In this document: one piece after another, positions 1-64,000 of the stretch
How positions within the stretch are numbered: the first letter of the stretch is position 1
Layout of the letters: each line of letters starts with the position of its first letter
IMG/VR virus record: IMGVR_UViG_3300036772_000425
Coordinates: 266,924 to 330,923 of that record
Length of the DNA: 64,000 bases
DNA from: a virus
Reading direction: 5' to 3' (one strand)
The notes under the pieces: model-generated
Databases searched by the model: none
What the model was told of the DNA's origin: nothing
What the model saw: only the letters and a program-made list of their open reading frames with translations
Position numbers and translations under genes: made by a program

Positions 1-868
1 CGTACTTCCGGAAAGGAGGGGCAACCTTGTTCTTCTTGATCGTCATGATGACATGGATGCCGATGACGTTGCCCTTCGAATCCTTGACCTGCGTACCTGA
101 GGTCAGCTTGATGCGGATGCTGGCATGGTACGGGATCGCCTTGCCACCGGGGGTCACGTCCGGATCGCCGTGGGTGACGCCGATGGCTGTTCGAAGCTGG
201 TTCAGGCACATCAGGGTGATGTTGTTCTGGCCCACGACGCCGGTGATCTTCCGCATCCCCTTGCTGATGACGCGGGCCTGCAGGCCCACCGTGTTATCCT
301 CGTACTCACCGTTGAGTTCTGCGAGGGGCGAGGTCGCAGCGATGGAGTCCCAGATTGCAAGGACGGGTACGTCCTTGACGCCCAGGAGGTTCTTTGCCTT
401 GATGATCGTCTCCTCGAGGGCCTTGAAGACATGCTCTGTCGCATGCATGTCCATGTAGACGAAACCCTTCTTGATGTTGATCCCCATCTGACCCAGCTTC
501 TCGATGGGGGTGGCGTTCTCGGTGTCAATGTAGACGACGATGCCGCCCTCGGCCTGAGCGTTCGCTGCCGCGTGGTATGCCAGGTGGGACTTGCCGATGG
601 AGGGCGGTCCACAGATCTCAATGATCCGGCCTTCAGGGTAGCCGCCGAACGACGCGTTCCGGATGGCGTAGTTGAGTTGGATGGAACCGGTGTTGAGCCA
701 TCGCTTGACCACCGTGGGCGCCTCGGTCTCGGCCAGGTTGTAGGCCACCCGCATCCCGAATTCCTTGTTAAGATCCTTGATCAGGGCGGAGGTGAGCTCG
801 TCGATCTCATCGCCTTTCCCGACCTTCTCCTTCGCAGGCCCAACGACTTCTTTCTTACCCTTCATCAT
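1..868 (-). CDS. RecA/UvsX-family recombinase, 3' end truncated at window edge. The ORF runs off the window and is therefore absent from the ORF track.
   Basis: Minus-strand translation from ATG at 868 gives MMKGKKEV...GRIIEICGPPSIGKSHLAYH (Walker A) ...YIDTENA... GLQARVISKGMRKITG...LMCLNQLRTAIGVTHGDPDVTPGGKAIPYHASIRIKL...KKNKVAPPFRK. This is collinear with E. coli RecA motifs (GRIVEIYGPESSGKTTL / FIDAEHALD / [35 protein letters not shown] / VKNKIAAPFKQ). Confidence 0.85.
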   Translation of the reverse strand, partial: MMKGKKEVVGPAKEKVGKGDEIDELTSALIKDLNKEFGMRVAYNLAETEAPTVVKRWLNTGSIQLNYAIRNASFGGYPEGRIIEICGPPSIGKSHLAYHAAANAQAEGGIVVYIDTENATPIEKLGQMGINIKKGFVYMDMHATEHVFKALEETIIKAKNLLGVKDVPVLAIWDSIAATSPLAELNGEYEDNTVGLQARVISKGMRKITGVVGQNNITLMCLNQLRTAIGVTHGDPDVTPGGKAIPYHASIRIKLTSGTQVKDSKGNVIGIHVIMTIKKNKVAPPFRKY

Positions 869-911
869 CGAACTCCATGATCAGAAACTGACACGAGAAA
901 GACACATGAAC

Positions 912-943
912 GGGCGACATGGATCAAACAGACCCATGTCGCC
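912..943 (-). terminator. Candidate intrinsic terminator hairpin between the SSB and recombinase genes
   Basis: 10-bp inverted repeat GGGCGACATG...CATGTCGCCC with a 13-nt loop. On the minus-strand RNA it is followed by a U-rich stretch (GUUCAUGUGUCUUUCUCGUGUC). Confidence 0.35.
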
Positions 944-964
944 CAGAGGTTCAGGAGCCGGTGC

Positions 965-1873
965 TCACTCGCCCGTGTCCGAGTCGCCCATCATCTCCTT
1001 GAACGCATCGTCAAGGCTCTGCTTCGGCGTAGACTCGGATTCATCGAGATCAACCTTCTTGGTTCGCTTCACGGGAGCCTTCACGGGCTCCGATTTTGCA
1101 GGTGCCTTCAGGTCATCGGCGAGCTTGTCGAGCTCATCCTTGGGCTTCACCCCCCGTGCAGTGCCCTCGTCGTTCGTTGCTTCATCACCAGAAGCGCCGC
1201 TGGCAAGCCAGGCATTGAGCACCTGTTCGATCTCTGCAGATGACTTCTGCGGGTACATGTCATCGATGTTGGGAACGGAATCCAGCAGCTTCTTGATCTT
1301 CTCGGGATCTTCAACGAGCTTGGTCTGCTTGCGACCGAGGTCGATGACGGTGTCAAGGACCTCCTTGTTGTTGTACTTCTTGCCCGACTTCTTGATCTCC
1401 ACGATCAGGTCGATGCCCTCGAGCGGGTCCATGTAGTCGATCAGGTCGGGATTGATCTCCACGTTGGTGAAGAAGTCCAGCAAGCGCCCGTATGGGAACT
1501 TGTTGAAGCTCCAGACCTGGATACCCTTGTCTTCCTGACCACGGACCAGGATCGCTGCGTACGCCGTCATCTTGGGCTGCAGCTTCTTGGCCACCTCCCG
1601 ATCCTCAGGCAATCGTGTCGAGTACAGCTTCCTGATCAGGTCGTTGATCGGATCGGGCTTGCCGAACTGGGTCGGTGCCAGGATCCTCGGGTTGTTCCCG
1701 AGGTAGTAGAAGCGCCGTTCGATGAACGGCATCCCATCGGGGGTCGACTTCCAGGGTACCAACCGGACCGTGTACTTCCCGACCTCGGGTTTCCAGAGCT
1801 GGACGTTCGACGTCCGCCATTGTCCGTTGAGCTGCTCAACCCGCTTACGAATCGCTGCAAGATCTACTGCCAT
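965..1873 (-). CDS. gp32-like single-stranded DNA-binding protein
   Basis: 302 aa. N-terminal WKPEVGKYTVRLVPWK resembles T4 gp32 WKLKLDNAGNGQAVIRFLP. Acidic C-terminal tail (DEATNDEG...DLDESESTP...DSDTGE) is typical of gp32. Sits next to the recombinase as in T4-like replication/recombination modules. ATG start, with a purine-rich stretch (AGTAGGAAAAAGGAAAGAGGACAAC) immediately upstream. Confidence 0.75.
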   Translation of the reverse strand: MAVDLAAIRKRVEQLNGQWRTSNVQLWKPEVGKYTVRLVPWKSTPDGMPFIERRFYYLGNNPRILAPTQFGKPDPINDLIRKLYSTRLPEDREVAKKLQPKMTAYAAILVRGQEDKGIQVWSFNKFPYGRLLDFFTNVEINPDLIDYMDPLEGIDLIVEIKKSGKKYNNKEVLDTVIDLGRKQTKLVEDPEKIKKLLDSVPNIDDMYPQKSSAEIEQVLNAWLASGASGDEATNDEGTARGVKPKDELDKLADDLKAPAKSEPVKAPVKRTKKVDLDESESTPKQSLDDAFKEMMGDSDTGE

Positions 1874-2228
1874 GTTGTCCTCTTTCCTTTTTCCTACTGT
1901 GTACCAGTTTTCTGCACCGTGCAGTTGACCAGGACACTACATTCTGCTGCTTGAAAGTTCAAGCGGTGAAGAACTTCATCTTCACCGCTCGTTCAACCGT
2001 TTTTCCGCTTCTCGTCCGCCGCTTGTTGATCTGTTGCGGGTGCCATGCACCCCACGACGCCGCCTGCTCCGCTGAACTCTTCGATTCCTTGTTCCTCAGG
2101 AGGATCATCAGAAACCAGTTGGTTCGGAACCCTTGCTTGTTGAGTCTCGTTGACCGCTAACCTCAAGTACTTCATGAGCAGTTTGCTCATGGAACTAAAT
2201 AGGCTGTTCGATCCATTTGGTGAGGAGA

Positions 2229-2552
2229 TTAAGCCATCGAACAGGTGCAGTTAGCAAGGCGCGCCTTCAGTGAGTTGATCTCTGCACGGAGCTTTCCCAC
2301 GTATTCATCAGGATCCAGGATGACACCGAGAGCATCCTCGTGTTCCTCTGCACGCTTGGCGAGGACGTCTGCGGGCAAGCACGCATGGACCCCATCGACA
2401 AGATCGCAGTGAACAGAGTACTTGCACTTCGGGCACCACATCGCTTCGTAACAGGCCTTACAGATCATCCTGCCATGACCCATGCTGACGCTGGGCGAAG
2501 CTCCGCAGTCGTCGCACTGTTCATCTTCGAAATTTTCTGGGTCAAACATCAT
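2229..2552 (-). CDS. Small Cys-rich zinc-finger protein (hypothetical)
   Basis: Start chosen at internal MMFDPENFED (ATGA overlap with the upstream ORF's stop). Multiple Cys pairs: CDDCG...CKAC...CPKC...HC. Confidence 0.5.
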   Translation of the reverse strand: MMFDPENFEDEQCDDCGASPSVSMGHGRMICKACYEAMWCPKCKYSVHCDLVDGVHACLPADVLAKRAEEHEDALGVILDPDEYVGKLRAEINSLKARLANCTCSMA

Positions 2553-2788
2553 CGTCCTCCATCCCATCCTGGGTGCCCAACCATGAGTTTGGCTGCTGCA
2601 GCGAGGTACGTCGGTCGTAGCTCCTCGATGCAATCATCCCAGCTTGGGCACCCGTACTCCGAGCTGTGCGCCAGCTTCCCTGCGTGAGAAACGAGGATCG
2701 AGGCACCGCAGAAGATGCACGAAAGCCCGCAGCCGCTGATGATCTCACCCGTCTTCGTCCGGCTCCCCACGAAAGCTCTTTCGCTCAT
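2549..2788 (-). CDS. Small protein with CxxxCxxC motif (hypothetical). Possible radical-SAM-like N-terminal fragment.
   Basis: 79 aa. SGCGLSCIFCG matches the CX3CX2C spacing of radical SAM / NrdG-type activases (compare QGCPLRCLYCHN). Stop overlaps the next start (ATGA). Confidence 0.45.
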   Translation of the reverse strand: MSERAFVGSRTKTGEIISGCGLSCIFCGASILVSHAGKLAHSSEYGCPSWDDCIEELRPTYLAAAAKLMVGHPGWDGGR

Positions 2789-3405
2789 GGTTCATCAGCG
2801 CTCCAGCCGTGCCCGCCCTTCTCCATCATGGTGGAGACGTAATCGGCGGTCATCACCCCGTAGACCAACGGTGATGACTTCAGGCAGTAGGGCTTGTTCG
2901 ATTCCAGGACGAAACCATCGTTCAACTTGACGGCCAACCATTCGTCCGGATCGAGCTGGATCCTGTAGTGCTGCAGGACGAAGACGCTCCTGTCGGGAGT
3001 TGTCATGAAGGGGATGTCGTTGTTGTACGCGTACACCTCGCCCCGCTTCTCACGCTTCCATGAATCGGGTTGGTCCACGTAGAAATCGTTCTCCTTTTCC
3101 TTCCCAGGCATGCCCACCTTGCCCAGGTCGTGGAACAGAGCACCGACGATCATGCTGTCCTTGCGCAAGTTCCAGCCGTACCCCTTGTTGAGCACGAGCA
3201 GGTTCTTCAGCACCCTGAGACTGTGATCGACCAACCCACCCGGAAAAGCACCGTGGTAATCTGCCCGAGCCGATGCGGGGCACAGGCACAGGCGCTCATC
3301 GAGTTCATCGAGCATCGTGATCACAGGTTCGGTTCGGGGCCCGAGCCTGCCGCACAGTGAGCGGAATTCGTTCCAGTTCTGCTCGATCTCTTCGGGTGTC
3401 AGCAT
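2785..3405 (-). CDS. HD-domain phosphohydrolase
   Basis: 206 aa with H...HD...D signature (HSLRVL ... ALFHDLGKVGMPGKE ... D). Stop overlaps the downstream start. Confidence 0.7.
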   Translation of the reverse strand: MLTPEEIEQNWNEFRSLCGRLGPRTEPVITMLDELDERLCLCPASARADYHGAFPGGLVDHSLRVLKNLLVLNKGYGWNLRKDSMIVGALFHDLGKVGMPGKEKENDFYVDQPDSWKREKRGEVYAYNNDIPFMTTPDRSVFVLQHYRIQLDPDEWLAVKLNDGFVLESNKPYCLKSSPLVYGVMTADYVSTMMEKGGHGWSADEP

Positions 3406-3443
3406 GGCAGGATCGTAACACGATCCGACCCATCGTTCAACGT

Positions 3444-4667
3444 TCAGACATCGTCAGCTTTGAGCATGAAACGTTGGACGTACCCCTTGATCCGTAGGGA
3501 GTTGATGGCACGGATCGCCGGCACCTCATCCTTGTGAGCATCGATCAGGATCGCATCGTGCAGAAGGAATATGGGCACCGACCTGGGTGCCACCGACGTA
3601 AGTTGGTCGATCACCTGCCTGAAACCGAGCAGGGTGATGTCCACCCCCGATGACTGACCGTAGTACGCAATGAACAGGTTGTCAAGCGGTTCATCGACCA
3701 CGATGGGTCGACCATGACGGTTCATGATCTTTCCGGTCTTCAGGAACTGCGCCTTGATCCGAGCGAGGAGCTCATGCGTGCTGAAGTACCGTTTGACACG
3801 TTGGACGAACTCGTCCAGTGCTGCTCCCTCGATCCCAAGCTGCACACCCAGGGCGCGTTTGCTGCTGCCGTAGAGCTCACTGATCACAGCGCCCTTGATG
3901 GCTTTGCGTTCGTAACCCAATTCTCGAGCGATCATCTGGTACAGGTCGGGTTCATCGCAGCGGCCACCGTGTTCGTACAGCAGGATCCTAGCCTCCAGTG
4001 CCGCAAAATCCAACGAGATCACCTGACCATCGTTCCCATGCCTGGACCTCAGGATCTTCCTGTGTTCACGTTTCAGCGTCAGGATCTGCGGACCGGTCGC
4101 GACCGTCAACCGTCCGGTCAAGGTCCTGAAACGATCGTACTCGACTGCGGGCATGCGACCCAACCTGTTCGGTTCAAAGCTTCGCAGGGCGGGCATGTTG
4201 CCCTCGCCCACGTCGATCAGCTCTTTCCAGAGGTGCTTGTCCACGTACCCGGGCCTCAGGGCCCGGATGACAGCGTTGCCGGGCACCCAGACGGTGGTGT
4301 AGTAATCGAACGGCAGGGTCCCGATGGTACCACCGATCGCGGTCACCAATTTTTTGGTGAAGTCGCGGTGTTCGTTCTCGGGCAGCACGAACCGCCACGG
4401 CACGTCAGTCGAACCGAGAGAACCGCTGAAGTGTTCCATCGACCTGATGAATTGCGGCGCGGGCATCGTCGGCAGCTCGATTCCAGCAAGCCTGTAGAGA
4501 GTGTCGAGACAGAACTCACTGTCCAGCTTGATCTGCCCACTGAGATGCCAGGCTCCGTCAGGCACCGATCCGACCCAGCTGTATCCAGCCTCAGAGACAG
4601 AGAGGTGCTTCGCGGTACCCAGGATCGAAGAATCAATGCAGAACCGTTGCACGATGCATCGTAACAC
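3444..4667 (-). CDS. Family A (Pol I-like) DNA polymerase, polymerase domain only (no exonuclease domain)
   Basis: 407 aa. RFRTLTGRLTVATGPQILT matches the Pol I TATGRLSSSDPNLQNIP. SLDFAALEARIL is motif A (DYSQIELR). RKAIKGAVISELYGSS is motif B (RxxAKxxxFGxxYG). FLLHDAILID is motif C (HDE with D retained). GTG start as called by the ORF track; a later ATG start is possible. Confidence 0.75.
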   Translation of the reverse strand: MLRCIVQRFCIDSSILGTAKHLSVSEAGYSWVGSVPDGAWHLSGQIKLDSEFCLDTLYRLAGIELPTMPAPQFIRSMEHFSGSLGSTDVPWRFVLPENEHRDFTKKLVTAIGGTIGTLPFDYYTTVWVPGNAVIRALRPGYVDKHLWKELIDVGEGNMPALRSFEPNRLGRMPAVEYDRFRTLTGRLTVATGPQILTLKREHRKILRSRHGNDGQVISLDFAALEARILLYEHGGRCDEPDLYQMIARELGYERKAIKGAVISELYGSSKRALGVQLGIEGAALDEFVQRVKRYFSTHELLARIKAQFLKTGKIMNRHGRPIVVDEPLDNLFIAYYGQSSGVDITLLGFRQVIDQLTSVAPRSVPIFLLHDAILIDAHKDEVPAIRAINSLRIKGYVQRFMLKADDV

Positions 4668-4689
4668 CCGTCAACCAACAACTACACGT

Positions 4690-7611
4690 TCAAGGAGCCG
4701 GATCCTTGGGTATGCTCGGATCCAGCTGGGTGATCTGGTCGACGATGTTGGGTGCGCCCTCGAAGACACCGTAACCATCAGCGTACCCGAACTGCCAGGA
4801 TGTCTCGAACTTTCCGGGCGAGAAAGCATGCGTGTAGTTGACCACGATGTAGAGGTTGTCCAGCGTGGTACCCGTCTGGAAATCGATGAAGTACTTCTGG
4901 GCGTTGGTCGCCAGTGGGTTGCCCAGGCTTGTCATGCTGAGTTGGGCTGGGATGACCCGCAACGGTAGGCCCATGGCGCCGGCGCCGTTCGGCGCGGCGG
5001 TATTCTTGATGGTCTGCGATCGGATCATCTGGACCGTCGACAGCAGGGGTTCAGCCTTGGAGGCGAGGTTCGCGCTGGAGATGGTCGAACCGTTCGAACC
5101 GAACCTGATTGTGGGTACCAGCTGGGCAAGGGCGTTCTTCAGCTGTTGAGCATCGGTGAACTGGCTGATCTGCACGCGCCCAGAAGCCTCGTCCTCCTGG
5201 TACTGCATGAAGGCGCTGAACAAGGGGTTGTCGCTGGGGCCCTTCGGCAGCAAGGATTTCGCGTAGTCGTTGGACGGCGTCGCGATGAACCCTGAGTTGA
5301 ACGGGTTCTTGAAGAACTGAGATGCAGCCCGGTGGGTGTTGGTCTGCTTGTCGTACACATGGATCCGCATGATCTTCCGGGTTGATTTGCCCTTCGCGTC
5401 CTTGATGGACACGCTGGTATCAGTCGTGGCAGAGTACGCAAGCACCTGGAGCACGTCGTTCTGCCCTGCATCGCTCACCCTTTCATGTGAGCATTCGATG
5501 TACATCTCTACCACCGGTTTCTTAAACGGTCCGTACTGCTTGTTGTAGGAAGCCAAACGGTTCTCGAACGCCTGTTCGTTATCCTTGCCCGACTTCACCT
5601 GCGCATCCTTGCCCTTGGCGTACGGTTCGTAGTACTGCCGCAGCCCGTATCCGGGCGCCCGGTTGTCCAGGAACTGTGCGTTGATGCACAGCCCCAAGAA
5701 ATCCTCCAGAGTGATCTTGTCGCCGCCGCGCTGCTTGGCAGTGTCGGTGAACTGGTCCATGAACTGCGGTAGGTCGATCGGGAACTCAGCGATGTTCTTC
5801 GAGCTGACGGGCCCACACGATTCATTGAGGCTGTAGAAGAAAACCTGCACCTCGTCCACCGTCTCCGGGATGCTGTTCGTGGCCCTCAAGGCGAAGACGC
5901 TGAACAGCTTCCCGAACGATACGACCCGATGCAGGGCGGTGTCCACCTTGGACGCAGGAGCTGAGTTCAGGCTGTCGCAGATCTGGGCCAGCTCGTTGTC
6001 GTCGGAATCGTACGGGGTGGACTTCGCAGACGAGGGCAAGAAAGGATCGAACCCTGTCTGCACCTCCTTGAACATCTTCTGAACCTGGTTCGCAGCACGG
6101 TGATCGTACTCCTCCTTCAGGGTGTACTTGGTCTTGTCCCGTTGGTCGGGCGTGTACAGCTGCTTGAGTGAATTGATCAGCCCGGACAGTGCCGTCTTGT
6201 CGACGGTCGCGTTCTTCTCCAGGTTCTTCTTCAGGGTGTCGATGTTTGTGTTGACATCGTTCGCCTTCATCTCTGGGAAGTTGCCGGTCTCGGCGGCGTC
6301 CAGGATCTGGAAGATCCGCATCTCCTTGTTCAGGCCCTCTGGCGGGTCCAGCTTCAGGCGCTGCCGGTAGTAGGAGATCTTCTCGATCAGGGCCTTGACC
6401 TGCCGCATCCTGAACGCTGAATCATCATCGTTATCAGTCACCTTCAGGTCACGCATCTCGGCCACCCCCTTGGTGAAGAGCTCGAGGTTGACGGTGACCT
6501 GACCCATCTGGTCGAAAGAGAAGTTCGAGTTGACGATGTGGTATGCCTCCCGCATCATCATGTTGTTGTTGATGTAGTCGAAGTACGGGTTCTGACCGGC
6601 TCGGGAAGGAGCGCGCCAACCGTACGTCATCCATATGGTGACGCCGGTGTAGACCCTCGGTCGAAGCAGGTCGCTGATCTCATTGAGACGGGACCTGTCA
6701 TGTATCTTGAGTGTCAGGTTGGCCTTCTTGTAGCAGAAGTAACCAGCACCTGTCGGCACAGAGTTGATGTTGACGTGCTCAAGGGAGGCGAACGGCCGGA
6801 ACGGATCGATCACGTCGGTGTAACGATCGCCGGCGGTGCCCACCGATTGGTTCGGCAATGGATTGACCAGGGTCTGCGGTGACGTGAACGCCTCCATGCC
6901 CATGTAATCCAGCTCACCCTGCTTCGCTCCGGTGCCATCCACGATGGGCAGGCGCCTGATGTCAGCGTCCGTCATCGCCTTGTTCGCACCGTCGAACGTC
7001 GTCGTATCAGCCGCTCCCAGGAGGAACTTGAGCAGACCACCGGTCTGCAGTTGGTCGGCTGGATCCCGACTGAACTGGAATTCAACCTGCATGTAGGGCA
7101 CCAGCTGCGACAGCACGGTGCTCGGCATGTTGTTCATGAACAGCTCTCCCCGCTTCGTGTTCCGGTTCGCCGGGTTGAAGAAGGGAGAACGGGTGATGAT
7201 CACCCCCATACCGAAACCATCACGCAGCTGGTAGTCGCCGCCGATGACCTCCTGCAGGCTGCTTACGTTGTACGGAGAACCGTCAGGGTTCGTAGCGATC
7301 TGATGCTTGGGCGTGTTCGACCCCACCGACACGATCTTCTCGTTCGTCCAGATGGTGAGGTAGTTCGACAAGTCCACACCTCCGAGGTCAGGGTTCCCCT
7401 TGATCTCGTTGATCTTGTTCTCGATGTCCTGCAGGTTGTAGACGCCCCGCCCGCTGTTCTCCAGGATGCTCATGAGCAGCTTGTACGGGTTGCTGTTGTC
7501 ACCGATCTTGTCGATCGAGCCGCCCAGGCTGGTGGCGACCGAACCGTTCATGTCGCTGGGCAGGAACATCGTGGAGATCCCGTCCAGCGTGGTGAAATCG
7601 CTGTCGGCCAT
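4690..7611 (-). CDS. Large virion structural protein (putative baseplate/tail component)
   Basis: 974 aa from MADSDFTTLDG (ATG placed 2 nt after the stop of the LysM gene). N/S/T/G-rich, no enzymatic motifs. Lies within the tail morphogenesis block directly after the protein-X homologue. Confidence 0.55.
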   Translation of the reverse strand: MADSDFTTLDGISTMFLPSDMNGSVATSLGGSIDKIGDNSNPYKLLMSILENSGRGVYNLQDIENKINEIKGNPDLGGVDLSNYLTIWTNEKIVSVGSNTPKHQIATNPDGSPYNVSSLQEVIGGDYQLRDGFGMGVIITRSPFFNPANRNTKRGELFMNNMPSTVLSQLVPYMQVEFQFSRDPADQLQTGGLLKFLLGAADTTTFDGANKAMTDADIRRLPIVDGTGAKQGELDYMGMEAFTSPQTLVNPLPNQSVGTAGDRYTDVIDPFRPFASLEHVNINSVPTGAGYFCYKKANLTLKIHDRSRLNEISDLLRPRVYTGVTIWMTYGWRAPSRAGQNPYFDYINNNMMMREAYHIVNSNFSFDQMGQVTVNLELFTKGVAEMRDLKVTDNDDDSAFRMRQVKALIEKISYYRQRLKLDPPEGLNKEMRIFQILDAAETGNFPEMKANDVNTNIDTLKKNLEKNATVDKTALSGLINSLKQLYTPDQRDKTKYTLKEEYDHRAANQVQKMFKEVQTGFDPFLPSSAKSTPYDSDDNELAQICDSLNSAPASKVDTALHRVVSFGKLFSVFALRATNSIPETVDEVQVFFYSLNESCGPVSSKNIAEFPIDLPQFMDQFTDTAKQRGGDKITLEDFLGLCINAQFLDNRAPGYGLRQYYEPYAKGKDAQVKSGKDNEQAFENRLASYNKQYGPFKKPVVEMYIECSHERVSDAGQNDVLQVLAYSATTDTSVSIKDAKGKSTRKIMRIHVYDKQTNTHRAASQFFKNPFNSGFIATPSNDYAKSLLPKGPSDNPLFSAFMQYQEDEASGRVQISQFTDAQQLKNALAQLVPTIRFGSNGSTISSANLASKAEPLLSTVQMIRSQTIKNTAAPNGAGAMGLPLRVIPAQLSMTSLGNPLATNAQKYFIDFQTGTTLDNLYIVVNYTHAFSPGKFETSWQFGYADGYGVFEGAPNIVDQITQLDPSIPKDPAP

Positions 7612-7613
7612 GT

Positions 7614-7907
7614 TCAACCCACCAGGGCGGCGACCGCAGGCAAGGCCGGGATGTTGATGATGGTGCCGACGGGCACCTGCATCCCCCAACCGATGTTGCT
7701 AGCCGCCGCTAGAATCCACCAGTACCGAGCATCGCCGTAGACCACACCGGCGATGGTATCCAATCGTTCGGCACCGCGCACGATCATCTGTTTCACCGGA
7801 AGCTGTCCGTTCTTCATCGCGGATTGGACAGCTTCCCGTGCGCGAGATGAACCGAACTGCGCTCCGAAGTTGAGCACAGGAGATCGCGTGTACCGGGTGA
7901 ATGCCAT
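7614..7907 (-). CDS. LysM-like tail/baseplate protein (P2 gpX-like)
   Basis: 97 aa. ERLDTIAGVVYGDARYWWILAAASNIGWGMQVPVGTIINIP parallels P2 gpX QGDTLDAICVRYYGRTEGVVETVLAANPGLAELGAVLPHGTAVELP (LysM fold). Confidence 0.6.
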   Translation of the reverse strand: MAFTRYTRSPVLNFGAQFGSSRAREAVQSAMKNGQLPVKQMIVRGAERLDTIAGVVYGDARYWWILAAASNIGWGMQVPVGTIINIPALPAVAALVG

Positions 7908-7960
7908 GCTCTTACATAGAGCCGGGCTTCAACCGAACGCCTGCATTATCACAACTACGA

Positions 7961-10900
7961 TCACTGCGTGGTCTGGTACGGCATCGGTCCCTGGGCCATC
8001 GCTCCGACAGGGTAGATGGGCCCGCGGTTGAAGCCCAGGTGATCGATACCAGGAGAGATATCGTGGACGGGTGAAAATGTCAACGTCACCTTGCACATCT
8101 TCGGAGCAGTCCTACCAAGACCGATCTCCCATGTCACCTTGTCGTGCCAGTCGAAGTTCATGGTCTCAATGAACCCAGCGAGGCCGCGCCCACCGGTGTC
8201 CTGGAAGGACTTGGCGATGGCGTTGTTCTGAGGGTTCAGGAAGTTTGCAACCTCGGATCCGAAGGCACTGTCCGGAGTGAGGCTTGCAAGGGCCGAGACG
8301 CCGCTCGCTGTGTCGGCCAACGTCTGCTCCGTGGGGTGCAGAGCCTGGATCGGGAACCGGTACGTTCCACCGACGAACTTCTTCAGAGGGAAATCGCTGC
8401 TGTTGAAGTTCTTGTCAACGTAGTCCTGGATCCCGCTCGTGTTCGCAACGTAGAGAGGATCGCTGTTCGGCTGCACCTGCCCGATGACCATGAACGGGTT
8501 GGTCGGATCGAGCTGCTGCACCTTGATCACGAACGCGCCCTTGTACTCAGAATCGCTCGGGGTGAACGACGGGCCGAAGGGCGGGCCGTCGCTGCTGCCT
8601 CCCAACGGGCTTGGGATCGAGATGCCGATCCCTCCGCCGGTGCTAGACGGATCCACGTAATCGTAGCTACGATTGTAGTCCGGGTAGAAGGTCTTGCTGC
8701 CGTCCGGGTTGGTCAGCAGATCCTGGATCGCTGCGGAATACGCGTCCACAGCGGCCTGATCCACCTTGTCCGCGTCCGTGAACTTCTGGCTGTTGATGGT
8801 GAAGTTGGGATTGCCCATCCCGAACAACCGTCCGAGGGCGAACAACGAGTAGTTGCTCCTGATCAGGTCACCCAACCTCAGTCTGATCAAGGGTGATGCA
8901 CCCTGCAACTGGCTGAACGGTTGGGTGAAGGCGTACGCTTGGCCCGAAGAATCTGACATCTGGACGCCCGATGTGTACTGAGGGTACAGCATGGTCACCA
9001 ACCGGTTGATCTTGATGTACATCTCATCGAAGTCGGCCGGAGAGGTGGCCACGATGTAGAATGATATCCCGATCCTGCGTTCGGTGCCCTTGTAGATCTT
9101 CACAGGTTCAACCCGTCCGATACCCTCGGTCTTATCGTACTGTGCGGTGTAGTCGTCTGTCAGGGTCGCAAGGAAGGCGTGGAAGCTCACCATCTCGTTC
9201 GTTCGAACGTCATGGAAGTAGAAGGGCACGTAGCTGGCCTCCAGCTGATCCTCGAACGCGTACGCAGCCTCTGAACTGATCCGGCCCATGTCAGTCGCAG
9301 CGACGACAGCCGTCTGCACCAGGGAGAAAGGATCACGACGGAGACCGACGTCGCTGCTGAACTGTCCCAGGTTCTTGACCGACAACGACAGAGCAAGGAT
9401 GCTGCCGGGAAGCAGGATGTTCGCCGGTGCACGGTTGTTGGACCATGCCAGCTTCAGCGTTCCCTTCAGACGGTTCTTGCTGACAGCATTGTTGATCGTG
9501 TCGTCCTTGCTGTCCATGCTGGACGTACGTGTCTTGTTGGAACTGGTGTCCACGTATGTCGGCGGCAAGGAAAGGACGGCATCGCCTAGGGTAGCAAAGA
9601 TGTTGCAGGCTGCGATGATCTTGGAGGTCCGGATGGTGTCGATCAGCGACAGGATCTGGTTGATGACGCTCATCGGATTCCCACCGATTTTCTTCAGCTG
9701 GTCCACGATCGTCAGGCTGCTTCGGGCAATGGAGCGAGCGACGACCACGTTGAACCCTGGGCTGTCCGTGCTGGACGTGAAGGCGCCCACCAGTTGGTTG
9801 AGGCCGATCCCACCGCCCGAGCTGTCAGGGATCTGGAAGAAGGCGTTCATGCCGGCCACGAGGGCACGAGAAAAAGGATAGTTGGTGGGTTGGATACCCA
9901 ACAGGGCGCCGAAATTGAGCGACGTGAGGGCACTGAGGGCCCCTCCGATACCGCCTGAATTCTGCTGGTTGGCTGCCTTGGTACCCGGAAAGTACTCGCC
10001 CAGGCTGTAGCGACCCTGCGGATCTCGGGCCGGTTGCTTCAGCTGGGGCGTGATCAGCCCGAGCAGGATGCTGAGCCCATCGAAGATCACCTCCACCCCT
10101 GCGACCAAGGCCGTCGACAGGGCGACCATGCCCAGCGCGTCCGTTCCATCGTACGGATCGTCTACGTTGTTGAGCTGTCCCCACGACAACCCGTTCGTGC
10201 TCAGCACGAAAGTGTCACCTGTCGGTTCGTCCGTGGTCAGCGTGGCGAGGACATCCTCGGCAGTCAACACCTGCGGTGAGATCCTTTCAACGCCGAGCTG
10301 AGCCACACCGGGGAGCAAGGCGCCTGCCTGCAGTGAACTTGCGTTCGGATCTGCACCCGGATCCGATGAACCGAGCTCGGTGCCCGCGCGCATGGTCAGC
10401 AGGGGACCGATCGCTGCCATGCGGCCGAGGGCGATGCTGGGGGCTTTCGGATCGTAGATGCCGAACTGCGTTTGGTTCGTCAGCCCCGGGTCGAAACCCA
10501 GGACGCCGTCGGCGTTAGCCTCAGCACCTGCAATGTCGCTGGTTCCCACGAACGATGCCGCTGCGGCCGAGAACCGGTTCGATGAGAGGACGGATGAGAC
10601 GTAGGGTGTGAGCACCCCTGCGGTGCTCTTGTGTCCCTTGATCGGCTTGGGGGTTACGCCGGGCCTGGGTGAATCACCAGCAATCCCGGGCAGCAGATCG
10701 TTACCATCGACCTTCCGGGAATCTGACTGGCCCTTGCCGAAGTCCTTCGAGATGGACGGATAGTCCTTCGAAAGGCTGGAGAACGACCCCTCATCGGGAG
10801 CAAAGACCCTGGAGTTCTTGGGATCCGGAATTCCGGGCGATTGTAGGGCCGGTCTCCCGGTCTTGGTCCGGATCGACACCTGATCGTACCCAGGGTCGAC

Positions 10901-11161
10901 CGGGTAGTCGTTTGGGATCCCGGTCGCATCGCCCTTGCCCAGCGTCTGCTGGCTCAGGTAGTTCGCAAGGGTGGTCTGGGTCTTCCTGGTGAGATCCTTC
11001 GGTTTGCCGTTGGAGTCCAGGTACCCCGCGCTGACATCGACAGTACGAGCTCGAGTGCCCTGCGGACCACCCTCGCCTTCGGGCAGGCCCACGTCAAAAT
11101 CGTAGGTCTTCCCATCGATCCCAAAACCGTTGGGGCCTGTGTTCAGCGGGTTCTGTGCCAT
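7961..11161 (-). CDS. Large structural protein immediately after the tape measure (putative baseplate hub/spike-like)
   Basis: 1066 aa, G/S/T/P-rich, ATG start. Position after the TMP and before the LysM protein is where myovirus hub/spike proteins occur. Confidence 0.5.
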   Translation of the reverse strand: MAQNPLNTGPNGFGIDGKTYDFDVGLPEGEGGPQGTRARTVDVSAGYLDSNGKPKDLTRKTQTTLANYLSQQTLGKGDATGIPNDYPVDPGYDQVSIRTKTGRPALQSPGIPDPKNSRVFAPDEGSFSSLSKDYPSISKDFGKGQSDSRKVDGNDLLPGIAGDSPRPGVTPKPIKGHKSTAGVLTPYVSSVLSSNRFSAAAASFVGTSDIAGAEANADGVLGFDPGLTNQTQFGIYDPKAPSIALGRMAAIGPLLTMRAGTELGSSDPGADPNASSLQAGALLPGVAQLGVERISPQVLTAEDVLATLTTDEPTGDTFVLSTNGLSWGQLNNVDDPYDGTDALGMVALSTALVAGVEVIFDGLSILLGLITPQLKQPARDPQGRYSLGEYFPGTKAANQQNSGGIGGALSALTSLNFGALLGIQPTNYPFSRALVAGMNAFFQIPDSSGGGIGLNQLVGAFTSSTDSPGFNVVVARSIARSSLTIVDQLKKIGGNPMSVINQILSLIDTIRTSKIIAACNIFATLGDAVLSLPPTYVDTSSNKTRTSSMDSKDDTINNAVSKNRLKGTLKLAWSNNRAPANILLPGSILALSLSVKNLGQFSSDVGLRRDPFSLVQTAVVAATDMGRISSEAAYAFEDQLEASYVPFYFHDVRTNEMVSFHAFLATLTDDYTAQYDKTEGIGRVEPVKIYKGTERRIGISFYIVATSPADFDEMYIKINRLVTMLYPQYTSGVQMSDSSGQAYAFTQPFSQLQGASPLIRLRLGDLIRSNYSLFALGRLFGMGNPNFTINSQKFTDADKVDQAAVDAYSAAIQDLLTNPDGSKTFYPDYNRSYDYVDPSSTGGGIGISIPSPLGGSSDGPPFGPSFTPSDSEYKGAFVIKVQQLDPTNPFMVIGQVQPNSDPLYVANTSGIQDYVDKNFNSSDFPLKKFVGGTYRFPIQALHPTEQTLADTASGVSALASLTPDSAFGSEVANFLNPQNNAIAKSFQDTGGRGLAGFIETMNFDWHDKVTWEIGLGRTAPKMCKVTLTFSPVHDISPGIDHLGFNRGPIYPVGAMAQGPMPYQTTQ

Positions 11162-11163
11162 GT

Positions 11164-11430
11164 TCAGCCTGCGGAACCCGAGGTGGGTCCAGCTGCTGTA
11201 ACTACCTTTCGATCCTCAAGGAGCCGCCTGGCTAGTTGCTCCTTGAGCGAAGGATCGTCCTGCAACCTATCGTACAGCGGCGCGAGCACCTTCGCGAACT
11301 CTCTGACCAACTGCTCGGCCGCGGCACGGGCTCCCTCCCTCTCTGCGTCAGATCGTGCGGAAGAAAGGGCACGTTGGAAGGTCCCTGATTCCCGAAGACG
11401 TTTCAACAGGTCTGGTTTCTGTGTGGGCAT
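11164..11430 (-). CDS. Hypothetical protein (88 aa), packed between the TMP and the large structural gene
   Basis: ORF with stop 3 nt before the downstream ATG. Coiled-coil-like, basic. Confidence 0.4.
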   Translation of the reverse strand: MPTQKPDLLKRLRESGTFQRALSSARSDAEREGARAAAEQLVREFAKVLAPLYDRLQDDPSLKEQLARRLLEDRKVVTAAGPTSGSAG

Positions 11431-11454
11431 TGGCTTACACTATGCCGCCAGGGC

Positions 11455-14400
11455 TCAACGTTTCGTCACGTTGGGAAGATCTTGCGGTGAAGAAGGAATC
11501 TCAGGGCCTGCCTTCGTGGTCGGATCGCTGAGGGCGAAGTTGATCCTGTCCCTGATGACCGAGTTTCCCCTCATGACAAGGGCCTTTTCCATGTCGGCTG
11601 CATTGATCTCAACGGTCATGTTGACAGTGATCTGCACTGCCCGCGATGGATTGACGGTGTAGGTGGCCTTGCCGCCCAGGCCGACAGCCTTCGCCACGTT
11701 CTGCAGCTTGGCCTTGACGTCGATCTTGTTGAGGTTACCGTCGCTCAACGCACTGTTGAGATCGTTGGCGATGCCTATCATCTTCTGCACGGCGTTCAAG
11801 GCAGGGACAACACCGTCGCCCTTGATGCTCGCCGTCGCCTTGATGACATCCTCAGTCATCGACTTGTAGGCATCGCTGAGTTGGGCAACTGCCTCGAACG
11901 CCTTCCCAGTGGCCGCGATGCCGCTGATCGCCGACGGCGAGATGCTGACGCCGGGATCGTTCAACATCGAACCGACGGCCTTCGCCACGTTCATGAAGCT
12001 CATGAGCTCCACGTCGATGCTGGACACCTTGCTGAACTTCTCCTTGAAGATGGCTGCCGCAGCGGAGATCGTGCCCAGGCTGTCGAAGGCCATGCTGATC
12101 TCCTTGATCTTGCCGACGCTGTCCTGCAGCGTCTTGTCATCGCCGAACATGTTCAGGATCCTGCTGAACGCCTCGCGCACAGAACCAAGTTCTTTCTCTG
12201 TGACCGCGCCCAGGTTGTCCTTCAGCTTCTTGAGATCACCCACCGTTGCAGAAGCATGCTGGATGAACGATGATGCATCAGTCTTGTCCTGCTTCGGAGC
12301 GGACTGTGAGATCTGTTTTTGGGCCTCCGCGTTGTCAGAGACGGCTGCGACGGCCGTCTTCTTCAGGTTGTCCTTGTAGTCCTCGTAGCTCTTACCGATG
12401 TTCGGGAAGATGTCAACCTTGCTGTCCTTCCCGGACGCCTTCGCTTTCAGGTAGTCGGTGAGGCTGGAAATCGCGTTGCCGATGTACTTGGCAAAGAACG
12501 GGATGGCATTGCCGATGTCCATGAAGGTCTTGTAGATCGGATCAAAGATCCACTTGCTGGCCCAGTTGTCCTTCCCGAACCATGATTTGAGCTGCCCAGA
12601 GATGGCCTCGAACAGCGCGCCCGGGATCCGGTAGACAAGGCCCGTGAGCGCTCCTGCGATGCTCAGCACGGCCGGGATGAGATGGTTGCCCAGCAGGAGG
12701 AGCAGCTGCTTCGGGATCTCCACGATCAGCGGCAGGATCACCTTCCCGATCGACTTGATACCATCGACCAGGCTGTCCAGGACCGACGGTTGCGATCCTG
12801 ACTGGAACAGCTTGTCCAGCCAGGACGCGAGGGCCGCGACCGAGTCACCCAACCAGCTGATGAGCCTGACGGGCAGGGTGAGGAAGATCAGCTGCATCTG
12901 CTGCATTGCCCCTTCTGCTACGTCCAGCAGCAGCTTGCCGAGCGACTTGATGGCGCCGCCGATGTCTCCGCTGAAGAGGTTGCGGAAGATGTCGCCGATG
13001 TCGATCAGTTGGTCGAACGTCTTCTCGACCACCTTCTTGACGTTCTTTGCAACGTCTTCGCCGAAGATGTTCTCGATCGTCTTGTTGAACTGGTCAGAGT
13101 ACTCTGCGAAGCTGGTGGCCATTCCCTTCGCCGCCTGATCACCGATCATGCCGAACGACAGCATCTGGACCAACCCTGCGATCGAGGCACCCATCTTCCT
13201 GTCGGCTGCGTCACCGATGTCCTTGGAGATCTGATCCTGGAACTTCTCCACACCCTTGCTGAAACCCGTGCCGACGACGCCCAAGGCCACCGTCGCCGCA
13301 GCGATGGCCACGTATGGGTTACCGAGCACCGGTCCCATGATCCGGGTCAACAACCCCCCTGAGCCGCCGCCCGATGCTGCCTTGCTGGCGATCCCTTCCG
13401 CAGCGCCTGCAGCCTCCTTGACCCCGCCCGCGATGGCGCTCTTGATACCGCCGCCGATCGCTGTCACTCCCATCGCGAAGATGGACCGCGTCACAGCCGG
13501 TCCGAACAGGACAGCCGCCAGGACGGGCAACGCGGGCTTCACCAGGTTCAGGAAGTCCTTCGACGTCAGGTAGTCGTACAGCTTCCCGCCCAGCAGCTTG
13601 ACAAGTTCCAGCAGCTTGGGCGCGATCACGGTCCAGGCATGGCTCAGGCCATCGACCATGGGCATGATCACCTTGCCCAGGAACCCCATACCGCCTTCCG
13701 CAGCGCCCGCCCCCATCTTCAGGAGCTTGCTGGGATCCTTGATCATGTCGATGATGAATCCCAGGCCCTCACCGACACGGTCAGACGCCCACTTCAGGCC
13801 CTCACCGAAGACGTTCGCCAGCGTCAGCAGCGTCGTCTTGAAGCCCTCGATCATCTTCTTGCCAGCCGGAGTCTCCTTGTTGAAGAAGTTGAAGAAGTTC
13901 TCCTGCAACCTGTCCATCAGTGACGAGAACGACATGGGACCGCTGGACGCGGTCAACGACTTCATCCAGTCCTCCAGGATGGTGACGGTGCCGCCGACGA
14001 AGTCCTTGAACTTCTTGGGATCGAACAGATCGCCGATGCCCTTGAAGAACTCCTTCACCCCCGGGAACATGGCCACGAAGGCCTTGCCCAGCTTGACGCC
14101 CTCCATGTAGGTGAGCATCAGGGCACGCCTGATGTTCATCATGATCTCTCGGAATTCCTTGGACGCCTGGATGCCGCCCAAGAAACCCTTGACGAACATG
14201 TCCCAGAACCCGCCCTGCATGCCACCACCGCCGGACTGGACCATCCTTTCGATGGCGTCGGCCAACTTGCCCATGGCCTGAGCCTGGGTCAGGGTCTTCT
14301 TCTCGGCATCGCCAGATTTCTTCTTGATCTCATCCAGGCCCATCCCCTGGTTCTTCATGGAGAACGCAAGCTTGGCCGTCTGCTCGTCCATGCCGGTGGT

Positions 14401-15642
14401 CTGCGACAGCAGCTTGAGCTCCTGCCGCGTCATGTTCTCTGCCGATTTGCCGGCAGCGAACATGGACTTCCGCAGCATGTCGAACTGCTCAGCCGGATTT
14501 TGGGCCTCCATCAGCTTGAAGGCATCGACGTTGGCACCGAAGGCCTGCGATAGCTTGGCTGCGTTCTCTGCCGCGGTGTCGAAGCTCTCGAAGGCGTCCA
14601 AGGTTCCGGTCATCTTGTCGACCTCCACCCCCAACTTCCTGGCGTAGATGGCAACCTCGCCCAGCTCCTTCGCACCCAGCTGGCCGAAGTGCTTCACATC
14701 GCCCGCCATCTTGCCCATGTCGCGGCTCAGCAGCTTTGCATCATCATCGGAGTCGGCAAGGGCCTTCGAGAACTTGGTGAAGTCCTTCAGGACGTTGCCC
14801 ATCTTCTGACCGGTGGACGTCGCGACGACCGCCAGACCCTTCATCTGTTCGTTGTTGAGGCCCAGACCTTTCTGGTATGCCAGAAGGGCGCCACCGTTGT
14901 CCTCGAACTCCTTGTGGAACTTGTTGAACTGCGCGCCCATCTCGGTCGCCAGCTCCCGCAGCATGTTGAAACGATCAGCGAGGTTGCCGAAGACACGCCA
15001 GGCGCTCAACCCGGTGTCGCTGAACCCCTTCAGCGACTTTGAGGTGTCGATGATGGCCTTGTTCGTGGGTCCGTACAGTTCACCGAACTGCTTCCGGAGC
15101 TCCTCGATCGCCTTGGCGAGCTCGTTGCTGCCACCTCCGCCCTTCGCAGCAAGGTCGATCAACCCCTCGAACAGCTTGAACGGGATGGCGATGATGGATG
15201 CCGTGATGTTGGCCAGGCCATCGACGAAACCAGAGACGAAGCCGGTCAGGCCCTTGCCCAGGGCGACCACGTTTGAAACTCCTTGCTCGAAACCGGTAAG
15301 GGCGGCGACACCGACCGCGACCGACTTCGGGAACTTATCGCCGATCTTCTTGCCGGTGTCCTCCACCTTCTTTCCCAGCTTCGAGAAGGTGGACTCTGAG
15401 GTCGTACCGGCAGACGACATCTTCTTGGAAGCATCCCCCACCGCCTTGTTCAAGGCCTCGATGTTCTGGACGGTGTTCTGGGTGTTGATCTGGTTGAATG
15501 CGTCGGCGAGCTTCTGAACAGCAGTGATCTGACCTTCGTACGACTGCTGCAGCTTGTCAGCCGCAGCAGCCATTCGCTCGATCTGTGCTGCTACTTTCTG
15601 GGTCAGGGCCAGCTGCTCTGACAGGTCTTCTTTCGACGCCAC
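11455..15642 (-). CDS. Tail tape measure protein
   Basis: 1395 aa, highly alpha-helical low-complexity sequence with recurrent A/G/K/L/F motifs and Gly-rich tracts (GGGGMQGGFW, AAGAAEG). Length and position between the tube/chaperone region and the baseplate genes fit a TMP. GTG start, preceded by GATAGTTCTCGTCCAGAGG. Confidence 0.8.
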   Translation of the reverse strand: MASKEDLSEQLALTQKVAAQIERMAAAADKLQQSYEGQITAVQKLADAFNQINTQNTVQNIEALNKAVGDASKKMSSAGTTSESTFSKLGKKVEDTGKKIGDKFPKSVAVGVAALTGFEQGVSNVVALGKGLTGFVSGFVDGLANITASIIAIPFKLFEGLIDLAAKGGGGSNELAKAIEELRKQFGELYGPTNKAIIDTSKSLKGFSDTGLSAWRVFGNLADRFNMLRELATEMGAQFNKFHKEFEDNGGALLAYQKGLGLNNEQMKGLAVVATSTGQKMGNVLKDFTKFSKALADSDDDAKLLSRDMGKMAGDVKHFGQLGAKELGEVAIYARKLGVEVDKMTGTLDAFESFDTAAENAAKLSQAFGANVDAFKLMEAQNPAEQFDMLRKSMFAAGKSAENMTRQELKLLSQTTGMDEQTAKLAFSMKNQGMGLDEIKKKSGDAEKKTLTQAQAMGKLADAIERMVQSGGGGMQGGFWDMFVKGFLGGIQASKEFREIMMNIRRALMLTYMEGVKLGKAFVAMFPGVKEFFKGIGDLFDPKKFKDFVGGTVTILEDWMKSLTASSGPMSFSSLMDRLQENFFNFFNKETPAGKKMIEGFKTTLLTLANVFGEGLKWASDRVGEGLGFIIDMIKDPSKLLKMGAGAAEGGMGFLGKVIMPMVDGLSHAWTVIAPKLLELVKLLGGKLYDYLTSKDFLNLVKPALPVLAAVLFGPAVTRSIFAMGVTAIGGGIKSAIAGGVKEAAGAAEGIASKAASGGGSGGLLTRIMGPVLGNPYVAIAAATVALGVVGTGFSKGVEKFQDQISKDIGDAADRKMGASIAGLVQMLSFGMIGDQAAKGMATSFAEYSDQFNKTIENIFGEDVAKNVKKVVEKTFDQLIDIGDIFRNLFSGDIGGAIKSLGKLLLDVAEGAMQQMQLIFLTLPVRLISWLGDSVAALASWLDKLFQSGSQPSVLDSLVDGIKSIGKVILPLIVEIPKQLLLLLGNHLIPAVLSIAGALTGLVYRIPGALFEAISGQLKSWFGKDNWASKWIFDPIYKTFMDIGNAIPFFAKYIGNAISSLTDYLKAKASGKDSKVDIFPNIGKSYEDYKDNLKKTAVAAVSDNAEAQKQISQSAPKQDKTDASSFIQHASATVGDLKKLKDNLGAVTEKELGSVREAFSRILNMFGDDKTLQDSVGKIKEISMAFDSLGTISAAAAIFKEKFSKVSSIDVELMSFMNVAKAVGSMLNDPGVSISPSAISGIAATGKAFEAVAQLSDAYKSMTEDVIKATASIKGDGVVPALNAVQKMIGIANDLNSALSDGNLNKIDVKAKLQNVAKAVGLGGKATYTVNPSRAVQITVNMTVEINAADMEKALVMRGNSVIRDRINFALSDPTTKAGPEIPSSPQDLPNVTKR

Positions 15643-15665
15643 ATTACCTCTGGACGAGAACTATC

Positions 15666-15950
15666 TCACATCGGCCAGGGCACGCCCATGATCCTCTCGA
15701 ACTCTCGAGCGGCACCGTGCTTGAGGCCCAGGCACTGCATCACAGATTCGACCGTTGCGCCCGACCGCTCGAGCTCTGCCTGGAAGTTTCGGGATGCGAG
15801 GAGGGCCGACCTGAATGCCGTCACCTCCTCCACCGTCCCCCTGATCTTCATGTTGGTGGGCCTGCCCACCAACCAGGAGCCCACCGCCGCGAACATCACC
15901 TTCCCGAGGAGGTTCAACTTCAGCTCAACGAGCATGTTCGCGGCGGCCAT
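15666..15950 (-). CDS. Hypothetical protein (94 aa), possible tail assembly chaperone by position
   Basis: Small ORF directly upstream of the TMP. No motif recognised. Confidence 0.35.
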   Translation of the reverse strand: MAAANMLVELKLNLLGKVMFAAVGSWLVGRPTNMKIRGTVEEVTAFRSALLASRNFQAELERSGATVESVMQCLGLKHGAAREFERIMGVPWPM

Positions 15951-15965
15951 GCTGGTATGTATGGA

Positions 15966-16178
15966 TCAGGTGAACCGGCGGAGGCGCGACGGGGTCTCAG
16001 TTCGGGTTCGACCCTGCATCTCACGGATCTCGGGCGAGTTCTGGTGAAGCGCCCTGGTCGCGGAACCCTCGTCGCCCTTCCCCTTGTTGAGCTCCTTGAC
16101 CAGGCGGTCGATGAACCACCGCTTGTACGGGACGGGCAAGGTGCAGGTGTCCCGGTACGTGAACCCGCCGTAGTACAT
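15966..16178 (-). CDS. Hypothetical protein (70 aa)
   Basis: Small basic ORF between the 297-aa zinc-ribbon protein and the TMP. Confidence 0.3.
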   Translation of the reverse strand: MYYGGFTYRDTCTLPVPYKRWFIDRLVKELNKGKGDEGSATRALHQNSPEIREMQGRTRTETPSRLRRFT

Positions 16179-16215
16179 CAGGAGGAAGGCGGGCTCCAGG
16201 ATCAGCTCCTCCTTG

Positions 16216-17109
16216 TCACCTGGCTGAAGGCCAAAGAAAGGAGACGCCCATCGGGACGGTGATCTCCTCGCTGTGCCCGCATGATGGGCACGTCACGTCC
16301 TGCCGCATCCTGATGCCAGGTTCGTTGGCCCGGATGTAGTCGCGCAGGGCCAACGAATCCCGAGCGGGCATCCCGTTGCGGACGAAGTTGGCGATCTTGC
16401 TGCGATCATCAACGCCCTCGATCGACACGATGCTGAACAGCAGGTTGGTGGTCACGCTGGCCTCACCCTGCAGGCCCAGCTTCTTCTGCTTCTCTGTCAT
16501 GGCAAGGATCTCCTGCTCGTCGCGGCCGGACAGGAACCTGAACCCGATCACCTTCTTCGAGTACGGGAGGTTGAACTTGAACAGGTTGACGCCCTCCTGC
16601 ACGGGCTCAATCTCCAGGGTCTGCAGGGGCAGCGCGGACAGGTCGAAGCTTCGTGACGACTTGGTCGAGCATTCGTCGCAGTTGACCTCGGCCGAGTACT
16701 CGGCACCGTAGCCCGTGATCCTGATGGCGACCATCAGGGCGTTCCTGTCGCCCGTCAGCATCTCGTTCGGGTCGATCGACTTGTCGATCAGGCACGAACG
16801 GATCAGCTCGCTGATCACGGTCCCCTTCTTCAACAGGGCACGGCTCGTGAGGATGTCCTCCTCCCGGGCTGTCATCGCCCTGATCTCAACAGTCTCTCGG
16901 TTGTGGAGCGCGCTGGAACCTGGGTACACGCGGCCGCGGCTCGGCAGCGGCATCGTCTCGACCGGAATCTCCAACCCGAAGTCCTTGGTGACCTGTGCAG
17001 CCGCGGTTGTCGTCTGGATCCCGGGTGCACCGGCCTGAGCGAAAACCTGGTTGCGCTGCTCGCGTTCGTCTGCCATGTTGATCTTTCCTTGCTGGGAGCC
17101 ATTGTACAC
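16216..17109 (-). CDS. Zinc-ribbon-containing protein (hypothetical tail-module protein)
   Basis: 297 aa (possibly starting at MADEREQRN, 17076). CDEC...CPSCGH Cys pairs near the middle and C-terminus. Confidence 0.45.
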   Translation of the reverse strand: MYNGSQQGKINMADEREQRNQVFAQAGAPGIQTTTAAAQVTKDFGLEIPVETMPLPSRGRVYPGSSALHNRETVEIRAMTAREEDILTSRALLKKGTVISELIRSCLIDKSIDPNEMLTGDRNALMVAIRITGYGAEYSAEVNCDECSTKSSRSFDLSALPLQTLEIEPVQEGVNLFKFNLPYSKKVIGFRFLSGRDEQEILAMTEKQKKLGLQGEASVTTNLLFSIVSIEGVDDRSKIANFVRNGMPARDSLALRDYIRANEPGIRMRQDVTCPSCGHSEEITVPMGVSFLWPSAR

Positions 17110-17159
17110 CGCTGCTCCCTGCCCGGTAAATGGCAGTACGACACGTGATCAACCCATTT

Positions 17160-17420
17160 TCAGCACCTGTTGATGGTGGGTGCCGTGCGTGGGGTCGACC
17201 ATCGCCCGTCCAGCTCCAGCAGGACCTCATCCCAGGTCCAACCGGCGAGCTCTACGACCAGGTCCCACTCCCTGTTGTAGCCGTCGATGTCCAGCTCCCC
17301 ACGAACGTACCGTTCCAGCAGGGCTGCGTGCAGGCTGTCCAGACCGGAGTACGACAGCCTCATGCAGGCGATCCTACACCCGGACGGTGTAGGCGACCGC
17401 GCCCTCGACCAGGTTCTCAC
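17160..17420 (-). CDS. Hypothetical protein (86 aa)
   Basis: Minus-strand ORF in the small-gene cluster between the zinc-ribbon protein and the HNH gene. Partially overlaps 17374..17607, so only one of the two may be real. Confidence 0.3.
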   Translation of the reverse strand: MRTWSRARSPTPSGCRIACMRLSYSGLDSLHAALLERYVRGELDIDGYNREWDLVVELAGWTWDEVLLELDGRWSTPRTAPTINRC

Positions 17421-17607
17421 CGCCCGGATCTGAACTCAGGATCCGCCGGACAACGCCGGCCTCCTCCAGATCGTCCACCAGCTTCTGCGTCTGCTTGAGC
17501 GACAGGCCTGTCTCCAGCGCCAAATATCCGAGGTAGACCGGGTTGGTAACCCTGTTCATGTAGCCCACGATTATTTCTGTGAACCGCTGGGAAGGTCGCT
17601 GGGTCAT
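17374..17607 (-). CDS. Hypothetical protein (77 aa)
   Basis: Small minus-strand ORF in the same cluster as 17160..17420 and partially overlapping it. No motif recognised. Confidence 0.3.
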   Translation of the reverse strand: MTQRPSQRFTEIIVGYMNRVTNPVYLGYLALETGLSLKQTQKLVDDLEEAGVVRRILSSDPGGENLVEGAVAYTVRV

Positions 17608-17843
17608 TGGACGATGGTAACACAGGTCAGAAGGATTGTCAAGCGTCGAGCAGCTCCCTGAGCTCCTTCAAGGCACGGCCCACGAACCGTCCGTTCCACG
17701 TGATGGAACCGCTGGCTGCGTGCAACGGAACCTGCTTCCGTTCGATGAACAGGGCGAGCTCCTTCCCGCTGAGTTCCAGGGAGATGAGCCTGCCTTGCAC
17801 GGACGGGAAGCTCCCGCCCCTGGAGAAGACGCTGACAACCTCC

Positions 17844-18203
17844 CTACGATTGAAACTGGAGATGATCCGGATCATGTTCGCGCGGTCCAGCGGGATGGGG
17901 CCAATTCTCCTCGAACCATCCCTCGAACTTCCAGGGTTCGCCCAACCACACCATCCTATCAACTATCTCCGCAGGTATCCCCATCCGCAGAAGGGAAACA
18001 TCATCATAGCGCGACGGCACGTCCTGCAGATCCTGCACGGTGAGGGCGGTGCCGTTGGAAAAGCGCCAACCGATCTCATCGATGGGACCATCCCGCAGAC
18101 CGAAGCTCGAGCACATGGCCTTGACCGCCGGTGTAAGGGCGGTGTCGAACGCATCGATTGATTCCTTGATGAGGGTCCGCAATCCCCTGACCGTGATCAT
18201 CAT
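17844..18203 (-). CDS. Small protein with capsid-targeting-like N-terminus (119 aa)
   Basis: MMITVRGLRTLIKESIDA matches the R-x-L-R-x-(L/I)-I-x-E motif family described in findings. ATGA overlap with the upstream gene. Confidence 0.4.
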   Translation of the reverse strand: MMITVRGLRTLIKESIDAFDTALTPAVKAMCSSFGLRDGPIDEIGWRFSNGTALTVQDLQDVPSRYDDVSLLRMGIPAEIVDRMVWLGEPWKFEGWFEENWPHPAGPREHDPDHLQFQS

Positions 18204-18511
18204 GCTCTAACTACTAGGTGGTCGAAGTACTTCAACAGCCGGTAATCACCCGTTCGATCCCAAATCCTGGCCGCAACGTCCTGCATCGGAACCGAGCAGT
18301 AGCACCGATCGCAGACATGCCAGTGGGTGTCCTCAAAGAAGAAGAAACTACCGGCGGCCTCGAGCAGAACCAGGCATGCTGCACACTTGGCGTCTTCACG
18401 AATGTTGAAATTACCGTGACGGCCGACCCACCTCTTGGGCGGGAACCACGAAAACCACCTCTTCCTGAACCAATCGACCATGTCAGGATCGTACCTCGTG
18501 CTCAGCAGCAT
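18200..18511 (-). CDS. Hypothetical Cys/His-rich protein (103 aa)
   Basis: CAAC...HWHVCDRCYC motif. Coupled by ATGA overlap to the downstream ORF. Confidence 0.4.
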   Translation of the reverse strand: MLLSTRYDPDMVDWFRKRWFSWFPPKRWVGRHGNFNIREDAKCAACLVLLEAAGSFFFFEDTHWHVCDRCYCSVPMQDVAARIWDRTGDYRLLKYFDHLVVRA

Positions 18512-19310
18512 GGCATCGCTCGCACAGGACGATGCCCGAAACGTCGTTGTCGAGGTGGTAGTCAGTCACCCACTCGGAGATGCTGGACTTCCGTTCGAAG
18601 TCACCGTCGGCACGGGTCGGATCGACCTCCCCGAACAGTGCGATGCCCCTGTGAAGGATGCTGGCGAAGCGTTCCTGGTCGTGATGGACCTCCAACCCAG
18701 GGCCGCGCGCTCCGCACTTCTGGCACTTGAACCCGGATGCCCGCAGTTTCGGGTACGTCCACACCGAGTGGAGCCGGGCTCGGGCCAGGGGTTGCAGGGC
18801 GGAAGAACCACCGCGCCACTGGGAATGAGTCGGACCGGTGAGAGGGACGATGCTCCCGGTTTCCCAGTAAGATTTCATGTCATCCGACCTCTTTTTCAAG
18901 AGTTCAGGTTGTGCCACGATCGTAGCGCTCCCTTTGATCCCGTAAGCTTGAATTCGAGAATCAGTTTCCTTGGTGCCGTTCTTGTTCCAGGCCACCCAAT
19001 CTCCGTCAGAGATCTGTTGCCTTCGAACGTCCTGACTCTTCTGCAGGGCTTCCTTGTTGTGCCCCCAGTTGTTCTTCACCCGGGAAGCATGGCCTCGGAT
19101 GTACTCCATGAACCCACGTTCGAAGCCGAAGTACTTCGTTGCTCCGCCACAACCGCATGCACAGGTGGGCGCTTTCCCACCGTGCTTCGCTTCGATCAAC
19201 TGCTGCTTCATGATCTCCGTGAGCTGTTGAGCGGTGCCGTGAGCATTGCGGAAATGGAGAGAGACAGCGGTGTAGCTCTTGAACGCGCCGCCGCAGTTGG
19301 GACACTTCAT
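18483..19310 (-). CDS. HNH homing endonuclease with N-terminal zinc finger and a NUMOD3-like repeat
   Basis: 275 aa. N-terminal MKCPNCGG...HFRNAHG...CACGCG zinc-finger module. NGTKETDSRI is a NUMOD3-like repeat. C-terminal CQKCGA...LEVHHDQE...CERCHAAEH is an HNH motif. Free-standing, immediately downstream of the tube gene. Confidence 0.8.
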   Translation of the reverse strand: MKCPNCGGAFKSYTAVSLHFRNAHGTAQQLTEIMKQQLIEAKHGGKAPTCACGCGGATKYFGFERGFMEYIRGHASRVKNNWGHNKEALQKSQDVRRQQISDGDWVAWNKNGTKETDSRIQAYGIKGSATIVAQPELLKKRSDDMKSYWETGSIVPLTGPTHSQWRGGSSALQPLARARLHSVWTYPKLRASGFKCQKCGARGPGLEVHHDQERFASILHRGIALFGEVDPTRADGDFERKSSISEWVTDYHLDNDVSGIVLCERCHAAEHEVRS

Positions 19311-19376
19311 GTCATGACTTTAACACTTGATACAGTACTGTACAGGATGTTTGTTATCGCAAGGTCAAGAAACGCC

Positions 19377-19416
19377 AAAAGGCCCTTTCGGGCCTTCTGA
19401 ATCAGCCTTTCGGCTT
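19377..19416 (-). terminator. Tandem hairpin terminators downstream of the tail tube gene
   Basis: GGCCC-TTTC-GGGCC hairpin followed by AGCC-TTTC-GGCT. On the minus RNA the first is followed by UUUUGGCGUUUCUUG. Confidence 0.5.
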
Positions 19417-19430
19417 GTCGAATCGCAATC

Positions 19431-19919
19431 TCAAAATTGCAGAACCGCGTTGTCAAAACGCAGCGTCAGGCTGATCTCGGCCGGCGTTCCGTCCTCGTAC
19501 GTCAGTTCACCGAAGTTCGCCTCGGTGATGAAGGCACCCTTGATGTCCCACAGTTCGACGACTGTACCGACGGGATCCAGCAGCTTGAGCTGCACGTCCC
19601 GCTTGTAGAAGTCTGCGTAGCCCGACCGGCCCGATACGGACTCAAAGTGAAGCCTGACCCACTCCATGATCTGCTGCGCGCCGGACGGCGCGATCGGATC
19701 GTGCAGGGTGACGGCCATGGTGTTGAACTTCGTCAGGCCGGCCAGGTAACGACGAGCGTTGATGAAGGGCATCTCCACCTCCTCGGTCGTCACGGTCGGT
19801 CGGGCCGTGGTCTTGATGATGTAGGCATCAATGCCCTCGATCATCAGAACCCAACGGTTCTTCCGCTTGGGTTCGAATTTGACTGGCAGCATTGACGTGA
19901 CATCGAGCGTTTCGGCCAT
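19431..19919 (-). CDS. Tail tube protein (T4 gp19-like)
   Basis: 162 aa. C-terminal ELWDIKGAFITEANFGELTYEDGTPAEISLTLRFDNAVLQF parallels gp19 EIKGLWPTNVGELQLDWDSNNEIQTFEVTLALDYWE. ATG start with GAGAGA-type RBS. Confidence 0.75.
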   Translation of the reverse strand: MAETLDVTSMLPVKFEPKRKNRWVLMIEGIDAYIIKTTARPTVTTEEVEMPFINARRYLAGLTKFNTMAVTLHDPIAPSGAQQIMEWVRLHFESVSGRSGYADFYKRDVQLKLLDPVGTVVELWDIKGAFITEANFGELTYEDGTPAEISLTLRFDNAVLQF

Positions 19920-20053
19920 TTTCTCTCAATTCCTTTCAGGAGTGCCTTTTGGGTCCCCTTCAAGTGGTAGCTAGGAGGATCAGCAAGATTCGTATCTGAA
20001 AATGTGCAATGATCGGCCTGAACATAAGGATCGGTGGATTACCATGATCAACG

Positions 20054-21718
20054 ATGGCACCCGTCCCTGGGCAGGTTCTGCGCGTCGCCCAGTGCCCACT
20101 GTGCAATTTTTCATCAAAAAGGTTGACGACCTTCGGGACGCATGTGTCGGATGTCCACGGAAGTTCCGTCCAGGCAGAGTGGGATCGGTTGCACGGTGGA
20201 CCGCGGATCTGCGCCTGCGGTTGCGGCAGGGTGACCACATGGCTCGGTTGGCACGCAGGTTACTCGACCCTGCTGAGGGGCCACAACGCAAGCATCTACA
20301 CGGTGTACAGCACGGAAGAAGCGCAGCGGCTCGCTGCCACGCGTGGGATGAACTGGTCAGGCCAACCCGGGTGGTCCAAGGGCCTCACCAAGGAGACGGA
20401 TGACAGGGTCCGCATGCGTGCAGAGGCGACTGCCGTGGGCCGACAGACCGCCATCGACAGTGGTAGGATCTCCGTCTGGTCCAAGGGCCTCACCAAGGAG
20501 ACGGATCAGAGGGTCGCCGACGCAGCCGCGGCGAAGGGACGGGCACACGCGGACGGAACGTTGGTCGTCTGGTCCAACGGGCTCACCAAGGAGACCGACG
20601 TCAGGGTCGCTGCGATGGCTCGGGCCAACGCCATCACCCACCAACGGCGCGCCCTACGCGATCACCTGGACCGGATCAAGAGGTTGAGCCTCGATGAGAT
20701 CCGTGATCGGGTGGAGGGAGCAGGGAACATGGAGCTCATCGCAGCCGACGGGTACGTGAACGACCTCACCTCGGAGGTTCGGGTCAGGTGCAGGCTATGC
20801 ACGCAGGAATCCATCATCAACGCCAGGCAGGCGTTCGCGTCCAGGTGCCAGCACTGCGATCCTTTTGGGTCCGCGGCGCAGGCCGAGCTCGCCCGGACCG
20901 TCGAGGGTTGGGGGTTCCGGATCCGGCGCAACGATCGATCGACCATCCGGATGAACGGCAGCGTGGCGGAGCTGGACATCCTCATCCCGGAGCATGGGTT
21001 GGCCATCGAGTACAATGGGCTGTACTGGCACAGCAGCCTGAAAAAATCGTCAGCGTACCACCAGAACAAGTCGGACGCGTGCAAGGCGGTTGGGATCCAA
21101 CTGGTGCATGTCTTTGAGGATGAGTGGCGTGACCGGCGCACGATCGTTGAGGGCATGCTCATGCACCGCCTGGGAATGTCAACCCGGTTCGGAGCAAGGG
21201 TCTGCAGCATCGGCGCCCTGGAGCCTGGGGAACGCCGACGATTCTTCCGGCAGAACCACGTGGACGGTGACGTGCCCGCGGTGCATGCCTTGGGCCTCTA
21301 CCACCCAACCGCCGGGCTGGTGATGGCCATCAGCCTCCGGAGGCCGATCCTACGCAAGAAGCACGCCGGTTTCCTTGAGGTTGCCCGGCTGGCGACTGCG
21401 TCCGACACAGCGATCGTCGGCGGGCTGTCGAGGCTGTCGCGTGCAGCCCTGGCATGGGCACAGAATAATGGACATGCGGGCCTAATGACCTATGTTGACA
21501 CCCGGCACGGGAGCGACGGTGGGTCCTGGGTGGGCCATGGATGGGCACCCAAGGGGGAAACGCCGCCGCGATGGTGGTGGACTGACATGGAAACACGGTT
21601 CAACCGGTTCAAGTACCGGGCTGACCGTGCTCGGAACATGTCAGAGACGCAGGTCGCCGAGGAGGCGCACGTCGTGAAGATCCACGGATGCAAGAACCTG
21701 ATCCTTGAAATGATCTGA
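20054..21718 (+). mobile_element. Free-standing homing endonuclease gene: zinc finger + 3x NUMOD3-like repeats + DUF559/PD-(D/E)xK nuclease domain
   Basis: 554 aa on the plus strand inside a minus-strand block. N-terminal CPLCNF...HVSDVHG...CACGCG is the same module as the 18483..19310 HNH protein. Three repeats WSKGLTKETDDRV / WSKGLTKETDQRV / WSNGLTKETDVRV. C-terminal ELDILIPEHGLAIEYNGLYWHS...VHVFEDEW matches the DUF559 (Vsr-like) endonuclease motif. Confidence 0.8.
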
Positions 21719-21760
21719 GCGCACCACCCGGGCGCGCTCGATCCGTCCGCCGCTCGACCG

Positions 21761-22060
21761 TCAGCTCTTCCGGTACGTACCTGAACCGCCCGATGCGGGC
21801 TGCTGCGCCTGCATGTTCTTCGCAGCCTGCATGAGCCGGGTCACCCCGTTCAGCAAGGATTGAACCTGCTCTCCCGACTGGGAATCACCGCTCGCCTGGT
21901 ACATCTCACTGAGAGCCTGCTTCGCCGCGCTCAGGTGCTGGACGAACTTCTCCATCGATGCCTGGGCCCTGAAGCCCGGCGCGCCGGCCTCGTTCAGGGT
22001 TTCTTCCATGATGGTTCGGAGTTGGCTCCCGGTCAGCCTGACGACCCTGTTCTGTTTCAC
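21761..22060 (-). CDS. Small protein with CTS-like N-terminus (99 aa); putative internal head protein
   Basis: MKQNRVVRLTGSQLRTIMEETLNE. Paralogous to the adjacent 22057..22359 ORF. Confidence 0.5.
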   Translation of the reverse strand: MKQNRVVRLTGSQLRTIMEETLNEAGAPGFRAQASMEKFVQHLSAAKQALSEMYQASGDSQSGEQVQSLLNGVTRLMQAAKNMQAQQPASGGSGTYRKS

Positions 22061-22359
22061 CGCTTGCCTCCCGACATGATCCTCTGCATGGCTCCGTCGA
22101 CCTTGAAGGCCAGCGTCTCGAGTTCCTTGTGGATCGCGTTGAGCTCGTTCATGTGCTCGGGAGGTGCTTCATGGATCGCCTTCTGGAACATGTGGTCCGC
22201 CTCCCACAGCTTGGTCACCCCCTGCTTCAGGAAGCTACCGATCTGTGAGCCTGGGTACAGCTCGTTGAGGGTCTGCACCGTTTCTTTGAGCAGGTCAGGC
22301 CGGACGGATCGAGCCTCTTCGTTGATCAGTTTTCGGAGTTGCTGCCTGGAGATCTTCAC
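22057..22359 (-). CDS. Small protein with CTS-like N-terminus (100 aa); putative internal head protein
   Basis: MKISRQQLRKLINEEARSV. ATGA-type overlap with its neighbour. Confidence 0.5.
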   Translation of the reverse strand: MKISRQQLRKLINEEARSVRPDLLKETVQTLNELYPGSQIGSFLKQGVTKLWEADHMFQKAIHEAPPEHMNELNAIHKELETLAFKVDGAMQRIMSGGKR

Positions 22360-22393
22360 GTTGGTTCACCTTTGAGGTTGGAGTTTGTCGCCG

Positions 22394-25393
22394 TCAGGGC
22401 TGCTGCTGGTTCAGGTTGTTCGTCACGACGAAGTCCAGTGACACGAACTCGATCGTCTTCGTGGGCATCACGAAGATCTTCCCGCGGATGGTGTTGTTCT
22501 CGATGTCCTGCTGCGTCGTCGTCGAGCTGTCGATCACGACCTTAAACCGATCGAGACCGGCGAGCGCCTGGATCCTCTGCAGACCGGGCGTGACTGCTGC
22601 CGTGAACTTCGCGAGGGTGACGTCCCTGTTGGGCTCGAAGAGGATGGTGTTGGAGATGTCGCGAACCTGACGCCTGATCTCGATCAGCAACCGGCGGACG
22701 TTGACCCTGTCGAGGGCCGATGCAGCCTGCTGCAGCGTCTTCTGTCCCCAGACCACGACGCCGCCGGTGGGGTTGGTACCACCCTGCGAATTGCCCGGGA
22801 AGGCGACGAGCGGGTTGATGTTGACGTCGTACAGGACGTCCATGTTGTTCTTGGACAGCTTGACCCGGGCCTCCAGGGTCGATTGCAGGGCTCCTCGGGT
22901 GAAACCGGCCGGAGCGAACCACGGATGACCCACCTTGTCATTCAAGGCCATGGCTCCCAGGACAACGACTGACGGTGGGACGACCACGTTAGTCTGCGTC
23001 GTCGGATCCGGGATCACAACGTCCGGGAAGTAAGCTGCTCCGAAGCTGCTGTCCAGGGCCCGGCTTGCGAAGTTCTGGGCCGTCAGGGTGACGCTCGGCA
23101 GCTGGTCATCGCTGGTCACCAGTTCACCGTTGTTGTCAAGCTGCTCTACGTCCATGATGTAGAGAGCATCGAACCTATCCTGCACCGCTGAGATGGCGGC
23201 ATCGGTGACCACTGGGTTCCGAGCGCCAGGAATGGCAAGGAGCTGCAGGTCGGTGTTCGTGGTCTCACCCATGATCTGCAGGGCCTTGGCGTAGGCCTGG
23301 ACCGTGGGTCCGTTGTTGGATCCACGGTTCGGATCGGACATGTCTCCCTCGACGGCTGCGTTGGTGAGCTGCGATTCATCCATGTCAAAGATGTTGATCC
23401 CATCCGAACCGCCCTGGACGAAGAAGCTCCACTTCAGGAAACGCCTGTTGGCCTGGATGAAGTCGTCTGGGATGACGGCCCGCGTTTTGTTGGCATCGTT
23501 TGCCACGATGCCGCCGGCGCGGACATAGGTTGCGTTGACCCACTGGTTGGAGTCAGCCACACCGGTAGAGCCGGTGATGACCTGGACGTTCATCAGGCTG
23601 AAGAAATCTCGGTTGAAGAGATCGTTGTCGATCGCTCCGTTCGCCACCGTGCTCGGGGTCCCGGTGTTGTCAGTGGACAGGAAGTCCTGCACATCAACCC
23701 GGTGGTTCGGGAAGTACTGCACGGTCGCGTTCATCGAAAGGTTGGGCAGAACGGACAGGTTCGGTGTGGCCAAGCTGGCCACGTGTTCGTACTGAACGCC
23801 CCAGTACAGGAGCGGGTTGACCTGCAACGTGGCTCCTGAACCCTGCGTCAGGTTCTGCCGGAACGGAACGGGCGGTTGCTTGACACGGGTCCATGCTGAT
23901 GAATCGATGACGGTGGCTGCCGTGGGCGCCACCAACGGAGCTGTGCCCGCCGTCATCAGGTGGTTCGCTCCACGCATGCCGACCGGCATGGCGCTCGGGT
24001 CTGCCTCGCCGGTGTCCACGCTGGAATCCATCTCGACCCGGATCAGGTTCGACTGGTTCAGGTAGTTGCCGTCCACCGCGATCTTCTGGGCTGTCAGGCC
24101 CCTGTCGAAGTCGAAGTACGAGTGTTGGTCGCCCACCACCTTGGCGATGTACCGATCATCGCTTGGGTTCAGGCTGAGCCCACGCCACTGTTCCAGGTAG
24201 ACGGGACTTGCGTCGTTGTCAGTCCAAGATCGAACGACCAGGTCGAATGACGGGTATGGGTCGTTGGAATCTGTCGAGATCGCAATGTTCTCGATGGCCA
24301 ACTTGTACAGCGTTGACACACCGGAACCGTCATCGAGGGCGTGCACCCTGAACAGGTTCTGAGCGCGGCCGCCGAAAGGTTGGCTGACAACCCAGGGTGA
24401 AAGAGCGTGGGTGAAACGATCCTGGAAATCCTCGAAATCCGGTGCCGTTGAGGTGCCGGAATCCCGAGCCTGAGACCCGGTGAGCAGGAATGCATCGTGC
24501 TCAAGGACCTGACCCACCATGGAACTGGTGAGGACTCCGATGCCCGTCACTACAGCGGTGGCTGGGTGGATGTCCCATGATGCGTAGACGAAGTGACCGG
24601 CCTGCTGAAGCTTGGTCTGATCGGTGTTGAGAACGTTTGCGAAGTAGTTCGGCGACGTCATGTCGAACGATGCCGTGATCACGTTCGGGTACAGCGGATC
24701 GGTGCCCTTGTGACCGTTGAGAAGCATGACAAAGTCCTGCTTGGCAACGCTCGATTGGAGAAGAACCGTTGAACCGACGGAAGCTCCGTTCCCGTTGCTG
24801 GCGACAGCGTTCGACCCGGGTCGAACGCTGGGAGCGACGGACGAGGACAGGGAGATGATGACGCCTGATGGAGCCATCACAACCCCCCGGAGGATGGGCT
24901 GTGCCGCAGAGCCTGACTGCAGGCCCGCCGAGCTGAAGACGGTTGACCCAGCTGACTCTGACATGAGGCAACCGAGGAAGTACGTCCGACCGAGCGGGCC
25001 GCCCAAGTTCGCGTACGGGTTGGAGCTCAGGATGCCTTCGTTGTCGGGATCCGGCTGCTTCTCACCCACCACGAAACCAGAGGTTCCGACGATGCCGGTC
25101 TGGGTGTTGCGCTGCTTCCCGTCTCCGGCACCCAGGATCCTGAGGTAGGTCAGGGCCTGAGCGTTCCGCAACCATTCACTGACCGCCAGCGGCCCGAACT
25201 TCTGGCCGTCGGACGGCCCGAACTTGGCGTTGAAGTCAGACTGCAATCCGACCGTGATCGGAACGTAAGCCGGACCCTTCACCGCGGTGCCGATGACACC
25301 GGCTGGGACGCCCGTCGGTTGCTGAGCAACCGGGCCCGAGAGATCGATCTCCTGAGCTGTGACCCCCGCTGCACCGAACTTCAACTGTGCCAT
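22394..25393 (-). CDS. Tail sheath protein, copy 1 (gp18-like, 999 aa)
   Basis: C-terminus NRVNVRRLLIEIRRQ...IEFVSLDFVVTN parallels gp18 DRINVRRLFNMLK...INYITLNFVATA. N-terminus TGVPAGVIGTAVKGPAYVPITVG. Preceded by GATAGTTAGGAACGAGGCAGGACAGGC-ATG. Confidence 0.85.
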   Translation of the reverse strand: MAQLKFGAAGVTAQEIDLSGPVAQQPTGVPAGVIGTAVKGPAYVPITVGLQSDFNAKFGPSDGQKFGPLAVSEWLRNAQALTYLRILGAGDGKQRNTQTGIVGTSGFVVGEKQPDPDNEGILSSNPYANLGGPLGRTYFLGCLMSESAGSTVFSSAGLQSGSAAQPILRGVVMAPSGVIISLSSSVAPSVRPGSNAVASNGNGASVGSTVLLQSSVAKQDFVMLLNGHKGTDPLYPNVITASFDMTSPNYFANVLNTDQTKLQQAGHFVYASWDIHPATAVVTGIGVLTSSMVGQVLEHDAFLLTGSQARDSGTSTAPDFEDFQDRFTHALSPWVVSQPFGGRAQNLFRVHALDDGSGVSTLYKLAIENIAISTDSNDPYPSFDLVVRSWTDNDASPVYLEQWRGLSLNPSDDRYIAKVVGDQHSYFDFDRGLTAQKIAVDGNYLNQSNLIRVEMDSSVDTGEADPSAMPVGMRGANHLMTAGTAPLVAPTAATVIDSSAWTRVKQPPVPFRQNLTQGSGATLQVNPLLYWGVQYEHVASLATPNLSVLPNLSMNATVQYFPNHRVDVQDFLSTDNTGTPSTVANGAIDNDLFNRDFFSLMNVQVITGSTGVADSNQWVNATYVRAGGIVANDANKTRAVIPDDFIQANRRFLKWSFFVQGGSDGINIFDMDESQLTNAAVEGDMSDPNRGSNNGPTVQAYAKALQIMGETTNTDLQLLAIPGARNPVVTDAAISAVQDRFDALYIMDVEQLDNNGELVTSDDQLPSVTLTAQNFASRALDSSFGAAYFPDVVIPDPTTQTNVVVPPSVVVLGAMALNDKVGHPWFAPAGFTRGALQSTLEARVKLSKNNMDVLYDVNINPLVAFPGNSQGGTNPTGGVVVWGQKTLQQAASALDRVNVRRLLIEIRRQVRDISNTILFEPNRDVTLAKFTAAVTPGLQRIQALAGLDRFKVVIDSSTTTQQDIENNTIRGKIFVMPTKTIEFVSLDFVVTNNLNQQQP

Positions 25394-25434
25394 GCCTGTC
25401 CTGCCTCGTTCCTAACTATCGTTCTCTGCCTCGA

Positions 25435-25647
25435 TCATGAACCCTTGACGCAGTCGAAGCACTCCCAAGCCCCATCTTCTAGCTCAACCCAACCCCTGCG
25501 CTTGGCAGAGGCAAGCGATTCTTCCAGCATTTCTAGACGAACGTAGTACTGCGCCCCGCACATGCACACCATGCGGGGCACAAGCACCGCGACATCAGAA
25601 GCGATGACTAACCCTTTGGGTTGCTCGTTTCCCATGATCTTCACCAT
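25435..25647 (-). CDS. Small zinc-ribbon protein (70 aa) between the two sheath genes
   Basis: CMCG...CFDC Cys pairs, in the 266-bp gap between the sheath paralogues. Confidence 0.4.
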   Translation of the reverse strand: MVKIMGNEQPKGLVIASDVAVLVPRMVCMCGAQYYVRLEMLEESLASAKRRGWVELEDGAWECFDCVKGS

Positions 25648-25658
25648 GTTCTCATGAA

Positions 25659-28600
25659 TCAGACGAAGGCGATGCCGCTGTTGGTGATGATGAAGTCAAC
25701 CGCGATGAATTCAATCACACGGGTGGGCACCACCACGATCCGGCCGTTCAGCTTGTTCAGGTCGATGTCGGCCTGCGTGTTGTTGGTCTCATTCATGATG
25801 ACCTGGAAGGATTCGATCCCGGCCTGTGCCTGGATCAGGCCCAACTGCAGGGCTGATTGCGAGACGAACTTGCCCCAAACCTCGGGCGTGTTCTGCTCGA
25901 ACTCCAGGCCCAAAGCGATGTTGATGACGATCCTCTTGACCTCCAGCAGCAACCGGCGGACGTTGACCCGATCGAGCGCGGAGCTCTTGATCTGCAGCGT
26001 CTTCTGTCCCCAGACCACGAATCCCTGCCTGGGGAAGGTGGCGATCGGATTGATCCGGCTGTCGTAGAGACGATCCCTGTCCGAGGAGTTCAAGCGGACC
26101 TCAACGTTGCTGACGAAGTCGAGAGCAGCCCGGTTGAACCCAGCCGGCGCGAACCACGGGTACCCCACCCGATCATTGAACCCAAGGGCTCCGAGCGCAG
26201 CGATGGACGCTGGCACCTTGATGCGGCGGCGGTTGGTGGAATCTTCGATGAAGACGTCCGGGAAGTACGTACCGACGTAGTTGTTGTCGATCGCTCGGGT
26301 GTCCAGGCCGACCGCTGTCTGGTTGACGTCGGGCTTCAGGGTCGCATCGTCGAAGAGGCGAACCTGGTTCTCATCGAATTTCTCAAGGTCCATCACGTAG
26401 TAGGCGAGCCCGTAGGCCCTGACCTTCTGTCCCGTGTAATCGCTGATGAAAGGTTCCCTGATACCCGGAAGGAGGAGAACGTTGTGGTTGACCGCCATCG
26501 GATCCGTCATGATGTTGACAGCCGCTACGTACGAGGCGACCGTGGAGTTCTGCTGCCCTGCACCCGACTGGTTCGCTGCGAATGCTGCTGGGATGAACCC
26601 GGGTGCCGCCTCGCCGACGAAGGAGCTCGCCTTGTCGTTCATCCGACGTGCATCGGGATCCAGCGTGTTGACGCCGTCCCAACCGCCCGCAAGGAAGGTG
26701 GTGAATTTTGCGTATGGGCTGAAACGGTTGAAGACAGAGGCGGATGCCTTACCGAGCAGGGTTGCAAACGAAATGCGAGGACCGATGACAGGATCCTGGA
26801 TCGTGTACTGGGTGGTGTCCACCTTTCCGTTGCGGATGTAGGCTGCCTCCCTCATGTGCGTGTCGACAGACGCCGTCAGGTCGGTCAAGGAACTGTTGCC
26901 GAGCGCAACCCGGGCCAACGTGAACTTGTTGTTGTTCAGCACGTCGGCACCCGACCCGGTGACCACCGTGTCCAGCTGCTGGATCCCCTGCAGCTGGGTC
27001 AACGATGAGAGCAGGGAGTTCGGGAACGTCTCCAGGTTCGGATCGAGCGGGATATCGTTCCTTTCGAACTTGACACCCCAGTAGTACAGCGGAACAGAAA
27101 GCTCCGTGATGCCCGGTTCGCCGAACCACGATGCCGCGGTCGGACGTTGGCCCTTGGTCACCTTGGAACGCATCGGCACGGGGGGCACGATTGCTCCGCT
27201 CAGTGCCTGAGCAGACCCGGTCACAACACCGGAGATCCTCACGAGCCCACCGGTCTGCGCGGAGTCCGTCAAGGAATCGTTCGTCTTCAGGATCACCGCT
27301 CCACGGAAACCGAACGGAAGCGCCTGCGGCGGCGTCAGGCCACGATCGACCTGGGAATTCATGACGATCCTGACAAGTGCCGAGTTGTTCTGGTACTTCC
27401 CCTGCGTCACGATCCGTCGCTCATCCGGATCGGTTGAATCAAAGTTGAAGTACACCTTCCGATCTCCGATCACCTTCGCAACGTAGTTCTGTGCGTTGGG
27501 ATCGAGCGAGCAGTTGTTGAACTGCTCCAGCACCAGCGGGCTGGTGTCCGTGTCAGACCAGGAACGAACCTGGACTGCGAAGGTCCCGTACTTGTTGGCA
27601 TCGTCCAGGGATGCCTTCAGGCTGACGATGGAGATCTTGTACAGGTTGTTTGCGTACGATCCATCGTCGAGGGCCTCAAACCTGAAGAGATCGTACTCGG
27701 TGGCACCGAATGGTTGGCTGATGAAGTTCGTGGTCGAGGGAGCCTTGAACCGGGTATCGAACGCTCCGAACGCCTTGCGGTACTGCAGGGTGGCATCGCC
27801 AGAGTTCAGGCTCACGTTGTTGGTACCCGAGACCACGGCGACGACTGAGTTCGCCACTGTCGCAATCTCATCATCGACAGCGAAGTCTGAGTACAGCAGG
27901 TGCTTCGTGGTCGCAAAGCGATCCGGATCAGAGTTCAGGACCTTGGCGAAGTAGTCAGTTGAGCTCGGATCCAACGAAGCCGTCAGGATGTGAACCCCTG
28001 ATTGACCGTCGTTGTTGTAGTAGCTGTCGCCCAACGATGTTGAGATGATCAGCTTGAATTTCCCGTTTGAATCAGTCGCACCTGCGTCCAACATGGTGTT
28101 GACGGCGCCCGCTGACATGTCACGGTTGTAGTCAGTGACCATCAGCTTCGACCCAGAGGCCATCAGAACAACACCCCTGATCAGGTTGACGATGGACGAT
28201 GCGAACGAATCGTTGTCCGTGAAGTCAGCCTGGCCGAACGCTTCGTTCGCCTGCTTGGTGTGCCGAGCCACGATGTACTGAACGCTGTGATCGTACCGAC
28301 CGAGCCTGTCCTGGGACGTACCGTCCAGGTGGTACCCTGCGTTGAGGACCCGACCCTGCACGCTGGCACGGGTGATGTCTGTTGCGCTGGCGTTGTTACC
28401 GGCTCCCAGGATCCTCATGAAGGTCAGGGCCGACCGGTTGTTGAGCCAGTTGTTGGCTGCGTAGGGCCCGAACCTTTTCGGATCAAGGTTGCCGAAGATG
28501 CTGACGAACTGATCCCAGTTCCCCACCGTGACCGGCACGAATGCTGGTCCTCGGTTGGAGGTGCCGATGACACCGGCCGGAACACCAACAGGGCCTTGCG

Positions 28601-28667
28601 GTGCTGGAGCTGACTGGTCAATCTCCCGATCGAAAAAGTTGGGAGACCTGAAAGACTGTGCGGGCAT
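25659..28667 (-). CDS. Tail sheath protein, copy 2 (gp18-like, 1002 aa)
   Basis: Paralogue of copy 1: N-terminus VGVPAGVIGTSNRGPAFVPVTVG, C-terminus DRVNVRRLLLEVKRI...IEFIAVDFIITN. ATG start with GAGGAG RBS. Confidence 0.85.
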   Translation of the reverse strand: MPAQSFRSPNFFDREIDQSAPAPQGPVGVPAGVIGTSNRGPAFVPVTVGNWDQFVSIFGNLDPKRFGPYAANNWLNNRSALTFMRILGAGNNASATDITRASVQGRVLNAGYHLDGTSQDRLGRYDHSVQYIVARHTKQANEAFGQADFTDNDSFASSIVNLIRGVVLMASGSKLMVTDYNRDMSAGAVNTMLDAGATDSNGKFKLIISTSLGDSYYNNDGQSGVHILTASLDPSSTDYFAKVLNSDPDRFATTKHLLYSDFAVDDEIATVANSVVAVVSGTNNVSLNSGDATLQYRKAFGAFDTRFKAPSTTNFISQPFGATEYDLFRFEALDDGSYANNLYKISIVSLKASLDDANKYGTFAVQVRSWSDTDTSPLVLEQFNNCSLDPNAQNYVAKVIGDRKVYFNFDSTDPDERRIVTQGKYQNNSALVRIVMNSQVDRGLTPPQALPFGFRGAVILKTNDSLTDSAQTGGLVRISGVVTGSAQALSGAIVPPVPMRSKVTKGQRPTAASWFGEPGITELSVPLYYWGVKFERNDIPLDPNLETFPNSLLSSLTQLQGIQQLDTVVTGSGADVLNNNKFTLARVALGNSSLTDLTASVDTHMREAAYIRNGKVDTTQYTIQDPVIGPRISFATLLGKASASVFNRFSPYAKFTTFLAGGWDGVNTLDPDARRMNDKASSFVGEAAPGFIPAAFAANQSGAGQQNSTVASYVAAVNIMTDPMAVNHNVLLLPGIREPFISDYTGQKVRAYGLAYYVMDLEKFDENQVRLFDDATLKPDVNQTAVGLDTRAIDNNYVGTYFPDVFIEDSTNRRRIKVPASIAALGALGFNDRVGYPWFAPAGFNRAALDFVSNVEVRLNSSDRDRLYDSRINPIATFPRQGFVVWGQKTLQIKSSALDRVNVRRLLLEVKRIVINIALGLEFEQNTPEVWGKFVSQSALQLGLIQAQAGIESFQVIMNETNNTQADIDLNKLNGRIVVVPTRVIEFIAVDFIITNSGIAFV

Positions 28668-28751
28668 TACCGTGCTCCTCTAGCGGATCTGTGGGGATGG
28701 ATCGCTGTGGGATAAGTATTTCGGGCACGGCCCGAATGACCGTCGATGGGG

Positions 28752-30053
28752 TTAGTCCTCCACCAAGACGATCGTCAACCCGAGCAGATCCTGATCTGGG
28801 ACCAGCACGGTCTCGCCCGTTGAACCGTTGATGTTCCTGACCCTAACTAGGCGTACGACCTTTTTTCCGCGTCCGTCGATCCCAGTGACCTTCTTGTACC
28901 TGGCCGGATGGGTTCCTCGCGGGTACGACCTCAAGGCCGGATCTTCTGGGTTGATCTCCTGGGAGTCTGGGTACAGGCGCGTCCTGTTGATCATCCTCTG
29001 GTCAGATCGGGTGTTCGGGCCATCATCGCCCGAGGTGAGCGGCAACGTCGGATCGTCCGCACCCAGAAAAGGATCATCGATGGAATCGTTGCCGATCGAC
29101 TCGCTGCCTCCGGTTGACACCTGGAAGCTGATCGTGGGTGAGGAAATGTAGCGCCTGACGGGTACCGGTGCGCCCGGAGTACCGGATGCGAGGATGTAGC
29201 CGGGCACGTTGATCACCAGCTTGTACCGGATGAGCCGTTCCTCCTGCGAGTAGTCATCGGTGTTCGTGTCAGCAGTGTACTGGTTCCCATCCACGCTGGC
29301 CATGAACCAGTAACCTTGGGGGGTGTCCAATCGCCAGCTGTTTCCCTGCGGCAGGAACGAGGAGATCATAGCCTCCAGCATCTGGTTCATGTGCCCAGTG
29401 TACTGGGACCACAGGGTGACATCGTATTTTGCGGTGAAGAACTGGGGAGCTGGGATGACGATCGTCTCGTAAACGTTCTTCTGACGGTTCGGCAGCAGCA
29501 GACCGCCCTGCTGCACGGTCGGATCGTCCTCCAGATCTCCGATCTCACCCAGGGTGCTCAACTGCCCGGGTTCGACCTCTGAGGGGGTCACCGCGAGGTT
29601 GGCCTGATTTCTCAGCATCAACCGGTTGATGAGTCCTTGGTACGCCCTGTCCGATTTATCGAGCCGGCGGTTGATGACAATCTCGCCGGTTTGCTGGTTG
29701 ATGCCCCTACCGGTGATGTCCAACGCAGGATCCTGGGTCAGGGTGGTCCGGACGGCGGTGATCAACGGAAGGATCAGCGTGTTGTTCCGATCCTTGAGAG
29801 CCTTGAGACGCTTGTTCAGCGCCCATTTCTCCCCCGCAAAGAACACCACCGGGACCCGTTTCTGGTCGACCCCGTTACCTGACACGATGAACCTGATCTC
29901 CTCGTTGAACAGCTTGAACAGCGCCCGATCAACATCCTCAATCCCGACCGCGGGTACGACCACGTCCGGAGCCGGTTTCCCCTGGTAGCCCGTGGGCAGC
30001 CCAGAGAACAGGTCGAAGCGACGCTGTGGATCGGCGGTGTACCTGGTCGTCAT
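28752..30053 (-). CDS. Putative neck / tail-completion protein (433 aa)
   Basis: Structural-module ORF upstream of the sheath (the position of T4 gp13-15). No catalytic motifs. Overlaps the next gene's stop. Confidence 0.45.
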   Translation of the reverse strand: MTTRYTADPQRRFDLFSGLPTGYQGKPAPDVVVPAVGIEDVDRALFKLFNEEIRFIVSGNGVDQKRVPVVFFAGEKWALNKRLKALKDRNNTLILPLITAVRTTLTQDPALDITGRGINQQTGEIVINRRLDKSDRAYQGLINRLMLRNQANLAVTPSEVEPGQLSTLGEIGDLEDDPTVQQGGLLLPNRQKNVYETIVIPAPQFFTAKYDVTLWSQYTGHMNQMLEAMISSFLPQGNSWRLDTPQGYWFMASVDGNQYTADTNTDDYSQEERLIRYKLVINVPGYILASGTPGAPVPVRRYISSPTISFQVSTGGSESIGNDSIDDPFLGADDPTLPLTSGDDGPNTRSDQRMINRTRLYPDSQEINPEDPALRSYPRGTHPARYKKVTGIDGRGKKVVRLVRVRNINGSTGETVLVPDQDLLGLTIVLVED

Positions 30054-30727
30054 GTTCCGTCCTCGTCGTAGAACGCGCTCGTGTCAGAAGCATCGTCATC
30101 GCCCCTCGGAGATATCTCCTTCGCTCCGGTGATGGGTCGTCCCAGCACCTGTTCGTTCTGGAGGTCCCTTACATCTCCCGTCACCCCGTCAGCATTCGTG
30201 GCTTGGCCACGCTGCTGGTGGAACGTTGACTGCACTGCGTCCGGTTCAGGGTGAGAGATGTCGGTGGGACCGATCACGGGTGCCGTGAACAGCGTGCCCC
30301 TTGCCTGGGTACCGATCAGCTTCACGCCATCCTTGTGCTCGGCGAGACCGTAGATGTTCCGCATCACCACCTTCTCGGTGATCTCATAGAAGATGTCGCT
30401 GAATGAGAAGAAGTCACCGATGGACAGCGCGATCCCCTTGTCAACAAGGTCACGGTACTGGACGAAGACCTCGACCTTGTACTGAGCGTCAACGCCGAAC
30501 TCATTGATTCGGGTGTCGGTCTGGAAGTTGGAATCCACCAGGGCATCCAGCTCGATCGGCTTGTCAAACACCTTCTGGGTCGCCTCGTTGTAGACCGTGT
30601 CAGTCTTCGTCTTGAGCTCGTTGATGGGGTAGTAGAAGATGCGTTGCCCGACGACGTCCTTGATCAACTCCTTCGTGATGTCGGAGATGAAATTCAGCTC
30701 TCGGGTGGTGAGGAACAGCCTGCTCAT
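30050..30727 (-). CDS. Putative neck / tail-completion protein (225 aa)
   Basis: Tightly coupled (ATGA overlap) to 28752..30053. Acidic C-terminus. Confidence 0.45.
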   Translation of the reverse strand: MSRLFLTTRELNFISDITKELIKDVVGQRIFYYPINELKTKTDTVYNEATQKVFDKPIELDALVDSNFQTDTRINEFGVDAQYKVEVFVQYRDLVDKGIALSIGDFFSFSDIFYEITEKVVMRNIYGLAEHKDGVKLIGTQARGTLFTAPVIGPTDISHPEPDAVQSTFHQQRGQATNADGVTGDVRDLQNEQVLGRPITGAKEISPRGDDDASDTSAFYDEDGT

Positions 30728-30731
30728 GTCA

Positions 30732-31925
30732 TCAACCGATGAAGACGCTCTTGCCCATAGGGAACGGGATCAGCTTCAGCTGCGCAGCAACGCTCTGGGC
30801 GATGCTGGTCTGGGCCTCCATCAGTTGCTGGGTGGTCAACTGATCCAGGAATTCCTTGAGCTGCGTCTGCAACTTGTCCTTATCATCGCGTGCCTGTTGC
30901 AGCAGCGCCTCCCCGTTCAACTGCAGGTCTGCATTGGGGACCGGGATGGTCTGGAACTTCGACCGGATCAGACCCAGCAGTTCCTTCGCCAGCGCCAGGG
31001 TGTACTGGCGGATCCATTGTCTTCCGGGGACCGTGATTGTCATGTACGGTAGGATGCTGAAGGGCACGTTCTCAGGCCCTGACACACCGTAGATGGAATC
31101 ATCCTGGAAATCTGGGTCAAAGATGTTCGCCGGTGGAGCAACCCTGATGTACAACCTGACGTTGTTTACGCCCAGCAGATCCACCTCGGAGGTTGGGATC
31201 GGGTAGATCCGGATGTTGCTGCCCATGATCTGGTAGCTGTAGTTCGACCGCCGGACCCGGAAGGCTTCCTTCAGCATGCCCCTGCGTAGAACATCCTCAA
31301 AGACAGGGAGGACGTAGAACACGGTGCTGTTGACGTAAGATTCGTAGTTGAAATTCGTAGCCAAAAAGTTCGTGATGTTACTGGCGTTGAGCAGGAAGGT
31401 TTGGGCTGCCAGGGGTTCGAAGTGAAAAACCTCCATGATCCTCAGCTTGCCCTTGCTACCCGACTGCATGGTGTCCACCACCAGCATGCTCGGATCCGTG
31501 CTGGACGTGAGTTCCGTGTATATGTTGTAGTCCTGCCGGCCCGTCTGCAACGGGATGTAACCGAGCTGTGAATCGAAGCTGCCACCCACCCCGGCTGCGT
31601 ACGCGTACGCATCGGACAACCGTAGAAGGTAATCGAGAGTGTACTGGGGGTACTTGTTGGTGAGATCGGTGGAACCTGTGGGTTGCCCGAGCACGTTGAC
31701 CAACTCGCTGATGATCTTCAGTTCTTGGATGTGCCGAGCGTACTCCAAGGTGGCTTCCTCGAAGCATGCCCAAACCTGCTTCTTGGTCAGTTCCACGCTG
31801 AGCACGTCATCCCCCAGCTTTCGCTTCACGAAGGTGACCATTCCGTCGGCCTCGGTCTGGAAGGCTGTGTCAGTGTCGAAGAACCCAAACGGTGTGGGTT
31901 GCAAGGTCTGGATGAATGTCGCCAT
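30732..31925 (-). CDS. Putative neck/structural protein (397 aa)
   Basis: ATG start preceded by CCTATCGAAGGAAAACAAGCG. Last gene of a minus-strand operon before a divergent 62-bp intergenic region. Confidence 0.45.
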   Translation of the reverse strand: MATFIQTLQPTPFGFFDTDTAFQTEADGMVTFVKRKLGDDVLSVELTKKQVWACFEEATLEYARHIQELKIISELVNVLGQPTGSTDLTNKYPQYTLDYLLRLSDAYAYAAGVGGSFDSQLGYIPLQTGRQDYNIYTELTSSTDPSMLVVDTMQSGSKGKLRIMEVFHFEPLAAQTFLLNASNITNFLATNFNYESYVNSTVFYVLPVFEDVLRRGMLKEAFRVRRSNYSYQIMGSNIRIYPIPTSEVDLLGVNNVRLYIRVAPPANIFDPDFQDDSIYGVSGPENVPFSILPYMTITVPGRQWIRQYTLALAKELLGLIRSKFQTIPVPNADLQLNGEALLQQARDDKDKLQTQLKEFLDQLTTQQLMEAQTSIAQSVAAQLKLIPFPMGKSVFIG

Positions 31926-31987
31926 CGCTTGTTTTCCTTCGATAGGTATGGAGGGCCGTGCCGGCTCTGTGATCGGAGGAGATTCCC

Positions 31988-32380
31988 ATGCGTTATGTGA
32001 GGGGCGACGAACTCATCCTCAAGATCGAAGAAAACTTCGGTTACAAGGATCTGACGGTCAGGCACGTCAAGGTACAGATCATCGCGCACAACGTGATCTC
32101 GCAGTACGATGAGGCTGAGTACCTCGTCTACGTCCCACCCTACGAACACCTATCGGGCACGTGGCGGCTGACCCTGAGGGATGCTCAGCGGTACCAGGTC
32201 GACAAGAAGTTCATCGATGATGATGTGATCTTCATCGACCCGTACCACCCAATCTCCAAGCACATCCCGTCAATCCCGGGAGCCAAGTGCGATCACTGCA
32301 ATGAATTCTTCGCAGGTGCCGTCCCAGAGGGCGACGGTACGTACTGGTGCCGGGCGTGCCGGCACAATCCCTACCGTTGA
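31988..32380 (+). CDS. Plus-strand zinc-ribbon protein (130 aa), divergently oriented
   Basis: Strong RBS (GGAGGAGATTCCC-ATG). C-terminal CDHC...CRAC zinc ribbon. One of only two plus-strand genes in the window. Confidence 0.55.
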   Translation: MRYVRGDELILKIEENFGYKDLTVRHVKVQIIAHNVISQYDEAEYLVYVPPYEHLSGTWRLTLRDAQRYQVDKKFIDDDVIFIDPYHPISKHIPSIPGAKCDHCNEFFAGAVPEGDGTYWCRACRHNPYR

Positions 32381-32989
32381 TCAGCGCTGCCTGCTGCGGA
32401 CAAAGGTCCGGGCGAGCTCCCTGAGGGATTCCACTCCCTCTTCGTCGATCTCTGCATCGTTCTCAGTGACACGTGCAACGTAGCGTTCCTTGAGCGTTGG
32501 TGCTACGATCTGCGGCGCCGCGACCGCGCGCCGCGGCTGCGAAACAGGAGAGACCGGTTGAACGACAGCCCTCTGCTCTGGGACCTTGGGCCGCTGGTTC
32601 AAAGAACTGGGCTTTTTCACCACGATGGGAGCTGCTGTCACCCTCGGCTGCGCAGCCGGTGCCATCTGAACGGATTCAGCGACCACGGAAACGGACTTCT
32701 TGAAGTTGATGTTGAACTCCACCGGCGCAAAGTACCGGTTATCAACCAGGACCTCAACCCTGCTGCCGTAGACGCCCTCGTTCACCTTGTCCTTCAAGGA
32801 AGGGATGGAGAACTGGATGACTCCGTCATCCTTGGTGGTGTGACCATCGAACATGTAGGCGATCTCTCCGGCCTCACAGACCAACCTGATCTTGGTAGGT
32901 GCTGGGTCGATCCCTTCGATCTTCACCTTGAAGAAAAGTTCAGACGACTCATCGATGTCGAGCTCGATCATTTCAAGGAGTGATTCCAT
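32381..32989 (-). CDS. Hypothetical structural protein (202 aa) with Pro/Ala/Val/Gln-rich middle segment
   Basis: ORF immediately adjacent to the plus-strand gene's stop. Low-complexity linker APAAQPRVTAAPIVVKKP. Confidence 0.4.
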   Translation of the reverse strand: MESLLEMIELDIDESSELFFKVKIEGIDPAPTKIRLVCEAGEIAYMFDGHTTKDDGVIQFSIPSLKDKVNEGVYGSRVEVLVDNRYFAPVEFNINFKKSVSVVAESVQMAPAAQPRVTAAPIVVKKPSSLNQRPKVPEQRAVVQPVSPVSQPRRAVAAPQIVAPTLKERYVARVTENDAEIDEEGVESLRELARTFVRSRQR

Positions 32990-33004
32990 CGTCGTAAGTA
33001 TCCC

Positions 33005-33388
33005 TCACAGCAACCGAACTGTGACCTTGATCCTCTCGAAGATGGACTGCACCCTGGTGGACACGTGCTCGACCAACGCGCTCGCCCGGCTGGTTCTATC
33101 GACCTTCACCTTGACCCAACCCTTGATGTTCGGCACGGGACCTTCCTGACCGTTGACATCCACGAGCTTCGCCCAGATGATGACCTCGTCGAGCTGGTCC
33201 AGACGTCGGTGAGCGCTGGACCTGCCACCTCGCAGCCTGATGGGCCGCTGGGCCTCTGTCAGAGCTACAACCACGAACTGCGGCAGCAGCGGCCCATAAC
33301 CCTGAACCACCAACGCCGACGTCTGTGGGATGTTCCTGATCGGACCGAACCCTCGGGTCACGATCTTGTTCTGCATGGGCGTACCCAT
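33005..33388 (-). CDS. Hypothetical protein (127 aa)
   Basis: Minus-strand ORF, start 4 nt downstream of the upstream gene's stop. Confidence 0.4.
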   Translation of the reverse strand: MGTPMQNKIVTRGFGPIRNIPQTSALVVQGYGPLLPQFVVVALTEAQRPIRLRGGRSSAHRRLDQLDEVIIWAKLVDVNGQEGPVPNIKGWVKVKVDRTSRASALVEHVSTRVQSIFERIKVTVRLL

Positions 33389-33391
33389 CGT

Positions 33392-33898
33392 TCACACCTT
33401 CTGACGTTCGAACACCCCATCGAACGCGGGAGCTCCGGCGTCATCGTACAGGTTGAACGTGGCGATGGGGGTCACGTTGTCCGCGGCGAAGAACAGCATC
33501 TGGTTAGTGGACTTGTTGATCTTCCACCGACCGAAGCCCATGTCATAGATGGACTGGATGGTGCCTGTCACCGCCGCGAGCATCTGTTCTGTGGAGCCCA
33601 CGCGAGGATCGTTCTCCTCGATGTTGAACTGTTCGGCAGCGAAGCTCTGGGACACCACGCCCAAGGATCCCGTGAACGCTGGGCAATCCCACACCACCTG
33701 CCCACGAAAGTTATCAGGAAAATCGATGAGCGAGGCGTAAAGACCACTGTCGACCATCAGTTGGTAAACACCCGTGGTGGTCCTGGACGCTACGATGGTA
33801 CCGCCCTGGTCCAACAGGGCGTAACCGACCCCCATCGAACCCGTCTGGTTCGAGTGGGTCCTTCCGAAGTTGACGTTCCGCAGTAGTTGCAGGCTCAT
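33392..33898 (-). CDS. Hypothetical structural protein (168 aa)
   Basis: ATGA-type overlap with the upstream fibre-like gene. Confidence 0.45.
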   Translation of the reverse strand: MSLQLLRNVNFGRTHSNQTGSMGVGYALLDQGGTIVASRTTTGVYQLMVDSGLYASLIDFPDNFRGQVVWDCPAFTGSLGVVSQSFAAEQFNIEENDPRVGSTEQMLAAVTGTIQSIYDMGFGRWKINKSTNQMLFFAADNVTPIATFNLYDDAGAPAFDGVFERQKV

Positions 33899-34542
33899 GG
33901 TGAGATCGGGTTGATCAGCTCAACGTTTGCGACCTTGATAGTCGCGGTCTTCGATGCTCCGGTGGTGAGGGCAACGTGCATGTAGAACGGCACCGTGGTC
34001 GAGTTGAAGTTCGCCATCGTCCCTGACAGGACGTTGGTCGCTGCATTGATGAAACCGGTTGTGACAGCTGAGTTGATGATGGTACACTCAGCTGTTGACT
34101 GTGCCGCAGCACCGACAACCCTGATTGCAAGGTCGACCGTCATCTTGAAGTCAGACGCAGTGGCCGTGCCTGCTGTGGTGGTGAAGGTCGCGATCGCAGC
34201 GTCTGACACGGTACCCGTTGACCCAGCCCTGACGGTGACGGTGTTGGCTGCGACGCCCAGGGCGCCGCCCACTCCGATGATGTTCCAACGGATGGTCGTG
34301 CCCGGCACCAGGTTGAGGACAGGGGCTCCGATCAGGGTGCCGGCGATCAGGGTCAACGTCGCCGCGGAGATCGCCTGGTCTGTGATCGATGATGACAGGG
34401 CAATGTTGCCCAGCGGGATGAAGGCACCCAACGGGCTTTTTGTCCTGGGCACACCGCTTGGGTCGAAGAAGAACGCCGTCTTACCAGTCGGCGGGGTCTG
34501 AACGCTGCCTGAGAGTGTGTTGACAAGTGTGATGTCTGACAT
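33895..34542 (-). CDS. Fibre-like / receptor-binding-like protein (215 aa)
   Basis: A/T/S/G/V-rich repeat-like sequence (TATASDFKMTVDLAIRVVGAAAQSTAECTIINSAVTTGF). First of three translationally coupled fibre-like genes. Confidence 0.45.
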   Translation of the reverse strand: MSDITLVNTLSGSVQTPPTGKTAFFFDPSGVPRTKSPLGAFIPLGNIALSSSITDQAISAATLTLIAGTLIGAPVLNLVPGTTIRWNIIGVGGALGVAANTVTVRAGSTGTVSDAAIATFTTTAGTATASDFKMTVDLAIRVVGAAAQSTAECTIINSAVTTGFINAATNVLSGTMANFNSTTVPFYMHVALTTGASKTATIKVANVELINPISP

Positions 34543-35564
34543 TAGATGAGCTCCACCAACCTACCGTCCAGCTGCAACCTACCATCGATTGCGAAATGAT
34601 CAACCAGGATGAGGTTCTTGCTCACGTCAACGCTTGCCGTCATGTTCATCGGGATCGTGGTCCAAGAACCGTCGATCGGTACCGGCGACGGCGTCGTCGT
34701 CAGGATAAGACCCTTGTGAGCGGCCACGATGGCGTCCAGCAACGACTTGTCACCACCGGAAAGGGTGCCGTTGAAGTAGATGGTGATGACGCTGCTGGCT
34801 GTGTCGATGCGTGTGGGCTGGGCTGACGCAAGGTTCGCGGCAGCGGACGCCGCCAGCAGCACTCCCGCATCGCAGTTACCGTCCGCCGTCTGCGCAAACG
34901 TGTACGTGTACGCACCCGGAGCGCTGAACGCGGTGGTCAAAGCAACGACGATCTGGTTCAGATCGTTGGCAGAGGCAAAGGTCCACGACGTGGCATATGA
35001 CCCCGCAGCGCCCACCGTCCTGTAGCTGCCGACCGTCTCCCTGGACTGCGTCGCATCGGCCGCGCGCAGGAGGGTCTGCCCAGCGGTTGCAGTGAAGGTG
35101 CCGACGCCGCCCGCGCCCACGTAATCAACGAGCACATCGTTCGCTGACAGGGTGGTGACGCTCGTGGAGATCGATGTGACTGGGATCAAGTTGCTGTTGT
35201 TGGTACCGCTAACTTCCGGTGCCGTTCCGTTGACACCGGTGAAGGACGCTGCCAGCAACTTCAAGCGGTTGTTCGAGGGAGATGCGGTGACGATGGTGTT
35301 GTACGTACCGCCGGCGGGCAACGAAGGATCCGCCAGGTACCATGCAGAGACCGTGTTGCTACCGTCCGATTCGGATCCGGAGACAGCAAGCGTCATCGAT
35401 GTCCCGTTGAACTGCACGCCCAGCGGCATGCTGTTCGCGGGAGTGGAACCATCGCTGAACACGAGGGCAAGCAGGTACCGGTTCAACCCAGAACCGATGG
35501 TGTGAGCGACGGTGAGGTTGCCGTTCGCGTTACCGCTGCTGGTTGCGTCTAGTGCGATCACCAT
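34542..35564 (-). CDS. Fibre-like protein (340 aa)
   Basis: S/T/G/A-rich composition typical of tail fibres and adhesins. Stop/start overlap at both ends. Confidence 0.45.
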   Translation of the reverse strand: MVIALDATSSGNANGNLTVAHTIGSGLNRYLLALVFSDGSTPANSMPLGVQFNGTSMTLAVSGSESDGSNTVSAWYLADPSLPAGGTYNTIVTASPSNNRLKLLAASFTGVNGTAPEVSGTNNSNLIPVTSISTSVTTLSANDVLVDYVGAGGVGTFTATAGQTLLRAADATQSRETVGSYRTVGAAGSYATSWTFASANDLNQIVVALTTAFSAPGAYTYTFAQTADGNCDAGVLLAASAAANLASAQPTRIDTASSVITIYFNGTLSGGDKSLLDAIVAAHKGLILTTTPSPVPIDGSWTTIPMNMTASVDVSKNLILVDHFAIDGRLQLDGRLVELI

Positions 35565-36304
35565 CAGAAGATCTCTTTCACCGAGAGACTACGTTGGACA
35601 CCGACGGTCCGGGCCGTACCGGTCGTCACAGCCCATCGTACATCAAATACGTGGCTCGCTGAGGTCAGACCGACGACAGAAACATCGATCGACGCAAAGG
35701 CGCCGGGCAAGCTTCCGTTGGTCACCAACGAACCAGAGGATGCGTTGAACGCCATTGTCAACCGTGAACCGCTGATCTCTGAACCGTCCACGAACGCAGC
35801 TGCCTGCCAGTTATCACCGTGCACCATGTTAAAGGTACTGTAGAACTGGAGCTGGACAGCCGGCGTTTGCACGGACGCTGTCATCAGCATGTCAGGGATG
35901 AGGATGAACGCGGTGGAGGTGGTGGTTGGAGCGATCGCCAGACCGAGGCTCGATGATTTGAGGGGCAGGATCCACCGAGGAACTGCAGTACCCGATGAGT
36001 ACAGGACGGACCCGCTGGCACCTGCCGGCAGCCTTGTCCAAGTGGTACCGTTGAAGTACGCCAGGTCGCCCGGCTGCTGGCCCGGTTGAACCAGCTGCGA
36101 AAGCCCGATGCTCGACCCAGAATTCAGGAAGGAGGAGACAGGGCCGTACACCCCACCGTTCTCGTTGAAGAAGAAGCCGCTGCCAGAGATCGTACCAGTT
36201 ACGTACCCCAGCTCACCCGAGTTCGAGGGAAAGTTCGACCCAGAGTCAAAGACTATCGACTCCTCGTACCGGGTGCCCGGGAACTGGTCTAGGGTGCGTG
36301 GCAT
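35564..36304 (-). CDS. Fibre-like protein (246 aa)
   Basis: S/G-rich composition. ATG 12 nt after the upstream gene's TAG stop (TAGTTACAACGACAG-ATG). Confidence 0.45.
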   Translation of the reverse strand: MPRTLDQFPGTRYEESIVFDSGSNFPSNSGELGYVTGTISGSGFFFNENGGVYGPVSSFLNSGSSIGLSQLVQPGQQPGDLAYFNGTTWTRLPAGASGSVLYSSGTAVPRWILPLKSSSLGLAIAPTTTSTAFILIPDMLMTASVQTPAVQLQFYSTFNMVHGDNWQAAAFVDGSEISGSRLTMAFNASSGSLVTNGSLPGAFASIDVSVVGLTSASHVFDVRWAVTTGTARTVGVQRSLSVKEIF

Positions 36305-36316
36305 CTGTCGTTGTAA

Positions 36317-36823
36317 CTATTGCTGGGGCCTGGTTCTCCGGCTCGGCTTCTTCGGTTCCTGCTTGTACTCGTCGATCGGTTTGCCCGGGTTCATGCCCGG
36401 TGGTCGATCACGTTGCTCACGTTCAGGGTCGTTCTCCCATGCCGCGTGCGCATCGGCCTTCGCCTTCTCCTCATCGTAGAGGCGCTTGACGCTGCCAGTT
36501 GCCTGCTTGAGGGCGGCAGCAGCGCCCGCCGCCTGCAGACGCTTGGCCTCCGTATCGTTGAAGAGCTGTTTCATCAGCTCAATGCACCGGTTGACGTAGA
36601 TCCGTCCGTACTCAGCTTCCTTGAGCGGGATCTTGGCTGCTTGGACCTCTGTCAGCATCCGGTGCAGGTATGTCTCCAGAGTGTTCCCTGCCATCCCGAA
36701 GGCCAACTTCATGGCATTCAGGTTCTGGGCCTCGCGCTCGTAGGATTCCCCCAGCTCCTCGATCTTCGTTCCGGTCGAGAAGACTGCTGCGGCCCTGCCG
36801 TGCTGGTACTCGCTCTCGCTCAT
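36317..36823 (-). CDS. Coiled-coil protein (168 aa), possible fibre assembly/chaperone
   Basis: Start chosen at MSESEYQHG to avoid a 130-nt overlap with the upstream gene. Lys/Glu-rich helical C-terminus. Confidence 0.4.
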   Translation of the reverse strand: MSESEYQHGRAAAVFSTGTKIEELGESYEREAQNLNAMKLAFGMAGNTLETYLHRMLTEVQAAKIPLKEAEYGRIYVNRCIELMKQLFNDTEAKRLQAAGAAAALKQATGSVKRLYDEEKAKADAHAAWENDPEREQRDRPPGMNPGKPIDEYKQEPKKPSRRTRPQQ

Positions 36824-36863
36824 GCAGCGATAGTAAATCGCTGCATGCCAGAGTGATCGTCGA

Positions 36864-38447
36864 TCAGTGGATGACCATGGTGACCACGGAACCGCTCCGG
36901 AGCTTGTACGGGAACTTGAGGTCCCCCGTCGACGGGGAGGTACCTGGGTACACATCGTTCGGGTTGGCGGAGGTGCCGGGCAGGAGGAGAACACCGTTCA
37001 AAAAGATCGACAGATCCTTCGTGAAATCCTTGCCGAGGTACGAGCCCAGCTGCGCATCGATGTTGGTCGGGAACGTCACGTTGGTGTCGGGTGACAGCGG
37101 GTTGGCTGTGATGCCGCCCCGGGTGGGCAACCACCTGCGGGATCCGCTGATTGACTGCGACAGGACGTGGATCGCGCCCAACAAGGAGGTCGCGGTGCCG
37201 AAGTCAGTGGCAAACTGGTTCCATTCCAGCGAGGCCGTCGCGAACGGAATGGTACCGCCGGTGTACGTGGATCCCGGACCGTAGTTGTCGCTGAAACGCA
37301 GCTGGTTACCGCCCGACAGGATCAGGTTGTTGCCGACCTGCGAGTTGATGGTGCCCGGGTTGACGCCCAGGTCGAGCTGGTTCGAACCGGTGCTGACGCT
37401 GATGCCGAGCTGGTACGCTGTCGCGAACGAACTCGACACGCTGATCCTGTCTACAGCGACCGTCATGGTGTCGGTCGTGTCAGAGGACACCAGCTTCCAC
37501 AGTTCCTTGGAGGCTGAGAGGAAGGTCCATGAGAACCCAGCACCGATCCGGATCGCGATGTTCTGGTCCTGCGTCACGGTACCGATCTGGTTGTCGATCA
37601 CGTTGTCAAGCGTGACGGAGGTCGACCCACCGCCAGTGGACCCCGCAGCGTCGACAAAGATGGTGTTGGAGAGGTACGCATCCTCCGGGATGTCATCCAA
37701 CGCGGTGCGCCGACCGTAGATGTACTCAAAGGTGCGCCCGCCGACGCTCGCAGCGGGCGCTGCGGTGATGGAGGACGTACCGTTCAGGACAGTCTCAAAG
37801 ACGAAAGAGATCTGGGTACGACGCGTCGAATCGTTGAAAGCATCTCCCGAGAGCGTACCGTTCTCCGACTGCATCAAACCGAAGATGTAGCGTCCGTTGG
37901 AGGCTGTGACCTGCTGCCCGGTGAAGGCATCACGGATGGAGACCAGATTCTTAGGGGTCAGAACTGACGATCCTGAGGTCTGGGCCACGGAGTGCGACCC
38001 GTACGTACCCTCGGTACCCGACAGCAAGGCAACCAACGATCCGGTGGAGATGCTGGCCGGGAGCAGCGGGTGCGACACGGCAGCGTAGTTCGCGGGTGCT
38101 GTGCCGAGCGACACGCTCAGGAAGGCGAAGTTCGACCCAGTCGCGACGTTGAGGAGGTTCAGGCTCTGCCGCCTGAACAGGAACCTCTTCTGCTCCAGGT
38201 CTGTCAGGTCGAGGTTGATGGTGTTGAGGCCACGGGCAGAGTTCGACCCGGAAGGAGCGGTGATCGGATCGTACCAGGAACCCGACACGCCTGCCCAGAG
38301 CAGCTGCCGGATCTGTGTCCTGAGCGCATTGAGGTCAGACTCGATCGAAACGGAGGTGGTCTGCAGGGACGACCCTGGTGTGAGGGCGTCGTTGTAACCT
38401 TCTGTATTGAAGATCTGTGTTGGTTGTGACAGGAACGTACGCGCCAT
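36864..38447 (-). CDS. Large fibre-like protein (527 aa)
   Basis: S/T/G/N-rich with repeated GT/GS segments. No enzymatic motifs. Confidence 0.5.
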   Translation of the reverse strand: MARTFLSQPTQIFNTEGYNDALTPGSSLQTTSVSIESDLNALRTQIRQLLWAGVSGSWYDPITAPSGSNSARGLNTINLDLTDLEQKRFLFRRQSLNLLNVATGSNFAFLSVSLGTAPANYAAVSHPLLPASISTGSLVALLSGTEGTYGSHSVAQTSGSSVLTPKNLVSIRDAFTGQQVTASNGRYIFGLMQSENGTLSGDAFNDSTRRTQISFVFETVLNGTSSITAAPAASVGGRTFEYIYGRRTALDDIPEDAYLSNTIFVDAAGSTGGGSTSVTLDNVIDNQIGTVTQDQNIAIRIGAGFSWTFLSASKELWKLVSSDTTDTMTVAVDRISVSSSFATAYQLGISVSTGSNQLDLGVNPGTINSQVGNNLILSGGNQLRFSDNYGPGSTYTGGTIPFATASLEWNQFATDFGTATSLLGAIHVLSQSISGSRRWLPTRGGITANPLSPDTNVTFPTNIDAQLGSYLGKDFTKDLSIFLNGVLLLPGTSANPNDVYPGTSPSTGDLKFPYKLRSGSVVTMVIH

Positions 38448-38501
38448 CTTGACTCCATCATCGTCCTGGAACGATGATGTAGGTATCAGTCCCGGACTGG
38501 G

Positions 38502-38951
38502 TCAGTACGGGTAGGTCGCATCGATGTTGCTTCCGCTGCGGTAGTTCGTCAGCAGGGTGACCACGTGACCGGACAGGGTGTAATCGCTGTCGGAACCTTG
38601 CCTCTGTTTGACGCCATTGATGAAGAACATCAAAGCAGAGGAAGGAACTGGGCTGAATGTCAGGTTGAACGTCATGTTGGTCCCGTCGACGGCGCCTGAC
38701 GGGACCTCGTTCCACTGGATCGATGCTTCCGTGCCCGAAGCGCTGATGACCAGGTCACCGTTGGGCCCCGCGTCATTGATCGAGATCCCAACGCCCGCGG
38801 CGAGCCGGCGCGCCGAGTCCGGGAAGGGACCGGTGGAACCTGAGACGACAACCCATGCCGTGCGCTGCACGTAGCCGTCCAGCTGACCGTGGGTCAGCTG
38901 CCCAATGTTCTCCAGTTCCTGGTGATCTGTTACGATCCTGTAGGCTGTCAT
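38502..38951 (-). CDS. Hypothetical structural protein (149 aa)
   Basis: ATG ORF, beta-rich composition. Confidence 0.45.
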   Translation of the reverse strand: MTAYRIVTDHQELENIGQLTHGQLDGYVQRTAWVVVSGSTGPFPDSARRLAAGVGISINDAGPNGDLVISASGTEASIQWNEVPSGAVDGTNMTFNLTFSPVPSSALMFFINGVKQRQGSDSDYTLSGHVVTLLTNYRSGSNIDATYPY

Positions 38952-39228
38952 CTGAGCTCAAATCCCTTCAGCGAGCTCAGCGTCCGCCTGTTCTGAGGGC
39001 CCTACGAACCAGGCAACGCAGCCCACCGAAGGTGAACCTGATTGACCGACCCTCAATGATCTCGTCATCATCTGTCAGCATCGGTAGGTCCACGTCATCA
39101 TCAGTGGCACCCGCGACCGCCATCATGCTTCCACGGGCGGCGGCCGGAGTACCAAAGGCATCCTCATTCTCGAATTCTCTGGGTGTCACGACCGGCTCCG
39201 ATCCAGGCCATAACTAGGCCCGAGAGCA

Positions 39229-39834
39229 TCACGTCGTCTTCCCATGCGATGGGGGTGTAGAAGAAAGGAGAGCGCTCACAGCGCTTCGAAACTCCGACTT
39301 GGCCAGTTCCAGGGTTGCATGAGCCTCGCACACCCGCTGCAGTTCGGGTGACATCCGATCGTAGGAGATGAAACGCTCCTTCGGATCCGTCTGCTTGAGC
39401 TCTTCCATGGTCCGGACCATCTCTGACCAGAACTTCTGTGAGGCATCGATGTCGGATCGTAGCTCTCTGTCGCGCAGTTCGCACTTGAGCAGCAGATCAC
39501 GGCTTTTACCCGCCAGCCGAGCGTCGGTCGAGCTCTGGACTGCCACCTCATCGATGAGGTGCTTGGACACGGTCACGCCATTGCCCAAGGAAACCTGCGG
39601 AGAGTTCGTCTTGACATGCAAGCCCGGTAGGACTTGCGATCCGATCCCACATGACATTGCATCCTCGTGGGGCCGGTCCAACCTCCCGGGCTCTGCGTAC
39701 AGTTCCTTGGAATTGACCGTGTCCGCGGGCTTCCAGTTGCTGGGATGGTTGCAATCGCTCGTTCCCCAGTGCCTGCAGCAGTAGCCGAGGTGAGAAACGT
39801 TTTCAGCCTGCTCGGCCGTGTTCTTCTGTTCCAT
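39229..39834 (-). CDS. Hypothetical Cys/His-cluster protein (about 201 aa)
   Basis: Start chosen at MEQKNTAEQ to abut the upstream SGNH gene. HLGYCCRHWGTSDCNHP cluster. Confidence 0.4.
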   Translation of the reverse strand: MEQKNTAEQAENVSHLGYCCRHWGTSDCNHPSNWKPADTVNSKELYAEPGRLDRPHEDAMSCGIGSQVLPGLHVKTNSPQVSLGNGVTVSKHLIDEVAVQSSTDARLAGKSRDLLLKCELRDRELRSDIDASQKFWSEMVRTMEELKQTDPKERFISYDRMSPELQRVCEAHATLELAKSEFRSAVSALLSSTPPSHGKTT

Positions 39835-39839
39835 GCAGC

Positions 39840-40436
39840 TCAAGGTACAACCCGCCAGATCTCCCTGATCCACCGCTCGGCACCCGCCCTGGTCGGATGC
39901 ACCCCATCGACCAACGGGATCTTTGCGGCCTGCGTATCGAAGTAGGTGCACCGTGGCACCGCGGCGCGCCTGATCACGTCATTGATGGGCCAATCCCGCC
40001 CGTGAACCTGGGTGTTGCCCACCCAAACGCAGGGAACAGAACCCAACTGAGTCAGCAACGAACCGACGGGTGGTACGGTGCTGCTGTTGTAGTGATTCGT
40101 GCCCAAGAAGATGATGATCACGTCTGGGTTTGGATGCAGCTGCAGGGCGCGCCTAGCATGGCCCGCAGCCCAGTGCTGGACAGTTGTACCATTTTGGCAC
40201 TCCACGTCAACAGAATCGTGCGGGGCTCCTGCCTCATCGTTGATCGTCCGGACCAACCCGGGTAGGTCGTTCAGGATCCTGACAGCACATGCCTCACTGT
40301 CGCCCAAGATCAGGACATGTCTCGGTGAGACAGCCTGAACCTCCAGCGCTGCGTCGGGGAACTTCAACGGATCATGGTCAGCGCGTGGAACTGAACAACC
40401 CAGGAAGGCGCACAGCACCCAAGCCAGGGGTCGCAT
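39840..40436 (-). CDS. Secreted/lipoprotein-like SGNH (GDSL) hydrolase
   Basis: Start at MRPLAWVLCAFLGCSVP (hydrophobic signal peptide with FLGC lipobox-like cysteine). Block I ILGDSEA, block III FLGTNHYN, block V DGVHP. TGATG overlap with the methyltransferase stop. Confidence 0.65.
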   Translation of the reverse strand: MRPLAWVLCAFLGCSVPRADHDPLKFPDAALEVQAVSPRHVLILGDSEACAVRILNDLPGLVRTINDEAGAPHDSVDVECQNGTTVQHWAAGHARRALQLHPNPDVIIIFLGTNHYNSSTVPPVGSLLTQLGSVPCVWVGNTQVHGRDWPINDVIRRAAVPRCTYFDTQAAKIPLVDGVHPTRAGAERWIREIWRVVP

Positions 40437-41035
40437 CACTTCTTCCGAAGGATGATGGGTTCTCCCTGGATCGGCTTGATCAGCTCCCAACCTGGGTGCG
40501 ACACCAACCAATCATCGACCGCGGGTTTGACCCCGTGTTTTTCGGTGTCAACCGGCTTGGTGACAGAGGTCACGTCCTGGTACCCTTCCCTCTCAGAGTA
40601 CCAGAGGTCCCGCTCTGACCAACGTCCGTCGTAGTCATCGATGACAACCAACGTGTGCGGGTGGCACAGATCCTCAAGCGAGGACAGTTCGTTGGAGACG
40701 GTGTGGTAGTTGTGATCACCGTCCAGCATGATCACATCGAACTTCATACCGGTCTTGACCAGCTCGGGCAGCGCCTGCAAGCTGTTTCCTTGGATGCAGG
40801 CCACCTCCTGCCCAGCCTGCAGGTCAAGGTTGTTGAGGATCAGCCTGACCTGTTCCTGGACCAGCACGTCAACCCCCAGGACGACGAACCCGGCCCGGGT
40901 ACGGGCCAGGAACGCAACTAGCGGGATCAGTGTCGTGCCCCGATCGATGCCCACCTCCAGGACGGAGACAGATCGATCCTTGGGTAGGCCGTGAAGTTCA
41001 TGCTTGATCAGGGGCAAGTATCCCACGTAGCTCAT
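40436..41035 (-). CDS. Class I SAM-dependent methyltransferase (TylF/CmcI-like O-methyltransferase family)
   Basis: Start at MSYVGYLPL. VLEVGIDRGTT glycine-rich SAM motif. FDVIMLDGDHNYHTV resembles macrocin-O-MTase family proteins. Confidence 0.65.
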   Translation of the reverse strand: MSYVGYLPLIKHELHGLPKDRSVSVLEVGIDRGTTLIPLVAFLARTRAGFVVLGVDVLVQEQVRLILNNLDLQAGQEVACIQGNSLQALPELVKTGMKFDVIMLDGDHNYHTVSNELSSLEDLCHPHTLVVIDDYDGRWSERDLWYSEREGYQDVTSVTKPVDTEKHGVKPAVDDWLVSHPGWELIKPIQGEPIILRKK

Positions 41036-41278
41036 CCTAGAATTCTCCGTTATGTTGGTCGGTTCAGCCGCCGGCGAGCAGGACCTGGATCGTGGTCTCC
41101 ACCCGGGCACGAAGCTCGTCGGGCAATGCCGACATCAGGACATACGTCTCACCCCTGAGGCCCGATGCGGGCACCCCCTCGCTGATCGAGGTGTCATTTG
41201 GGATACCCAGACGAAGTGTCAGCGGTGCGCTGCCGCCGACGACAGAAATGATGGGCTGGTATGGATTGATTCTCTGCA

Positions 41279-41488
41279 TCAGGTGCTCCGTTCTTCCTTC
41301 GGTTTCTCCGCCAACAACCGTTCGAGCTCCTTGCTCAGGAGCTTGGCATCACCGCCGACGACTGCGTTGGCCATGACACGTTCCAGGAACTCAGCGTAAC
41401 GCCGGTCCCATTCCTCACGGGTTTCCTTCTGCAGGTTTGCCTTGAGACGTGCCTGCTTTGCCTGCTGGCTCTTCGTCTGCAAGATCAA
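41279..41488 (-). CDS. Small coiled-coil protein (69 aa)
   Basis: Lys/Glu-rich. Stop/start coupled with the 41485..41673 ORF. Confidence 0.4.
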   Translation of the reverse strand: MILQTKSQQAKQARLKANLQKETREEWDRRYAEFLERVMANAVVGGDAKLLSKELERLLAEKPKEERST

Positions 41489-41673
41489 TCCTTGAGCAGG
41501 CGACGACCCTCGGTCAGGGCCTCCGTCAGCTTCAGGTGCTGAGCCTTGAGGCGGTTACGTTGGATGTCGAGCGCCATGATCACGCTCGCAGGTTTTCCCT
41601 GAGCCTGAGCATCTCGGTACTCGTCATCCAGCTTCTGGATCTCCAACAGCAGGTTCTCGGTCGTCGCTGACAT
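41485..41673 (-). CDS. Small coiled-coil protein (62 aa)
   Basis: ATG ORF coupled to 41279..41488. Confidence 0.4.
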   Translation of the reverse strand: MSATTENLLLEIQKLDDEYRDAQAQGKPASVIMALDIQRNRLKAQHLKLTEALTEGRRLLKD

Positions 41674-41706
41674 GCCAAGGATCCTACCTCACGGTAGGAT
41701 GATTGA

Positions 41707-42435
41707 TCAATCTAACGCCAGTTCTCTCTGTGATTTCTTCAGACGCTTTAGCGTTGAGTACGACACTCCGTGTTCCTTCATCAGGTCCACCAACGGTGTG
41801 TTGACGATCGCTTGTAATAGTTCTGAGCTCGGTTCGAACTTCGTGGAAGCTGAAATCTTCGATCGTGTCTCTGTTGAAGGTTGACGACGATGTGAACATG
41901 CATCAGAACATGTTGTCCGAACATGGTACCTCCTGTTCTGAGAGAACTCAACCTTGAAAGAGGTGCCGCAATGGCACGTTCGAACCTCGACAACCTCATC
42001 CTTCGCACCCAACCGACGCTCATGAGCGATGGGCCAGCATTTCCGGAGCTTGTCTCGGGTTTCAGGTCCTAGAACCCGACCGACGCAGTGGGTGTTACCC
42101 TTCAGAGCTTCGGAGAGTGTTTGACGGGCTGCATCTGTCATTCCTCTTCCGCACGGATCAATGTTGTAACCCTTGTTTGAGTTCATGGAATCCAGCTCGG
42201 AGATCCAGAACCTTTCTCGATCATCAATCGTTGAGTCTGAGCACTCTTCAATGATTTCGAAAATGAAGTTCTCAACACCGTGCTTTCGCATTGAACGATA
42301 AAGAGGATATTCCACTCTCGTGTCTTTCGACGCGTAAAGATGACCCGCCTTACGTTGAGCGAAGTTGTAGGTCTGCCCTACGTAAACTTTACCATTCACC
42401 TGATTGGTGATCTTGTAGATGTACCGCATGAACAA
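41707..42435 (-). mobile_element. GIY-YIG homing endonuclease (Seg/I-TevI-like), free-standing
   Basis: 242 aa. YIYKITNQVNGKVYVGQTYNFAQRKAGH...NKGYN is a GIY-YIG catalytic module. C-terminal DNA-binding region. Located directly next to the tmRNA gene. Confidence 0.8.
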
Positions 42436-42469
42436 CCTTACTACATGTTCACATGATATATCGTGCGAG

Positions 42470-42828
42470 TGGAGCAGCCGGGAATTGAACCCGGGTCCGC
42501 AGCGCGTCTTCCGATCACTTCTTCACAAGCTTGGCCCCTTTTGCTGCTCGGCCCAGGGACAGGCCTAGAGGACGAATTTCACGTCTTTATCCCCAATGAC
42601 GGTGCCTGTACGCCGGTCACCTGACGTTTTCCGACCCAGGACGCTCGGTCGCGCGCTCAGCATTCTGTTCCGAGGTCGCTGAGGACCCGATCCGTCACGC
42701 CGCGAGGCGGAGCGGAAGTGCGCCGTTGTCGTTGGCAGCTATACGTCACTTGGGTTTTTAGACCGGACCCTCGTGCACCGGTGCTTGCAGTGAAAGGCTT
42801 CAGAACCACGTCGAAACCTGTCTGCCCC
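42470..42828 (-). ncRNA. ssrA: Phage-encoded tmRNA (one-piece SsrA)
   Basis: Minus-strand RNA 5'-GGGGCAGACAGGUUUCGACGUGG... (compare E. coli GGGGCUGAUUCUGGAUUCGACGGG) ...3' GGACCCGGGUUCAAUUCCCGGCUGCUCCA. Acceptor stem GGGGCAG/CUGCUCC with a G3:U70 pair (alanine identity) and a T-arm CCGGG-UUCAAUU-CCCGG. Internal tag reading frame GUAUAGCU-GCC AAC GAC AAC GGC GCA CUU CCG CUC CGC CUC GCG GCG UGA encodes (A)ANDNGALPLRLAA. About 359 nt. Confidence 0.8.
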
Positions 42829-42907
42829 GAAATCTTCCGGGAGAACTAGCATTAGGTTGTCAATGACCGGGTGACCATCCTTAAGTACCACACCGTTGGG
42901 CGTTGTT

Positions 42908-43294
42908 TCACAGGCTCCGCATTGGGAAGTGCGGATGCCGCGGCGTGCGCAGGGGCCGCGGCTTCGGTTGCAGCGGAGGAATCGGCGGATCGTTGAGATC
43001 GATCTCACCGCACGGCGAGCTCGTCAGGGCCGCGATCCTTTCATCCTCACGTTGGGCGAAGGAATTGAACCTCTCCCGCTCCGCACCGTGTGCCGCTGCA
43101 TCGAGCTCTGACAGCAGCAGGGCCTGCAACCGACCGTTGACCCGAACGAGGGCGGGGCGGCCCGGGATGGCGTTACCGTCAAGGGATCGTTGCAGGAGTC
43201 CGAAGATGGTCAGGGCCTCAGCTGCAGAAAGTTCGAGCTTCACTTGACACCGACCTTCCTGATCTTCCGAGCTGGAAGGATCAACTTTCGCCAT
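42908..43294 (-). CDS. Hypothetical protein (128 aa)
   Basis: Minus-strand ORF upstream of the tmRNA. Overlaps 43240..43692 by about 55 nt, so start positions are uncertain. Confidence 0.3.
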   Translation of the reverse strand: MAKVDPSSSEDQEGRCQVKLELSAAEALTIFGLLQRSLDGNAIPGRPALVRVNGRLQALLLSELDAAAHGAERERFNSFAQREDERIAALTSSPCGEIDLNDPPIPPLQPKPRPLRTPRHPHFPMRSL

Positions 43295-43692
43295 TCTTGG
43301 GTGAATTTCACACCCGTGAGGGTCCTGTTCGTACCATTCTCCCCCACGATGAACAGCCGATCAACGCCTTCCCGGTGGAGTGACACGACCGGGCCGATCT
43401 CAGCAAATCCATCAACGATGAGGTCAATGCCCTTGTTCGGCAAACGCACGTCGAACTCAGCAGAACCCTGGTCGGTCCTGATGCGCTTCAGCCTGACAAG
43501 GTCGACGGTGGGCAATGAGTGTCCCGTCGATCCGACCTTGAGATCGGGTCCATCGATGAGGAATTTCTCGGCGCGCAGGAGGAACCGCGTCAGGATCCGC
43601 TCCTTGGTCGAGGAACCCTCATCGATACGATCATCAACGTGGTTCGCCAGCAGCTTCACCAGCTCCAGCGCTTCGGATCGGGAGACCCTCAC
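43240..43692 (-). CDS. Hypothetical protein (150 aa)
   Basis: ATG ORF. No recognisable motif. Confidence 0.35.
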   Translation of the reverse strand: MRVSRSEALELVKLLANHVDDRIDEGSSTKERILTRFLLRAEKFLIDGPDLKVGSTGHSLPTVDLVRLKRIRTDQGSAEFDVRLPNKGIDLIVDGFAEIGPVVSLHREGVDRLFIVGENGTNRTLTGVKFTQEWRKLILPARKIRKVGVK

Positions 43693-43694
43693 GG

Positions 43695-44000
43695 TCAGTT
43701 GCCCCGTGACTCGAAGTGCTTCTTCAGGACCCGGTACAGGGTCCGTGCCTGGTAGCCCGTCAGCTCAAGGTCGGCCAGGCCCGCATGGTCGGGATCGAGA
43801 CCGCGGTCGCGACCGAAGAGGTCGATGAAGACGCGGGTCCGATGGCTGCTGGTGTTGGTCGACGCGGCGACGTCGAACCCGGCACGACGACCGAGGGTTT
43901 CAGTCCTGATGTTGCCTCGGGAATCGCGCCGGGTCTTGATGTTCGCGTTACGGTTGAAGCTCTTCATGTTCAGTTTCCTCCGGGTCGATGCGTTCTGCAT
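43695..44000 (-). CDS. Hypothetical basic protein (about 90-101 aa)
   Basis: Arg/Lys-rich N-terminus (MKSFNRNANIKTRRDSRGNIR). Possible nucleic-acid-binding protein. Confidence 0.35.
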   Translation of the reverse strand: MQNASTRRKLNMKSFNRNANIKTRRDSRGNIRTETLGRRAGFDVAASTNTSSHRTRVFIDLFGRDRGLDPDHAGLADLELTGYQARTLYRVLKKHFESRGN

Positions 44001-44133
44001 GACCGACAGATCGAACCGTACACATCATCGAACGCGTGTACAAGTGCCCAAGCCGCCCCGACAATTCGTCCCAGAAGTCAGCTGGACTCTGTTGCCAAGG
44101 GCACGCGATTATTCTGGTAGACTGCGGTAGCCG

Positions 44134-44361
44134 TCAGCGTGACAGCTCATGCTCAACCTCGAGCATGGTGGGAACCTCTGTGGGGGCGAGCTCCACCGTG
44201 ACATCATCCACGACCTCTTCCCCTCCGCGGGCGACCAGGAACCATGAATCTTCCATCCGCTGGCGGCGGCGATGATCACGGAGCTGCTCATGGCTCCACG
44301 GCTGGCGGTGGTCCAACTTCAGGTCTTCGATCTCATAGATGACAGGTCGCGGTGCAGGCAT
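44134..44361 (-). CDS. Hypothetical acidic protein (75 aa)
   Basis: Minus-strand ORF in the small-gene cluster. Confidence 0.3.
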   Translation of the reverse strand: MPAPRPVIYEIEDLKLDHRQPWSHEQLRDHRRRQRMEDSWFLVARGGEEVVDDVTVELAPTEVPTMLEVEHELSR

Positions 44362-44381
44362 GGTCTATGTATTCGTCCGGT

Positions 44382-44597
44382 TCAAGGTTCCTCGAACTCA
44401 ACAGGGATCTCCCCGTCCCACTCCTCTGGCTCCACCTCGTCGAACGTGAGGTCAGCCTCCACCTCACCCGGTTCCTCATCGAAAACGGGCACGTACGGGG
44501 TGCGCATCTGGCCACGGGTGGGCTCTGAGACGCCGAGCTTCATCTGGTTCAGCTCTTCACGGAGGAAGGAACGCAGGGTTGAAATTCGAATTTTCAT
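44382..44597 (-). CDS. Small acidic protein with CTS-like N-terminus (71 aa)
   Basis: MKIRISTLRSFLREELNQ. Very acidic C-terminus (EEPGEVEADLTFDEVEPEEWDGE). Confidence 0.45.
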   Translation of the reverse strand: MKIRISTLRSFLREELNQMKLGVSEPTRGQMRTPYVPVFDEEPGEVEADLTFDEVEPEEWDGEIPVEFEEP

Positions 44598-44601
44598 GCT
44601 G

Positions 44602-45183
44602 CTAACTATCCTGCGTACCCGCCCTCAAGAGCCACTTCTGTTGGATCCGTTCCTTGCCAGAATGGCTGGGCCACAGACGTCCGACCAACGTCATCCGGAT
44701 GGGCGCCAACGACCAGACCTCGCCCGTCACCTGAGGGTCGTCGCTGATGATGCCATTGACCACCCGAGCGTGCTCTTCGTCCGTCGGCTCAACGTTATTG
44801 TCCTCAGCGTAACGAGCAAACGACCAATCAGGACCCCATGGATTGCGTGACGAACCCAGGTCGATCCCGGTGGTCGGGGTCATGATCCGAGAACCCGATC
44901 GGGCTGCGTAGACGAACATCTCGGCCTGCCCGAAGCTCGACGGTTCGTCCGAACCGAACTTGCCCATGACGGCCTTGGCAACGCTGGTCGCGAGACAGAC
45001 ACGCGGTGTCGTGAAGTCCTCTGCGTCGGTGTGGGCGGTCCACGTCGGTATCCGTGGCTCCAGGACGAGCTGGTTGCCCCTGTCATTCGGGGTGATGTGG
45101 AAGTAGCGCCAACCACCAACCGGATCGGTGAGAGTTTCAACGATCAGCTGCCTGAGCCGGTGCACCGTCATCTTCAGCATCAT
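44602..45183 (-). CDS. Protein with CTS-like N-terminus (193 aa); putative internal head protein
   Basis: MMLKMTVHRLRQLIVETLTD. Its TAG stop lies 4 nt upstream of the next ATG. Confidence 0.45.
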   Translation of the reverse strand: MMLKMTVHRLRQLIVETLTDPVGGWRYFHITPNDRGNQLVLEPRIPTWTAHTDAEDFTTPRVCLATSVAKAVMGKFGSDEPSSFGQAEMFVYAARSGSRIMTPTTGIDLGSSRNPWGPDWSFARYAEDNNVEPTDEEHARVVNGIISDDPQVTGEVWSLAPIRMTLVGRLWPSHSGKERIQQKWLLRAGTQDS

Positions 45184-45185
45184 GG

Positions 45186-45707
45186 CTAAGTATGACAGAC
45201 CAGCTCGATGAGTTCATGCAATGGACGCAACCTCTCGCTCGGAACGAGACGGTAGCCTCCCATGTCGATGAAGGCAGGATCGTTCAAATCGCTCAAGATC
45301 CAGCCCAAGCAGCTGAACGTTATGTCCCGAGGCGCATCGAATTCTTCAAGGAATGCAGGCAATTCAGGTCGAAGGCCGATCAGAATGACCCCCGGATGCA
45401 AGGTTGTCACAGTGATACCTGGGTTGTTCCGGGTCGATGGTTTCGGCACCTTCACATCAAGCATGTAGTCACCCAACTTGATGTCGTACTCCCACTCTCT
45501 GCCCAATTGGGCACCGGTGATCGAACGTTTGACATGTCGTAGAGCATCAACATGAGCAACCTGTCCGAAGAAGCGCCCGAGCGCGAGCTCGCTTCGGTTG
45601 GGCACGTAGAACTGAGCGTAATTCTTGCCTCGTTGCTTCATTGCCAAGGCGGCAAGGTGACTCACTTCATGATCTTCCGACATGGGACTGACGAGCCTGC
45701 ACAGCAT
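45186..45707 (-). CDS. Hypothetical protein with HExxH motif (putative zinc metallopeptidase, 173 aa)
   Basis: MSEDHEVSHLAALAMKQ contains HEVSH (HEXXH). First gene after the terminator that follows the capsid gene. Confidence 0.35.
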   Translation of the reverse strand: MLCRLVSPMSEDHEVSHLAALAMKQRGKNYAQFYVPNRSELALGRFFGQVAHVDALRHVKRSITGAQLGREWEYDIKLGDYMLDVKVPKPSTRNNPGITVTTLHPGVILIGLRPELPAFLEEFDAPRDITFSCLGWILSDLNDPAFIDMGGYRLVPSERLRPLHELIELVCHT

Positions 45708-45757
45708 CCTGTCATACTACTGTTCAACGAACCGCAGGTCAAGCTTCAGAAACGACG

Positions 45758-45805
45758 AAAGGGCCCGATTGGGCCCATTTCTTCGTGCCTACCGCTTTCG
45801 GCGGT
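45758..45805 (-). terminator. Tandem hairpin terminators downstream of the major capsid gene
   Basis: AAAGGGCCC-GATT-GGGCCCATTT (perfect 6-bp GC stem, A/T flanks) followed by ACCGC-TTTCG-GCGGT. On the minus RNA the first is followed by UUUCGUCGUUUCU. Confidence 0.55.
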
Positions 45806-45816
45806 GGCTCAGAACA

Positions 45817-47745
45817 TCAGATGATGTTCATGTCGAGGCAGGTGACCGTACCGTAGAAGTCGGAGCGAACCATCTTCTTGCCGTACCGGGTCATCACACC
45901 CTTTCGAGGCGTGAAATCCTCAGGAGCGAAGATCGTCGGGGTGACGATCAGGGGAACGTACGGGGAGTACACGTAGCCCGTCTCGAGGTAGCTGCCGCCC
46001 TTGTAGCCGACCAGGATCTTGTTCCTTGCGAAGTAAGGATCCTTGTAGACCGTGAACCGGTTGCTCAGGGTACCGATCGCCTCGGCGCCGACCGTGAAGG
46101 GCGAACCCACCTGGCCCTCGCCGTCGATCGAGAACTTCGGCTTGTAGAGGACAGAGCTCTCCAGGATCGTGGCAACGTCGGGGGACGTGACCATGAAGTT
46201 GGCGGAGCCACGCAGCGTCTTCCGGTGGATGGTGTTGGCGCAATCGATGATGGTCTCGATCAGCGTCTCGTACCACTCACGGACCGTGCCGGTGAACTGC
46301 GGACCGATGCTGAGCGAGGTCGCCAGGTTGATGGGCGAACCTGTCAACTTGTTGACGAACTTGCCAGGAGCACGGCTCCAGTACATGTTGGCACCGTTGG
46401 CCTGGGTGACCAGGTCGTTCAGGATCTCGCGGTCGATCTCCAGGGCGATCTGCTCAGACAGGATGCCGGTCAGCTCGACCTCAGCGTCCATCGAGTGGTA
46501 CGCATTGAGGTCCTGTGCCATTTCAGGCGACCACCGAGCACGCAGCTTCCGGGTTGTCGCGGTGATCGAGATGGACTCGATCTTGATGTCGATCTCGGGG
46601 ATCGCCGGTGAAGGCGTGGCACCGAAGTCGGACTCGAAGGATGGGATCGTCAGGGTGGCACCGGTGCTGTCGCCCTGGACCAATCCGTCTGCGATCGCCA
46701 TCGACACCTTCTGAACTGCGGTGCCCAGGGCCGGAGCCGTGCCGCCGTCGGTCAGACGAAGGACGAACTGGACGTGGTCGCCGTTCATCGGTGACGGGGT
46801 GAAGGTACCGCCCGTCAGGAGGTTGCCGCCGGCCGTGTAGGTCGGAGCAACGAAGAAGCCACGCTTGTTGAGCCGGCGCAGGTTCAGGATGCCCTTACCG
46901 CTCTGGTAGGAGGTGCCCCACTCGACCGCGCCGTTCGCGGTTGCAACACCGTACAGCGAGATCTGCTCGACCGACAGGAAGTCACCGTTCGGGATGCCCG
47001 CCTGGATCGAAGCGACCGGGATGTGGACGAAGACCACGTCCAGGAGGCTGTTCTGCAGGTCGACATCGATCTGAGGATCGAAGCCCAGCAGCCGGGCGTT
47101 GGTGCCCGAGAAGTCCGTGGTGGATGCGACCGTTCCGGACACGAAGGTTCCGTTGGGACCGCTGAAGGCACCGACCGCGAGGTTCGATCCGGAGATCGTC
47201 TCGTTGTTCTGGTGCACCCGGGTGAACCCGACGTTGACCAGGTCGTACATGCCGCCCGTCGCCAAGGATCCGCTCTGGATTCCCTTGCCCGTCGGGTTGT
47301 TGTAGATTGACTGGCCGCGCTGGTAGGTTTCAGCCGTGGCGGAGTTCGAGAGACCGACACCTGCGTTACCGCCGACATTGCTGCCGTAGGTGTAATCCAG
47401 GTAGAAGATCAGACCAGACGGGAGGCTCATCGGTTGGATCGAGACAAGCTCGTTCGCAACCAAACCACCGAACACCCTGCGGACGATCGGGAAGGCGATG
47501 TTCGAGAAACCCTGGATCTGACCGCTCGAGCCGACGTTGCCGCCGCCAGTGGACAGAGCGTTGGATTCCTTGAGGACCTGCGCTGCCTGGTTCTCCAGGA
47601 GCTGGGCCATGGTCTCTCGCTTGAAACCATCGAGTCCACGAAGCAAGCCGGTGCGGCTCCACTTCTCAACCAGTCGAGCGCGTTCCGCGCCGACATGCCG
47701 ATCTTTGATGCCCGCGGCGAGCTGTTCCATCGTGAAGAACTTCAT
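45817..47745 (-). CDS. Major capsid protein (T4 gp23-like)
   Basis: 642 aa. TTRKLRARWSPEMAQDLNAYHSMDAEVELTGILSEQIALEIDREIL is collinear with gp23 KSRQLKAAYSIELAQDLRAVHGMDADAELSGILATEIMLEINREVV. C-terminal NKILVGYKGGSYLETGYVYSPYVPL parallels YFTVGYKGPNEMDAGIYYAPYVAL. N-terminal propeptide-like segment. Preceded by CTACTTAGGAAGCAGCAGGAGACACA-ATG. Confidence 0.9.
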   Translation of the reverse strand: MKFFTMEQLAAGIKDRHVGAERARLVEKWSRTGLLRGLDGFKRETMAQLLENQAAQVLKESNALSTGGGNVGSSGQIQGFSNIAFPIVRRVFGGLVANELVSIQPMSLPSGLIFYLDYTYGSNVGGNAGVGLSNSATAETYQRGQSIYNNPTGKGIQSGSLATGGMYDLVNVGFTRVHQNNETISGSNLAVGAFSGPNGTFVSGTVASTTDFSGTNARLLGFDPQIDVDLQNSLLDVVFVHIPVASIQAGIPNGDFLSVEQISLYGVATANGAVEWGTSYQSGKGILNLRRLNKRGFFVAPTYTAGGNLLTGGTFTPSPMNGDHVQFVLRLTDGGTAPALGTAVQKVSMAIADGLVQGDSTGATLTIPSFESDFGATPSPAIPEIDIKIESISITATTRKLRARWSPEMAQDLNAYHSMDAEVELTGILSEQIALEIDREILNDLVTQANGANMYWSRAPGKFVNKLTGSPINLATSLSIGPQFTGTVREWYETLIETIIDCANTIHRKTLRGSANFMVTSPDVATILESSVLYKPKFSIDGEGQVGSPFTVGAEAIGTLSNRFTVYKDPYFARNKILVGYKGGSYLETGYVYSPYVPLIVTPTIFAPEDFTPRKGVMTRYGKKMVRSDFYGTVTCLDMNII

Positions 47746-47794
47746 TGTGTCTCCTGCTGCTTCCTAAGTAGTTGGGAAATCTGAATCCTGACGA

Positions 47795-49732
47795 TCACCG
47801 CTTGGTGATGCCTGCGAGCTTGGCCCACCGCTCTGCCTCGTAACCCTCGTTCAGGGTTTGGGTCGATGCAGGACGGGTCGCCCTTGAACCAGAACCGAGG
47901 ACCGTGCGGTCCCTGCTCTCGTTGACGGGCTTTGCAGAGCTTGCCAAGGTGTTGGACAGGCTCTCGTAGACCAGCTTTGCCTCTCGAAGGGTCTTTGCTG
48001 AGTCGAGCTGCTTGATGACCTGCGCCTTCTGGCGGGAGGTCAGCTGCTCGTTCTGCAGGATCCGGTTCGTGTAGAGGAGCTTCGCGTTGAACAGATTCGT
48101 TTCCGTCAACTTCTTGCGGAGTTCGGTAACAACGGCCTGGTTCTCCGCGGGCCGTGCAGCACCGCTATTCGAGCGGGACTCACGCAGTTTTTGCGTCGCC
48201 TCGGCGACCAACTGCTTCATCTTCTTGGATCGGGCGAGCGATTCGTTGTAGCGCTGCGCAACCGTCCGGTACTCATTCTGAATCTGTGACAGTGAAGATC
48301 CTCGGGCCCTCTTGGCCGCGGTGCGGAGCTGGGATGCTCGAGCCTTGGCCCGCTCCTGCAGCTTCTTCTCGTGTCCCAGGCGGCGCAGGCCTTCCTGCCG
48401 GGTCACCTGGAATGACTCACCAGCATGGTCGCTCTGCTCGTTGGATGGCATCGTCTCGTCCCCGCCGTGGGCAGGAGCGTCGATCGCCTCGTCCATGTCA
48501 TCTGTCTCATCCATCTGATCCTGGACCTCGTCCAGATCCTCGTCGGCCTCGCCGAGGGGCAGGGCTCCAGGCGAAGGTGACTTGTCGACGATCTCAGCTT
48601 CCGTGGGCTCGCCCTCGTCGTCGCCGCCGCCGAAGTCATCAAGGATGTTCGAACCACCGGGACCGTGTCCCCACGACTGGGGCTTGGTCTCAGACCCACC
48701 CGTACCGGTGTGGTTCTCGCGGAGACGCTGCATTCGGCTGATCTCGCTCTTGAGCATCTTCTCATCGATCTCAACGATCGTGTCATCGCTCAGTTTGAGA
48801 GCCTCCAACTGATCTCCGCTCATGTCCTGTTCTCCTTGACCACCTTGGTCATCCATTCCCAGGTCGTCGAAATCGACGGCATCATCGCCGCCCTGTGACT
48901 CGCCGCCCTCTTCGTCTTCGTCGCCCGTGATCAGGTCGACCCCGACGCTGTCAAGATCAACATCGTCAGGCAGGCCCGTCAGCTTCAGCGTGACGTCTGC
49001 TTCGTTCATCCGCCTCTTGTTGGTCTTGTTCGACATCGTCGTTGGCTCCTGAAGTTTGTTGAGGACCTTAAAGCTGGCCTCCAGCACTGCCTCGTATGAA
49101 TTCTTCTTTGCAGGGTCAGTTGCCTGTTCCTGCACGTGAGCATACATATCTTCAACACGGGAAATCATCCGAGCGATTTGATCTCGGTACCTACCCGTTT
49201 TCCGCACGACAGCGGATGCTGCCTTGAAGGGTGCGATCTGCTCGTTCAGTTTCCTGATCTCGCTCTCAAGGGTGAGGCTACGATCGGACGAACCGGCAAC
49301 TGAGCTGAGAGCATCGATTGACTCGATATTGATCTCAAAAACTTCGTCGTCGTCCATCGCCGGCTCACCGAACATCGGAGCAGGCACAGCTGCTCCGGCG
49401 TCATCGCAGCACAGACCGTCCAGGTCCAACGTCACCTTGCCGTCAAGGTCGGGTGCGCTCATGGCAGCGGCCGGACCTGCGTTGGTGATGTCCACTGCAA
49501 CTGCCGGATCGGCCGCTGTCAGATCCGTGATCAGCTCTCCTTCGACCGGTGGTGCACCGGGTTCCCCCATCTCTTCATCCTCAAACCCACCTTCGTTCAG
49601 CAGGGCCTGATCGATGAACTCACGAATTCGAGGGGTCACAGCTTCCAGGACAGCGCGTGTTGCGTTGCCCTCAGCCACTTGCTTGACCTTCTTGACGTCG
49701 GCCAGAGCCTCATCGTAGAGCTGCTTGGACAT
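47795..49732 (-). CDS. Prohead scaffolding/core protein (gp22-like)
   Basis: About 645 aa from MSKQLYDEALADV. Extremely acidic (long D/E/G tracts) with coiled-coil ends. Immediately upstream of the capsid gene, as in the T4 22-23 order. The ORF track's upstream start is TTG. Confidence 0.7.
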   Translation of the reverse strand: MSKQLYDEALADVKKVKQVAEGNATRAVLEAVTPRIREFIDQALLNEGGFEDEEMGEPGAPPVEGELITDLTAADPAVAVDITNAGPAAAMSAPDLDGKVTLDLDGLCCDDAGAAVPAPMFGEPAMDDDEVFEINIESIDALSSVAGSSDRSLTLESEIRKLNEQIAPFKAASAVVRKTGRYRDQIARMISRVEDMYAHVQEQATDPAKKNSYEAVLEASFKVLNKLQEPTTMSNKTNKRRMNEADVTLKLTGLPDDVDLDSVGVDLITGDEDEEGGESQGGDDAVDFDDLGMDDQGGQGEQDMSGDQLEALKLSDDTIVEIDEKMLKSEISRMQRLRENHTGTGGSETKPQSWGHGPGGSNILDDFGGGDDEGEPTEAEIVDKSPSPGALPLGEADEDLDEVQDQMDETDDMDEAIDAPAHGGDETMPSNEQSDHAGESFQVTRQEGLRRLGHEKKLQERAKARASQLRTAAKRARGSSLSQIQNEYRTVAQRYNESLARSKKMKQLVAEATQKLRESRSNSGAARPAENQAVVTELRKKLTETNLFNAKLLYTNRILQNEQLTSRQKAQVIKQLDSAKTLREAKLVYESLSNTLASSAKPVNESRDRTVLGSGSRATRPASTQTLNEGYEAERWAKLAGITKR

Positions 49733-49791
49733 GCTTTCTCCGTGAACCCTTGACCTAAGTATCGAGGAATCCTCCCAAGTGTGGGAGGTGC

Positions 49792-50343
49792 TCAACCATT
49801 ACCACCAGAATCGCCCAATTTCTGGGGGACTCCGATTTGAGTGCTGTTGTAGACCTTCGGGCTCGCATTGCTGGGATCGATCAGATCCTGACCGCTCGGA
49901 TCCTCCTTTGTGCCCATGGCCTGGGTTTGCGCCACATCAACATCAGCAGGAGCGGAGTTCAACGGCTGCCCAGTAGAAGGATCGGGTGACCGGATGTCTG
50001 GGATGTACGGCGAGGCAGGGTCGCCCGCCTTCGACCAGGCAACGCTTGGGATGACAGGAGAGTCACCGTAGCCAAGCCGAACGCCGGTGGGGAACATGCC
50101 CATGTCGCCCTGTTGGATCCCGTTGGCCGGAAGCAACCCGCCGACGCCTGATGCATCGACGTTGGCAATCGCGTTCGCTTTCACGACATTCTGTGCATCA
50201 ACTTCCTTACCTGCGGTAAGGGCAGCCTGCAGCGCCTGCATCGTAGGGTAATCAGAAGACGCTGGGAAGAGCTTCGACAGCAGCTTGTGAGCGTCGGTGG
50301 CGACGCCTCCCACGTATGTTGTGTACTTCCCCAGCAATCCCAT
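49792..50343 (-). CDS. Hypothetical head-module protein (183 aa)
   Basis: ATG ORF between the CTS-family genes and the scaffold. Gly/Ala/Pro-rich. Confidence 0.4.
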   Translation of the reverse strand: MGLLGKYTTYVGGVATDAHKLLSKLFPASSDYPTMQALQAALTAGKEVDAQNVVKANAIANVDASGVGGLLPANGIQQGDMGMFPTGVRLGYGDSPVIPSVAWSKAGDPASPYIPDIRSPDPSTGQPLNSAPADVDVAQTQAMGTKEDPSGQDLIDPSNASPKVYNSTQIGVPQKLGDSGGNG

Positions 50344-50361
50344 GGATCTACCCAGTACCTT

Positions 50362-50646
50362 TCAGATCACCCGAGCGATGACGAGCTTCCGAGCACCCTC
50401 TGACAGGGACTGTCGGACCTTCGATAGACGACGGACGAGGCGAGCCTCCTCCATCTTCATAGCCTTCATGATGTCGATGTGCTTGTCAAGGGTGTCTGCG
50501 AACTCGTCGGCCTCGACCTCGTCGGTCTCACCGGCTCGATCCTCGACGCGCTCTTCCTTACCGAAGCCCTTCTTGACCTCGGCCTCCACGATGCTCCTCA
50601 GCATTTGGGGGGACAGCTTGACAGCCTGCTTCTTGTTTCGGTTCAT
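50362..50646 (-). CDS. Small protein with CTS-like N-terminal region (94 aa)
   Basis: MNRNKKQAVKLSPQMLRSIVEAEVKK. Confidence 0.45.
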   Translation of the reverse strand: MNRNKKQAVKLSPQMLRSIVEAEVKKGFGKEERVEDRAGETDEVEADEFADTLDKHIDIMKAMKMEEARLVRRLSKVRQSLSEGARKLVIARVI

Positions 50647-50698
50647 CTCGACATCTCTCCTGTGGGTGACCTGCGTCTAAATACCATCATCACCAATG

Positions 50699-51151
50699 TT
50701 ACGCAGCTTTCTTAGCTGACATGAACGCGAGATCAGCCCAATGGTTGGAGGCTTCACCAAAAACCTCGTTCGGATCCCCAGAGAACTGTTCCTGACCGGC
50801 GCCCGGGCTGTGGGGAGTGTGACCCATAGGAGCAGCTCCCATCCGATCCCCGTTGGCGAGCTGCGTGGGCAGCGTGGTTCGAGCGGTATCAGCAAAGATA
50901 TCAGCCATGATAGGGTTGCCACCCGACTCGAGCTTGATCGCCTCCTTCAAGCTGGCGCTGGCCCGTCCGGAACCGAGTGGAGTGTCCAACCTCGGATCGA
51001 ACGCAGCTGCACGTGGGCGTGTACGTTGCTCGCCCGTGATCCTTGAATGGCTGACGGACGCAGCGGGAGCCATGCTACCGAGACCCTCGCTCAGGATCTC
51101 TACCATGATTTCCTTGATGATGGCTTTCAGCTGAACACGTGAGGTTTTCAT
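50699..51151 (-). CDS. Protein with CTS-like N-terminus (150 aa); putative internal head protein
   Basis: MKTSRVQLKAIIKEIMVEILSEG. Confidence 0.5.
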   Translation of the reverse strand: MKTSRVQLKAIIKEIMVEILSEGLGSMAPAASVSHSRITGEQRTRPRAAAFDPRLDTPLGSGRASASLKEAIKLESGGNPIMADIFADTARTTLPTQLANGDRMGAAPMGHTPHSPGAGQEQFSGDPNEVFGEASNHWADLAFMSAKKAA

Positions 51152-51320
51152 CTAGCTCTAGATAGGCTCTTCATTGTCAGCTTACGTGACAAGGATCCGA
51201 CTTTGTCGACAGACCGTTCATTAGACACACAGATTGACCCAGGATTAACCGTCGATCGGTCGACGGTGGAATTCAAACGGCTCTGGGATCAATTGTCAAG
51301 AACGTCGTTGAAGATGAAAA

Positions 51321-51728
51321 TCATCCGACCCCCGGGAACCCGGCGGTACCATCGTCCAGGGTGCCTGAGAGCTGGGGCATATTGCGGGTCAGGATGGTCG
51401 TCAGACCGACTGACAGGTTGAACGCGCCTCCAGATGCGCTCTCGCCCTGGACGAACACTGATTTGACGCGCCACTCGAACTGGAGGGTTGCGAGTGGTGG
51501 CACGATCACCTTGTTGCTTGTCTTGGTGATCCCGTTCCGGGTGAACCCGATCGACATGGTCTTGGTCGAATCCAGGTTGGTGACGGAGACGAACCGGGTC
51601 ACGAACGCGAACGGGTACTCGGTCGGCGAACCCGCGGCAGGAGCAACGGATGACGTCACCCACGGCAGGGCAGCTGACTGGAATTCCCCCGCGTAACCGA
51701 AGCCACCTTGTGCATTATCCAACGGCAT
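51321..51728 (-). CDS. Hypothetical head-module protein (135 aa)
   Basis: ATG ORF downstream of the prohead protease. Confidence 0.4.
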   Translation of the reverse strand: MPLDNAQGGFGYAGEFQSAALPWVTSSVAPAAGSPTEYPFAFVTRFVSVTNLDSTKTMSIGFTRNGITKTSNKVIVPPLATLQFEWRVKSVFVQGESASGGAFNLSVGLTTILTRNMPQLSGTLDDGTAGFPGVG

Positions 51729-51758
51729 TGTAGATCCTTGTCAAGTGAAGGGAACCCT

Positions 51759-52424
51759 TCAACGATCGGTCTTGGTTGAGAACAGGATCTCGTTCAGGAC
51801 CCTGTCGATCCTGTCAGACTTCTTCAGGATCCTTCTCAGTTCGTCCGGGTGCAGTTCCTTGCCTTCCGGGATCATGAAGGCACCCGGAGTGCTCGGTTCT
51901 GAGACCATGTCCCAGCAGATGAGCTGGAAGTCGTCCTGGACCACGTAGTACTCACCCTGCTTTCGGGTCGACCCTACTCCCCGGCTGCTGATTCCCAGCT
52001 TGATGTTCGATTCCACCAGGCCCCTGAGGATAGCACCGGAAGGCGTCTTGTCCAGGACCTCGATGGAACCGATCACAGTTCCATCCTCGATGTAGGCCTC
52101 CCTGATGACATGCGACACGTTCTTCAGGTTGACCACGCTGGAGTCTGGGTGATCGAGCTCCCCCACAGCCCTGTTCTCGATGATGAACTTCTGGTAGTTC
52201 CTCACCTCACGTTCCAGGATGTTGAACGGGTAGATCCTGCCGTTCTGGTTGAGGGTGTCCGCCTTCTGCAGGATGCCCTTCATCATGATCTTTTGCCCGC
52301 CTGGGACCTCGACCTGCTGCCCGTTCACCTCCTTGAGGATCGGAGGAAGTTCGATCTTTTCGACCTTGTAATCAAAGACATCGTACGTCTCGAGGCGGCG
52401 CAGGTTGCTTGAATCGTTCATCAT
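51759..52424 (-). CDS. Prohead core protease (gp21-like)
   Basis: 221 aa (gp21 is 212 aa). Located between the portal-side genes and the scaffold, as in the T4 20-(67,68)-21-22-23 order. The proposed CTS proteins carry (L/I)-x-E sites expected for this protease. Confidence 0.6.
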   Translation of the reverse strand: MMNDSSNLRRLETYDVFDYKVEKIELPPILKEVNGQQVEVPGGQKIMMKGILQKADTLNQNGRIYPFNILEREVRNYQKFIIENRAVGELDHPDSSVVNLKNVSHVIREAYIEDGTVIGSIEVLDKTPSGAILRGLVESNIKLGISSRGVGSTRKQGEYYVVQDDFQLICWDMVSEPSTPGAFMIPEGKELHPDELRRILKKSDRIDRVLNEILFSTKTDR

Positions 52425-53275
52425 TCCTCCGAACCGATCGTAGAGCTGAGTTGGGTGTACAGCATGAAACGTGTCACCGTCTCATCGTCAACCTTTTCCA
52501 AGGTCTCGGTGTTGAGACGTGCTGCAACGTCATCAAGCTTGTTGACGAGTGATTCGCTCATGTCGGGAGTTCCCTTGTACGAGCAGATCTCCTTGAGCAA
52601 CCTGTCCTTGATCTCTGCGAGCTTCAACCTGATCGATGAAGGATCTGAGTTCGCAGTAGAGAACGCGAAGGCCCTGATCAACCCACGCTGCTCGTCTGAC
52701 ATGATGCCGGAGTACTTCTCGTTCAGCTTCCGCATCATCACCTTCATCAGCAACCGACTCTCACCGGGTGATTCTTCGGGCAGCACGATCTCCGATTCAG
52801 CGACCTTCTCCAGGACCAACCAGCTGGTGAGCTGATCCTCGTACTGGGCCATCCGTCCCAGGTCGCAATCATCAGACCTCCAGTCGTTGATCAGGGTCTG
52901 AATGGTCGCCAGCGTTCGGTACTCCTTGACAGGCTGATCAAAGAAGTCGTTGTCTCCCATGACCTTGTTGATGTTGCTGATCAACAGCGATTTTTCGCGA
53001 TCGAGCTCCCTAACATCATGGGATCGCGCCGCGCGTTTTGCTTCCTGCATGATGGAGGCGGCGACGGACGGGTTCGACACCGTCGTCCTGAGCAGTGAGT
53101 TGATCAGCCGGTACTCCTTGTGGAGCTGGGTGCCGACCTTGAAGTGGCGCTTGATCAGCTTCAGAGCGTGGTTGGCCCGCTTGCTGTCTCCCGCAATCAG
53201 AGCACGTGAGATCGACTGCGCAAGGAATTCCATCAGCAGGCCTGAATTCCTCTTCTTGTGGTGAACTTTTGGCAT
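52421..53275 (-). CDS. Hypothetical prohead/core protein (284 aa)
   Basis: Positional analogue of T4 gp67/gp68 between the portal and the protease. Stop overlaps the protease start. Confidence 0.4.
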   Translation of the reverse strand: MPKVHHKKRNSGLLMEFLAQSISRALIAGDSKRANHALKLIKRHFKVGTQLHKEYRLINSLLRTTVSNPSVAASIMQEAKRAARSHDVRELDREKSLLISNINKVMGDNDFFDQPVKEYRTLATIQTLINDWRSDDCDLGRMAQYEDQLTSWLVLEKVAESEIVLPEESPGESRLLMKVMMRKLNEKYSGIMSDEQRGLIRAFAFSTANSDPSSIRLKLAEIKDRLLKEICSYKGTPDMSESLVNKLDDVAARLNTETLEKVDDETVTRFMLYTQLSSTIGSEE

Positions 53276-53284
53276 ACTCAGGCC

Positions 53285-55375
53285 TCACTCATCGTCTGTA
53301 AGTAGCGTGTCAGCAGGTTCGTCTTGATCATTTTCGATCCCTTCGGCCAGCTGGTCGTCCGGGAGCTCGACGTCATCAATTTCATCCTGAACATCCCTGC
53401 CCTCGACGAGAACTCCGTCGCCGCTGGTGTCAATATTGAAACTGTGTGACATCCGGCGCAGGGTTGAGACAATGTCAAGCGGCAACCTGTTCGGCCGGAA
53501 TGTCTGCTGCCGTTTGGCCTCGCCGAACGGGTTGCTGACCGCCGACCTGATCCAGTCTGAATCGAACGGGTCTTGCATGGACGGACTGTCATTCGACGTC
53601 ATCTTCCTGAAATCAGGCATGTGCGTCTTGCTAGCTCCGTGCGTACGGTGACGGCTCCGGTTGTAGAGGACCCTATCGAGCTGGTTGGCCACCTTGACGG
53701 GTTTGTCCTGGATGTTCCTGAGCTTCAACGAGAACTCCTCGTCGTCGGCTGGATCATCGCCACCCGTCAGGAGATGCTGGGTAGGATCCGTCTCTTCAAC
53801 TGGTTTTTCGCCTGCGTTCTCCTCTCCTGATGTTGATTTCGTTGCTGACCCTCCCGAATCGGCTGCAGGCGTTTGATCCCCGGTGTCGGGTGCACCACCC
53901 AGGTCGTCACCACCATCTCCGAACGGATTGTCACCGCCGCCCAGATCACCGCCTCCTCCACCCGCCTGTTCAATGGTCACATCGACCAACTTCTCCTTGA
54001 GCCTGTTGTCGTCAACCTGCCTGATCTGTTCATCATTGAGGCCCATGATCTCCTTCCTGATGAACTGCTTATCAAGCATGCCCTCAGGTGAGGAGCCTGC
54101 GATCTCAAAGCGGGCTCGCCACAGTTCCAGCTTCTGTTGCTGGGCGACGGTGGATGGGTTGCTGAGGCGCAGGGTGAAATTCTGCAGATCTTCATCATCG
54201 TACCCATGCGAATACAGGTGGATGATGGCGAGCTTGTTGAGCTCAGCGAGCATGACCTTCTGGATCACGTTAATGGTCCGTGAGAACCTGATGTCCTCCT
54301 GAGCAAGCGTTGCCTTGCTGGACAGCATCTCATCGTACCCAAGGTAGGCTCGTGGAATCTTCAACGCGGCGAACAATTTCTTCTGGATGTACGCGACATC
54401 CTCGACGGCAGCCGTGTTCTGACCGCCCGCCAGCGTATCGATCTTTGTGCCCGATTCGCCACCACGGACTGGGATGAAGTAGTCCTCCTCAACGCTCAGA
54501 GGATTGTACCGAAGATCCACCCGACCGGTCGTCTTGTCTGCGACAGGAGCTGTGCGAAGGTTGGCACGCTGTTGCTCGATGTACTGTGGCACCTCGGAGG
54601 GTGGGAGGTTCGCAACATCGATGTAGAAGACTCGGCGTTCAGGCGCGCGGACGACCCGGTACACGAGCATCGCATCTTCGATCAGGATCAGTTGGCGCCA
54701 GATGCGACGAGCGGGTTCAATGACAGACGAACCGTAGGGCAAGAACATATCGTTGCCCAGCAGACGGAAGTGCGTGACCTCCCAGTTCTCCAGGGTTCGA
54801 TTGCCGAGGGTTACCCACCTGTACCTGACCGCGAACGGATCGTCACGGTCGTAGTTCTCTTCGCGCTCGACCTCATTGACAGGGATCGGGAACGCGTTGA
54901 CAACTCCGTACTCTGGTGACACGTCGTTGTAGAGGAAGAAGTCGCCGTACTTGACCAGATTTCGGGCCCATGAACGCAGGTTGAACTCAACGTTGAGGAC
55001 ATTGTAGAAGAGGTCCTCCAGCAGCTCACGGATGCGCTCATTGTCAGAGTAGACGTGGAGACACCTACCCTTGTCGTCGGCAGCAACCGTTTCATCAGCA
55101 TAGATGTCCATCGCCGCGGCGATCTCGGGGGTGTACTCCATCTCTTGGAAATCCTGATACCGCATCAGGCGTTCTGAGAGGTTGTACGCGTTGCTGGTGA
55201 TGGTTGCGTATGTCGGAGACAGCGATTTCTGAAACAGCAAGGTCCCGGAGCTCTTGGTCTTGTCGGCCATTGCCAACGTGGTGTCCAGTGCTCGGATCTT
55301 CCGTTTGACGACGGGCCCGCTCCTAAAAAGCCGGGTCAACCTCCTGAAGAGGCTCTTTGATTCTTTTTTTGCCAT
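53285..55375 (-). CDS. Portal vertex protein (gp20-like)
   Basis: 696 aa. Basic N-terminus (MAKKESKSLFRRLTRLFR). Acidic, Gly-rich C-terminal region. Position between the terminase and the protease. Upstream GC hairpin AGGCCCCGACCGAATGAAGGGGC immediately 5' of the ATG. Confidence 0.75.
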   Translation of the reverse strand: MAKKESKSLFRRLTRLFRSGPVVKRKIRALDTTLAMADKTKSSGTLLFQKSLSPTYATITSNAYNLSERLMRYQDFQEMEYTPEIAAAMDIYADETVAADDKGRCLHVYSDNERIRELLEDLFYNVLNVEFNLRSWARNLVKYGDFFLYNDVSPEYGVVNAFPIPVNEVEREENYDRDDPFAVRYRWVTLGNRTLENWEVTHFRLLGNDMFLPYGSSVIEPARRIWRQLILIEDAMLVYRVVRAPERRVFYIDVANLPPSEVPQYIEQQRANLRTAPVADKTTGRVDLRYNPLSVEEDYFIPVRGGESGTKIDTLAGGQNTAAVEDVAYIQKKLFAALKIPRAYLGYDEMLSSKATLAQEDIRFSRTINVIQKVMLAELNKLAIIHLYSHGYDDEDLQNFTLRLSNPSTVAQQQKLELWRARFEIAGSSPEGMLDKQFIRKEIMGLNDEQIRQVDDNRLKEKLVDVTIEQAGGGGGDLGGGDNPFGDGGDDLGGAPDTGDQTPAADSGGSATKSTSGEENAGEKPVEETDPTQHLLTGGDDPADDEEFSLKLRNIQDKPVKVANQLDRVLYNRSRHRTHGASKTHMPDFRKMTSNDSPSMQDPFDSDWIRSAVSNPFGEAKRQQTFRPNRLPLDIVSTLRRMSHSFNIDTSGDGVLVEGRDVQDEIDDVELPDDQLAEGIENDQDEPADTLLTDDE

Positions 55376-55447
55376 CTACGATCGCCCCTTCATTCGGTCG
55401 GGGCCTCCCTATCGCATCCTAACCTACAGGATCTACGATGCGTAGTC

Positions 55448-55780
55448 TCAATCCTTGCTGACGGCCTTCAGGGACACCTTCTGCGGTTCCTTCTTGGGCA
55501 GCGGCACGTACGACCCAGGACTGCTGACCATGTTCTCCAGCACCTTCTCAAGCTCCGCAAGGTGTGGGGTGGTCGCATTGACTGCGGCATGGGGTGCCTT
55601 CTCCTTGAAGGCCTCCACAGCCGCCAGCAGCTTGCTGGCCACTCCGACCACAGAGTTGATGCTCTTGTGATCGACCGATTCTGCCAACGCAGCCGCTTCC
55701 TCTGCGATGATGCGCTGCAGGTTCTTCCTGGAGATCTTGACTGTGGTCATCTGGTTTCCCTTCGGGTAAGTAGGCATCAA
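55448..55780 (-). CDS. Small protein with CTS-like N-terminal region (110 aa)
   Basis: ...MTTVKISRKNLQRIIAEEAAALAE. Stop overlaps the terminase gene's end region. Confidence 0.5.
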   Translation of the reverse strand: MMPTYPKGNQMTTVKISRKNLQRIIAEEAAALAESVDHKSINSVVGVASKLLAAVEAFKEKAPHAAVNATTPHLAELEKVLENMVSSPGSYVPLPKKEPQKVSLKAVSKD

Positions 55781-57411
55781 CCCATCAACCAGCTGAAGTC
55801 TCCCACGTCACGCAGGAACGGATTGGTCCGCTGGACCTGGGAGGCTTCCTTGGGCCGGAAGACGCTCTCGTTGTAGCCCCTGATGTTAGGGTTGATCAGC
55901 GGTTGAGCCTCGTTGATGTTCCCGGGCATCTGCTCGTTCCGATGAAGGCGGGTCGCTTCCAACATGGCGTACGCCATGAGCTTGGCCTGTTCGCTGATCC
56001 CTTCCCCACCTTCGATCAACCAGCAACCGATCGCCAGGCTCATGATCAGATCGTCGTGGCTATCCTTGCCCGCTGACGGTTTGTTTCCGTTCCACACGAA
56101 GGCCTGAAGTTGGTTGTACAGCCTCTCTGAGTACACGCTCAGTGCCTTGTTCCTGATCAGTTCTTCCAACTTTGCGAGGATCTGCACCCTTGATTTCTGG
56201 TTGGTCGGGAACCCAGGAAGCTCGTTGGGATCTGTTGGGATGTAGTTGAAAGGATCGCCCTTGTTCTTGTCGTAGTACAGCTTCTTGTACGAGTGCACAT
56301 CTCGAAGCTTGGTGTTGACGAAGTACCCGAAGGTGTTGTTCTCAGGCACAAGCAGGGCACCGTTGTACCGCTGTCCCCATTCTGCAAGCATGTCTGCAAG
56401 CTTCTCGGGTGGCACCTTGCCCATGTACTCGGCCACCACCTCGCACGTGCTAGCATCGATGACATGGAACGCAGAGTAGTCGGCAGCATCACCACGGGCA
56501 ACGTCAGCAGACACCACGTATGTGTGCCCTGCGTTCGGGTGTTCCCAGATCCAGATGTTCCTGTCGTGACCCTGCTTGTCGATCGGTTCCTGGATCTTTG
56601 TTCGAAGATCCTCAAGGTCGCTCGGTTGCAGGAAGGTATCACCTGATGATATGAAGTCGCAGAGGTACTCCTGGCTGGCCCGTTTCCGGGACAAGGACTT
56701 CGTTTCCTTGACGAACCAGGCATCATCGTGCTCGGGATGGACGGTCCAGGGCAGTTTGATGCAGTTGAAATCGTTCTGCCCGGCCTGTGCTTGGGTCCAC
56801 AGACGGTAGTACTGCCCACCGACACCCTTGGGCGTGGACAAAACGATGCAGTCTCCTCCGGTGGAGATGGTCGGAGCCAGACCTGTCCAGATCTCATCGA
56901 AATTGTGGATGATGGCAGCCTCATCGACCACCAGCAGCGACAGGGCTTCAGAACGACCAGCATCGTCAGAAGTTGGCACAGCAACGATCTGCGATCCGTT
57001 ATCGAACGAAACTGCCTGCTTCGTCGGTTCGAACTTGGTGAGCAAGAGCCAGGGCGGCAGGCCCAACAGGGCAACCTTGACCTTCTTGATCATGTTCATC
57101 GCCGTGGGCAGCTTGGTGGCGATGATCAGAATGTTCTTGTCCTTGTGAAAGATCGCCATCCAGGTGACGTACGCGGCGCACAGGGTGGACAGGCCCAGCT
57201 GCCGAGATTTCAGGATGATGTTGTGACGATTGTCCTTGAACTGCTGGACACAATCATCCTGGAATGGGTACGTTTCGAAGGGGATGGTGCCGCGCGTCGG
57301 GTGCTGGATCTTGACGTAGTTCTTGATGAAATAGACAGGATCTTTGCCGCACTTGATGATCTCTTCAACCTGCTGGGCACGGCTGAGGAGGTTGGTCGGT
57401 TTGTTCCGCAT
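55777..57411 (-). CDS. Terminase large subunit (gp17-like)
   Basis: 544 aa. Walker A ILKSRQLGLST, Walker B LLVVDEAA. C-terminal nuclease-domain acidic residues. ATG start. Confidence 0.85.
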   Translation of the reverse strand: MRNKPTNLLSRAQQVEEIIKCGKDPVYFIKNYVKIQHPTRGTIPFETYPFQDDCVQQFKDNRHNIILKSRQLGLSTLCAAYVTWMAIFHKDKNILIIATKLPTAMNMIKKVKVALLGLPPWLLLTKFEPTKQAVSFDNGSQIVAVPTSDDAGRSEALSLLVVDEAAIIHNFDEIWTGLAPTISTGGDCIVLSTPKGVGGQYYRLWTQAQAGQNDFNCIKLPWTVHPEHDDAWFVKETKSLSRKRASQEYLCDFISSGDTFLQPSDLEDLRTKIQEPIDKQGHDRNIWIWEHPNAGHTYVVSADVARGDAADYSAFHVIDASTCEVVAEYMGKVPPEKLADMLAEWGQRYNGALLVPENNTFGYFVNTKLRDVHSYKKLYYDKNKGDPFNYIPTDPNELPGFPTNQKSRVQILAKLEELIRNKALSVYSERLYNQLQAFVWNGNKPSAGKDSHDDLIMSLAIGCWLIEGGEGISEQAKLMAYAMLEATRLHRNEQMPGNINEAQPLINPNIRGYNESVFRPKEASQVQRTNPFLRDVGDFSWLMG

Positions 57412-57412
57412 C

Positions 57413-57793
57413 TCAACCGATCTCGTAGACGGTACGGCGGCGGAAGTACGCTGTGCGGCGCGGGTTGTGCACCGCGAAGTTGATGATCTCCAGGCTGTCC
57501 GTCGTGCTCACCTGCTTGGAGCTCAACGATTCGCCAGAAAGTTCACGGTAGTTGGCCTTGACCGCCTTCAAGACCTCGGCTGTGATTGATTCGGACTCCT
57601 CTGAGTACCGGCGCTTCATCTCAATCATCTGCCGCTCGGTACCGAAGTTGACCACGGCCTGGTAGGAGGCCAGCAATCGATCGGGACCGAGCATGCTCAG
57701 CTTGACAGAATAGCTGGCGGTTTTGGGGGTCGACGATCGACCCCACGTCGTGTCGATCGCCTGGCCCAGGGCGTTGAAATCAATGTCTGACAT
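57413..57793 (-). CDS. Candidate terminase small subunit (126 aa)
   Basis: Immediately upstream of, and translationally coupled to, TerL (1-nt gap). Preceded by CATAGTTAGACGTGGAGACACGTCAAC-ATG. No HTH recognised, so the call is positional only. Confidence 0.35.
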   Translation of the reverse strand: MSDIDFNALGQAIDTTWGRSSTPKTASYSVKLSMLGPDRLLASYQAVVNFGTERQMIEMKRRYSEESESITAEVLKAVKANYRELSGESLSSKQVSTTDSLEIINFAVHNPRRTAYFRRRTVYEIG

Positions 57794-57827
57794 GTTGACG
57801 TGTCTCCACGTCTAACTATGGCAGACA

Positions 57828-58130
57828 TCAATCGCCGTGTAGAACCAATGCTATGGGCGCTCGATCAACCTCTGCTCCGGCGATCTGCTCGGGGGTGGGT
57901 CTCCACCCGTTTGACCATGCTTCCCGACGCGGATGGGCCCACAGCATGGCGCAGCGGTAGCAACACCCAAATCCAAGGTACGATCTTTCATCATCGTCGG
58001 ACCTCATCAGGTAGGTGCACAGTGGGCAAGAAAGCGGAACAGGAGGTTCGGCATCGATGGGGACGATGACAGAAAAACCCTCGGGTCGATCCTCGATCAG
58101 TCTGCCGTTCAAGTAGGGTCGAAATGCCAT
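57828..58130 (-). CDS. Hypothetical Cys-rich protein (100 aa)
   Basis: CPLC...GCCYRC motif. Abuts the Rad50-like gene's stop. Confidence 0.4.
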   Translation of the reverse strand: MAFRPYLNGRLIEDRPEGFSVIVPIDAEPPVPLSCPLCTYLMRSDDDERSYLGFGCCYRCAMLWAHPRREAWSNGWRPTPEQIAGAEVDRAPIALVLHGD

Positions 58131-58131
58131 C

Positions 58132-60750
58132 TCAACCTTCGTTCACGACCCTGTCAGTGGGTTTGCTTTCGTTGAAAACAACGAGGGCATCGCTCTCGTT
58201 CTTCATCACCTCAATGACATGATCGGCCACATCTTTCACACCATCCACGTGCGTGATGACGATGATGGTTCGAAAGTACCGCTTCAATGAGATCAACAGA
58301 CGATTACATGCCTCGACGGAGGCTGGATCCAACGGACCGAAGCTCTCATCGATGATGAGCATGTCGGTCTTGGGCAGGGATGATACGTTGATCAGCGCAA
58401 CCCGAATCGCGATCGCAGCGATCGTCTTCTCCATCCCCGAACCCAGCTCGATGATCCGTCGACTGTCACCGTAGTCGATGTAGATCTCCATGGAATCGCT
58501 GTCGTCATCCTGCTCCAGTTCAACAGTGAAGTTAACGATCCCGCTCAGGATCTTAGCAACCTCTGAGTTGATGACTGGCAGTTGGGAGGAGACGATCATG
58601 CTCGGAACCCCCTTGCGGGAGAAAGCCTGAGCAATCAGTTCATGTACCTTCATCAGGTGCAGCACCTCGGCACGGCGATCTTTCTCAGAATCGAGCTTGA
58701 CCATGTCGGAGGTGTACCGCCCGACCGAGGCAGCAAGTTCCAATCGATCAGCGTTGAGGTCTTTGGTGAGCTGCTGGACTTCATTCAAGGAGTTCCGGAT
58801 GGTGACAGCCTCTACGTTTTCATCATTCTTGAGTGCCTCCTCCAGACCAGCCAGCAGCTTCTGAGCATCAACCAGCTTGGTCTGCTCTGGCTCCAGCCCC
58901 CGCTCCTTACGATCGATGGAAACGAGAAGTTGGCTCAGCTCGCCCTGCAGTGATACTCGACGAGCAGCCAACTTCTCGAGCTTGTCGATACGGCCTCGGA
59001 GATCTTCCTTCTTCAACTCTTCCAGCTGTTCGCCGGCCTTCTGCAGCTTACCGTGTGCCTTGGTTACCCGAACCCTCTGAGGATCGACCTTCTCACGTTG
59101 CTTGAATGCATCCTTGATGAACTTGCACCCAGGGAAGGTATCACCGCACGGAACCTCCTCAAGGATCTTGAGGGCGCGTTCCTTCTGTTTCAAGGAATCA
59201 GCTTCCCGTTCGTGCAGCAGGTTCAAGGTTTCGTAGGTCGACTCCAGGTTGATGAGAACCTCGAGCTTCTTCTTCAGTTCATCAAGATCGTTGGATCGGA
59301 ACACGCTGTCGAGCTTGGACAGTTTTTCCTCCCGATCAGAGCGATCTGCCTGAGCGTCTGAAAGCTCAGTCTCAAGATCGGAGACTGTCTGCTGCAGCGT
59401 CTCGATCCATTTTCGCTGTTGAACAACCTGACTTTGCGTGACGGGACTGAAATCCTTGAACACATCGAGCTGCCTACGCAGGTCATTCAACCGGAGGTTC
59501 GCGTCGTTGAGTTGGTGATCCTTTGTCTCGATCTGGGCACGCAGTTCTGCCAGCTTCTTGGCACAGTCATCGATCAGGGTACGGTAGTCCTTGTCGGGTA
59601 GGGCACGCAGTGAACCCTTGCCGAGGTTGACATCGACCTTTGCCTGCTCGAACATCCGGTCGAAGATGTCGAGATCGAGGAACCTAGACAGATCCTTGCG
59701 TCGTTTTGTGGTGCCCTGGTTGATGAACATCTTCACATCATCCTGAGCAGCGACGGAGGTCATCAGGCAATCCTCTGCGGTGCCGAGCAACCCCCTGATC
59801 ACCTTCTCGGTATCGTTCCGTTGTTCCCCGCCCAGATCCTCTGCCTCACCCTGCTCGTTGATCCTGAAAACGTTGAGGGAGGTACCTGCGTACACCTGCG
59901 CACGCTTGGTTTCGTACCTGACAGTCTGCCGCTCGATGACGTAGTTCACTCCTGATACGTTGACAATTGCCTTGGTGTAGCAGTGCGGATGCCGGACATT
60001 GATGACATGCAGGTTCTTGACGTTGCCACGATCGGTGGTGTTGAACAGGGCGTACATGGCAGTGCCGACGATGGACGATTTTCCGGCACGGTTCGGACCA
60101 AAGATCCCAACGATACCATGCAGCTGCTCGAAGTTGATGACATTGCCCGAACCGTACGTAAACGTATTGTCGAACTGCAGGTGCCTGAGCGACCACTTCG
60201 TGTTCCTGATGATCTCATCGTTACCGAGAGAGCTCTGCAGGTACACGCTCACCTGTTCACGGATCGCATCCCACTCTACGTCATCCAGCTTCAGATCGCG
60301 ATGATAGTCCCTCAACAGCCTGACCAACACCTCCGGATTTCGCAGGTCTTCCTTGGCGAGCGTTGCGCCACCGGTGGTGGTGATCAGATCCCGACGGATC
60401 TGTTGATCGTTCTTGAACGTAACCTCCGCCGCCATCATCTCGGATCGCAACCTCGACGTCAGCTGGATGACCTCCTTCTGCGTAAGGGTATCCTTGGTGC
60501 GGATCCGGAACCTAGCCCCCCGTGGGTGCGCCAGAGCGCCAGAGACAGTTGCATCGACAGAGCCCTTCCATTCGATGGTGATGAATGGACACGGGTTCGG
60601 CAGGTCGACGAAACGTACGTCAAAACTGTCACGATCCTGGATGTCCCAGAGCAGAAACCCGTGGGTGAGATCCTCTGCGTAGTTCTGCTGGACAGTGGAC
60701 CCAGGGTACCCTATCCAGGGTCGCTGTGCCTTGATCTTGATGGTGCTCAC
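58132..60750 (-). CDS. Mre11 capping-domain :: Rad50/SbcC (gp46-like) fusion ATPase
   Basis: Proposed GTG start overlapping the TGA of the upstream small ORF (GTGA). The first ~190 aa (STIKIKAQRPWIGYPGSTVQQNYAEDL...FITIEWKG) parallel the SbcD segment after motif V (VRYCGSPIPLSFDE...). They are followed by Rad50 Walker A GIVGIFGPNRAGKSS, a long coiled coil with hook-like PCGDTFPGC, signature LGSGMEKTIAAIAIRVAL and Walker B LIIDESFGPLD. The 46 N-terminal aa of ORF 58132..60885 look out-of-frame (G/R/P-rich). Confidence 0.75.
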   Translation of the reverse strand: MSTIKIKAQRPWIGYPGSTVQQNYAEDLTHGFLLWDIQDRDSFDVRFVDLPNPCPFITIEWKGSVDATVSGALAHPRGARFRIRTKDTLTQKEVIQLTSRLRSEMMAAEVTFKNDQQIRRDLITTTGGATLAKEDLRNPEVLVRLLRDYHRDLKLDDVEWDAIREQVSVYLQSSLGNDEIIRNTKWSLRHLQFDNTFTYGSGNVINFEQLHGIVGIFGPNRAGKSSIVGTAMYALFNTTDRGNVKNLHVINVRHPHCYTKAIVNVSGVNYVIERQTVRYETKRAQVYAGTSLNVFRINEQGEAEDLGGEQRNDTEKVIRGLLGTAEDCLMTSVAAQDDVKMFINQGTTKRRKDLSRFLDLDIFDRMFEQAKVDVNLGKGSLRALPDKDYRTLIDDCAKKLAELRAQIETKDHQLNDANLRLNDLRRQLDVFKDFSPVTQSQVVQQRKWIETLQQTVSDLETELSDAQADRSDREEKLSKLDSVFRSNDLDELKKKLEVLINLESTYETLNLLHEREADSLKQKERALKILEEVPCGDTFPGCKFIKDAFKQREKVDPQRVRVTKAHGKLQKAGEQLEELKKEDLRGRIDKLEKLAARRVSLQGELSQLLVSIDRKERGLEPEQTKLVDAQKLLAGLEEALKNDENVEAVTIRNSLNEVQQLTKDLNADRLELAASVGRYTSDMVKLDSEKDRRAEVLHLMKVHELIAQAFSRKGVPSMIVSSQLPVINSEVAKILSGIVNFTVELEQDDDSDSMEIYIDYGDSRRIIELGSGMEKTIAAIAIRVALINVSSLPKTDMLIIDESFGPLDPASVEACNRLLISLKRYFRTIIVITHVDGVKDVADHVIEVMKNESDALVVFNESKPTDRVVNEG

Positions 60751-61061
60751 TTCTTCACCTGACGGTAGTTCTCCCAGTAGAACTCGCGAGCCTGAGCGAT
60801 CGCTGTTCTCAGATCGGTCTGCCCGTTCTTCAGGATCTGCAGGACCATGTCTAGCGCCCTCTCCGGTTCCAGGTTCAACCAACAAACAAGCGCATGATCA
60901 TGATCGACTTCCTTGCTCGCAAGGGCGCCGATCTGATACCGTTCTTCAGCGATGAACCTGACAAGCTCAGGATCCTTGATGCAATCCTTGCAAAGTCCGG
61001 TCATACCGACTGACGGCCAACCCGTACAATCCTTGATGAAGCAACCCGGCCAACCCATCAA
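60747..61061 (-). CDS. Small zinc-finger ORF inserted within the mre11 coding region (104 aa)
   Basis: CFIKDC...CKDC Cys pairs. ATGA overlap with the Mre11-N stop and GTGA overlap with the downstream start. Flanked by a diverged ~60-nt duplication of mre11 sequence. Confidence 0.5.
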   Translation of the reverse strand: MMGWPGCFIKDCTGWPSVGMTGLCKDCIKDPELVRFIAEERYQIGALASKEVDHDHALVCWLNLEPERALDMVLQILKNGQTDLRTAIAQAREFYWENYRQVKK

Positions 61062-61711
61062 CCCTCCTCCCTGGACACGATCTCAGCTCCTGGGTACCTC
61101 GCAAGGTCTGACTCATCGATACTGATCGTTGATTCGCGGCCCGAGAGGTACTGCATCTTGTGGATGTCACCCAGGAAGCAGAAATCGAATTTCTTGAATG
61201 AATCCACCGTCAGGCCTTCCTCGATCAACCAATCCGTCAGAGCACCGAAGACTGGACCGTGGTAGCACGCGATGTTGACCTTGCCGGGGCTGGGTTCAAC
61301 GTTCTTCCAACCTTCCTCGTCGAAGAGGCTGAAAACACACCACGTGTAACCAGGAGCGAATTCGTACACCCCGCTCTTCTTGTACAGATGAACGTTTGGA
61401 TGTCCCAACGCGGCGACGATGGGTGACACGGCGTCCTGCCGCGACAGGTTGGTCAGGTTTCCATCATGGTTTCCCAGGATGAGGTGCACCTGTGCCACTG
61501 ACGCCATCTCCTGCAACCACCAGCTCATCTGCTGAATGTACTCAGGAGATAGGCCGGTCGTCTTGGTGTGGAAGATGTCCCCGCCCACGAAGACATGCTC
61601 AACGTGCAGTTCCCTGGTCCGGGACACGAAGGCCTGGAACACTTCTCTGTACTCGTTGTGCCTGCTCAGGCCGCGCCAGTGGACGTCTGCAATGTGTGCG
61701 ATCCTAAGCAT
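61058..61711 (-). CDS. Mre11/SbcD (gp47-like) nuclease, N-terminal phosphoesterase domain only
   Basis: 217 aa with all five calcineurin-like motifs: IADVHW (I), GGDIFH (II), LGNHD (III), CYHG (IV), FLGDIHKMQ (V; compare SbcD ALGHIHRAQ). Terminates about 30 aa after motif V. Confidence 0.8.
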   Translation of the reverse strand: MLRIAHIADVHWRGLSRHNEYREVFQAFVSRTRELHVEHVFVGGDIFHTKTTGLSPEYIQQMSWWLQEMASVAQVHLILGNHDGNLTNLSRQDAVSPIVAALGHPNVHLYKKSGVYEFAPGYTWCVFSLFDEEGWKNVEPSPGKVNIACYHGPVFGALTDWLIEEGLTVDSFKKFDFCFLGDIHKMQYLSGRESTISIDESDLARYPGAEIVSREEG

Positions 61712-62777
61712 CTGTCCTTCGGTTCACAGTACTGCGTTTGTTCGAACTGTACAAGAACGGTACTGTCGAACCCAGATGAACCTGAGCGGCACGTTCGAGC
61801 CGGGCCTTGATGTCCTGCATCCAATCGAACTTGGCCGCGTTCGATTTTGCGACCATGAAATCTGATTTCGACATAGCTCCCGGATCGTCGGGCACGTAGA
61901 CGATAGAAACATCGACCGCGTATTCCTCCAACCTCTTGGCGATCAGGGGAACCTTCGATTCCCGCATGTCAGCGTCCAACGCTAGGAAGACGGGGGTGGA
62001 GTTTGCGACGATGCAGTTGAAGAGCGCCGAACCGACGCGGAGGTCGCTGCCCAACAGGGGCACAGCATTGTCACCCGCCTTGAACATGTCGAAGACGCCC
62101 TCGCACAGGGTGACGCTGCGCTTCCAGTCTACATTGATCTCGTTGAAGATGACCTTATCACGGTCACCGTCTGGCGCATCGTACCTGGGTTTCCGTCCCC
62201 GATCGATGGCACGTGCAATGAAGTGGTTCACCTCCCCTTGGGCATCGAAGGATGGAATGATCGCCCTCCGCACCCACCGTGGGTCATTGCTGACACCAAT
62301 CCGGTACCGCCACAGGTCCCCCATGTCCAGTCCCCGGTCGACGAGCAGGTAGCGCTTGACAGCAAGCGCGTCCGGATCTGTTGTTCCGACGCACAGCAAC
62401 CTGAAATCATCGGGCAACCTCAACCTCTCCTTGACATGCTCAACATCATCAAAGAACCGGCGCGCCTTCATGGCATCGGGCAGCACCCGATCCCTGAACT
62501 CCAGCAGCAGTTCTCGTCCGAAATGATCAGCAAGGATGGTCCACAGTGTCCTGGACCTGTACCCGCATGTCCAGCAGTGGCACGCGAGGCAAACCTGCTC
62601 CTCCTCGCCCTTCTTGTTGACGATCGTCTCATCCGTCAGGATCGACAGCTTTAGCTTCATCCTGTCCGTGGGAGCGCAGATCGGGCACCTCACGTCCACG
62701 TTCCGACCATCACGTGAGGTGCGAAACTGACCGAACACCCGATTGATGAAATTCAGCTTGTCGGACAGGCTGAGCAC
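61704..62777 (-). CDS. DNA primase (gp61/DnaG-like: zinc ribbon + TOPRIM)
   Basis: 357 aa. N-terminal CPICAP...CLACHCWTCG zinc-binding domain. Central acidic TOPRIM-like region. Overlaps the mre11 start by 8 nt. Confidence 0.75.
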   Translation of the reverse strand: MLSLSDKLNFINRVFGQFRTSRDGRNVDVRCPICAPTDRMKLKLSILTDETIVNKKGEEEQVCLACHCWTCGYRSRTLWTILADHFGRELLLEFRDRVLPDAMKARRFFDDVEHVKERLRLPDDFRLLCVGTTDPDALAVKRYLLVDRGLDMGDLWRYRIGVSNDPRWVRRAIIPSFDAQGEVNHFIARAIDRGRKPRYDAPDGDRDKVIFNEINVDWKRSVTLCEGVFDMFKAGDNAVPLLGSDLRVGSALFNCIVANSTPVFLALDADMRESKVPLIAKRLEEYAVDVSIVYVPDDPGAMSKSDFMVAKSNAAKFDWMQDIKARLERAAQVHLGSTVPFLYSSNKRSTVNRRTDA

Positions 62778-62789
62778 ACCACCAAGGTA

Positions 62790-63410
62790 CTACGGAGCCT
62801 TGTTCTTGGACTTGCGTACCTTCGGAGCGGGAACGGAGGCAGTACCCTGGACGACAGCGGCACGGGCGATCACGTAGGCATCGGTGGCGTCCCTGGACCA
62901 GTCAACCTCGGCGCCGTTCTTCTTCCTGTCCCACACAACATGCTTCAGGTCGTGTTCCTTCATGTGCTTGAAGACCTGTTCCTTCTGGGACATGCCCGCC
63001 GCGGCTGTCCTCTGCATCTTCATCCCACACAGCTTACGAGCATGTGCAGATCCGATGTACTCAGGTTCGCAGCCTAGCTGCGATCGGGCGATGTAGCTGA
63101 CGATCCCATTGAAACGCATCAGCTGGGTGATGGTCTGCGCGCTCGACATCCCTGTCCGGAACCCCATCAAGGGTTCCTCCACGACCACCCGACCGATGCG
63201 CCGGGAACCTAGGGCTGCGTGGTCACCGTCCAGTTCTCGCAACCGAACTGCGACCGCATCGGCCTTCTCCCACAGGGTACCGCAGCCCTTGAACTCGATC
63301 CTGTCGAGCAGGAGGATCTGGGAACCCTGCTCGTCTGGCATCGCCTCAGAATCGACCACACAGATCCCTGTCACCGAGGTGCTGACGTCCAAACCAAGAA
63401 CGATGGTCAT
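62790..63410 (-). CDS. RuvC-family Holliday junction resolvase
   Basis: Start at MTIVLGLDVSTSVTGICVVD (compare E. coli RuvC ILGIDPGSRVTGYGV). Acidic catalytic residues EEP and DATDAYVIA (compare RuvC DAADALAIA). Confidence 0.65.
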   Translation of the reverse strand: MTIVLGLDVSTSVTGICVVDSEAMPDEQGSQILLLDRIEFKGCGTLWEKADAVAVRLRELDGDHAALGSRRIGRVVVEEPLMGFRTGMSSAQTITQLMRFNGIVSYIARSQLGCEPEYIGSAHARKLCGMKMQRTAAAGMSQKEQVFKHMKEHDLKHVVWDRKKNGAEVDWSRDATDAYVIARAAVVQGTASVPAPKVRKSKNKAP

Positions 63411-63448
63411 GGTGGATGGTGGTCCCCGATTGACCCACGTAAACTCGC

Positions 63449-63850
63449 TCAGAGCAACCGTAGACCTTTCAGTTCCTTTTCCGTGATAATCACCAGGGTG
63501 GCACCGTTGGTCCTGCACCATCCTTCTGCGGCCGCCAGTTTCTTTTTCACGATGGTCTGGACCAAACGCTTCGAGGGCTTGATCTCGACGAGGACCAGGG
63601 TCCCATCCACGTGGGTGATCAGGATGTCAGGGTAGTACGTCCGGACCCTCCCTGTCCGAGAGTTGCTCACGTACGGGATCTTCACTGATTCGTAGGAGTA
63701 GCTGGCCACGCTAGGGTCAGCGTCGAGGTACTGCATGTACTTCAGCTCCCAACCCGACCGGTAGCTGCATTCACCGACCAGCTTCGGCGAAGTGTGTTCA
63801 CCGGTGTGGTAGCGTTTCTTGCGCCGCCTTTTCTTCTTGGGGATCAGCAT
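63449..63850 (-). CDS. PD-(D/E)xK-type nuclease-fold protein (hypothetical, 133 aa)
   Basis: Basic N-terminus KKKRRRKKR, then YYPDILITHVDGTLVLVEIKPSK resembling a D...(D/E)xK catalytic motif. Confidence 0.4.
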   Translation of the reverse strand: MLIPKKKRRRKKRYHTGEHTSPKLVGECSYRSGWELKYMQYLDADPSVASYSYESVKIPYVSNSRTGRVRTYYPDILITHVDGTLVLVEIKPSKRLVQTIVKKKLAAAEGWCRTNGATLVIITEKELKGLRLL

Positions 63851-64000
63851 CTATGAACTTGAGTGATTGGCAAAATTAGAAATCGTACCTGATCTTGAAG
63901 TTCAGTCGATCCCCGTGACGTTTCGCGATCGGTTGTGCCAGCTGGGACTTCATCACCACGTTGAGGTCGGTGTCATGGAAATTGATCCCAGTGATGTAGA

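What the first reader, a model, noticed from the sequence alone, without database searches (positions are those of the whole stretch)
3444..4667. Standalone family-A DNA polymerase palm/fingers/thumb domain in a T4-like replication module (no 3'-5' exonuclease, no family-B polymerase seen in window)
The 407-aa protein contains the Pol I pre-motif A TGRL..TGP segment, motif A (DFAALEARIL), motif B (RKAIKGAVISELYG) and motif C (LHDA, the E changed to A). It begins at the thumb region with no exonuclease or N-terminal domains. It sits between a baseplate-like structural gene and an HD hydrolase, not in a canonical replisome cluster. It could be a split replicative polymerase (exonuclease encoded elsewhere), a translesion or primer-extension enzyme, or a reverse-transcriptase-like accessory polymerase.
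Basis: partly seen in the sequence, partly recalled or inferred. Interest (0 to 1): 0.65.

Follow-up and report, generated by a model that had tools for sequence, protein, structure and literature searches.

The report
Compact second DNA polymerase in jumbo phage
The gene is real and encodes a stripped-down Pol I-type DNA polymerase with no proofreading part. It heads the replication gene block of a 340-kb T4-like phage, but the same genome also carries a full-size bacterial-type replicase, so it is a second polymerase of a kind first described in 2024.

Summary
The ORF at 3444-4667 (-) is real: 402-407 aa, conserved full-length in over 500 clusters at 50% identity, all from metagenomes. It is a genuine, divergent family-A polymerase. 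The catalytic and substrate-contact residues are invariant in 135/135 family members compared. The AF2 model (pLDDT 93.7) matches Klenow and KlenTaq. There is no exonuclease: the first ~65 aa form a small beta/alpha domain with no significant fold match.

First, the gene is the first of a strictly syntenic replication array: PolA-HD-SSB-RecA/UvsX-dUTPase-FEN-DnaB-RNR. Second, it is not the genome's only polymerase. A Logan contig 100% identical to the window carries a DnaE-type Pol III alpha 32.7 kb downstream on the same strand; that gene is divided by a split intein. The two genes share a contig in 11 cases.

The closest known thing is divPolA1 (Yutin et al. 2024). It holds the same position and is also a compact extra PolA beside a regular polymerase. 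Sequence similarity to it is marginal, and this family lacks the vestigial exonuclease domain.

Best mechanism (inferred): an active, non-proofreading gap-filling polymerase that works with the separately encoded flap nuclease as a split Pol I. Novelty: a new variant of a known kind.

The parts
3444..4667 (-). Compact family-A DNA polymerase gene. 407 aa from GTG 4667; more likely 402 aa from the in-frame GTG at 4652.
   Evidence: ORF. Homology. Family of ~400-aa proteins. Start codon.
4473..4667 (-). N-terminal mini-domain (aa 1-65): three or four short strands plus a helix. It is not a recognisable exonuclease.
4110..4118 (-). TGR of the pre-motif-A segment. R186 corresponds to Klenow R668, which contacts the primer terminus.
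   Evidence: Translation. R is present in 135/135. Alignment to Klenow.
3987..4010 (-). Motif A, DFAALEAR. D220 is the catalytic Asp (Klenow D705); E225 is the steric gate (E710).
   Evidence: D and E are each present in 135/135.
3867..3908 (-). Motif B, RKAIKGAVISELYG. R254, K258 and Y266 correspond to Klenow R754, K758 and Y766. Position B3 (F762) is Ile.
   Evidence: K is 135/135. B3 is I 77, L 52, M 4, and never aromatic. B3 is a known variable position (PMC10201439).
3540..3563 (-). Motif C, LHDAILID. D371 is the catalytic Asp (D882). The following Glu (E883) is replaced by Ala. D376 is conserved.
   Evidence: D371 is 135/135. Position 372 is A 111, G 10, N 4, S 3, D 3, C 3, and never E.
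2785..3405 (-). HD/HDIG-type metal-dependent phosphohydrolase (206 aa), the conserved immediate downstream neighbour.
   Evidence: Pfam HD E 6e-6. PHROG 28876. TIGR00277 HDIG. Present next to the polymerase in 55 of 57 sources. No PDB relative by sequence.
2229..2788 (-). Two small Cys-rich ORFs (79 aa at 2549-2788, 106 aa at 2229-2549) between HD and SSB. Function unknown.
   Evidence: Logan gene calls. No Pfam or PHROG hit for 2229-2633.
965..1873 (-). gp32-type single-strand DNA-binding protein (302 aa).
   Evidence: Pfam gp32 E 2.8e-7. PHROG 1192. Found downstream in 49/49 loci that reach that far.
1..868 (-). First 289 codons of the RecA/UvsX recombinase (410 aa in the full contig). The array continues off the window: dUTPase, 5'-3' flap nuclease, DnaB, class II RNR.
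   Evidence: Cluster c2. L160 gene table with Pfam RecA_N, 5_3_exonuc and DnaB_C. L160 is 100% identical to window 1-7873.
4690..7689 (-). 999-aa protein, the last gene of the tail/baseplate run, ending 22 nt before the polymerase gene. This is context, not part of the replication unit.
   Evidence: Conserved neighbour c4. No family hit.

Best explanation
The gene encodes a catalytically active, template-dependent, dNTP-specific DNA polymerase. It is reduced to the family-A palm, fingers and a short thumb, plus a small N-terminal domain, and it has no proofreading. It is not the phage's main replicase: the same genome encodes a full-size DnaE-type Pol III alpha with a PHP domain, assembled by a split intein.

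The compact enzyme is expressed as the first gene of the replication/recombination array (HD hydrolase, gp32 SSB, UvsX/RecA, dUTPase, flap nuclease, DnaB, RNR). Most likely it does the short-patch synthesis that Pol I does in bacteria. That means filling gaps while the separately encoded 5'-3' flap nuclease removes RNA primers on the lagging strand, and extending 3' ends in recombination intermediates. In effect it would be a Pol I split into two genes, working beside a bacterial-type DnaE/DnaB/DnaG replisome.

Shown here: identity, intact active site, absence of an exonuclease, synteny, and co-occurrence with DnaE. Inferred: activity, and the gap-filling role with the flap nuclease.
For: Fold and motifs.

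Conserved residues: D705, E710, R668, K758, Q849 and D882 equivalents are invariant in 135/135 sequences that diverge past 50% identity; R754 is 133/135 and Y766 is Y or F in 134/135. This is the pattern of an enzyme under selection for catalysis and for minor-groove checking. The E883-to-Ala change is compatible with activity: mutating E883 in Klenow lowers kcat 26-fold (PMC3241644).

Short thumb: only two ~20-residue helices at aa 97-136.

Synteny downstream of the gene: HD 55/57; SSB 49/49, RecA 41/41, FEN 31/31, DnaB 30/30. The FEN carries Pfam 5_3_exonuc_N and 5_3_exonuc, the N-terminal domain of bacterial Pol I.

A regular replicase in the same genome: the DnaE N-part P0454 lies on the 340,433-bp source contig. 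It also lies on Logan contig SRR11832861_66505, 32.7 kb downstream of the polymerase gene. That contig is 100% identical to the window over 7,873 nt. Eleven exact contig-length matches link the two gene families.

Related phages keep a compact PolA plus FEN at this position while their regular polymerase varies: family A in immuto, family B in Mel-JY01, and A, B or C in the literature (PMC11348598). This fits a role that does not depend on which replicase is used.
Against: There is no biochemical evidence for any member of the family, or for divPolA1. The pairing with the flap nuclease rests on synteny and on the analogy with bacterial Pol I; the two genes are four to five genes apart, not adjacent. 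Yutin et al. read the same conserved context as a hint that the compact PolA, rather than the regular polymerase, may be the replication enzyme. The conserved HD neighbour has no place in the Pol I model. The motif C Glu-to-Ala change and the non-aromatic B3 residue could mean altered chemistry or substrate rather than simply a slower enzyme. The short thumb was read from the model's secondary structure and was not measured by superposition.
Confidence: 0.5

Rival explanations
1. The compact PolA is the conserved core replicative polymerase, working with DnaB, primase and SSB. The swappable 'regular' polymerase (here DnaE) is the accessory or repair enzyme. Alternatively, the two share the fork: one takes each strand, or the PolA extends primers before hand-off.
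For: It is the gene that stays fixed at the head of the replication array across clades whose regular polymerase is A, B or C (PMC11348598). The catalytic residues are strictly conserved. The DnaE lies 33-35 kb away among RNA-repair, methylase and sugar-metabolism genes rather than replication genes. Two-polymerase forks are known from established knowledge (PolC/DnaE in Bacillus).
Against: There is no proofreading in cis, and no DnaQ-like gene in the array. That is hard to reconcile with copying 340 kb accurately. The short thumb predicts low processivity, and no clamp-binding feature or processivity partner was identified. The DnaE is full-size (PHP, NTPase, fingers, HHH) and is conserved at 49-89% identity across the clade, as expected of a replicase.
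Confidence: 0.2
2. It is a repair, lesion-bypass or recombination-dedicated polymerase (like Pol theta or Pol nu, which also lack proofreading). It would extend D-loops made by UvsX/RecA or fill resected ends made by the Mre11/Rad50 pair.
For: It is a PolA without an exonuclease, as are Pol nu and Pol theta, which appear among the PDB profile matches. RecA/UvsX lies three to five genes downstream, and gp46/47-type Rad50 and Mre11 are in the window. T4-type phages depend on recombination-dependent replication (established knowledge; PMC7824862).
Against: None of the insertions typical of Pol theta or Pol nu are present. The residues that check the minor groove (R668 and Q849 equivalents) are invariant, which argues against a loose active site. 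This reading overlaps with the main explanation and cannot be separated from it by sequence.
Confidence: 0.15
3. Polymerase and HD hydrolase form a pair that controls which nucleotides enter phage DNA, by analogy with DpoZ and DatZ of Z-genome phages. The HD enzyme would remove a canonical dNTP and the polymerase would accept a modified one.
For: HD is the immediate neighbour in 55/57 sources. The B3 position of motif B and the motif C Glu both differ from standard PolA. Nucleotide-metabolism genes (ThyX, Tmk, MazG-like, dUTPases) lie downstream.
Against: The HD protein has no sequence match to any solved structure. I believe DatZ structures are deposited, which would make them part of that negative result, but I did not check. 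It looks like an HDIG-type enzyme of unassigned specificity. No Pfam match suggesting a base-modification pathway turned up among the ORFs scanned in the window or in the stretches downstream. The related divPolA1 loci lack the HD gene. DpoZ enzymes keep a proofreading domain (PMC10201439).
Confidence: 0.07
4. It is an inactive polymerase relic kept as a DNA-binding or scaffolding subunit, or an artefact such as a fragment of a longer frameshifted gene.
For: The motif C Glu is lost. The window protein scores below the Pfam threshold.
Against: Both metal-binding Asp residues and all triphosphate and primer contacts are invariant in 135/135. The length is constant across more than 500 clusters. 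The upstream gene has its own stop codon 22 nt away. The only read-through case (L032) is an isolated contig.
Confidence: 0.03

Closest known systems
divPolA1 (Yutin et al. 2024, Virol J 21:200, PMC11348598): a divergent PolA of Flavobacterium phage immuto and relatives
   Same: It holds the same genomic position. It lies immediately after the tail/baseplate genes and heads the array SSB-RecA-5'-3' exonuclease-DnaB-RNR. The size is similar (408-452 aa). The palm residues are kept and no active exonuclease is present. Motif C reads [HY]DA, not HDE. It is always accompanied by a regular polymerase elsewhere in the genome. The host phages are related (major capsid protein 45-46% identical). Mel-JY01's protein links the two groups: it scores 57 bits on this family's profile, has no Pfam PolA hit, and matches immuto gp001 at E 6e-17.
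   Different: Sequence similarity is marginal. The family profile scores 12.6 bits on immuto gp001 and 28 bits on LR756508, against 40.7 bits on a canonical PolA and 41 bits on Klenow. divPolA1 keeps a whole but inactivated exonuclease domain; this family has only a ~65-aa N-terminal domain. divPolA1 has His in place of the steric-gate Glu (DYDAFHLR), whereas this family keeps the Glu. The HD neighbour is specific to this family. The genomes here are 325-370 kb rather than 155-190 kb.
Bacterial DNA polymerase I (Klenow, KlenTaq, Bst large fragment)
   Same: It gives the best sequence and fold matches. Motifs A, B, 6 and C align, and the residues for dNTP selection and minor-groove checking are the same. 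Taq and Bst Pol I also lack proofreading activity (established knowledge; PMC10201439 reference list).
   Different: There is no 5'-nuclease domain (it is a separate gene) and no vestigial exonuclease domain. The thumb is short. E883 is replaced by Ala and F762 by Ile or Leu. The protein is about 400 aa, against 540-600 aa for the large fragments.
T7-like phage PolA with exonuclease and polymerase split into two genes (Czernecki et al. 2023, PMC10201439)
   Same: A PolA polymerase domain encoded without its proofreading domain.
   Different: In the T7-like case the exonuclease gene is described as arising from a recent splitting event and the enzyme is the sole replicase. Here no exonuclease gene is adjacent: the upstream gene is a 999-aa structural protein and the downstream gene is the HD hydrolase. 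A separate DnaE replicase also exists.
divPolA2 of barbaviruses (same 2024 paper)
   Same: An extra, divergent, exonuclease-less PolA beside a regular polymerase.
   Different: divPolA2 sits in variable neighbourhoods, lacks a PolA-type thumb and also resembles RNA polymerases. This family sits in a fixed replication context and keeps the dNTP steric gate.

Membership tests
Family A DNA polymerase (PolA) | Motif A with the catalytic Asp and the steric-gate Glu (DxxxxExR) | tested here: met
   DFAALEAR at 3987-4010. It aligns with Klenow DYSQIELR. D and E are each present in 135/135.
Family A DNA polymerase (PolA) | Motif B (RxxxKxxx[FY]xxxYG) on the O helix | tested here: met
   RKAIKGAVISELYG. 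R is 133/135, K is 135/135, Y or F is 134/135. Position B3 is Ile, Leu or Met; a non-aromatic Leu at B3 is reported for some PolA subfamilies (PMC10201439).
Family A DNA polymerase (PolA) | Motif C (HDE) with the second catalytic Asp | tested here: inconclusive
   H is 128/135 and D is 135/135, but the Glu is never present (Ala in 111/135). The Asp that binds metal is met; the full HDE triad is not.
Family A DNA polymerase (PolA) | Score above the curated Pfam DNA_pol_A threshold | tested here: inconclusive
   The window protein scores 22.6 bits against a 34.3 cut-off. Family members P0269 and P0200 score 57.1 and 39.1 bits. The family profile matches Klenow at E 1e-9.
Family A DNA polymerase (PolA) | Right-hand palm, fingers and thumb fold of Pol I | tested here: met
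   The AF2 model has pLDDT 93.7. The top 50 Foldseek hits in the PDB are all Pol I-type polymerase structures (Klenow, KlenTaq, Bst and variants), E down to 4e-14, TM 0.45-0.60. BFVD hits are phage PolAs.
divPolA1 (Yutin et al. 2024) | Encoded in addition to a regular DNA polymerase in the same genome | tested here: met
   A DnaE-type Pol III alpha lies on the same contig as the window's gene. Eleven exact contig-length matches link the two families.
divPolA1 (Yutin et al. 2024) | Conserved array of replication genes immediately downstream | tested here: met
   SSB 49/49, RecA 41/41, FEN 31/31, DnaB 30/30. The order is the same as in immuto, LR756508 and Mel-JY01.
divPolA1 (Yutin et al. 2024) | Inactivated but structurally present 3'-5' exonuclease domain | tested here: not met
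divPolA1 (Yutin et al. 2024) | Truncated thumb | tested here: inconclusive
   The model shows two ~20-residue helices (97-117, 120-136) where I recall Pol I having a long helical hairpin with a tip. No residue-level superposition was available.
divPolA1 (Yutin et al. 2024) | Significant sequence similarity to divPolA1 proteins, greater than to canonical PolA | tested here: inconclusive
   Profile scores are Mel-JY01 57 bits, LR756508 28 bits and immuto gp001 12.6 bits, against canonical immuto gp199 40.7 bits and Klenow 41 bits. hhalign to gp001 gives E 0.017.
Split exonuclease/polymerase PolA (T7-like) | A separate 3'-5' exonuclease gene next to the polymerase gene | tested here: not met
   The neighbours are a 999-aa structural protein and an HD hydrolase. 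No exonuclease family was found within about 30 kb downstream in a relative. The only DEDD protein seen is an Orn-type oligoribonuclease about 40 kb away.
DpoZ/DatZ-type polymerase-hydrolase pair | A DatZ-like HD dATPase and a base-modification pathway in the same locus | tested here: not met
   The HD protein matches no PDB sequence. None of the Pfam matches among the ORFs scanned suggests a base-modification pathway. Not every small ORF was scanned.

The most novel reading that the evidence does not exclude
The compact, proofreading-less PolA is the ancestral, vertically inherited replicative polymerase of the whole Far-T4-like lineage, up to 370-kb jumbo phages. It would work at the fork with DnaB and gp32. 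The interchangeable 'regular' polymerases (A, B, or here an intein-split DnaE) would be later add-ons that supply fidelity or act on the second strand. That would make this a two-polymerase phage replisome of a new type, built around the smallest known PolA.
Probability: 0.17. Interest if true: 0.75.

Novelty: new variant of a known kind. Interest (0 to 1): 0.45.

Why it matters
A conserved second DNA polymerase beside a regular replicase was reported in 2024 for 14 phages of 155-190 kb, with no function assigned. This window shows that the arrangement extends to 325-370-kb jumbo phages. It also shows that a very large protein family is involved: more than 500 clusters at 50% identity, with none found in the deposited phage genomes or GTDB species-representative genomes searched.

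The family now has a defined partner set: an intein-split DnaE, DnaB, a flap nuclease and an HD hydrolase. That turns 'which polymerase copies these genomes, and what is the other one for?' into an experiment that can be run on culturable relatives.

At about 400 aa, with every PolA catalytic residue except the motif C glutamate, the enzyme is also a natural minimal Pol I. That could interest enzyme engineers.

Tried and rejected
1. RM378 as a precedent for a polymerase-only PolA. I recalled this from memory, but the literature describes a split family-B enzyme there, so I dropped it.
2. Close relatives in deposited phage genomes. tblastn of the window protein and of a distant family member found only canonical PolAs at 22-30% identity.
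3. Presence in bacterial genomes or prophages. None was found in the GTDB representatives.
4. A single-protein scan of IMG/VR for the source contig found nothing. The alignment-based scan then gave 53 loci.
5. Searches for the regular polymerase using immuto's PolA and Mel-JY01's PolB. Both returned only their own clades, with no contig-length match.
6. Walking with an exact DNA pattern at a storage-chunk edge returned the same chunk. Walking by protein succeeded.
7. A polymerase-HD fusion in L032. It is a read-through of three genes in one 8-kb contig and no other; I treat it as an indel or a one-off.
9. Sigma-70 promoters and terminators around the gene do not exceed shuffled expectation.
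10. The HD protein could not be assigned to a subfamily.
Full report
THE OBSERVATION

The minus-strand ORF at 3444-4667 is present (407 aa from a GTG start).

On its own the protein is a weak Pfam match: DNA_pol_A at E 6e-5 and 22.6 bits, below the 34.3-bit cut-off. Other evidence is firm:
- PHROG_17 'DNA polymerase' gives E 1e-13.
- A profile of 84 homologues matches the Klenow fragment in the PDB at E 1e-9. The alignment runs through the TGRL segment and motifs A, B, 6 and C.
- An AlphaFold2 model built on that alignment is confident (mean pLDDT 93.7, pTM 0.90).
- The model's best Foldseek matches are Klenow, KlenTaq and Bst polymerase (E down to 4e-14, TM 0.55-0.60).
- Against predicted viral structures it hits only full-length phage PolAs at 9-18% identity.

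The ORF is not a fragment. The upstream 999-aa gene ends with its own TGA 22 nt before it, and homologues have the same length.

The start is probably the in-frame GTG at 4652 (402 aa). This matches the MxRFCID beginning of the homologues and the gene call on an identical Logan contig. The JGI call of 373 aa removes conserved residues.

THE FAMILY

A word-indexed search found 242 relatives, the top 120 at 47-66% identity. All are about 400 aa, none is named, and they sit on contigs of up to 359 kb. The window's own contig is 340,433 bp.

An exhaustive profile search of 1.84 billion cluster representatives found 509 representatives at E <= 1e-30 and 2,585 at E <= 1e-3. Nearly all of the best 150 are about 400 aa and align end to end; a few are shorter, truncated calls.

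Across 134 of these representatives plus the window protein, the following are invariant in 135/135: the Klenow equivalents of R668, D705, E710, K758, Q849 and D882. R754 is 133/135, and Y766 is Y or F in 134/135. The residue after the motif C Asp is Ala (111), Gly, Asn, Ser, Asp or Cys, and never Glu. Motif B position B3 (F762) is Ile, Leu or Met, and never aromatic.

Mutating E883 in Klenow lowers kcat 26-fold rather than abolishing activity (PMC3241644). A non-aromatic Leu at B3 is reported for some PolA subfamilies (PMC10201439). The invariant steric-gate Glu points to dNTP use. This is the conservation pattern of a working DNA polymerase.

NO EXONUCLEASE

The thumb region has just two ~20-residue helices. 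I read this as a short thumb, but I could not superpose structures.

CONTEXT

The window is the morphogenesis block of a distant T4-like myovirus:
- gp23-type capsid protein, 45817-47745
- gp20 portal, 53285-55375
- large terminase, 55777-57411
- prohead protease, 51759-52424
- two sheath-like proteins, 22394-25393 and 25659-28667
- baseplate hub, 16216-17109
- Rad50- and Mre11-like proteins, 58132-60885 and 61058-61711
- primase, 61704-62777

The polymerase gene follows the last tail/baseplate gene on the same strand. In 57 sources (the window, three ENA/Logan loci and 53 IMG/VR loci) the order is: tape-measure-like protein, three further tail or baseplate genes, compact PolA, HD, SSB, RecA/UvsX, dUTPase, 5'-3' flap nuclease, DnaB, class II RNR. 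HD follows in 55/57 sources. Where enough sequence is held, SSB follows in 49/49, RecA in 41/41, the flap nuclease in 31/31 and DnaB in 30/30.

A Logan contig (SRR11832861_66505, 168,718 bp) is 100% identical to window 1-7873. It shows that this very phage continues with RecA (410 aa), dUTPase, the flap nuclease (327 aa), DnaB (475 aa) and RNR.

THE LITERATURE

The capsid protein's nearest deposited relatives are an uncultured 484-kb phage (LR756508), Flavobacterium phage immuto, Microcystis phage Mel-JY01 and RM378.

Immuto's genome starts with a 441-aa 'DNA polymerase family A', followed by SSB, RecA, 5'-3' exonuclease, DnaB and RNR. It also carries a second, full-length PolA with an exonuclease domain 38 kb on.

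Yutin et al. 2024 (PMC11348598) named the short protein divPolA1. It occurs in 14 phages of 155-190 kb, always beside a 'regular' polymerase of family A, B or C. Its palm residues are kept, its thumb is truncated and its exonuclease domain is inactivated. The authors infer involvement in replication from the conserved downstream genes.

LR756508 and Mel-JY01 carry homologues of it at the same position. Mel-JY01 has a family-B polymerase with a clamp loader 23 kb downstream.

IS THE WINDOW'S PROTEIN A divPolA1?

By position and general architecture, yes. By sequence, only marginally. The family profile scores 57 bits on Mel-JY01's protein, which itself has no Pfam PolA hit. It scores 28 bits on LR756508's protein and 12.6 bits on immuto gp001. 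Against a canonical phage PolA it scores 40.7 bits, and against Klenow 41 bits. hhalign to gp001 gives E 0.017, though it aligns motifs A and C correctly.

Both groups have [HY]DA instead of HDE in motif C. They differ in two ways. divPolA1 keeps a whole dead exonuclease domain and replaces the steric-gate Glu with His. This family has only the mini-domain and keeps the Glu. I therefore file it as a sister variant of divPolA1, linked through Mel-JY01, and not as a proven member.

THE OTHER POLYMERASE

No polymerase or exonuclease lies in the window. The same holds for about 30 kb downstream in a 369-kb IMG/VR relative whose compact PolA is 51% identical. That stretch holds ThyX, thymidylate kinase, methylases, PNK-phosphatase and RNA ligase.

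One more step along that contig found a 1,269-aa DnaE-type Pol III alpha (PHP, NTPase, fingers, HHH) 35 kb downstream on the same strand.

One of them is 340,433 bp, the window's source (P0454, which JGI names 'DNA polymerase-3 subunit alpha').

P0454 also lies on the Logan contig that is identical to the window, 32.7 kb downstream of the compact PolA. So this genome has a regular, family-C replicase.

In this phage the DnaE is divided by a split intein. The 937-aa N-part ends in an 89-aa segment beginning CLTGDTRV. The 460-aa C-part begins with about 40 aa ending LLVHN followed by Cys. Between them lie 2.76 kb holding three ORFs, one a zinc-finger plus Vsr/DUF559-like endonuclease.

MECHANISM

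Shown:
- an intact PolA active site under strong constraint
- no proofreading domain
- a fixed place at the head of the replication and recombination genes
- a separately encoded Pol I-type 5' nuclease in the same array
- a full-size DnaE elsewhere in the genome

Inferred: the phage runs a bacterial-style division of labour. DnaE, DnaB and a DnaG-like primase would do bulk synthesis. The compact PolA plus the flap nuclease would together do what bacterial Pol I does: primer removal and gap filling, and probably extension of recombination intermediates made by UvsX.

The fact that related phages keep the compact PolA and the flap nuclease while swapping the regular polymerase among families A, B and C fits a role that does not depend on the replicase. 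I put this at about 0.5.

The main rival, hinted at by Yutin et al., is that the compact PolA is itself a fork polymerase (0.2). The lack of proofreading for a 340-kb genome and the short thumb argue against it being the only one. A dedicated repair or bypass role (0.15) and a nucleotide-selecting pair with the HD enzyme (0.07) remain open. An inactive relic or an artefact is very unlikely (0.03).

VERDICT

The context and the 'no other polymerase' implication are corrected. The thing belongs to a kind described in 2024, as a distinct, much larger and more reduced variant in jumbo phages. Interest is moderate.

Noticed in passing
Outside the window, same genome: L159:10001-12814 and L159:15573-16955 (Logan SRR11832861_66505, about 28-33 kb beyond window position 1): The phage's DnaE-type Pol III alpha is broken into a 937-aa N-part and a 460-aa C-part by a split intein. 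The N-intein begins CLTGDTRV; the C-intein ends LLVHN followed by Cys. Between the two parts lie 2.76 kb holding three ORFs, including a C2H2 zinc-finger plus Vsr/DUF559-like endonuclease. The replicase would have to be made by protein trans-splicing. Relatives carry an uninterrupted gene (L150) or intein-containing versions (Hint or intein Pfam hits on P0455, P0477, P0478).
   Followed up: partly
L159:19270-19836: A 188-aa Orn/REXO2-type DEDDh oligoribonuclease homologue (PDB oligoribonucleases at E 3e-12) lies about 3 kb after the DnaE C-part. It is the only DEDD exonuclease seen near either polymerase. Whether it has anything to do with proofreading is unknown.
   Followed up: partly
window 22394-25393 and 25659-28667 (-): Two adjacent genes of about 1,000 aa each carry tail-sheath domains near the C-terminus and cluster together as paralogues. 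Sheath proteins this long, and duplicated, seem unusual to me.
   Followed up: no
window 20054-21718 (+) and 41707-42435 (-): Mobile endonuclease genes sit inside the structural block: a 554-aa HNH/homing endonuclease on the opposite strand, and a GIY-YIG plus NUMOD3 (Seg-like) endonuclease.
   Followed up: no
L032:1962-4109 (IMGVR_UViG_3300016474_001138): In one 8-kb contig the polymerase, the HD hydrolase and the next small ORF are read as a single 715-aa ORF with no stop codons between them. No other locus shows this. It is probably an indel or assembly error, but a real fusion would link the polymerase and HD functionally.
   Followed up: partly
window 2229-2788 (-): Two small Cys-rich ORFs (79 and 106 aa, several CxxC pairs) lie between the HD gene and the SSB gene. 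No family match was found. This interval varies among relatives.
   Followed up: no
window 3444-4667 (-), gene start: The source's own gene call (P0001, 373 aa) starts 34 codons too late and cuts off the conserved N-terminal residues (C10, G17, T18, W31). This may be why the protein carries no Pfam label in that annotation.
   Followed up: yes
L138 and L141 (IMGVR_UViG_3300005529_000001, 10-30 kb downstream of the polymerase): The stretch between the replication array and DnaE holds an RNA-repair set (PNK-phosphatase, RNA ligase, RlaP-type nucleotidyltransferase). It also holds ThyX, thymidylate kinase, a MazG-like dUTPase_2 protein, an MT-A70 methyltransferase and two N6/N4 DNA methyltransferases. 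Mel-JY01 shows the same RNA ligase then polymerase order.
   Followed up: no
window 45817-47745 (-): The gp23-type major capsid protein is 642 aa. The Pfam Gp23 match's best stretch covers only residues 364-632, so the N-terminal half may be a large extension or an unmatched part.
   Followed up: no

Follow-up and report, generated by a model that had tools for sequence, protein, structure and literature searches.

Two genes that flank the tail tube gene of an uncultured jumbo phage, here called A and B, are in all probability free-standing homing endonuclease genes (HEGs), each lodged in an intergenic slot and each encoding a modular protein. We analysed a 64,000-nucleotide stretch (the window) of the 340-kb source contig of this phage. 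As in the preliminary description, the ORFs of A and B lie on either side of the tube gene, on the strands given in Table 1. Their N-terminal modules are homologous, their C-terminal nucleases are unrelated, and both slots are polymorphic for presence or absence across related loci. Taken together, this is a well-supported and essentially ordinary case of mobile endonuclease genes exchanging parts at a favoured insertion site; because HEG hotspots and module shuffling are well known, the locus contributes examples rather than concepts. It illustrates how phage homing endonucleases diversify, with genes competing for two slots beside a highly conserved structural gene.

Table 1 Features of the tube-gene region and of the tmRNA locus in the window
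Feature	Coordinates	Strand	Description
o119	17844–18203	−	Window-specific ORF; within same tube-to-o77 insertion as A
o103	18200–18511	−	Window-specific ORF; within same tube-to-o77 insertion as A
Gene A	18483–19310	−	ORF, 275 aa; zinc-finger and HNH; slot downstream of tube gene
A HNH nuclease domain	18486–18743	−	aa ~190–275; ~45-aa insertion between HH and N
A N-terminal module	18864–19310	−	aa 1–149; C2H2-type finger, second Zn site, one repeat
Putative terminator hairpin	19375–19400	−	Between tube stop codon and start of A; 11-bp stem, then T-run; pattern scan only
Tail tube gene (T4 gp19-like)	19431–19919	−	162 aa; PHROG tail tube 1.6e-28, Pfam gp19 8.7e-5
Tube nt 42 and 48	19872–19878	−	Lys14 AAA, Glu16 GAA; synonymous variants associated with B
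Gene B	20054–21718	+	ORF, 554 aa; slot upstream of tube gene; antisense to tail genes
B zinc-finger module	20054–20353	+	C14, C17, H30, H35; C53, C55, C57, H77
B repeats (three W-S-K/N-G-L-T-K-E-T-D + helix)	20366–20680	+	aa 107–116, 142–151, 173–182; read from sequence
B C4 zinc ribbon	20774–20863	+	Before nuclease; C246, C249, C265, C268, all invariant
B Vsr-like/DUF559-like/EDxHD nuclease domain	20873–21169	+
B GNAT-fold, Mom-like domain	21170–21715	+	C-terminal; conserved; a third of B
o99	21761–22060	−	Small conserved gene; far boundary of B insertion
o100	22057–22359	−	Small conserved gene; far boundary of B insertion
Sheath gene	22394–25393	−
GIY-YIG + NUMOD3 ORF	41707–42435	−	Pfam 2.8e-9 and 3.6e-6
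tmRNA	42469–42828	−

Architecture of the two proteins

The N-terminal module of A carries a finger with ligands C3, C6, H19 and H24, a second zinc site (C50, C52, C54 and H74) and a single W-N-K-x-G-T-K-E-T-D repeat with helices, and these ligands are invariant in 59 homologs. Its C-terminus adopts a ββα-Me fold and carries an HH...N...H motif along with two CxxC pairs, the catalytic H...N...H arrangement with paired CxxC. Across the family, C196, C199, H209, H210, C263 and C266 occur in all 59 sequences and H267 and H271 in 58/59; N255 is conserved in 40/59, with His in its place in 8. This C-terminus resembles those of zinc-containing phage HNH nucleases (T5 SciA nicking endonuclease, GVE2 HNH and McrA), from which A differs in its HH–N insertion and its putative zinc-finger targeting module. 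Because of that insertion A misses Pfam PF01844 (E 0.096, 13 bits, below the cut-off of 21.4), and 0/59 family members match Pfam HNH at E ≤ 0.01; PHROG HNH families match A at 2e-4 to 0.04. The predicted structure is well folded (pLDDT 91), and a Foldseek search of it against the PDB returned nothing significant.

B is a free-standing gene for a zinc-finger, Hef-type (Vsr-like/EDxHD) endonuclease with a Mom-like GNAT domain. All ligands of its zinc-finger module are invariant in 60 sequences save H30, which is nearly so, and the predicted model (AF2 pLDDT 88.7, well folded) places the repeat helices at residues 117–136, 152–166 and 183–209. The zinc ribbon gives a weak match to the S27e zinc ribbon. 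The nuclease domain has a Vsr-like fold in which E306, D308, E319, N321, H326, Y335, H336, K339, H352 and D356 are the residues of note, and it contains the motif LIPEHGLAIEYNGLYWH. A has the HNH motif, and the two C-terminal nucleases are unrelated, as described earlier. In alignment with I-Bth0305I (PDB 3R3P), the EDxHD (Vsr-like) prototype of Taylor et al. 2011, D308, N321 and H326 of B, all invariant or nearly so, pair with D196, N208 and H213, and the fifth EDxHD residue, D222, pairs with the invariant H336. In the manner of Vsr D97, D356 may take the place of the last EDxHD Asp, and the position of the first EDxHD Glu (E278 in B) is Glu in 32/60 sequences. Unlike B, I-Bth0305I is encoded in an intron, binds through NUMOD2/HTH and lacks a GNAT domain.

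The nuclease of B had been called DUF559, which does not hold as a Pfam class: PF04480 matches neither B nor any of 60 orthologs (7 match MTES_1575 and 1 matches Vsr), and B has no Pfam match at E ≤ 1. The fold does match 3hrl, a structure grouped with DUF559 (PMC3424549). A different ZnF-module protein, P0260, passes the DUF559 model. The preliminary description also overlooked the conserved GNAT/Mom-like domain at the C-terminus of B.

Profile searches linked B to PHROG 3339 'homing endonuclease' (4e-57) and PHROG 559 (8e-41), and tblastn gave matches in 412 phage records, the annotated best matches being labelled Hef-like or homing endonuclease. B has at least 394 homologs; almost every one of the 120 listed is full length, with 39–53% identity. 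Its C-terminal ~340 residues, comprising zinc ribbon, Vsr-like nuclease and Mom-like domain, are homologous to phage U5 Hef and the 'Hef-like' enzymes (AR9 g146 and the hef genes of Campylobacter phage CP81), and its C-terminal part likewise to the Hef-like F-LimIII/VII/VIII/X of Dickeya phage LIMEstone1. AR9 g146 is 26% identical to B across the nuclease and Mom-like part (E 1e-45) and has other zinc-ribbon repeats where B has its double-zinc module and GLTKETD repeats. Hef types have been assigned to the EDxHD family (Taylor 2011; PMC3239194), and Hef and MobE have a common target, nrdB (PMC2988022). Hef-like genes, as B, are free-standing, intergenic and beside conserved genes, and F-LimVIII adjoins the tail tube gene of LIMEstone1 (PMC3296691); the antisense orientation of B to its neighbours is a difference.

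A zinc-finger module joined to different nucleases

BLASTP aligned residues 2–134 of A with residues 13–130 of B at 29% identity (E 2e-12). The two modules had been described as near-identical; the homology stands, whereas near-identity applies only to the motif skeleton, C-x2-C-x12-H-x4-H plus C-x-C-x-C...H, which is invariant or nearly so in 59–60 homologs of each protein. The Smith–Waterman score of the N-termini was 144, against 28 ± 5 for shuffled sequences and 37 ± 8.6 (maximum 86) for shuffles with Cys and His held fixed; with all Cys and His masked it was 71, against 27 ± 4.5 (maximum 53 in 2,000 shuffles), or about 10 standard deviations above them. Because the score survives both treatments, the N-termini (~130 residues) are truly homologous. 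That unrelated genes merely share generic Cys/His spacing, as the 29% identity and the part of the score owed to Cys and His might suggest, is refuted by these scores, and we give it practically no credence; the module as sole query, which retrieves 378 representative protein clusters (130 at E ≤ 1e-10), also speaks against it.

Both N-termini contain a C2H2-type finger with predicted zinc sites, modelled as two short strands followed by a helix; Pfam C2H2-type models match 20/59 A-family members (best E 9.3e-6). A has one copy of the W-x-K-G-(L)-T-K-E-T-D repeat and B has three. An earlier reading of these repeats as NUMOD3-like was not borne out: when the repeat segments were searched in isolation, those from A, from B and from the TnsA-like type described below gave no match to PF07460 at E ≤ 10, and the GIY-YIG ORF of the window scored 3.6e-6 in the same search. 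The zinc-finger module is previously undescribed. It has no Pfam model, and of 50,697 deposited phage records hardly any contains the B-type N-terminus (double-zinc module plus GLTKETD repeats), so the module could be useful for annotation and possibly as a programmable scaffold for DNA binding. Most likely the double-zinc module and the repeats with their helices bind DNA and set target specificity.

A single portable module, probably for targeting, is joined to no fewer than three mutually unrelated nuclease folds: HNH, Vsr-like/Hef and TnsA-like. Sitbon and Pietrokovski (2003) are said to have found NUMOD modules common to GIY-YIG and HNH phage endonucleases. The likeness to those modules, and to the ICP1 phages, lies in a portable DNA-binding module with different nucleases and in nuclease genes clustered beside essential modules; the module described here is not NUMOD by profile and consists of a C2H2-type finger, a CxCxC..H site and GLTKETD repeats. 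HEG domain shuffling and HEG islands were described in ICP1 by Barth et al. 2023 (PMC10448857).

Occupancy of the slots beside the tube gene

We compared the window with 80 related metagenomic loci whose tube genes are 86–98% identical; the counts for B cover 85 loci, namely these 80, four further loci (L001–L004) and the window. The upstream slot is either empty (80–230 bp) or spans 1.8–3.9 kb with a B-type gene, always antisense; B is present in 27 loci and absent in 52, with insufficient flank in 6. The downstream slot measures 143–212 bp when empty. Its occupants are ZnF-HNH genes in 25 loci, ZnF-Hef genes in 14 and, in 17, ZnF-module genes that have another C-terminus, mostly a TnsA-like one (Pfam PF08722, 4e-14). 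The closest relatives, L005 and L006 (tube genes 97–98% identical), have neither A nor B, and in both the tube gene has the homologs of o99 and o100 as its immediate upstream neighbours. At the DNA level, homology to relatives ends sharply, either on the start and stop codons of the tube gene or no more than ~10 nt from them. On the A side, o103 and o119 had no tblastn match in the 84 related loci, and o103 had no Pfam or PHROG match.

Two loci (L032 and L034) hold tandem pairs in the downstream slot, the HNH gene of L077 has an internal deletion of ~560 bp relative to its close relative L076, and HNH fragments remain in L007. That one fixed position between conserved genes can be empty, filled, filled by another gene or left with a decayed one is the sporadic occurrence expected of HEGs, and the metagenomes capture all stages of the invasion–decay cycle. 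The polymorphism of both slots, the tandem pairs and the remnants in the 80 loci agree with the earlier proposal of an endonuclease hotspot at a conserved structural gene, and the alternative occupants with the same N-terminal module agree with that of modular domain shuffling. The cleanest recent nuclease swap is that between the HNH-type and TnsA-like-type genes of relatives, whose N-terminal modules, homologous to that of A, are 46% identical on average; A and its counterpart in L070 are 35% identical over residues 1–149 and unrelated beyond. In relatives of T4, mobC/mobE are reportedly replaced by segH/hef (Sandegren et al. 2005). The likeness to mob/seg/hef is that different endonuclease classes occupy the same intergenic site beside a conserved gene, here HNH, Hef-type and TnsA-like genes alternating downstream of the tube gene; these occupants have one homologous DNA-binding module in common, whereas Seg, Mob and Hef do not.

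Synonymous variants in the 5′-most ~80 nt of the tube gene are associated with B. Over 65 distinct tube alleles (21 with B, 44 without), nt 42 is A in 17/21 alleles with B versus 3/44 without (Fisher p about 3e-9). For A at nt 48 the corresponding figures are 17/21 and 9/44, and each association is seen in both tube sublineages. We consider these positions candidate markers of target-site immunity or co-conversion, although the association, in which phylogeny is handled solely by the two-sublineage split, could be plain linkage.

Homing and its alternatives

A and B behave as is typical of free-standing homing endonucleases. Each protein has the zinc module and repeats fused to an HNH (A) or a Hef-type Vsr-like nuclease (B, with the zinc ribbon before the nuclease and the GNAT domain after). 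In the mechanism we favour, by analogy with T4 Seg/Mob and phage U5 Hef, an allele that lacks the HEG would be cut by the enzyme during co-infection, within the conserved tube gene or close to it, and the recipient would acquire the HEG together with neighbouring tube sequence through recombinational repair. Silent changes at tube nt ~40–80, with nt 42 and 48 as the best markers, would protect the carrier or co-convert with B, which predicts a target of B at about nt 40–80. A counter-point to homing is that 40–60% identity and full-length conservation over hundreds of contigs indicate long-term purifying selection, beyond what a purely parasitic element that soon decays would require, and the simple homing model leaves the conserved Mom-like domain of B unexplained. 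Also counting against it are the lack of Pfam HNH matches in the A family and of any Pfam match for B, the non-significant Foldseek search with A, and the His of B at the fifth EDxHD position.

This conserved domain makes a restriction-modification-like reading possible, one that can co-exist with homing but that we consider unlikely: B would be mainly a single-polypeptide conflict module, its GNAT domain hypermodifying adenines of its own phage and its nuclease attacking unmodified host or competitor DNA, with the tube-side position incidental. Exactly such a function was proposed for jumbo-phage Mom domains fused, as in B, to restriction-endonuclease-fold nucleases (Iyer et al. 2021; PMC7824862). 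Our analysis links two literatures in which one protein family goes by different names, 'Mom-REase fusion' and 'Hef-like homing endonuclease'. B shares a GNAT fold with Mom of phage Mu (tRNA-dependent adenine hypermodification), which is among its best and longest structural matches, and in a weak hhalign match (E 0.022) the Mom-essential R111, D149 and R151 fall on R445, D482 and R484, present in 60/60 sequences, and S124 falls on S459. However, sequence similarity to Mom is marginal, the position paired with the catalytic Ser holds Ser in just 44/60 orthologs and Gly in the downstream paralog of L003, and in the alignment B, the L003 paralog, AR9 g146 and CP81 hef-6 all lack the HTH-like insertion (Mom residues ~175–209) that Mom activity requires (PMC13219725). 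Moreover, in AR9 the nuclease and Mom-like unit (g146) sits alongside the introns of the three-piece virion RNAP β′ gene, which is essential, and its neighbour carries the annotation group I intron VSR endonuclease, and the site-specific presence or absence of B with linked flanking variants is typical of HEGs and not of defence genes.

More speculatively, Hef-type homing endonucleases including B might be two-enzyme selfish elements, a doubtful proposition at present. The Mom-like GNAT domain would modify adenines in or near its own target, or act as a base-flipping reader, and the carrier genome would thereby be immune to its own nuclease through a built-in restriction-modification logic. 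If true, this would explain how a free-standing HEG can persist under purifying selection although it leaves its target uninterrupted.

It is improbable that A and B are inactive relics, fixed HEGs that no longer cleave. HEGs commonly decay once fixed, remnants are present in relatives, and the nearest known homologs are just 53% (B, among the matches listed) and 64% (A) identical; both window copies, however, are full length, keep all family-invariant residues and are predicted to be well folded (pLDDT 89 and 91).

Still less credible, and very improbable, is that A, B or both are domesticated or core phage genes, inherited vertically with a function in the tail module such as regulation or DNA processing like that of terminase-associated HNH proteins. 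Hundreds of full-length homologs with invariant catalytic and zinc residues would fit such a role, as would the constant position and orientation of B when present, but B is missing in 52/79 scorable loci, L005 and L006 among them, and truly empty slots of 80–230 bp, alternative occupants with unrelated nucleases and remnants all occur. B also diverges far faster than the tail genes: between L003 and the window the tube genes are 87% and the sheath genes 66% identical, the B orthologs only 50%.

Elsewhere in the window, the GIY-YIG + NUMOD3 ORF abuts the tmRNA gene (Table 1), where the preliminary description had placed a third endonuclease.

Two nuclease genes bracketing a tail tube gene

The preliminary description of two related free-standing homing endonuclease genes (HEGs) bracketing the tail tube gene is confirmed and its interpretation supported, with three corrections: the level of identity, the use of the name NUMOD3, and, for the upstream gene product, its exact family and complete domain layout. 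The open reading frames (ORFs) of gene A, in the downstream slot, the tube and gene B, in the upstream slot, were all present as described, with B the sole plus-strand gene amid minus-strand structural genes and somewhat higher in G+C (0.62-0.66) than its flanks. JGI's public call for B is a 434-residue protein starting at Met121, which loses the N-terminal zinc-finger module; because 59 homologs align from approximately residue 1, the 554-residue reading is correct. A third, GIY-YIG endonuclease was found directly beside the tmRNA gene, as had been claimed; it belongs to another class and has no zinc-finger module.

The exact A and B proteins were found on a 340,433-bp JGI contig, and the source is therefore an uncultured jumbo phage. 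By megablast, no DNA-level match to the 8.5-kb region came up among 50,697 phage records, and the sheath protein is no more than 34% identical to any from a cultured phage, which leaves no cultured relative for comparison. Scans identified one terminator-like hairpin, after the tube gene, and two promoter-like sites, a count close to the 0.9 expected by chance, with neither positioned for A or B.

The same insertion that holds A, between the tube and ORF o77, contains two small ORFs, o119 and o103, with no counterparts in 84 related loci; o103 had no match in Pfam or PHROG, and the two may represent cargo or a new pair of genes, or may not be coding at all. The pair of sheath paralogs also occurs in relatives, one of which (L003) has GIY-YIG genes both next to its paralogs and in the interval separating them. 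By tblastn, the C-terminal half of A gave a weak match (E 0.001) inside a 433-residue ORF of the structural region, probably by chance.

Coordinates of features, in the window unless a related IMG/VR locus (L-number) is named
Feature	Position	Strand	Remarks
ORFs o119 and o103	17844-18511	-	
Gene A	18483-19310	-	275 aa
Tail tube gene	19431-19919	-	162 aa; PHROG tail tube 1.6e-28, Pfam T4 gp19 8.7e-5
B-associated tube allele	19872-19878		
Gene B	20054-21718	+	554 aa
Region containing the B zinc-finger module	20054-20413	+	
B residues Y335-K339, with H336	21059-21070		
Tail sheath gene	22394-25393	-	
Second tail sheath paralog	25680-28628	-	33% identical to the other sheath gene
433-aa ORF	28752-30053		
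tblastn match to A	29891-30088	-	
GIY-YIG + NUMOD3 endonuclease gene	41707-42435	-	
tmRNA gene	42469-42828	-	tag ANDNGALPLRLAA
TnsA-like class gene in the slot of A	L070:1116-2024		same zinc-finger module
TnsA-like class gene in the slot of A	L025:1306-2223		same zinc-finger module
TnsA-like class gene in the slot of A	L035:5139-6053		same zinc-finger module
Zinc-finger/HNH gene	L076:4365-5345		
Zinc-finger/HNH gene with deletion	L077:4353-4731		
Conserved segment upstream of the tube	L006:6961-7000		

The shared N-terminal zinc-finger module

The N-terminal modules of A and B had been called near-identical; BLASTP aligned residues 2-134 of A with residues 13-130 of B at 29% identity (E 2e-12), indicating ancient divergence. 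Their local alignment score was 144, compared to 28 ± 5 for shuffled sequences. With all Cys and His residues masked the score was 71 (shuffles 27 ± 4.5, maximum 53 of 2,000), and shuffles with Cys and His held in place reached 37 ± 8.6 (maximum 86). Because the scores exceed both the masked and the Cys/His-fixed shuffles, the modules are homologous beyond metal-ligand spacing, and the similarity is not limited to a generic Cys/His pattern. The module combines a C2H2-type finger (C-x2-C-x12-H-x4-H) with another site, of the form C-x-C-x-C...H, and with segments reading W-x-K-G-(L)-T-K-E-T-D that have a helix after each, one such segment in A and three in B. Its ligands are invariant or nearly so in both families (59-60 homologs each), and in the A family 20 of 59 members match Pfam C2H2-type models at the first finger. 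The NUMOD3 label given to the repeats was not supported by profile, as these isolated segments had no Pfam NUMOD3 match at E ≤ 10, whereas the GIY-YIG ORF matched at 3.6e-6 in the same search.

An exhaustive search with the module alone returned 378 representative clusters, 130 of them at E ≤ 1e-10. Among deposited phage genomes it was almost absent, with one weak match, in a 484-kb uncultured phage. The proteins recovered include tandem duplicates of the module (P0243 and P0252) and fusions to I-HmuI NUMOD-like and PvuRts1I-like domains (P0297), Mom (P0305), bona fide DUF559 (P0260), DUF6527 (P0325) and DUF723 (P0275). It seems to be a widespread, unnamed DNA-binding module associated with nucleases, and as a putative zinc-finger targeting module it is so far undescribed.

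Nuclease and Mom-like domains

The C terminus of A had been described as an HNH nuclease. The Pfam HNH match to A is below threshold (E 0.096), no member of the 59-sequence family gave one at E ≤ 0.01, and PHROG HNH families match weakly. In the family alignment C196-x2-C199, H209-H210 and C263-x2-C266 are invariant, H267 and H271 are each conserved in 58 of 59 sequences and N255 in 40, forming a zinc-bound HNH signature broken by an insertion of approximately 45 residues. On the basis of these residues, the PHROG matches and a confident AlphaFold model (pLDDT 91), we assign an HNH nuclease with moderate confidence.

No Pfam model matched B, even at E ≤ 1, but its placement is firm on other evidence. 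PHROG 3339, 'homing endonuclease', covered residues 249-550 (4e-57), and tblastn matched 412 phage records. Those of the top matches that carry an annotation are named Hef-like or homing endonuclease; they come from AR9/PBS1 and from Campylobacter phages, each genome of the latter having 10-12 matching places. A single-sequence phmmer search against PDB sequences returned only a spurious S27e zinc-ribbon match; GCN5 (2.6e-4) and I-Bth0305I (PDB 3r3p; 5.8e-3) came up only with the family profile. The structural model of B is confident (pLDDT 88.7). Phage Hef-type enzymes have been placed in the Vsr-like EDxHD family, of which I-Bth0305I is the prototype (Taylor et al. 2011, PMC3239194), and Vsr, DUF559 and 3r3p have been grouped together (Steczkiewicz et al. 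2012, PMC3424549). The earlier assignment of B to DUF559 is therefore right at the level of the fold, with the family being Hef-type/EDxHD. Invariant residues of B are E306, D308, E319, H326, Y335, H336, K339, H352 and D356 (N321 in 59 of 60), together with a C4 zinc ribbon preceding the nuclease (C246, C249, C265 and C268). D222 of I-Bth0305I, the last Asp of EDxHD, aligns to H336, flanked by Y335 and K339, and the Hef-type active site may, judging from this alignment, differ from that of the prototype.

Beyond the nuclease, B carries a 180-residue GNAT-fold domain absent from the preliminary description, which is the part matched by GCN5 in the profile search, by PHROG Mom-like (3.2e-5) and, as the sole and weak NCBIfam match, by XF1762 (3.6e-5). 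Mom domains of jumbo phages fused to REase-fold nucleases, with a proposed restriction-modification-like role, have been reported (Iyer et al. 2021, PMC7824862), and g146 of phage AR9, a homolog of B, has both the nuclease and the Mom-like domain; in AR9 the virion RNA polymerase beta' gene is in three pieces, and g146 is located with its introns, next to an annotated group I intron VSR endonuclease. The domain of B may be an active enzyme, a DNA reader or a scaffold. In an hhalign alignment (E 0.022), the Mom-essential residues R111, D149 and R151 fall on invariant R445, D482 and R484 of B and the catalytic S124 falls on S459, in favour of an active enzyme. Against one, Ser occupies position 459 in only 44 of the 60 orthologs, and the essential HTH-like insertion of Mom is missing. 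MAFFT aligns S124 elsewhere, which makes S459 a tentative counterpart of the catalytic Ser.

Variable occupancy of the tube-flanking slots

We mapped A, B and the flanking genes on 85 loci, comprising 80 IMG/VR loci fetched by the tube protein (tube genes 86-98% identical), L001-L004 and the window. Many upstream slots, on the sheath side, are empty (80-230 bp; 80, 90 and 101 bp in L053, L056 and L064), and filled ones measure 1.8-3.9 kb and hold a B-type gene, which is antisense in every case. B was present in 27 loci and absent from 52, with the flank too short in 6. The first two homolog contexts were syntenic, suggesting a conserved core gene, a reading ruled out by the empty sites. Downstream, on the baseplate side, the slot is empty (143-212 bp) in L071, L075, L078, L048 and L049, holds a zinc-finger/HNH gene in 25 loci, a zinc-finger/Hef-type paralog on the tube strand in 14 (the L003 copy is 37% identical to B) or a module gene with another C terminus in 17, mostly TnsA-like PD-(D/E)xK (PF08722 4e-14, above threshold), a nuclease type that is unusual among free-standing homing-type genes. 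HNH and Hef genes stand in tandem in L032 and L034. The closest relatives, L005 and L006 (tube 97-98% identical), have neither A nor B. L077 has an internal deletion of approximately 560 bp in the zinc-finger/HNH gene compared to its near-identical relative L076, capturing an HEG in decay, and L007 holds HNH fragments. When the window is compared with its relatives, DNA homology breaks off at the first and last codons of the tube gene or no more than approximately 10 nt from them; in L003, identity to the window is 87% for the tube, 66% for the sheath and 50% for the B ortholog.

With empty, filled, alternatively filled and decayed states found across related phages, both slots beside the conserved tube gene are variable, as proposed for an endonuclease hotspot, and the locus fits the classical pattern of a free-standing HEG hotspot, a further case of a known type with modular enzymes. 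LIMEstone1 similarly has a Hef-like gene adjoining its tail tube gene (PMC3296691), and mobC/mobE versus segH/hef replacements have been described in T-even phages (PMC2988022), likewise alternative endonucleases at one site.

The proposed modular shuffling among HEGs is borne out by the same module preceding HNH, Hef-type and TnsA-like C termini. N-terminal modules cluster by gene class, with 51-76% identity within classes and 28-32% between most, HNH versus TnsA-like reaching 46%. The TnsA-like protein of L070 can be aligned with A over residues 1-149 (35% identity, E 3e-27) and is unrelated to it beyond, a cleaner and more recent swap than that between A and B.

Of 65 distinct tube alleles, we compared the 21 that accompany B with the other 44 by Fisher test, split into 162- and 163-residue sublineages. 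Association with B was strongest for variants in the stretch adjoining it, the tube gene's first ~80 nt: nt 42 AAG>AAA (17/21 with B versus 3/44 without, p ~3e-9), nt 48 GAG>GAA (17/21 versus 9/44), then nt 60 and 72, all synonymous. The associations at nt 42 and 48 recur independently in both sublineages, and the window has the B-associated allele. These variants would fit target-site immunity or a co-conversion tract, both expected of homing. Taking nt 42 and 48 as the mapped target of B would be over-interpretation, since in the 163-residue sublineage the association with B extends over all of the first ~70 nt, which suits co-conversion equally. Loci without B (L006, L009, L047 and others) have a conserved GAATACTTA...GGTGACAGGAGA just upstream of the tube ATG, possibly a late promoter and ribosome-binding site, which is replaced in the window and most loci with B; GAATACTTA was not enriched in the window, and we therefore make no promoter claim. 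The corresponding association for A, at the tube gene's 3' end, was weak (p ~3e-4).

Follow-up and report, generated by a model that had tools for sequence, protein, structure and literature searches.

Contractile sheaths are usually regarded as homopolymers of one protein. The only phage exception that we found described is Pseudomonas phage PaBG, whose sheath has two components (Kurochkina et al. 2018, Virology 515:46; PMC7412058). In that report, both sheath proteins were detected in virions by mass spectrometry, and the architecture was termed "unique" (PMC7412058). Multi-paralog sheaths are standard in the AFP and PVC injection systems. There, Pvc2 and Pvc3 alternate in layers linked by handshakes of N- and C-terminal strands, Pvc4 as one of three PVC sheath paralogs forms a dedicated initiator layer, and an extra outer knob of Pvc3 is thought to be a fibre docking domain (PMC12546770).

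Here we describe a locus with two adjacent sheath paralogs, shA and shB, in an uncultured jumbo phage of the T4 superfamily, represented by a 340-kb contig. We analyzed a stretch of 64,000 nt of this contig, in the following called the window. A preliminary description of the sequence had pointed to two tandem sheath genes of 999 and 1002 amino acids, and the open reading frames were found exactly so.

Gene arrangement of the sheath locus

The features of the locus, with their positions in the window, are:

28752..30053, minus strand: gp15-like protein, 433 aa, putative tail/sheath terminator, directly upstream of shA (weak Pfam match to T4-gp15_tss, E 0.009, below the cut-off)
28713..28719, minus strand: late-promoter-like ATACTTA motif, 52 nt before the shA start (motif scan)
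25659..28667, minus strand: shA, upstream tail sheath paralog, 1002 aa (ORF; PHROG 23)
25435..25647, minus strand: 70-aa ORFan in the shA-shB spacer with four cysteines, CxC...CxxC (ORF)
25413..25419, minus strand: late-promoter-like ATAGTTA motif, 26 nt before the shB start (motif scan)
22394..25393, minus strand: shB, downstream tail sheath paralog, 999 aa (ORF; PHROG 23)
21761..22359, minus strand: two small ORFs (100 and 99 aa) that separate shB from the endonuclease gene
20054..21718, plus strand: homing-endonuclease-like gene, 554 aa, between the sheath genes and the tube gene (PHROG 3339, E 4e-57)
19431..19919, minus strand: single gp19-like tail tube gene, 162 aa (PHROG 4542 tail tube, E 1.6e-28)
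19375..19400, minus strand: intrinsic-terminator-like hairpin closing the sheath-tube module (11-bp stem, 6 GC pairs, T-run)

The genes for the major head protein, the portal and the large terminase are all encoded in the window, and its T4-like features comprise a gp23-like capsid, a gp20-like portal, a gp15-like gene, the sheath and a gp19-like tube. The order gp15-like gene, shA, shB, insertions, tube gene is the same in relatives, so the sheath genes lie within the tail module, as expected for a gp18-type sheath. The gp15-like gene occupies the same position in relatives, in Microcystis phage Mel-JY01 and in the uncultured phage LR756508. The tube protein is 70–97% identical in relatives, and we found no second tail tube gene in the window.

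The homing-endonuclease-like gene lies on the strand opposite to the sheath and tube genes, and its copies in relatives vary in position and orientation. The 100-aa and 99-aa ORFs matched no Pfam or PHROG family, and a BLASTP test of whether they are paralogs gave no cross-hit at 1e-3. A few relatives carry homologs of them downstream of shB (the 99-aa ORF in L003 and L014, the 100-aa ORF in L090).

The spacer between the two sheath genes is usually 42–64 nt long among 82 IMG/VR loci. In the window it contains the 70-aa ORF, which the preliminary description had called a zinc ribbon. The ORF and its four cysteines are indeed present, but it has no Pfam or PHROG match, retrieved only itself among 5.8 billion proteins and has no homolog in any of the 82 loci, and a conserved zinc-ribbon partner was therefore rejected. 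Its GC3 is 0.65 versus 0.78–0.84 in the neighboring genes. Judged from these comparisons, it is a lineage-specific ORFan insertion and not a component of the sheath system.

Each sheath gene is preceded by a good Shine-Dalgarno sequence and by the late-promoter-like motif ATA(C/G)TTA, which also precedes other structural genes. The window contains eight exact matches to it versus 0.81 expected, all on the coding strand and all upstream of gene starts. Among the distinct upstream regions of relatives, the motif was present in 37 of 62 for shA, 52 of 57 for shB and 12 of 12 for a third sheath copy (see below). In the window, the spacer from shA to shB showed neither a terminator nor a sigma-70 promoter, and from the gp15-like gene through the tube gene the hairpin after the tube gene is the only terminator-like site on the minus strand. 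Some relatives (L005, L009, L011 and L082) have a strong hairpin after shA, so the two genes may be transcribed separately there and made in unequal amounts.

No match was obtained when the 7-kb region was compared by megablast with 50,697 phage records, and no cultured relative of the phage was found in the comparisons with phage records and databases. The closest contigs derive from the IMG samples 3300036768, 3300033069, 3300009093 and 3300025913. Related contigs carry discordant MAG labels (Patescibacteria, Methylococcaceae, Halobacteriovorax and Flavobacteriales). Because of this inconsistency, we did not infer a host from them.

Both proteins are full-length homologs of gp18-type tail sheath proteins

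The two proteins are 33% identical over their full length (BLASTP, E=1e-156), far beyond chance. In PHROG, both are assigned to family 23, "tail sheath" (E 1e-46 for shA, 3.5e-52 for shB), and a joint A/B profile searched against the PDB matched T4 gp18 residues 458–650 with the C-terminal ~190 residues (E 1e-37) as well as Afp2/3 and Pvc2/3/4. The Pfam scores of both window proteins lie just under the gathering score, with 23.5 versus 31.4 bits for one and, for Phage_sheath_1C in shB, 26.3 versus a cut-off of 26.9 bits. PF17482 is precomputed for most shB orthologs, and PF17482 or PF04984 for many orthologs overall. On the shB side the JGI product name is "phage tail sheath protein FI"; orthologs of shA with 56–82% identity were found in more than 100 metagenomic proteins.

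The shared terminal motifs named in the preliminary description are present in both proteins. The N-terminal motif reads GVPAGVIGTSNRGPAFVPVTVG in shA and GVPAGVIGTAVKGPAYVPITVG in shB. The C-terminal motif reads DRVNVRRLL...IEFIAVDFIITN in shA and ...IEFVSLDFVVTN in shB. In shB, a leucine replaces the valine originally given, a trivial deviation. In line with the central divergence also claimed there, similarity is highest at the ends (40–59% identity in residues 1–100 and 800–1000) and lowest centrally (15–27% in residues 101–300 and 551–650), in domains that are presumably outer, but the proteins can be aligned throughout. Dozens of invariant residues are common to A and B, and both have the N-terminal arm motif and the gp18-like, tube-proximal C-terminal domain. 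shA and shB are full-length gp18-type tail sheath homologs, with the conserved assembly core kept in both.

AlphaFold2 models were obtained with pLDDT 83.3 and pTM 0.81 for shA and pLDDT 74.5 and pTM 0.76 for shB, the latter weaker in its C-terminal domain (pLDDT 36–63). In Foldseek searches of the PDB, T4 gp18 and the sheath of Klebsiella phage KP1 came out on top for both proteins with probability 1.00; the best matches were these two for shA (E 1e-15) and T4 gp18 for shB (E 4e-16). Pvc and Afp sheath chains were matched by both proteins, by profile and by fold. The query TM-scores are low (0.27–0.36) owing to the extra domains and the superposition of several domains. The models have the same order of secondary-structure elements and a gp18-like fold, and according to them the predicted sheath fold spans both proteins.

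At 51 positions, A and B each have a conserved residue, but not the same one. Such positions are overrepresented among the C-terminal 50 residues (odds ratio 4.6, p=0.0004), a region that in solved sheaths contributes C-terminal strands to the handshake between subunits (PMC12546770). The enrichment gives only an indirect hint at an ordered use of the paralogs, as such residues would be compatible equally well with two separate homopolymers.

Conservation and origin of the gene pair

Retention was judged from those related IMG/VR loci whose sequence continues for 300 nt or more beyond shA; shB was present in all 77. Locus L090 and the deeper relatives L091–L093 (44–47% identity) also carry both genes. 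Both ORFs are intact in all relatives, and neither copy was lost in any. Median dN/dS values are 0.125 (A) and 0.078 (B), hence both genes are under purifying selection of similar strength.

In 17 of 47 informative loci, shB has given rise to a third tandem copy, and in L091–L093 it has insertions of up to about 480 aa. The more plastic copy is therefore shB, which in sub-lineages either duplicated once more, giving the third copy, or grew through insertions. Loci with the pair have a host-like GC content ranging from 0.35 to 0.66, and contigs of the clade reach about 340 kb or more.

In trees from core-only alignments, A and B together are monophyletic with 96–97% bootstrap support. A first neighbor-joining tree (columns with <20% gaps, rooted with PaBG gp093) was set aside because its deep nodes were unresolved (27% for A+B+C), since its columns fell mostly in insert domains missing from the outgroups and gp093 formed a very long branch. 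PaBG gp273 groups with Yersinia phage fHe-Yen9-02 (82% bootstrap) and falls outside the A+B clade, so the resemblance to PaBG is convergent and not due to common lineage. These trees show the A/B pair to be a lineage-specific duplication independent of the PaBG pair. It is older than the radiation that reaches 44–47% identity.

Further tandem pairs were found in loci L100 and L167, each monophyletic at 100% bootstrap. In LR756508, copy 2 pairs with the Mel-JY01 sheath (96–99% bootstrap), copy 1 forms a long branch of uncertain position, and neither copy lies inside the A clade or the B/C clade. Copy 1 may share its origin with the A/B duplication; it is also possible that LR756508 represents a further independent tandem duplication. 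The independent tandem duplications elsewhere suggest a recurrent selective advantage.

Proposed assembly of the two paralogs and comparison with known systems

From conservation, shared genomic context and analogy, we infer that shA and shB probably co-assemble around the single tube protein into one heteromeric contractile sheath. These anciently duplicated gp18-type proteins would both be made late in infection, enter the virion and co-polymerize around the tube, likely in an ordered geometry of alternating rings or with an A-B pair as the repeat unit, like Pvc2/Pvc3. Both copies would have retained the inner assembly core, consisting of the N-terminal arm and the C-terminal domain, and the diverged outer domains would give the tail two different exposed surfaces. 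We favor a heteromeric sheath because both proteins are full-length homologs with a gp18-like fold, the pair is universal in the clade with purifying selection on both members, the module has a single tube gene with a single terminator behind it, the same ATA(C/G)TTA motif precedes each sheath gene, paralog-specific positions are concentrated in the handshake-region C-terminus, PaBG and PVC provide precedents, and tandem duplication also took place independently in other lineages. Against it stand the hairpins behind shA in some relatives, which leave room for unequal amounts of the two proteins, and the lower confidence of the shB model in its C-terminal domain.

We also considered a division of labor, in which one paralog forms the bulk sheath and the other a short segment, such as a baseplate-proximal initiator or neck-proximal ring(s), in the manner of Pvc4/Afp4. 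Besides the dedicated PVC initiator (PMC12546770), the hairpins after shA in some relatives would permit unequal dosage, and the third copy indicates that the family tolerates specialized extra members. However, shA and shB are equal in length, domain set, conservation and constraint, neither is reduced or adapted as Pvc4 is, and the two do not differ in their promoter-like motif or in having a good Shine-Dalgarno sequence, so we regard this arrangement as unlikely. Each tail could instead be built from one paralog, giving two virion types, for example for different hosts or conditions. The strong divergence of the outer domains and the plasticity of the outer regions of shB would suit such alternative sheaths, and the C-terminal paralog-specific residues could enforce homotypic assembly. 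Yet both genes belong to one late module, share the motif and show no visible switch element, no relative has lost either copy although occasional loss would be expected if one sufficed, and no phage is known to use alternative sheaths; the chances of this explanation appear slim.

Similarly slim is the chance that only one copy is the true sheath and the other has taken up a different role, for example in a collar, in a tubular structure inside the cell or in a decoration layer on the outside. Sheath-fold proteins can self-polymerize into polysheaths (PMC6357053), and the JGI annotation as sheath is limited to shB, but both proteins keep the arm motif, the gp18-like C-terminal domain and the shared invariant residues, and their place between the gp15-like and tube genes is canonical for a sheath. 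For a decaying or non-functional duplicate, we found nothing in support. With intact ORFs throughout, dN/dS of 0.08–0.13 and thus well below 1, retention in every informative relative and a duplication that predates the radiation, the pseudogene reading is effectively refuted.

Going beyond the heteromeric sheath itself, we tentatively propose a wider possibility, about which we remain doubtful. Heteromeric sheaths might be recurrent and convergent in large-genome myoviruses, with at least four independent duplications (the A/B(/C) clade, L100, L167 and PaBG, and LR756508 as a possible fifth). The two to three paralogs found here would stand in fixed alternation via co-adapted C-terminal handshake strands and form a periodic outer scaffold, in which shB and the third copy provide an evolvable surface for fibre docking or binding of host surface polymers. 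No phage counterpart of the alternating Pvc2/Pvc3 layers would then have preceded it, and it would also be the first phage sheath with three components. If ordered co-assembly holds true, these phages would offer natural models for handshake specificity in hetero-polymeric contractile machines and for sheath surface diversification, two questions that bear on the engineering of PVC-like delivery devices.

The best structural and sequence match of shA and shB is T4 gp18. T4 has a single sheath gene of 659 aa, whereas here two (or three) proteins of about 1000 aa carry additional central domains. Each copy is therefore about 50% longer than gp18, as originally stated, but length alone is not exceptional because sheath proteins of 900–1500 aa are present in other phages. 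Among published genomes, Mel-JY01 and LR756508 come closest in their sheath and capsid proteins, and their modules are syntenic with the locus (adaptor-like gene, gp15-like gene, sheath(s), tube). Mel-JY01 is a single-copy relative of the kind that the preliminary description had proposed to look for, with one 812-aa sheath and the tube gene directly after it. In the 484-kb genome of LR756508, two sheath genes encoding 824 aa each are separated by about 1 kb.

Like the phage described here, the PaBG/"Lupandier" group, as reported, comprises jumbo myoviruses with two duplication-derived paralogs of similar predicted fold (PMC7412058). Two intact sheath genes of this kind are present in our genome too, but they form a clade of their own and do not descend from the PaBG duplication. 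The PaBG genes lie about 100 kb apart (at 65 kb and 166 kb in the record) and encode proteins of 541 and 547 aa, whereas shA and shB are adjacent and their products reach about 1000 aa. The third copy that can occur in this clade is a further difference from PaBG. With PVC (Pvc2/Pvc3/Pvc4) and AFP (Afp2/Afp3/Afp4), the locus shares several adjacent gp18-fold paralogs, which in those systems build one sheath. AFP and PVC are tailocin-like, capsid-less clusters with small sheath proteins (350–470 aa); in contrast, the window belongs to a 340-kb phage contig and encodes a capsid protein, a portal and a terminase, shA and shB are closest to T4 gp18, and no reduced initiator-type copy is evident. 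A two-gene sheath is rare in phages but has precedent in PaBG and AFP/PVC and represents no new principle. Our results add to these cases a large, widespread clade of uncultured T4-superfamily jumbo phages that has kept two, and sometimes three, sheath paralogs since before its radiation.

Genomic setting of the sheath genes

The window belongs to an uncultured jumbo phage. Exact copies of its two tail sheath paralogues, the upstream shA and the downstream shB (orthologues below: A and B), were found on a 340,433-bp JGI contig, and other genes in the window specify a gp23-like major head protein, the portal, the large terminase and a gp19-like tube protein. No close annotated phage was found by megablast; the best protein matches, to the sheath and capsid proteins of the Microcystis phage Mel-JY01 and the uncultured 484-kb phage LR756508, reached about 32–45% identity. 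The two sheath genes and the 70-aa ORF between them were confirmed at the positions initially noted, all on the minus strand, within the following gene order:

minus strand, preceding shA: 397-aa adaptor-like gene, 225-aa gene, 433-aa gp15-like gene
25659–28667, minus strand: shA, 1002 aa
25435–25647, minus strand: 70-aa ORF between shA and shB
22394–25393, minus strand: shB, 999 aa
21761–22359, minus strand: two adjacent small ORFs of 99 and 100 aa, between shB and the endonuclease-like gene
20054–21718, plus strand: homing-endonuclease-like gene, 554 aa, between shB and the tube gene
minus strand, end of the module: single tube gene, then a strong terminator hairpin

Neither a second tube gene nor an additional sheath gene was found within the window. 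The 99-aa and 100-aa ORFs both begin with MK...QLR and show no mutual BLAST match at 1e-3; their homologues occur sporadically 3′ of shB, among the relatives only in loci L003, L014 and L090. Copies of the 554-aa endonuclease-like gene lie at varying positions and in varying orientations in relatives.

The 70-aa ORF was described in the preliminary description as a zinc ribbon. It has four cysteines (CxC...CxxC), but no family was matched, no homologues were found across 82 IMG/VR loci, and the ORF itself was the sole match among 5.8 billion proteins. Its GC3 is 0.65 versus 0.78–0.84 in the neighbouring genes. Lacking homologues and a family match, this ORFan was excluded from the sheath system; it most likely represents an insertion specific to the lineage, which may be recent, or it may be no gene at all. 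In other relatives, mobile DNA has settled in the A-B spacer: a 226-aa GIY-YIG-like endonuclease ORF in one (L007:3296-4114) and a 47-aa remnant in another (L004:4888-5229). The module as a whole is populated by homing endonucleases.

Sheath identity and conservation of the pair

Both proteins matched PHROG 23 "tail sheath" (E 1e-46 for shA, 3.5e-52 for shB) and three further sheath PHROGs. The two sequences alone scored slightly under the Pfam gathering score; many orthologues carry precomputed PF17482 or PF04984. A profile built from orthologues of both proteins matched residues 458–650 of T4 gp18 (E 1e-37), followed by sheath proteins of other phages, Streptomyces CIS, AFP and PVC. The AlphaFold2 models, good for shA (pLDDT 83.3, pTM 0.81) and acceptable for shB (pLDDT 74.5, pTM 0.76), share an identical order of secondary-structure elements, and the top Foldseek PDB matches of both were T4 gp18 and the sheath of Klebsiella phage KP1 (E about 1e-15). 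Searching BFVD with Foldseek yielded sheaths of 800–1500 aa from uncultured phages and cyanophages; a sheath of ~1000 aa is thus large, yet has precedents.

BLASTP aligned shA and shB over their full length (33% identity, E=1e-156), and the N- and C-terminal motifs quoted initially were found in both. In 50-residue windows, identity is 40–59% at the ends (residues 1–100 and 800–1000) versus only 15–27% in parts of the center (101–300, 551–650). The proposed contrast between conserved ends and a diverged center therefore holds, yet the center is still alignable. Because the alignment is unbroken throughout, the whole domain set, beyond the core, is common to both.

In IMG/VR, we identified at least 80 related loci with A orthologues 56–77% identical to shA. 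A B orthologue follows in all loci reaching at least 300 nt past A (77/77), and the A-B spacer measures 42–64 nt in 68 of 79 cases. GTDB contigs added L090 (63% identity) and the deeper relatives L091–L093 (44–47% identity to shA; one contig of 305 kb), all ordered A, B, tube. The GC content of the loci spans 0.35 to 0.66, pointing to a broad clade with presumably diverse hosts. Within each genome A-B identity is near 31–35%, and this steadiness gives no sign of gene conversion. Pairwise NG86 dN/dS, limited to pairs with dS of 0.1–1.5, had a median of 0.125 in A and 0.078 in B; in the third copy, present in some relatives, it was 0.197. Purifying selection maintains both sheath genes, which removes the scenario, raised beforehand as a refuting outcome, of one being a pseudo-paralogue.

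The contigs of L090–L093 (JBAYGC010000019, DQKQ01000203, NHDW01000006 and PBIO01000013; up to 305,838 bp) were binned in MAGs labeled Patescibacteria, Flavobacteriales, Methylococcaceae and Halobacteriovorax, probably by mis-binning, making the labels unfit for host assignment. Some of the L091–L093 contigs bear marine-survey isolate names such as TMED69.

Duplication history and transcription

Neighbor-joining trees (200 bootstraps, 413–425 core columns) united A, including copy 1 of L090–L093, in one clade and B plus the third copy, including copy 2 of L091–L093, in another (99–100% bootstrap each). The joint A+B clade (96–97%) left Mel-JY01, LR756508, the T4-like Aeh1 gp18, SP-15 and PaBG, a Pseudomonas jumbo phage with a two-component sheath, outside. 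The duplication is thus lineage-specific, predates the radiation of the lineage and is independent of that in PaBG. Among the 47 loci extending at least 500 nt past B, 17 have a third tandem copy between B and the tube gene (L018, L020, L025, L027, L028, L034–L039, L041, L048, L061–L064; e.g., L020:16302-19463). This copy (1021–1053 aa, 41–45% identity to shB) branches within or beside the B orthologues, and B alone is inconsistently monophyletic. An Ala/Thr/Ser/Gly-rich insertion that follows residue 130 or thereabouts enlarges B in L091–L093, and A stays at 1050–1076 aa. The enlarged B orthologues and other tandem pairs are:

L091:5281-9477: enlarged B, 1398 aa
L092:11239-15762: enlarged B, 1507 aa
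L093:11203-14754: enlarged B, 1183 aa
L100:7560-11080: pair of 583 and 577 aa, then tube gene
L167:174-6692: pair of 974 and 1159 aa
LR756508:4777-7251 and 8266-10740: two 824-aa copies in the matching syntenic slot

Each of the pairs in L100 and L167 is monophyletic (100% bootstrap) and represents a further independent duplication. Copy 2 of LR756508 pairs with the Mel-JY01 sheath; copy 1 sits on a long branch, which leaves its position uncertain. The search for single-copy relatives proposed initially led to Mel-JY01, with one 812-aa sheath and the tube gene directly after it.

Between shA and shB, the window has neither a coding-strand terminator nor a sigma-70-like promoter; plausible Shine-Dalgarno sequences precede both genes. 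The heptamer ATA(C/G)TTA occurs eight times in the window versus 0.81 expected, always on the coding strand, 10–52 nt upstream of gene starts, those of both sheath genes included:

57813–57819, minus strand: ATA(C/G)TTA
49756–49762, minus strand: ATA(C/G)TTA
45187–45193, minus strand: ATA(C/G)TTA
44603–44609, minus strand: ATA(C/G)TTA
36314–36320, minus strand: ATA(C/G)TTA
32995–33001, minus strand: ATA(C/G)TTA
28713–28719, minus strand: ATA(C/G)TTA, shA
25413–25419, minus strand: ATA(C/G)TTA, shB

In relatives, it is present in 52/57 distinct upstream regions of B, 12/12 of the third copy and 37/62 of A. The T4 late promoter motif is TATAAATA. Given this resemblance, we read the heptamer as a candidate late promoter of the phage clade. 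Directly 3′ of A, four relatives (L005, L009, L011, L082) carry a strong GC-rich hairpin (-25 to -52 kcal/mol), in some cases with a T-run after it and in most (not L011) preceding the heptamer; no such strong hairpin trails shA in the window. A and B may therefore be transcribed late as separate units, at dosages free to differ, and the hairpins suggest that transcriptional coupling of the two differs among relatives.

Proposed sheath assembly and known multi-paralogue systems

The locus holds two intact, constrained sheath paralogues, always together and in the canonical position by a single tube gene, each carrying the same upstream motif. We infer that both proteins are in the virion and co-assemble into one sheath. 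This sheath is probably heteromeric and ordered; A and B would polymerise together and present two different outer surfaces. Fixed within A and within B are 51 positions that differ between them; they are over-represented toward the C-terminus, both in the final 100 residues (odds ratio 3.2, p=0.0015) and in the final 50 (odds ratio 4.6, p=0.0004). Strands at the two termini form the inter-subunit handshake of solved sheaths (PMC12546770). The C-terminal residues fit co-adapted heterotypic contacts; two homotypic polymers are equally compatible with them. We favor an ordered heteromeric sheath in view of this C-terminal enrichment, of precedent in PaBG and PVC, and of a divergence that peaks in the central domains, with shB as the plastic partner, the source of the third copy and enlarged in L091–L093.

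One paralogue might instead form the bulk of the sheath and the other a specialized segment, for which the PVC initiator Pvc4 is a precedent (PMC12546770); we consider this doubtful. Alternative homomeric sheaths are quite improbable, as is the recruitment of one copy to a function outside the sheath, and a dead duplicate is vanishingly so, as both genes are under purifying selection and all 77 loci retain the pair.

Sheaths with several paralogues were known before, from PaBG and from the extracellular contractile injection systems AFP and PVC. New are the universal conservation of the pair across a large uncultured jumbo-phage clade, its tandem layout and growth to three copies, and the evidence of repeated independent sheath duplications; the finding would gain interest if ordered alternation were demonstrated. 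Functionally, the two-component sheath of PaBG, whose two proteins are described as present in virions (PMC7412058), is the closest known case, and the locus would work in a similar way. The PaBG genes, however, are separated by about 100 kb and only half as large, whereas A and B are adjacent, and the independent duplication places the locus outside the PaBG lineage. In PVC, Pvc2 and Pvc3 alternate in layers and the Pvc3 knob docks fibers (PMC12546770). The multi-paralogue architecture of AFP and PVC is alike, but here it belongs to a true phage with capsid genes.
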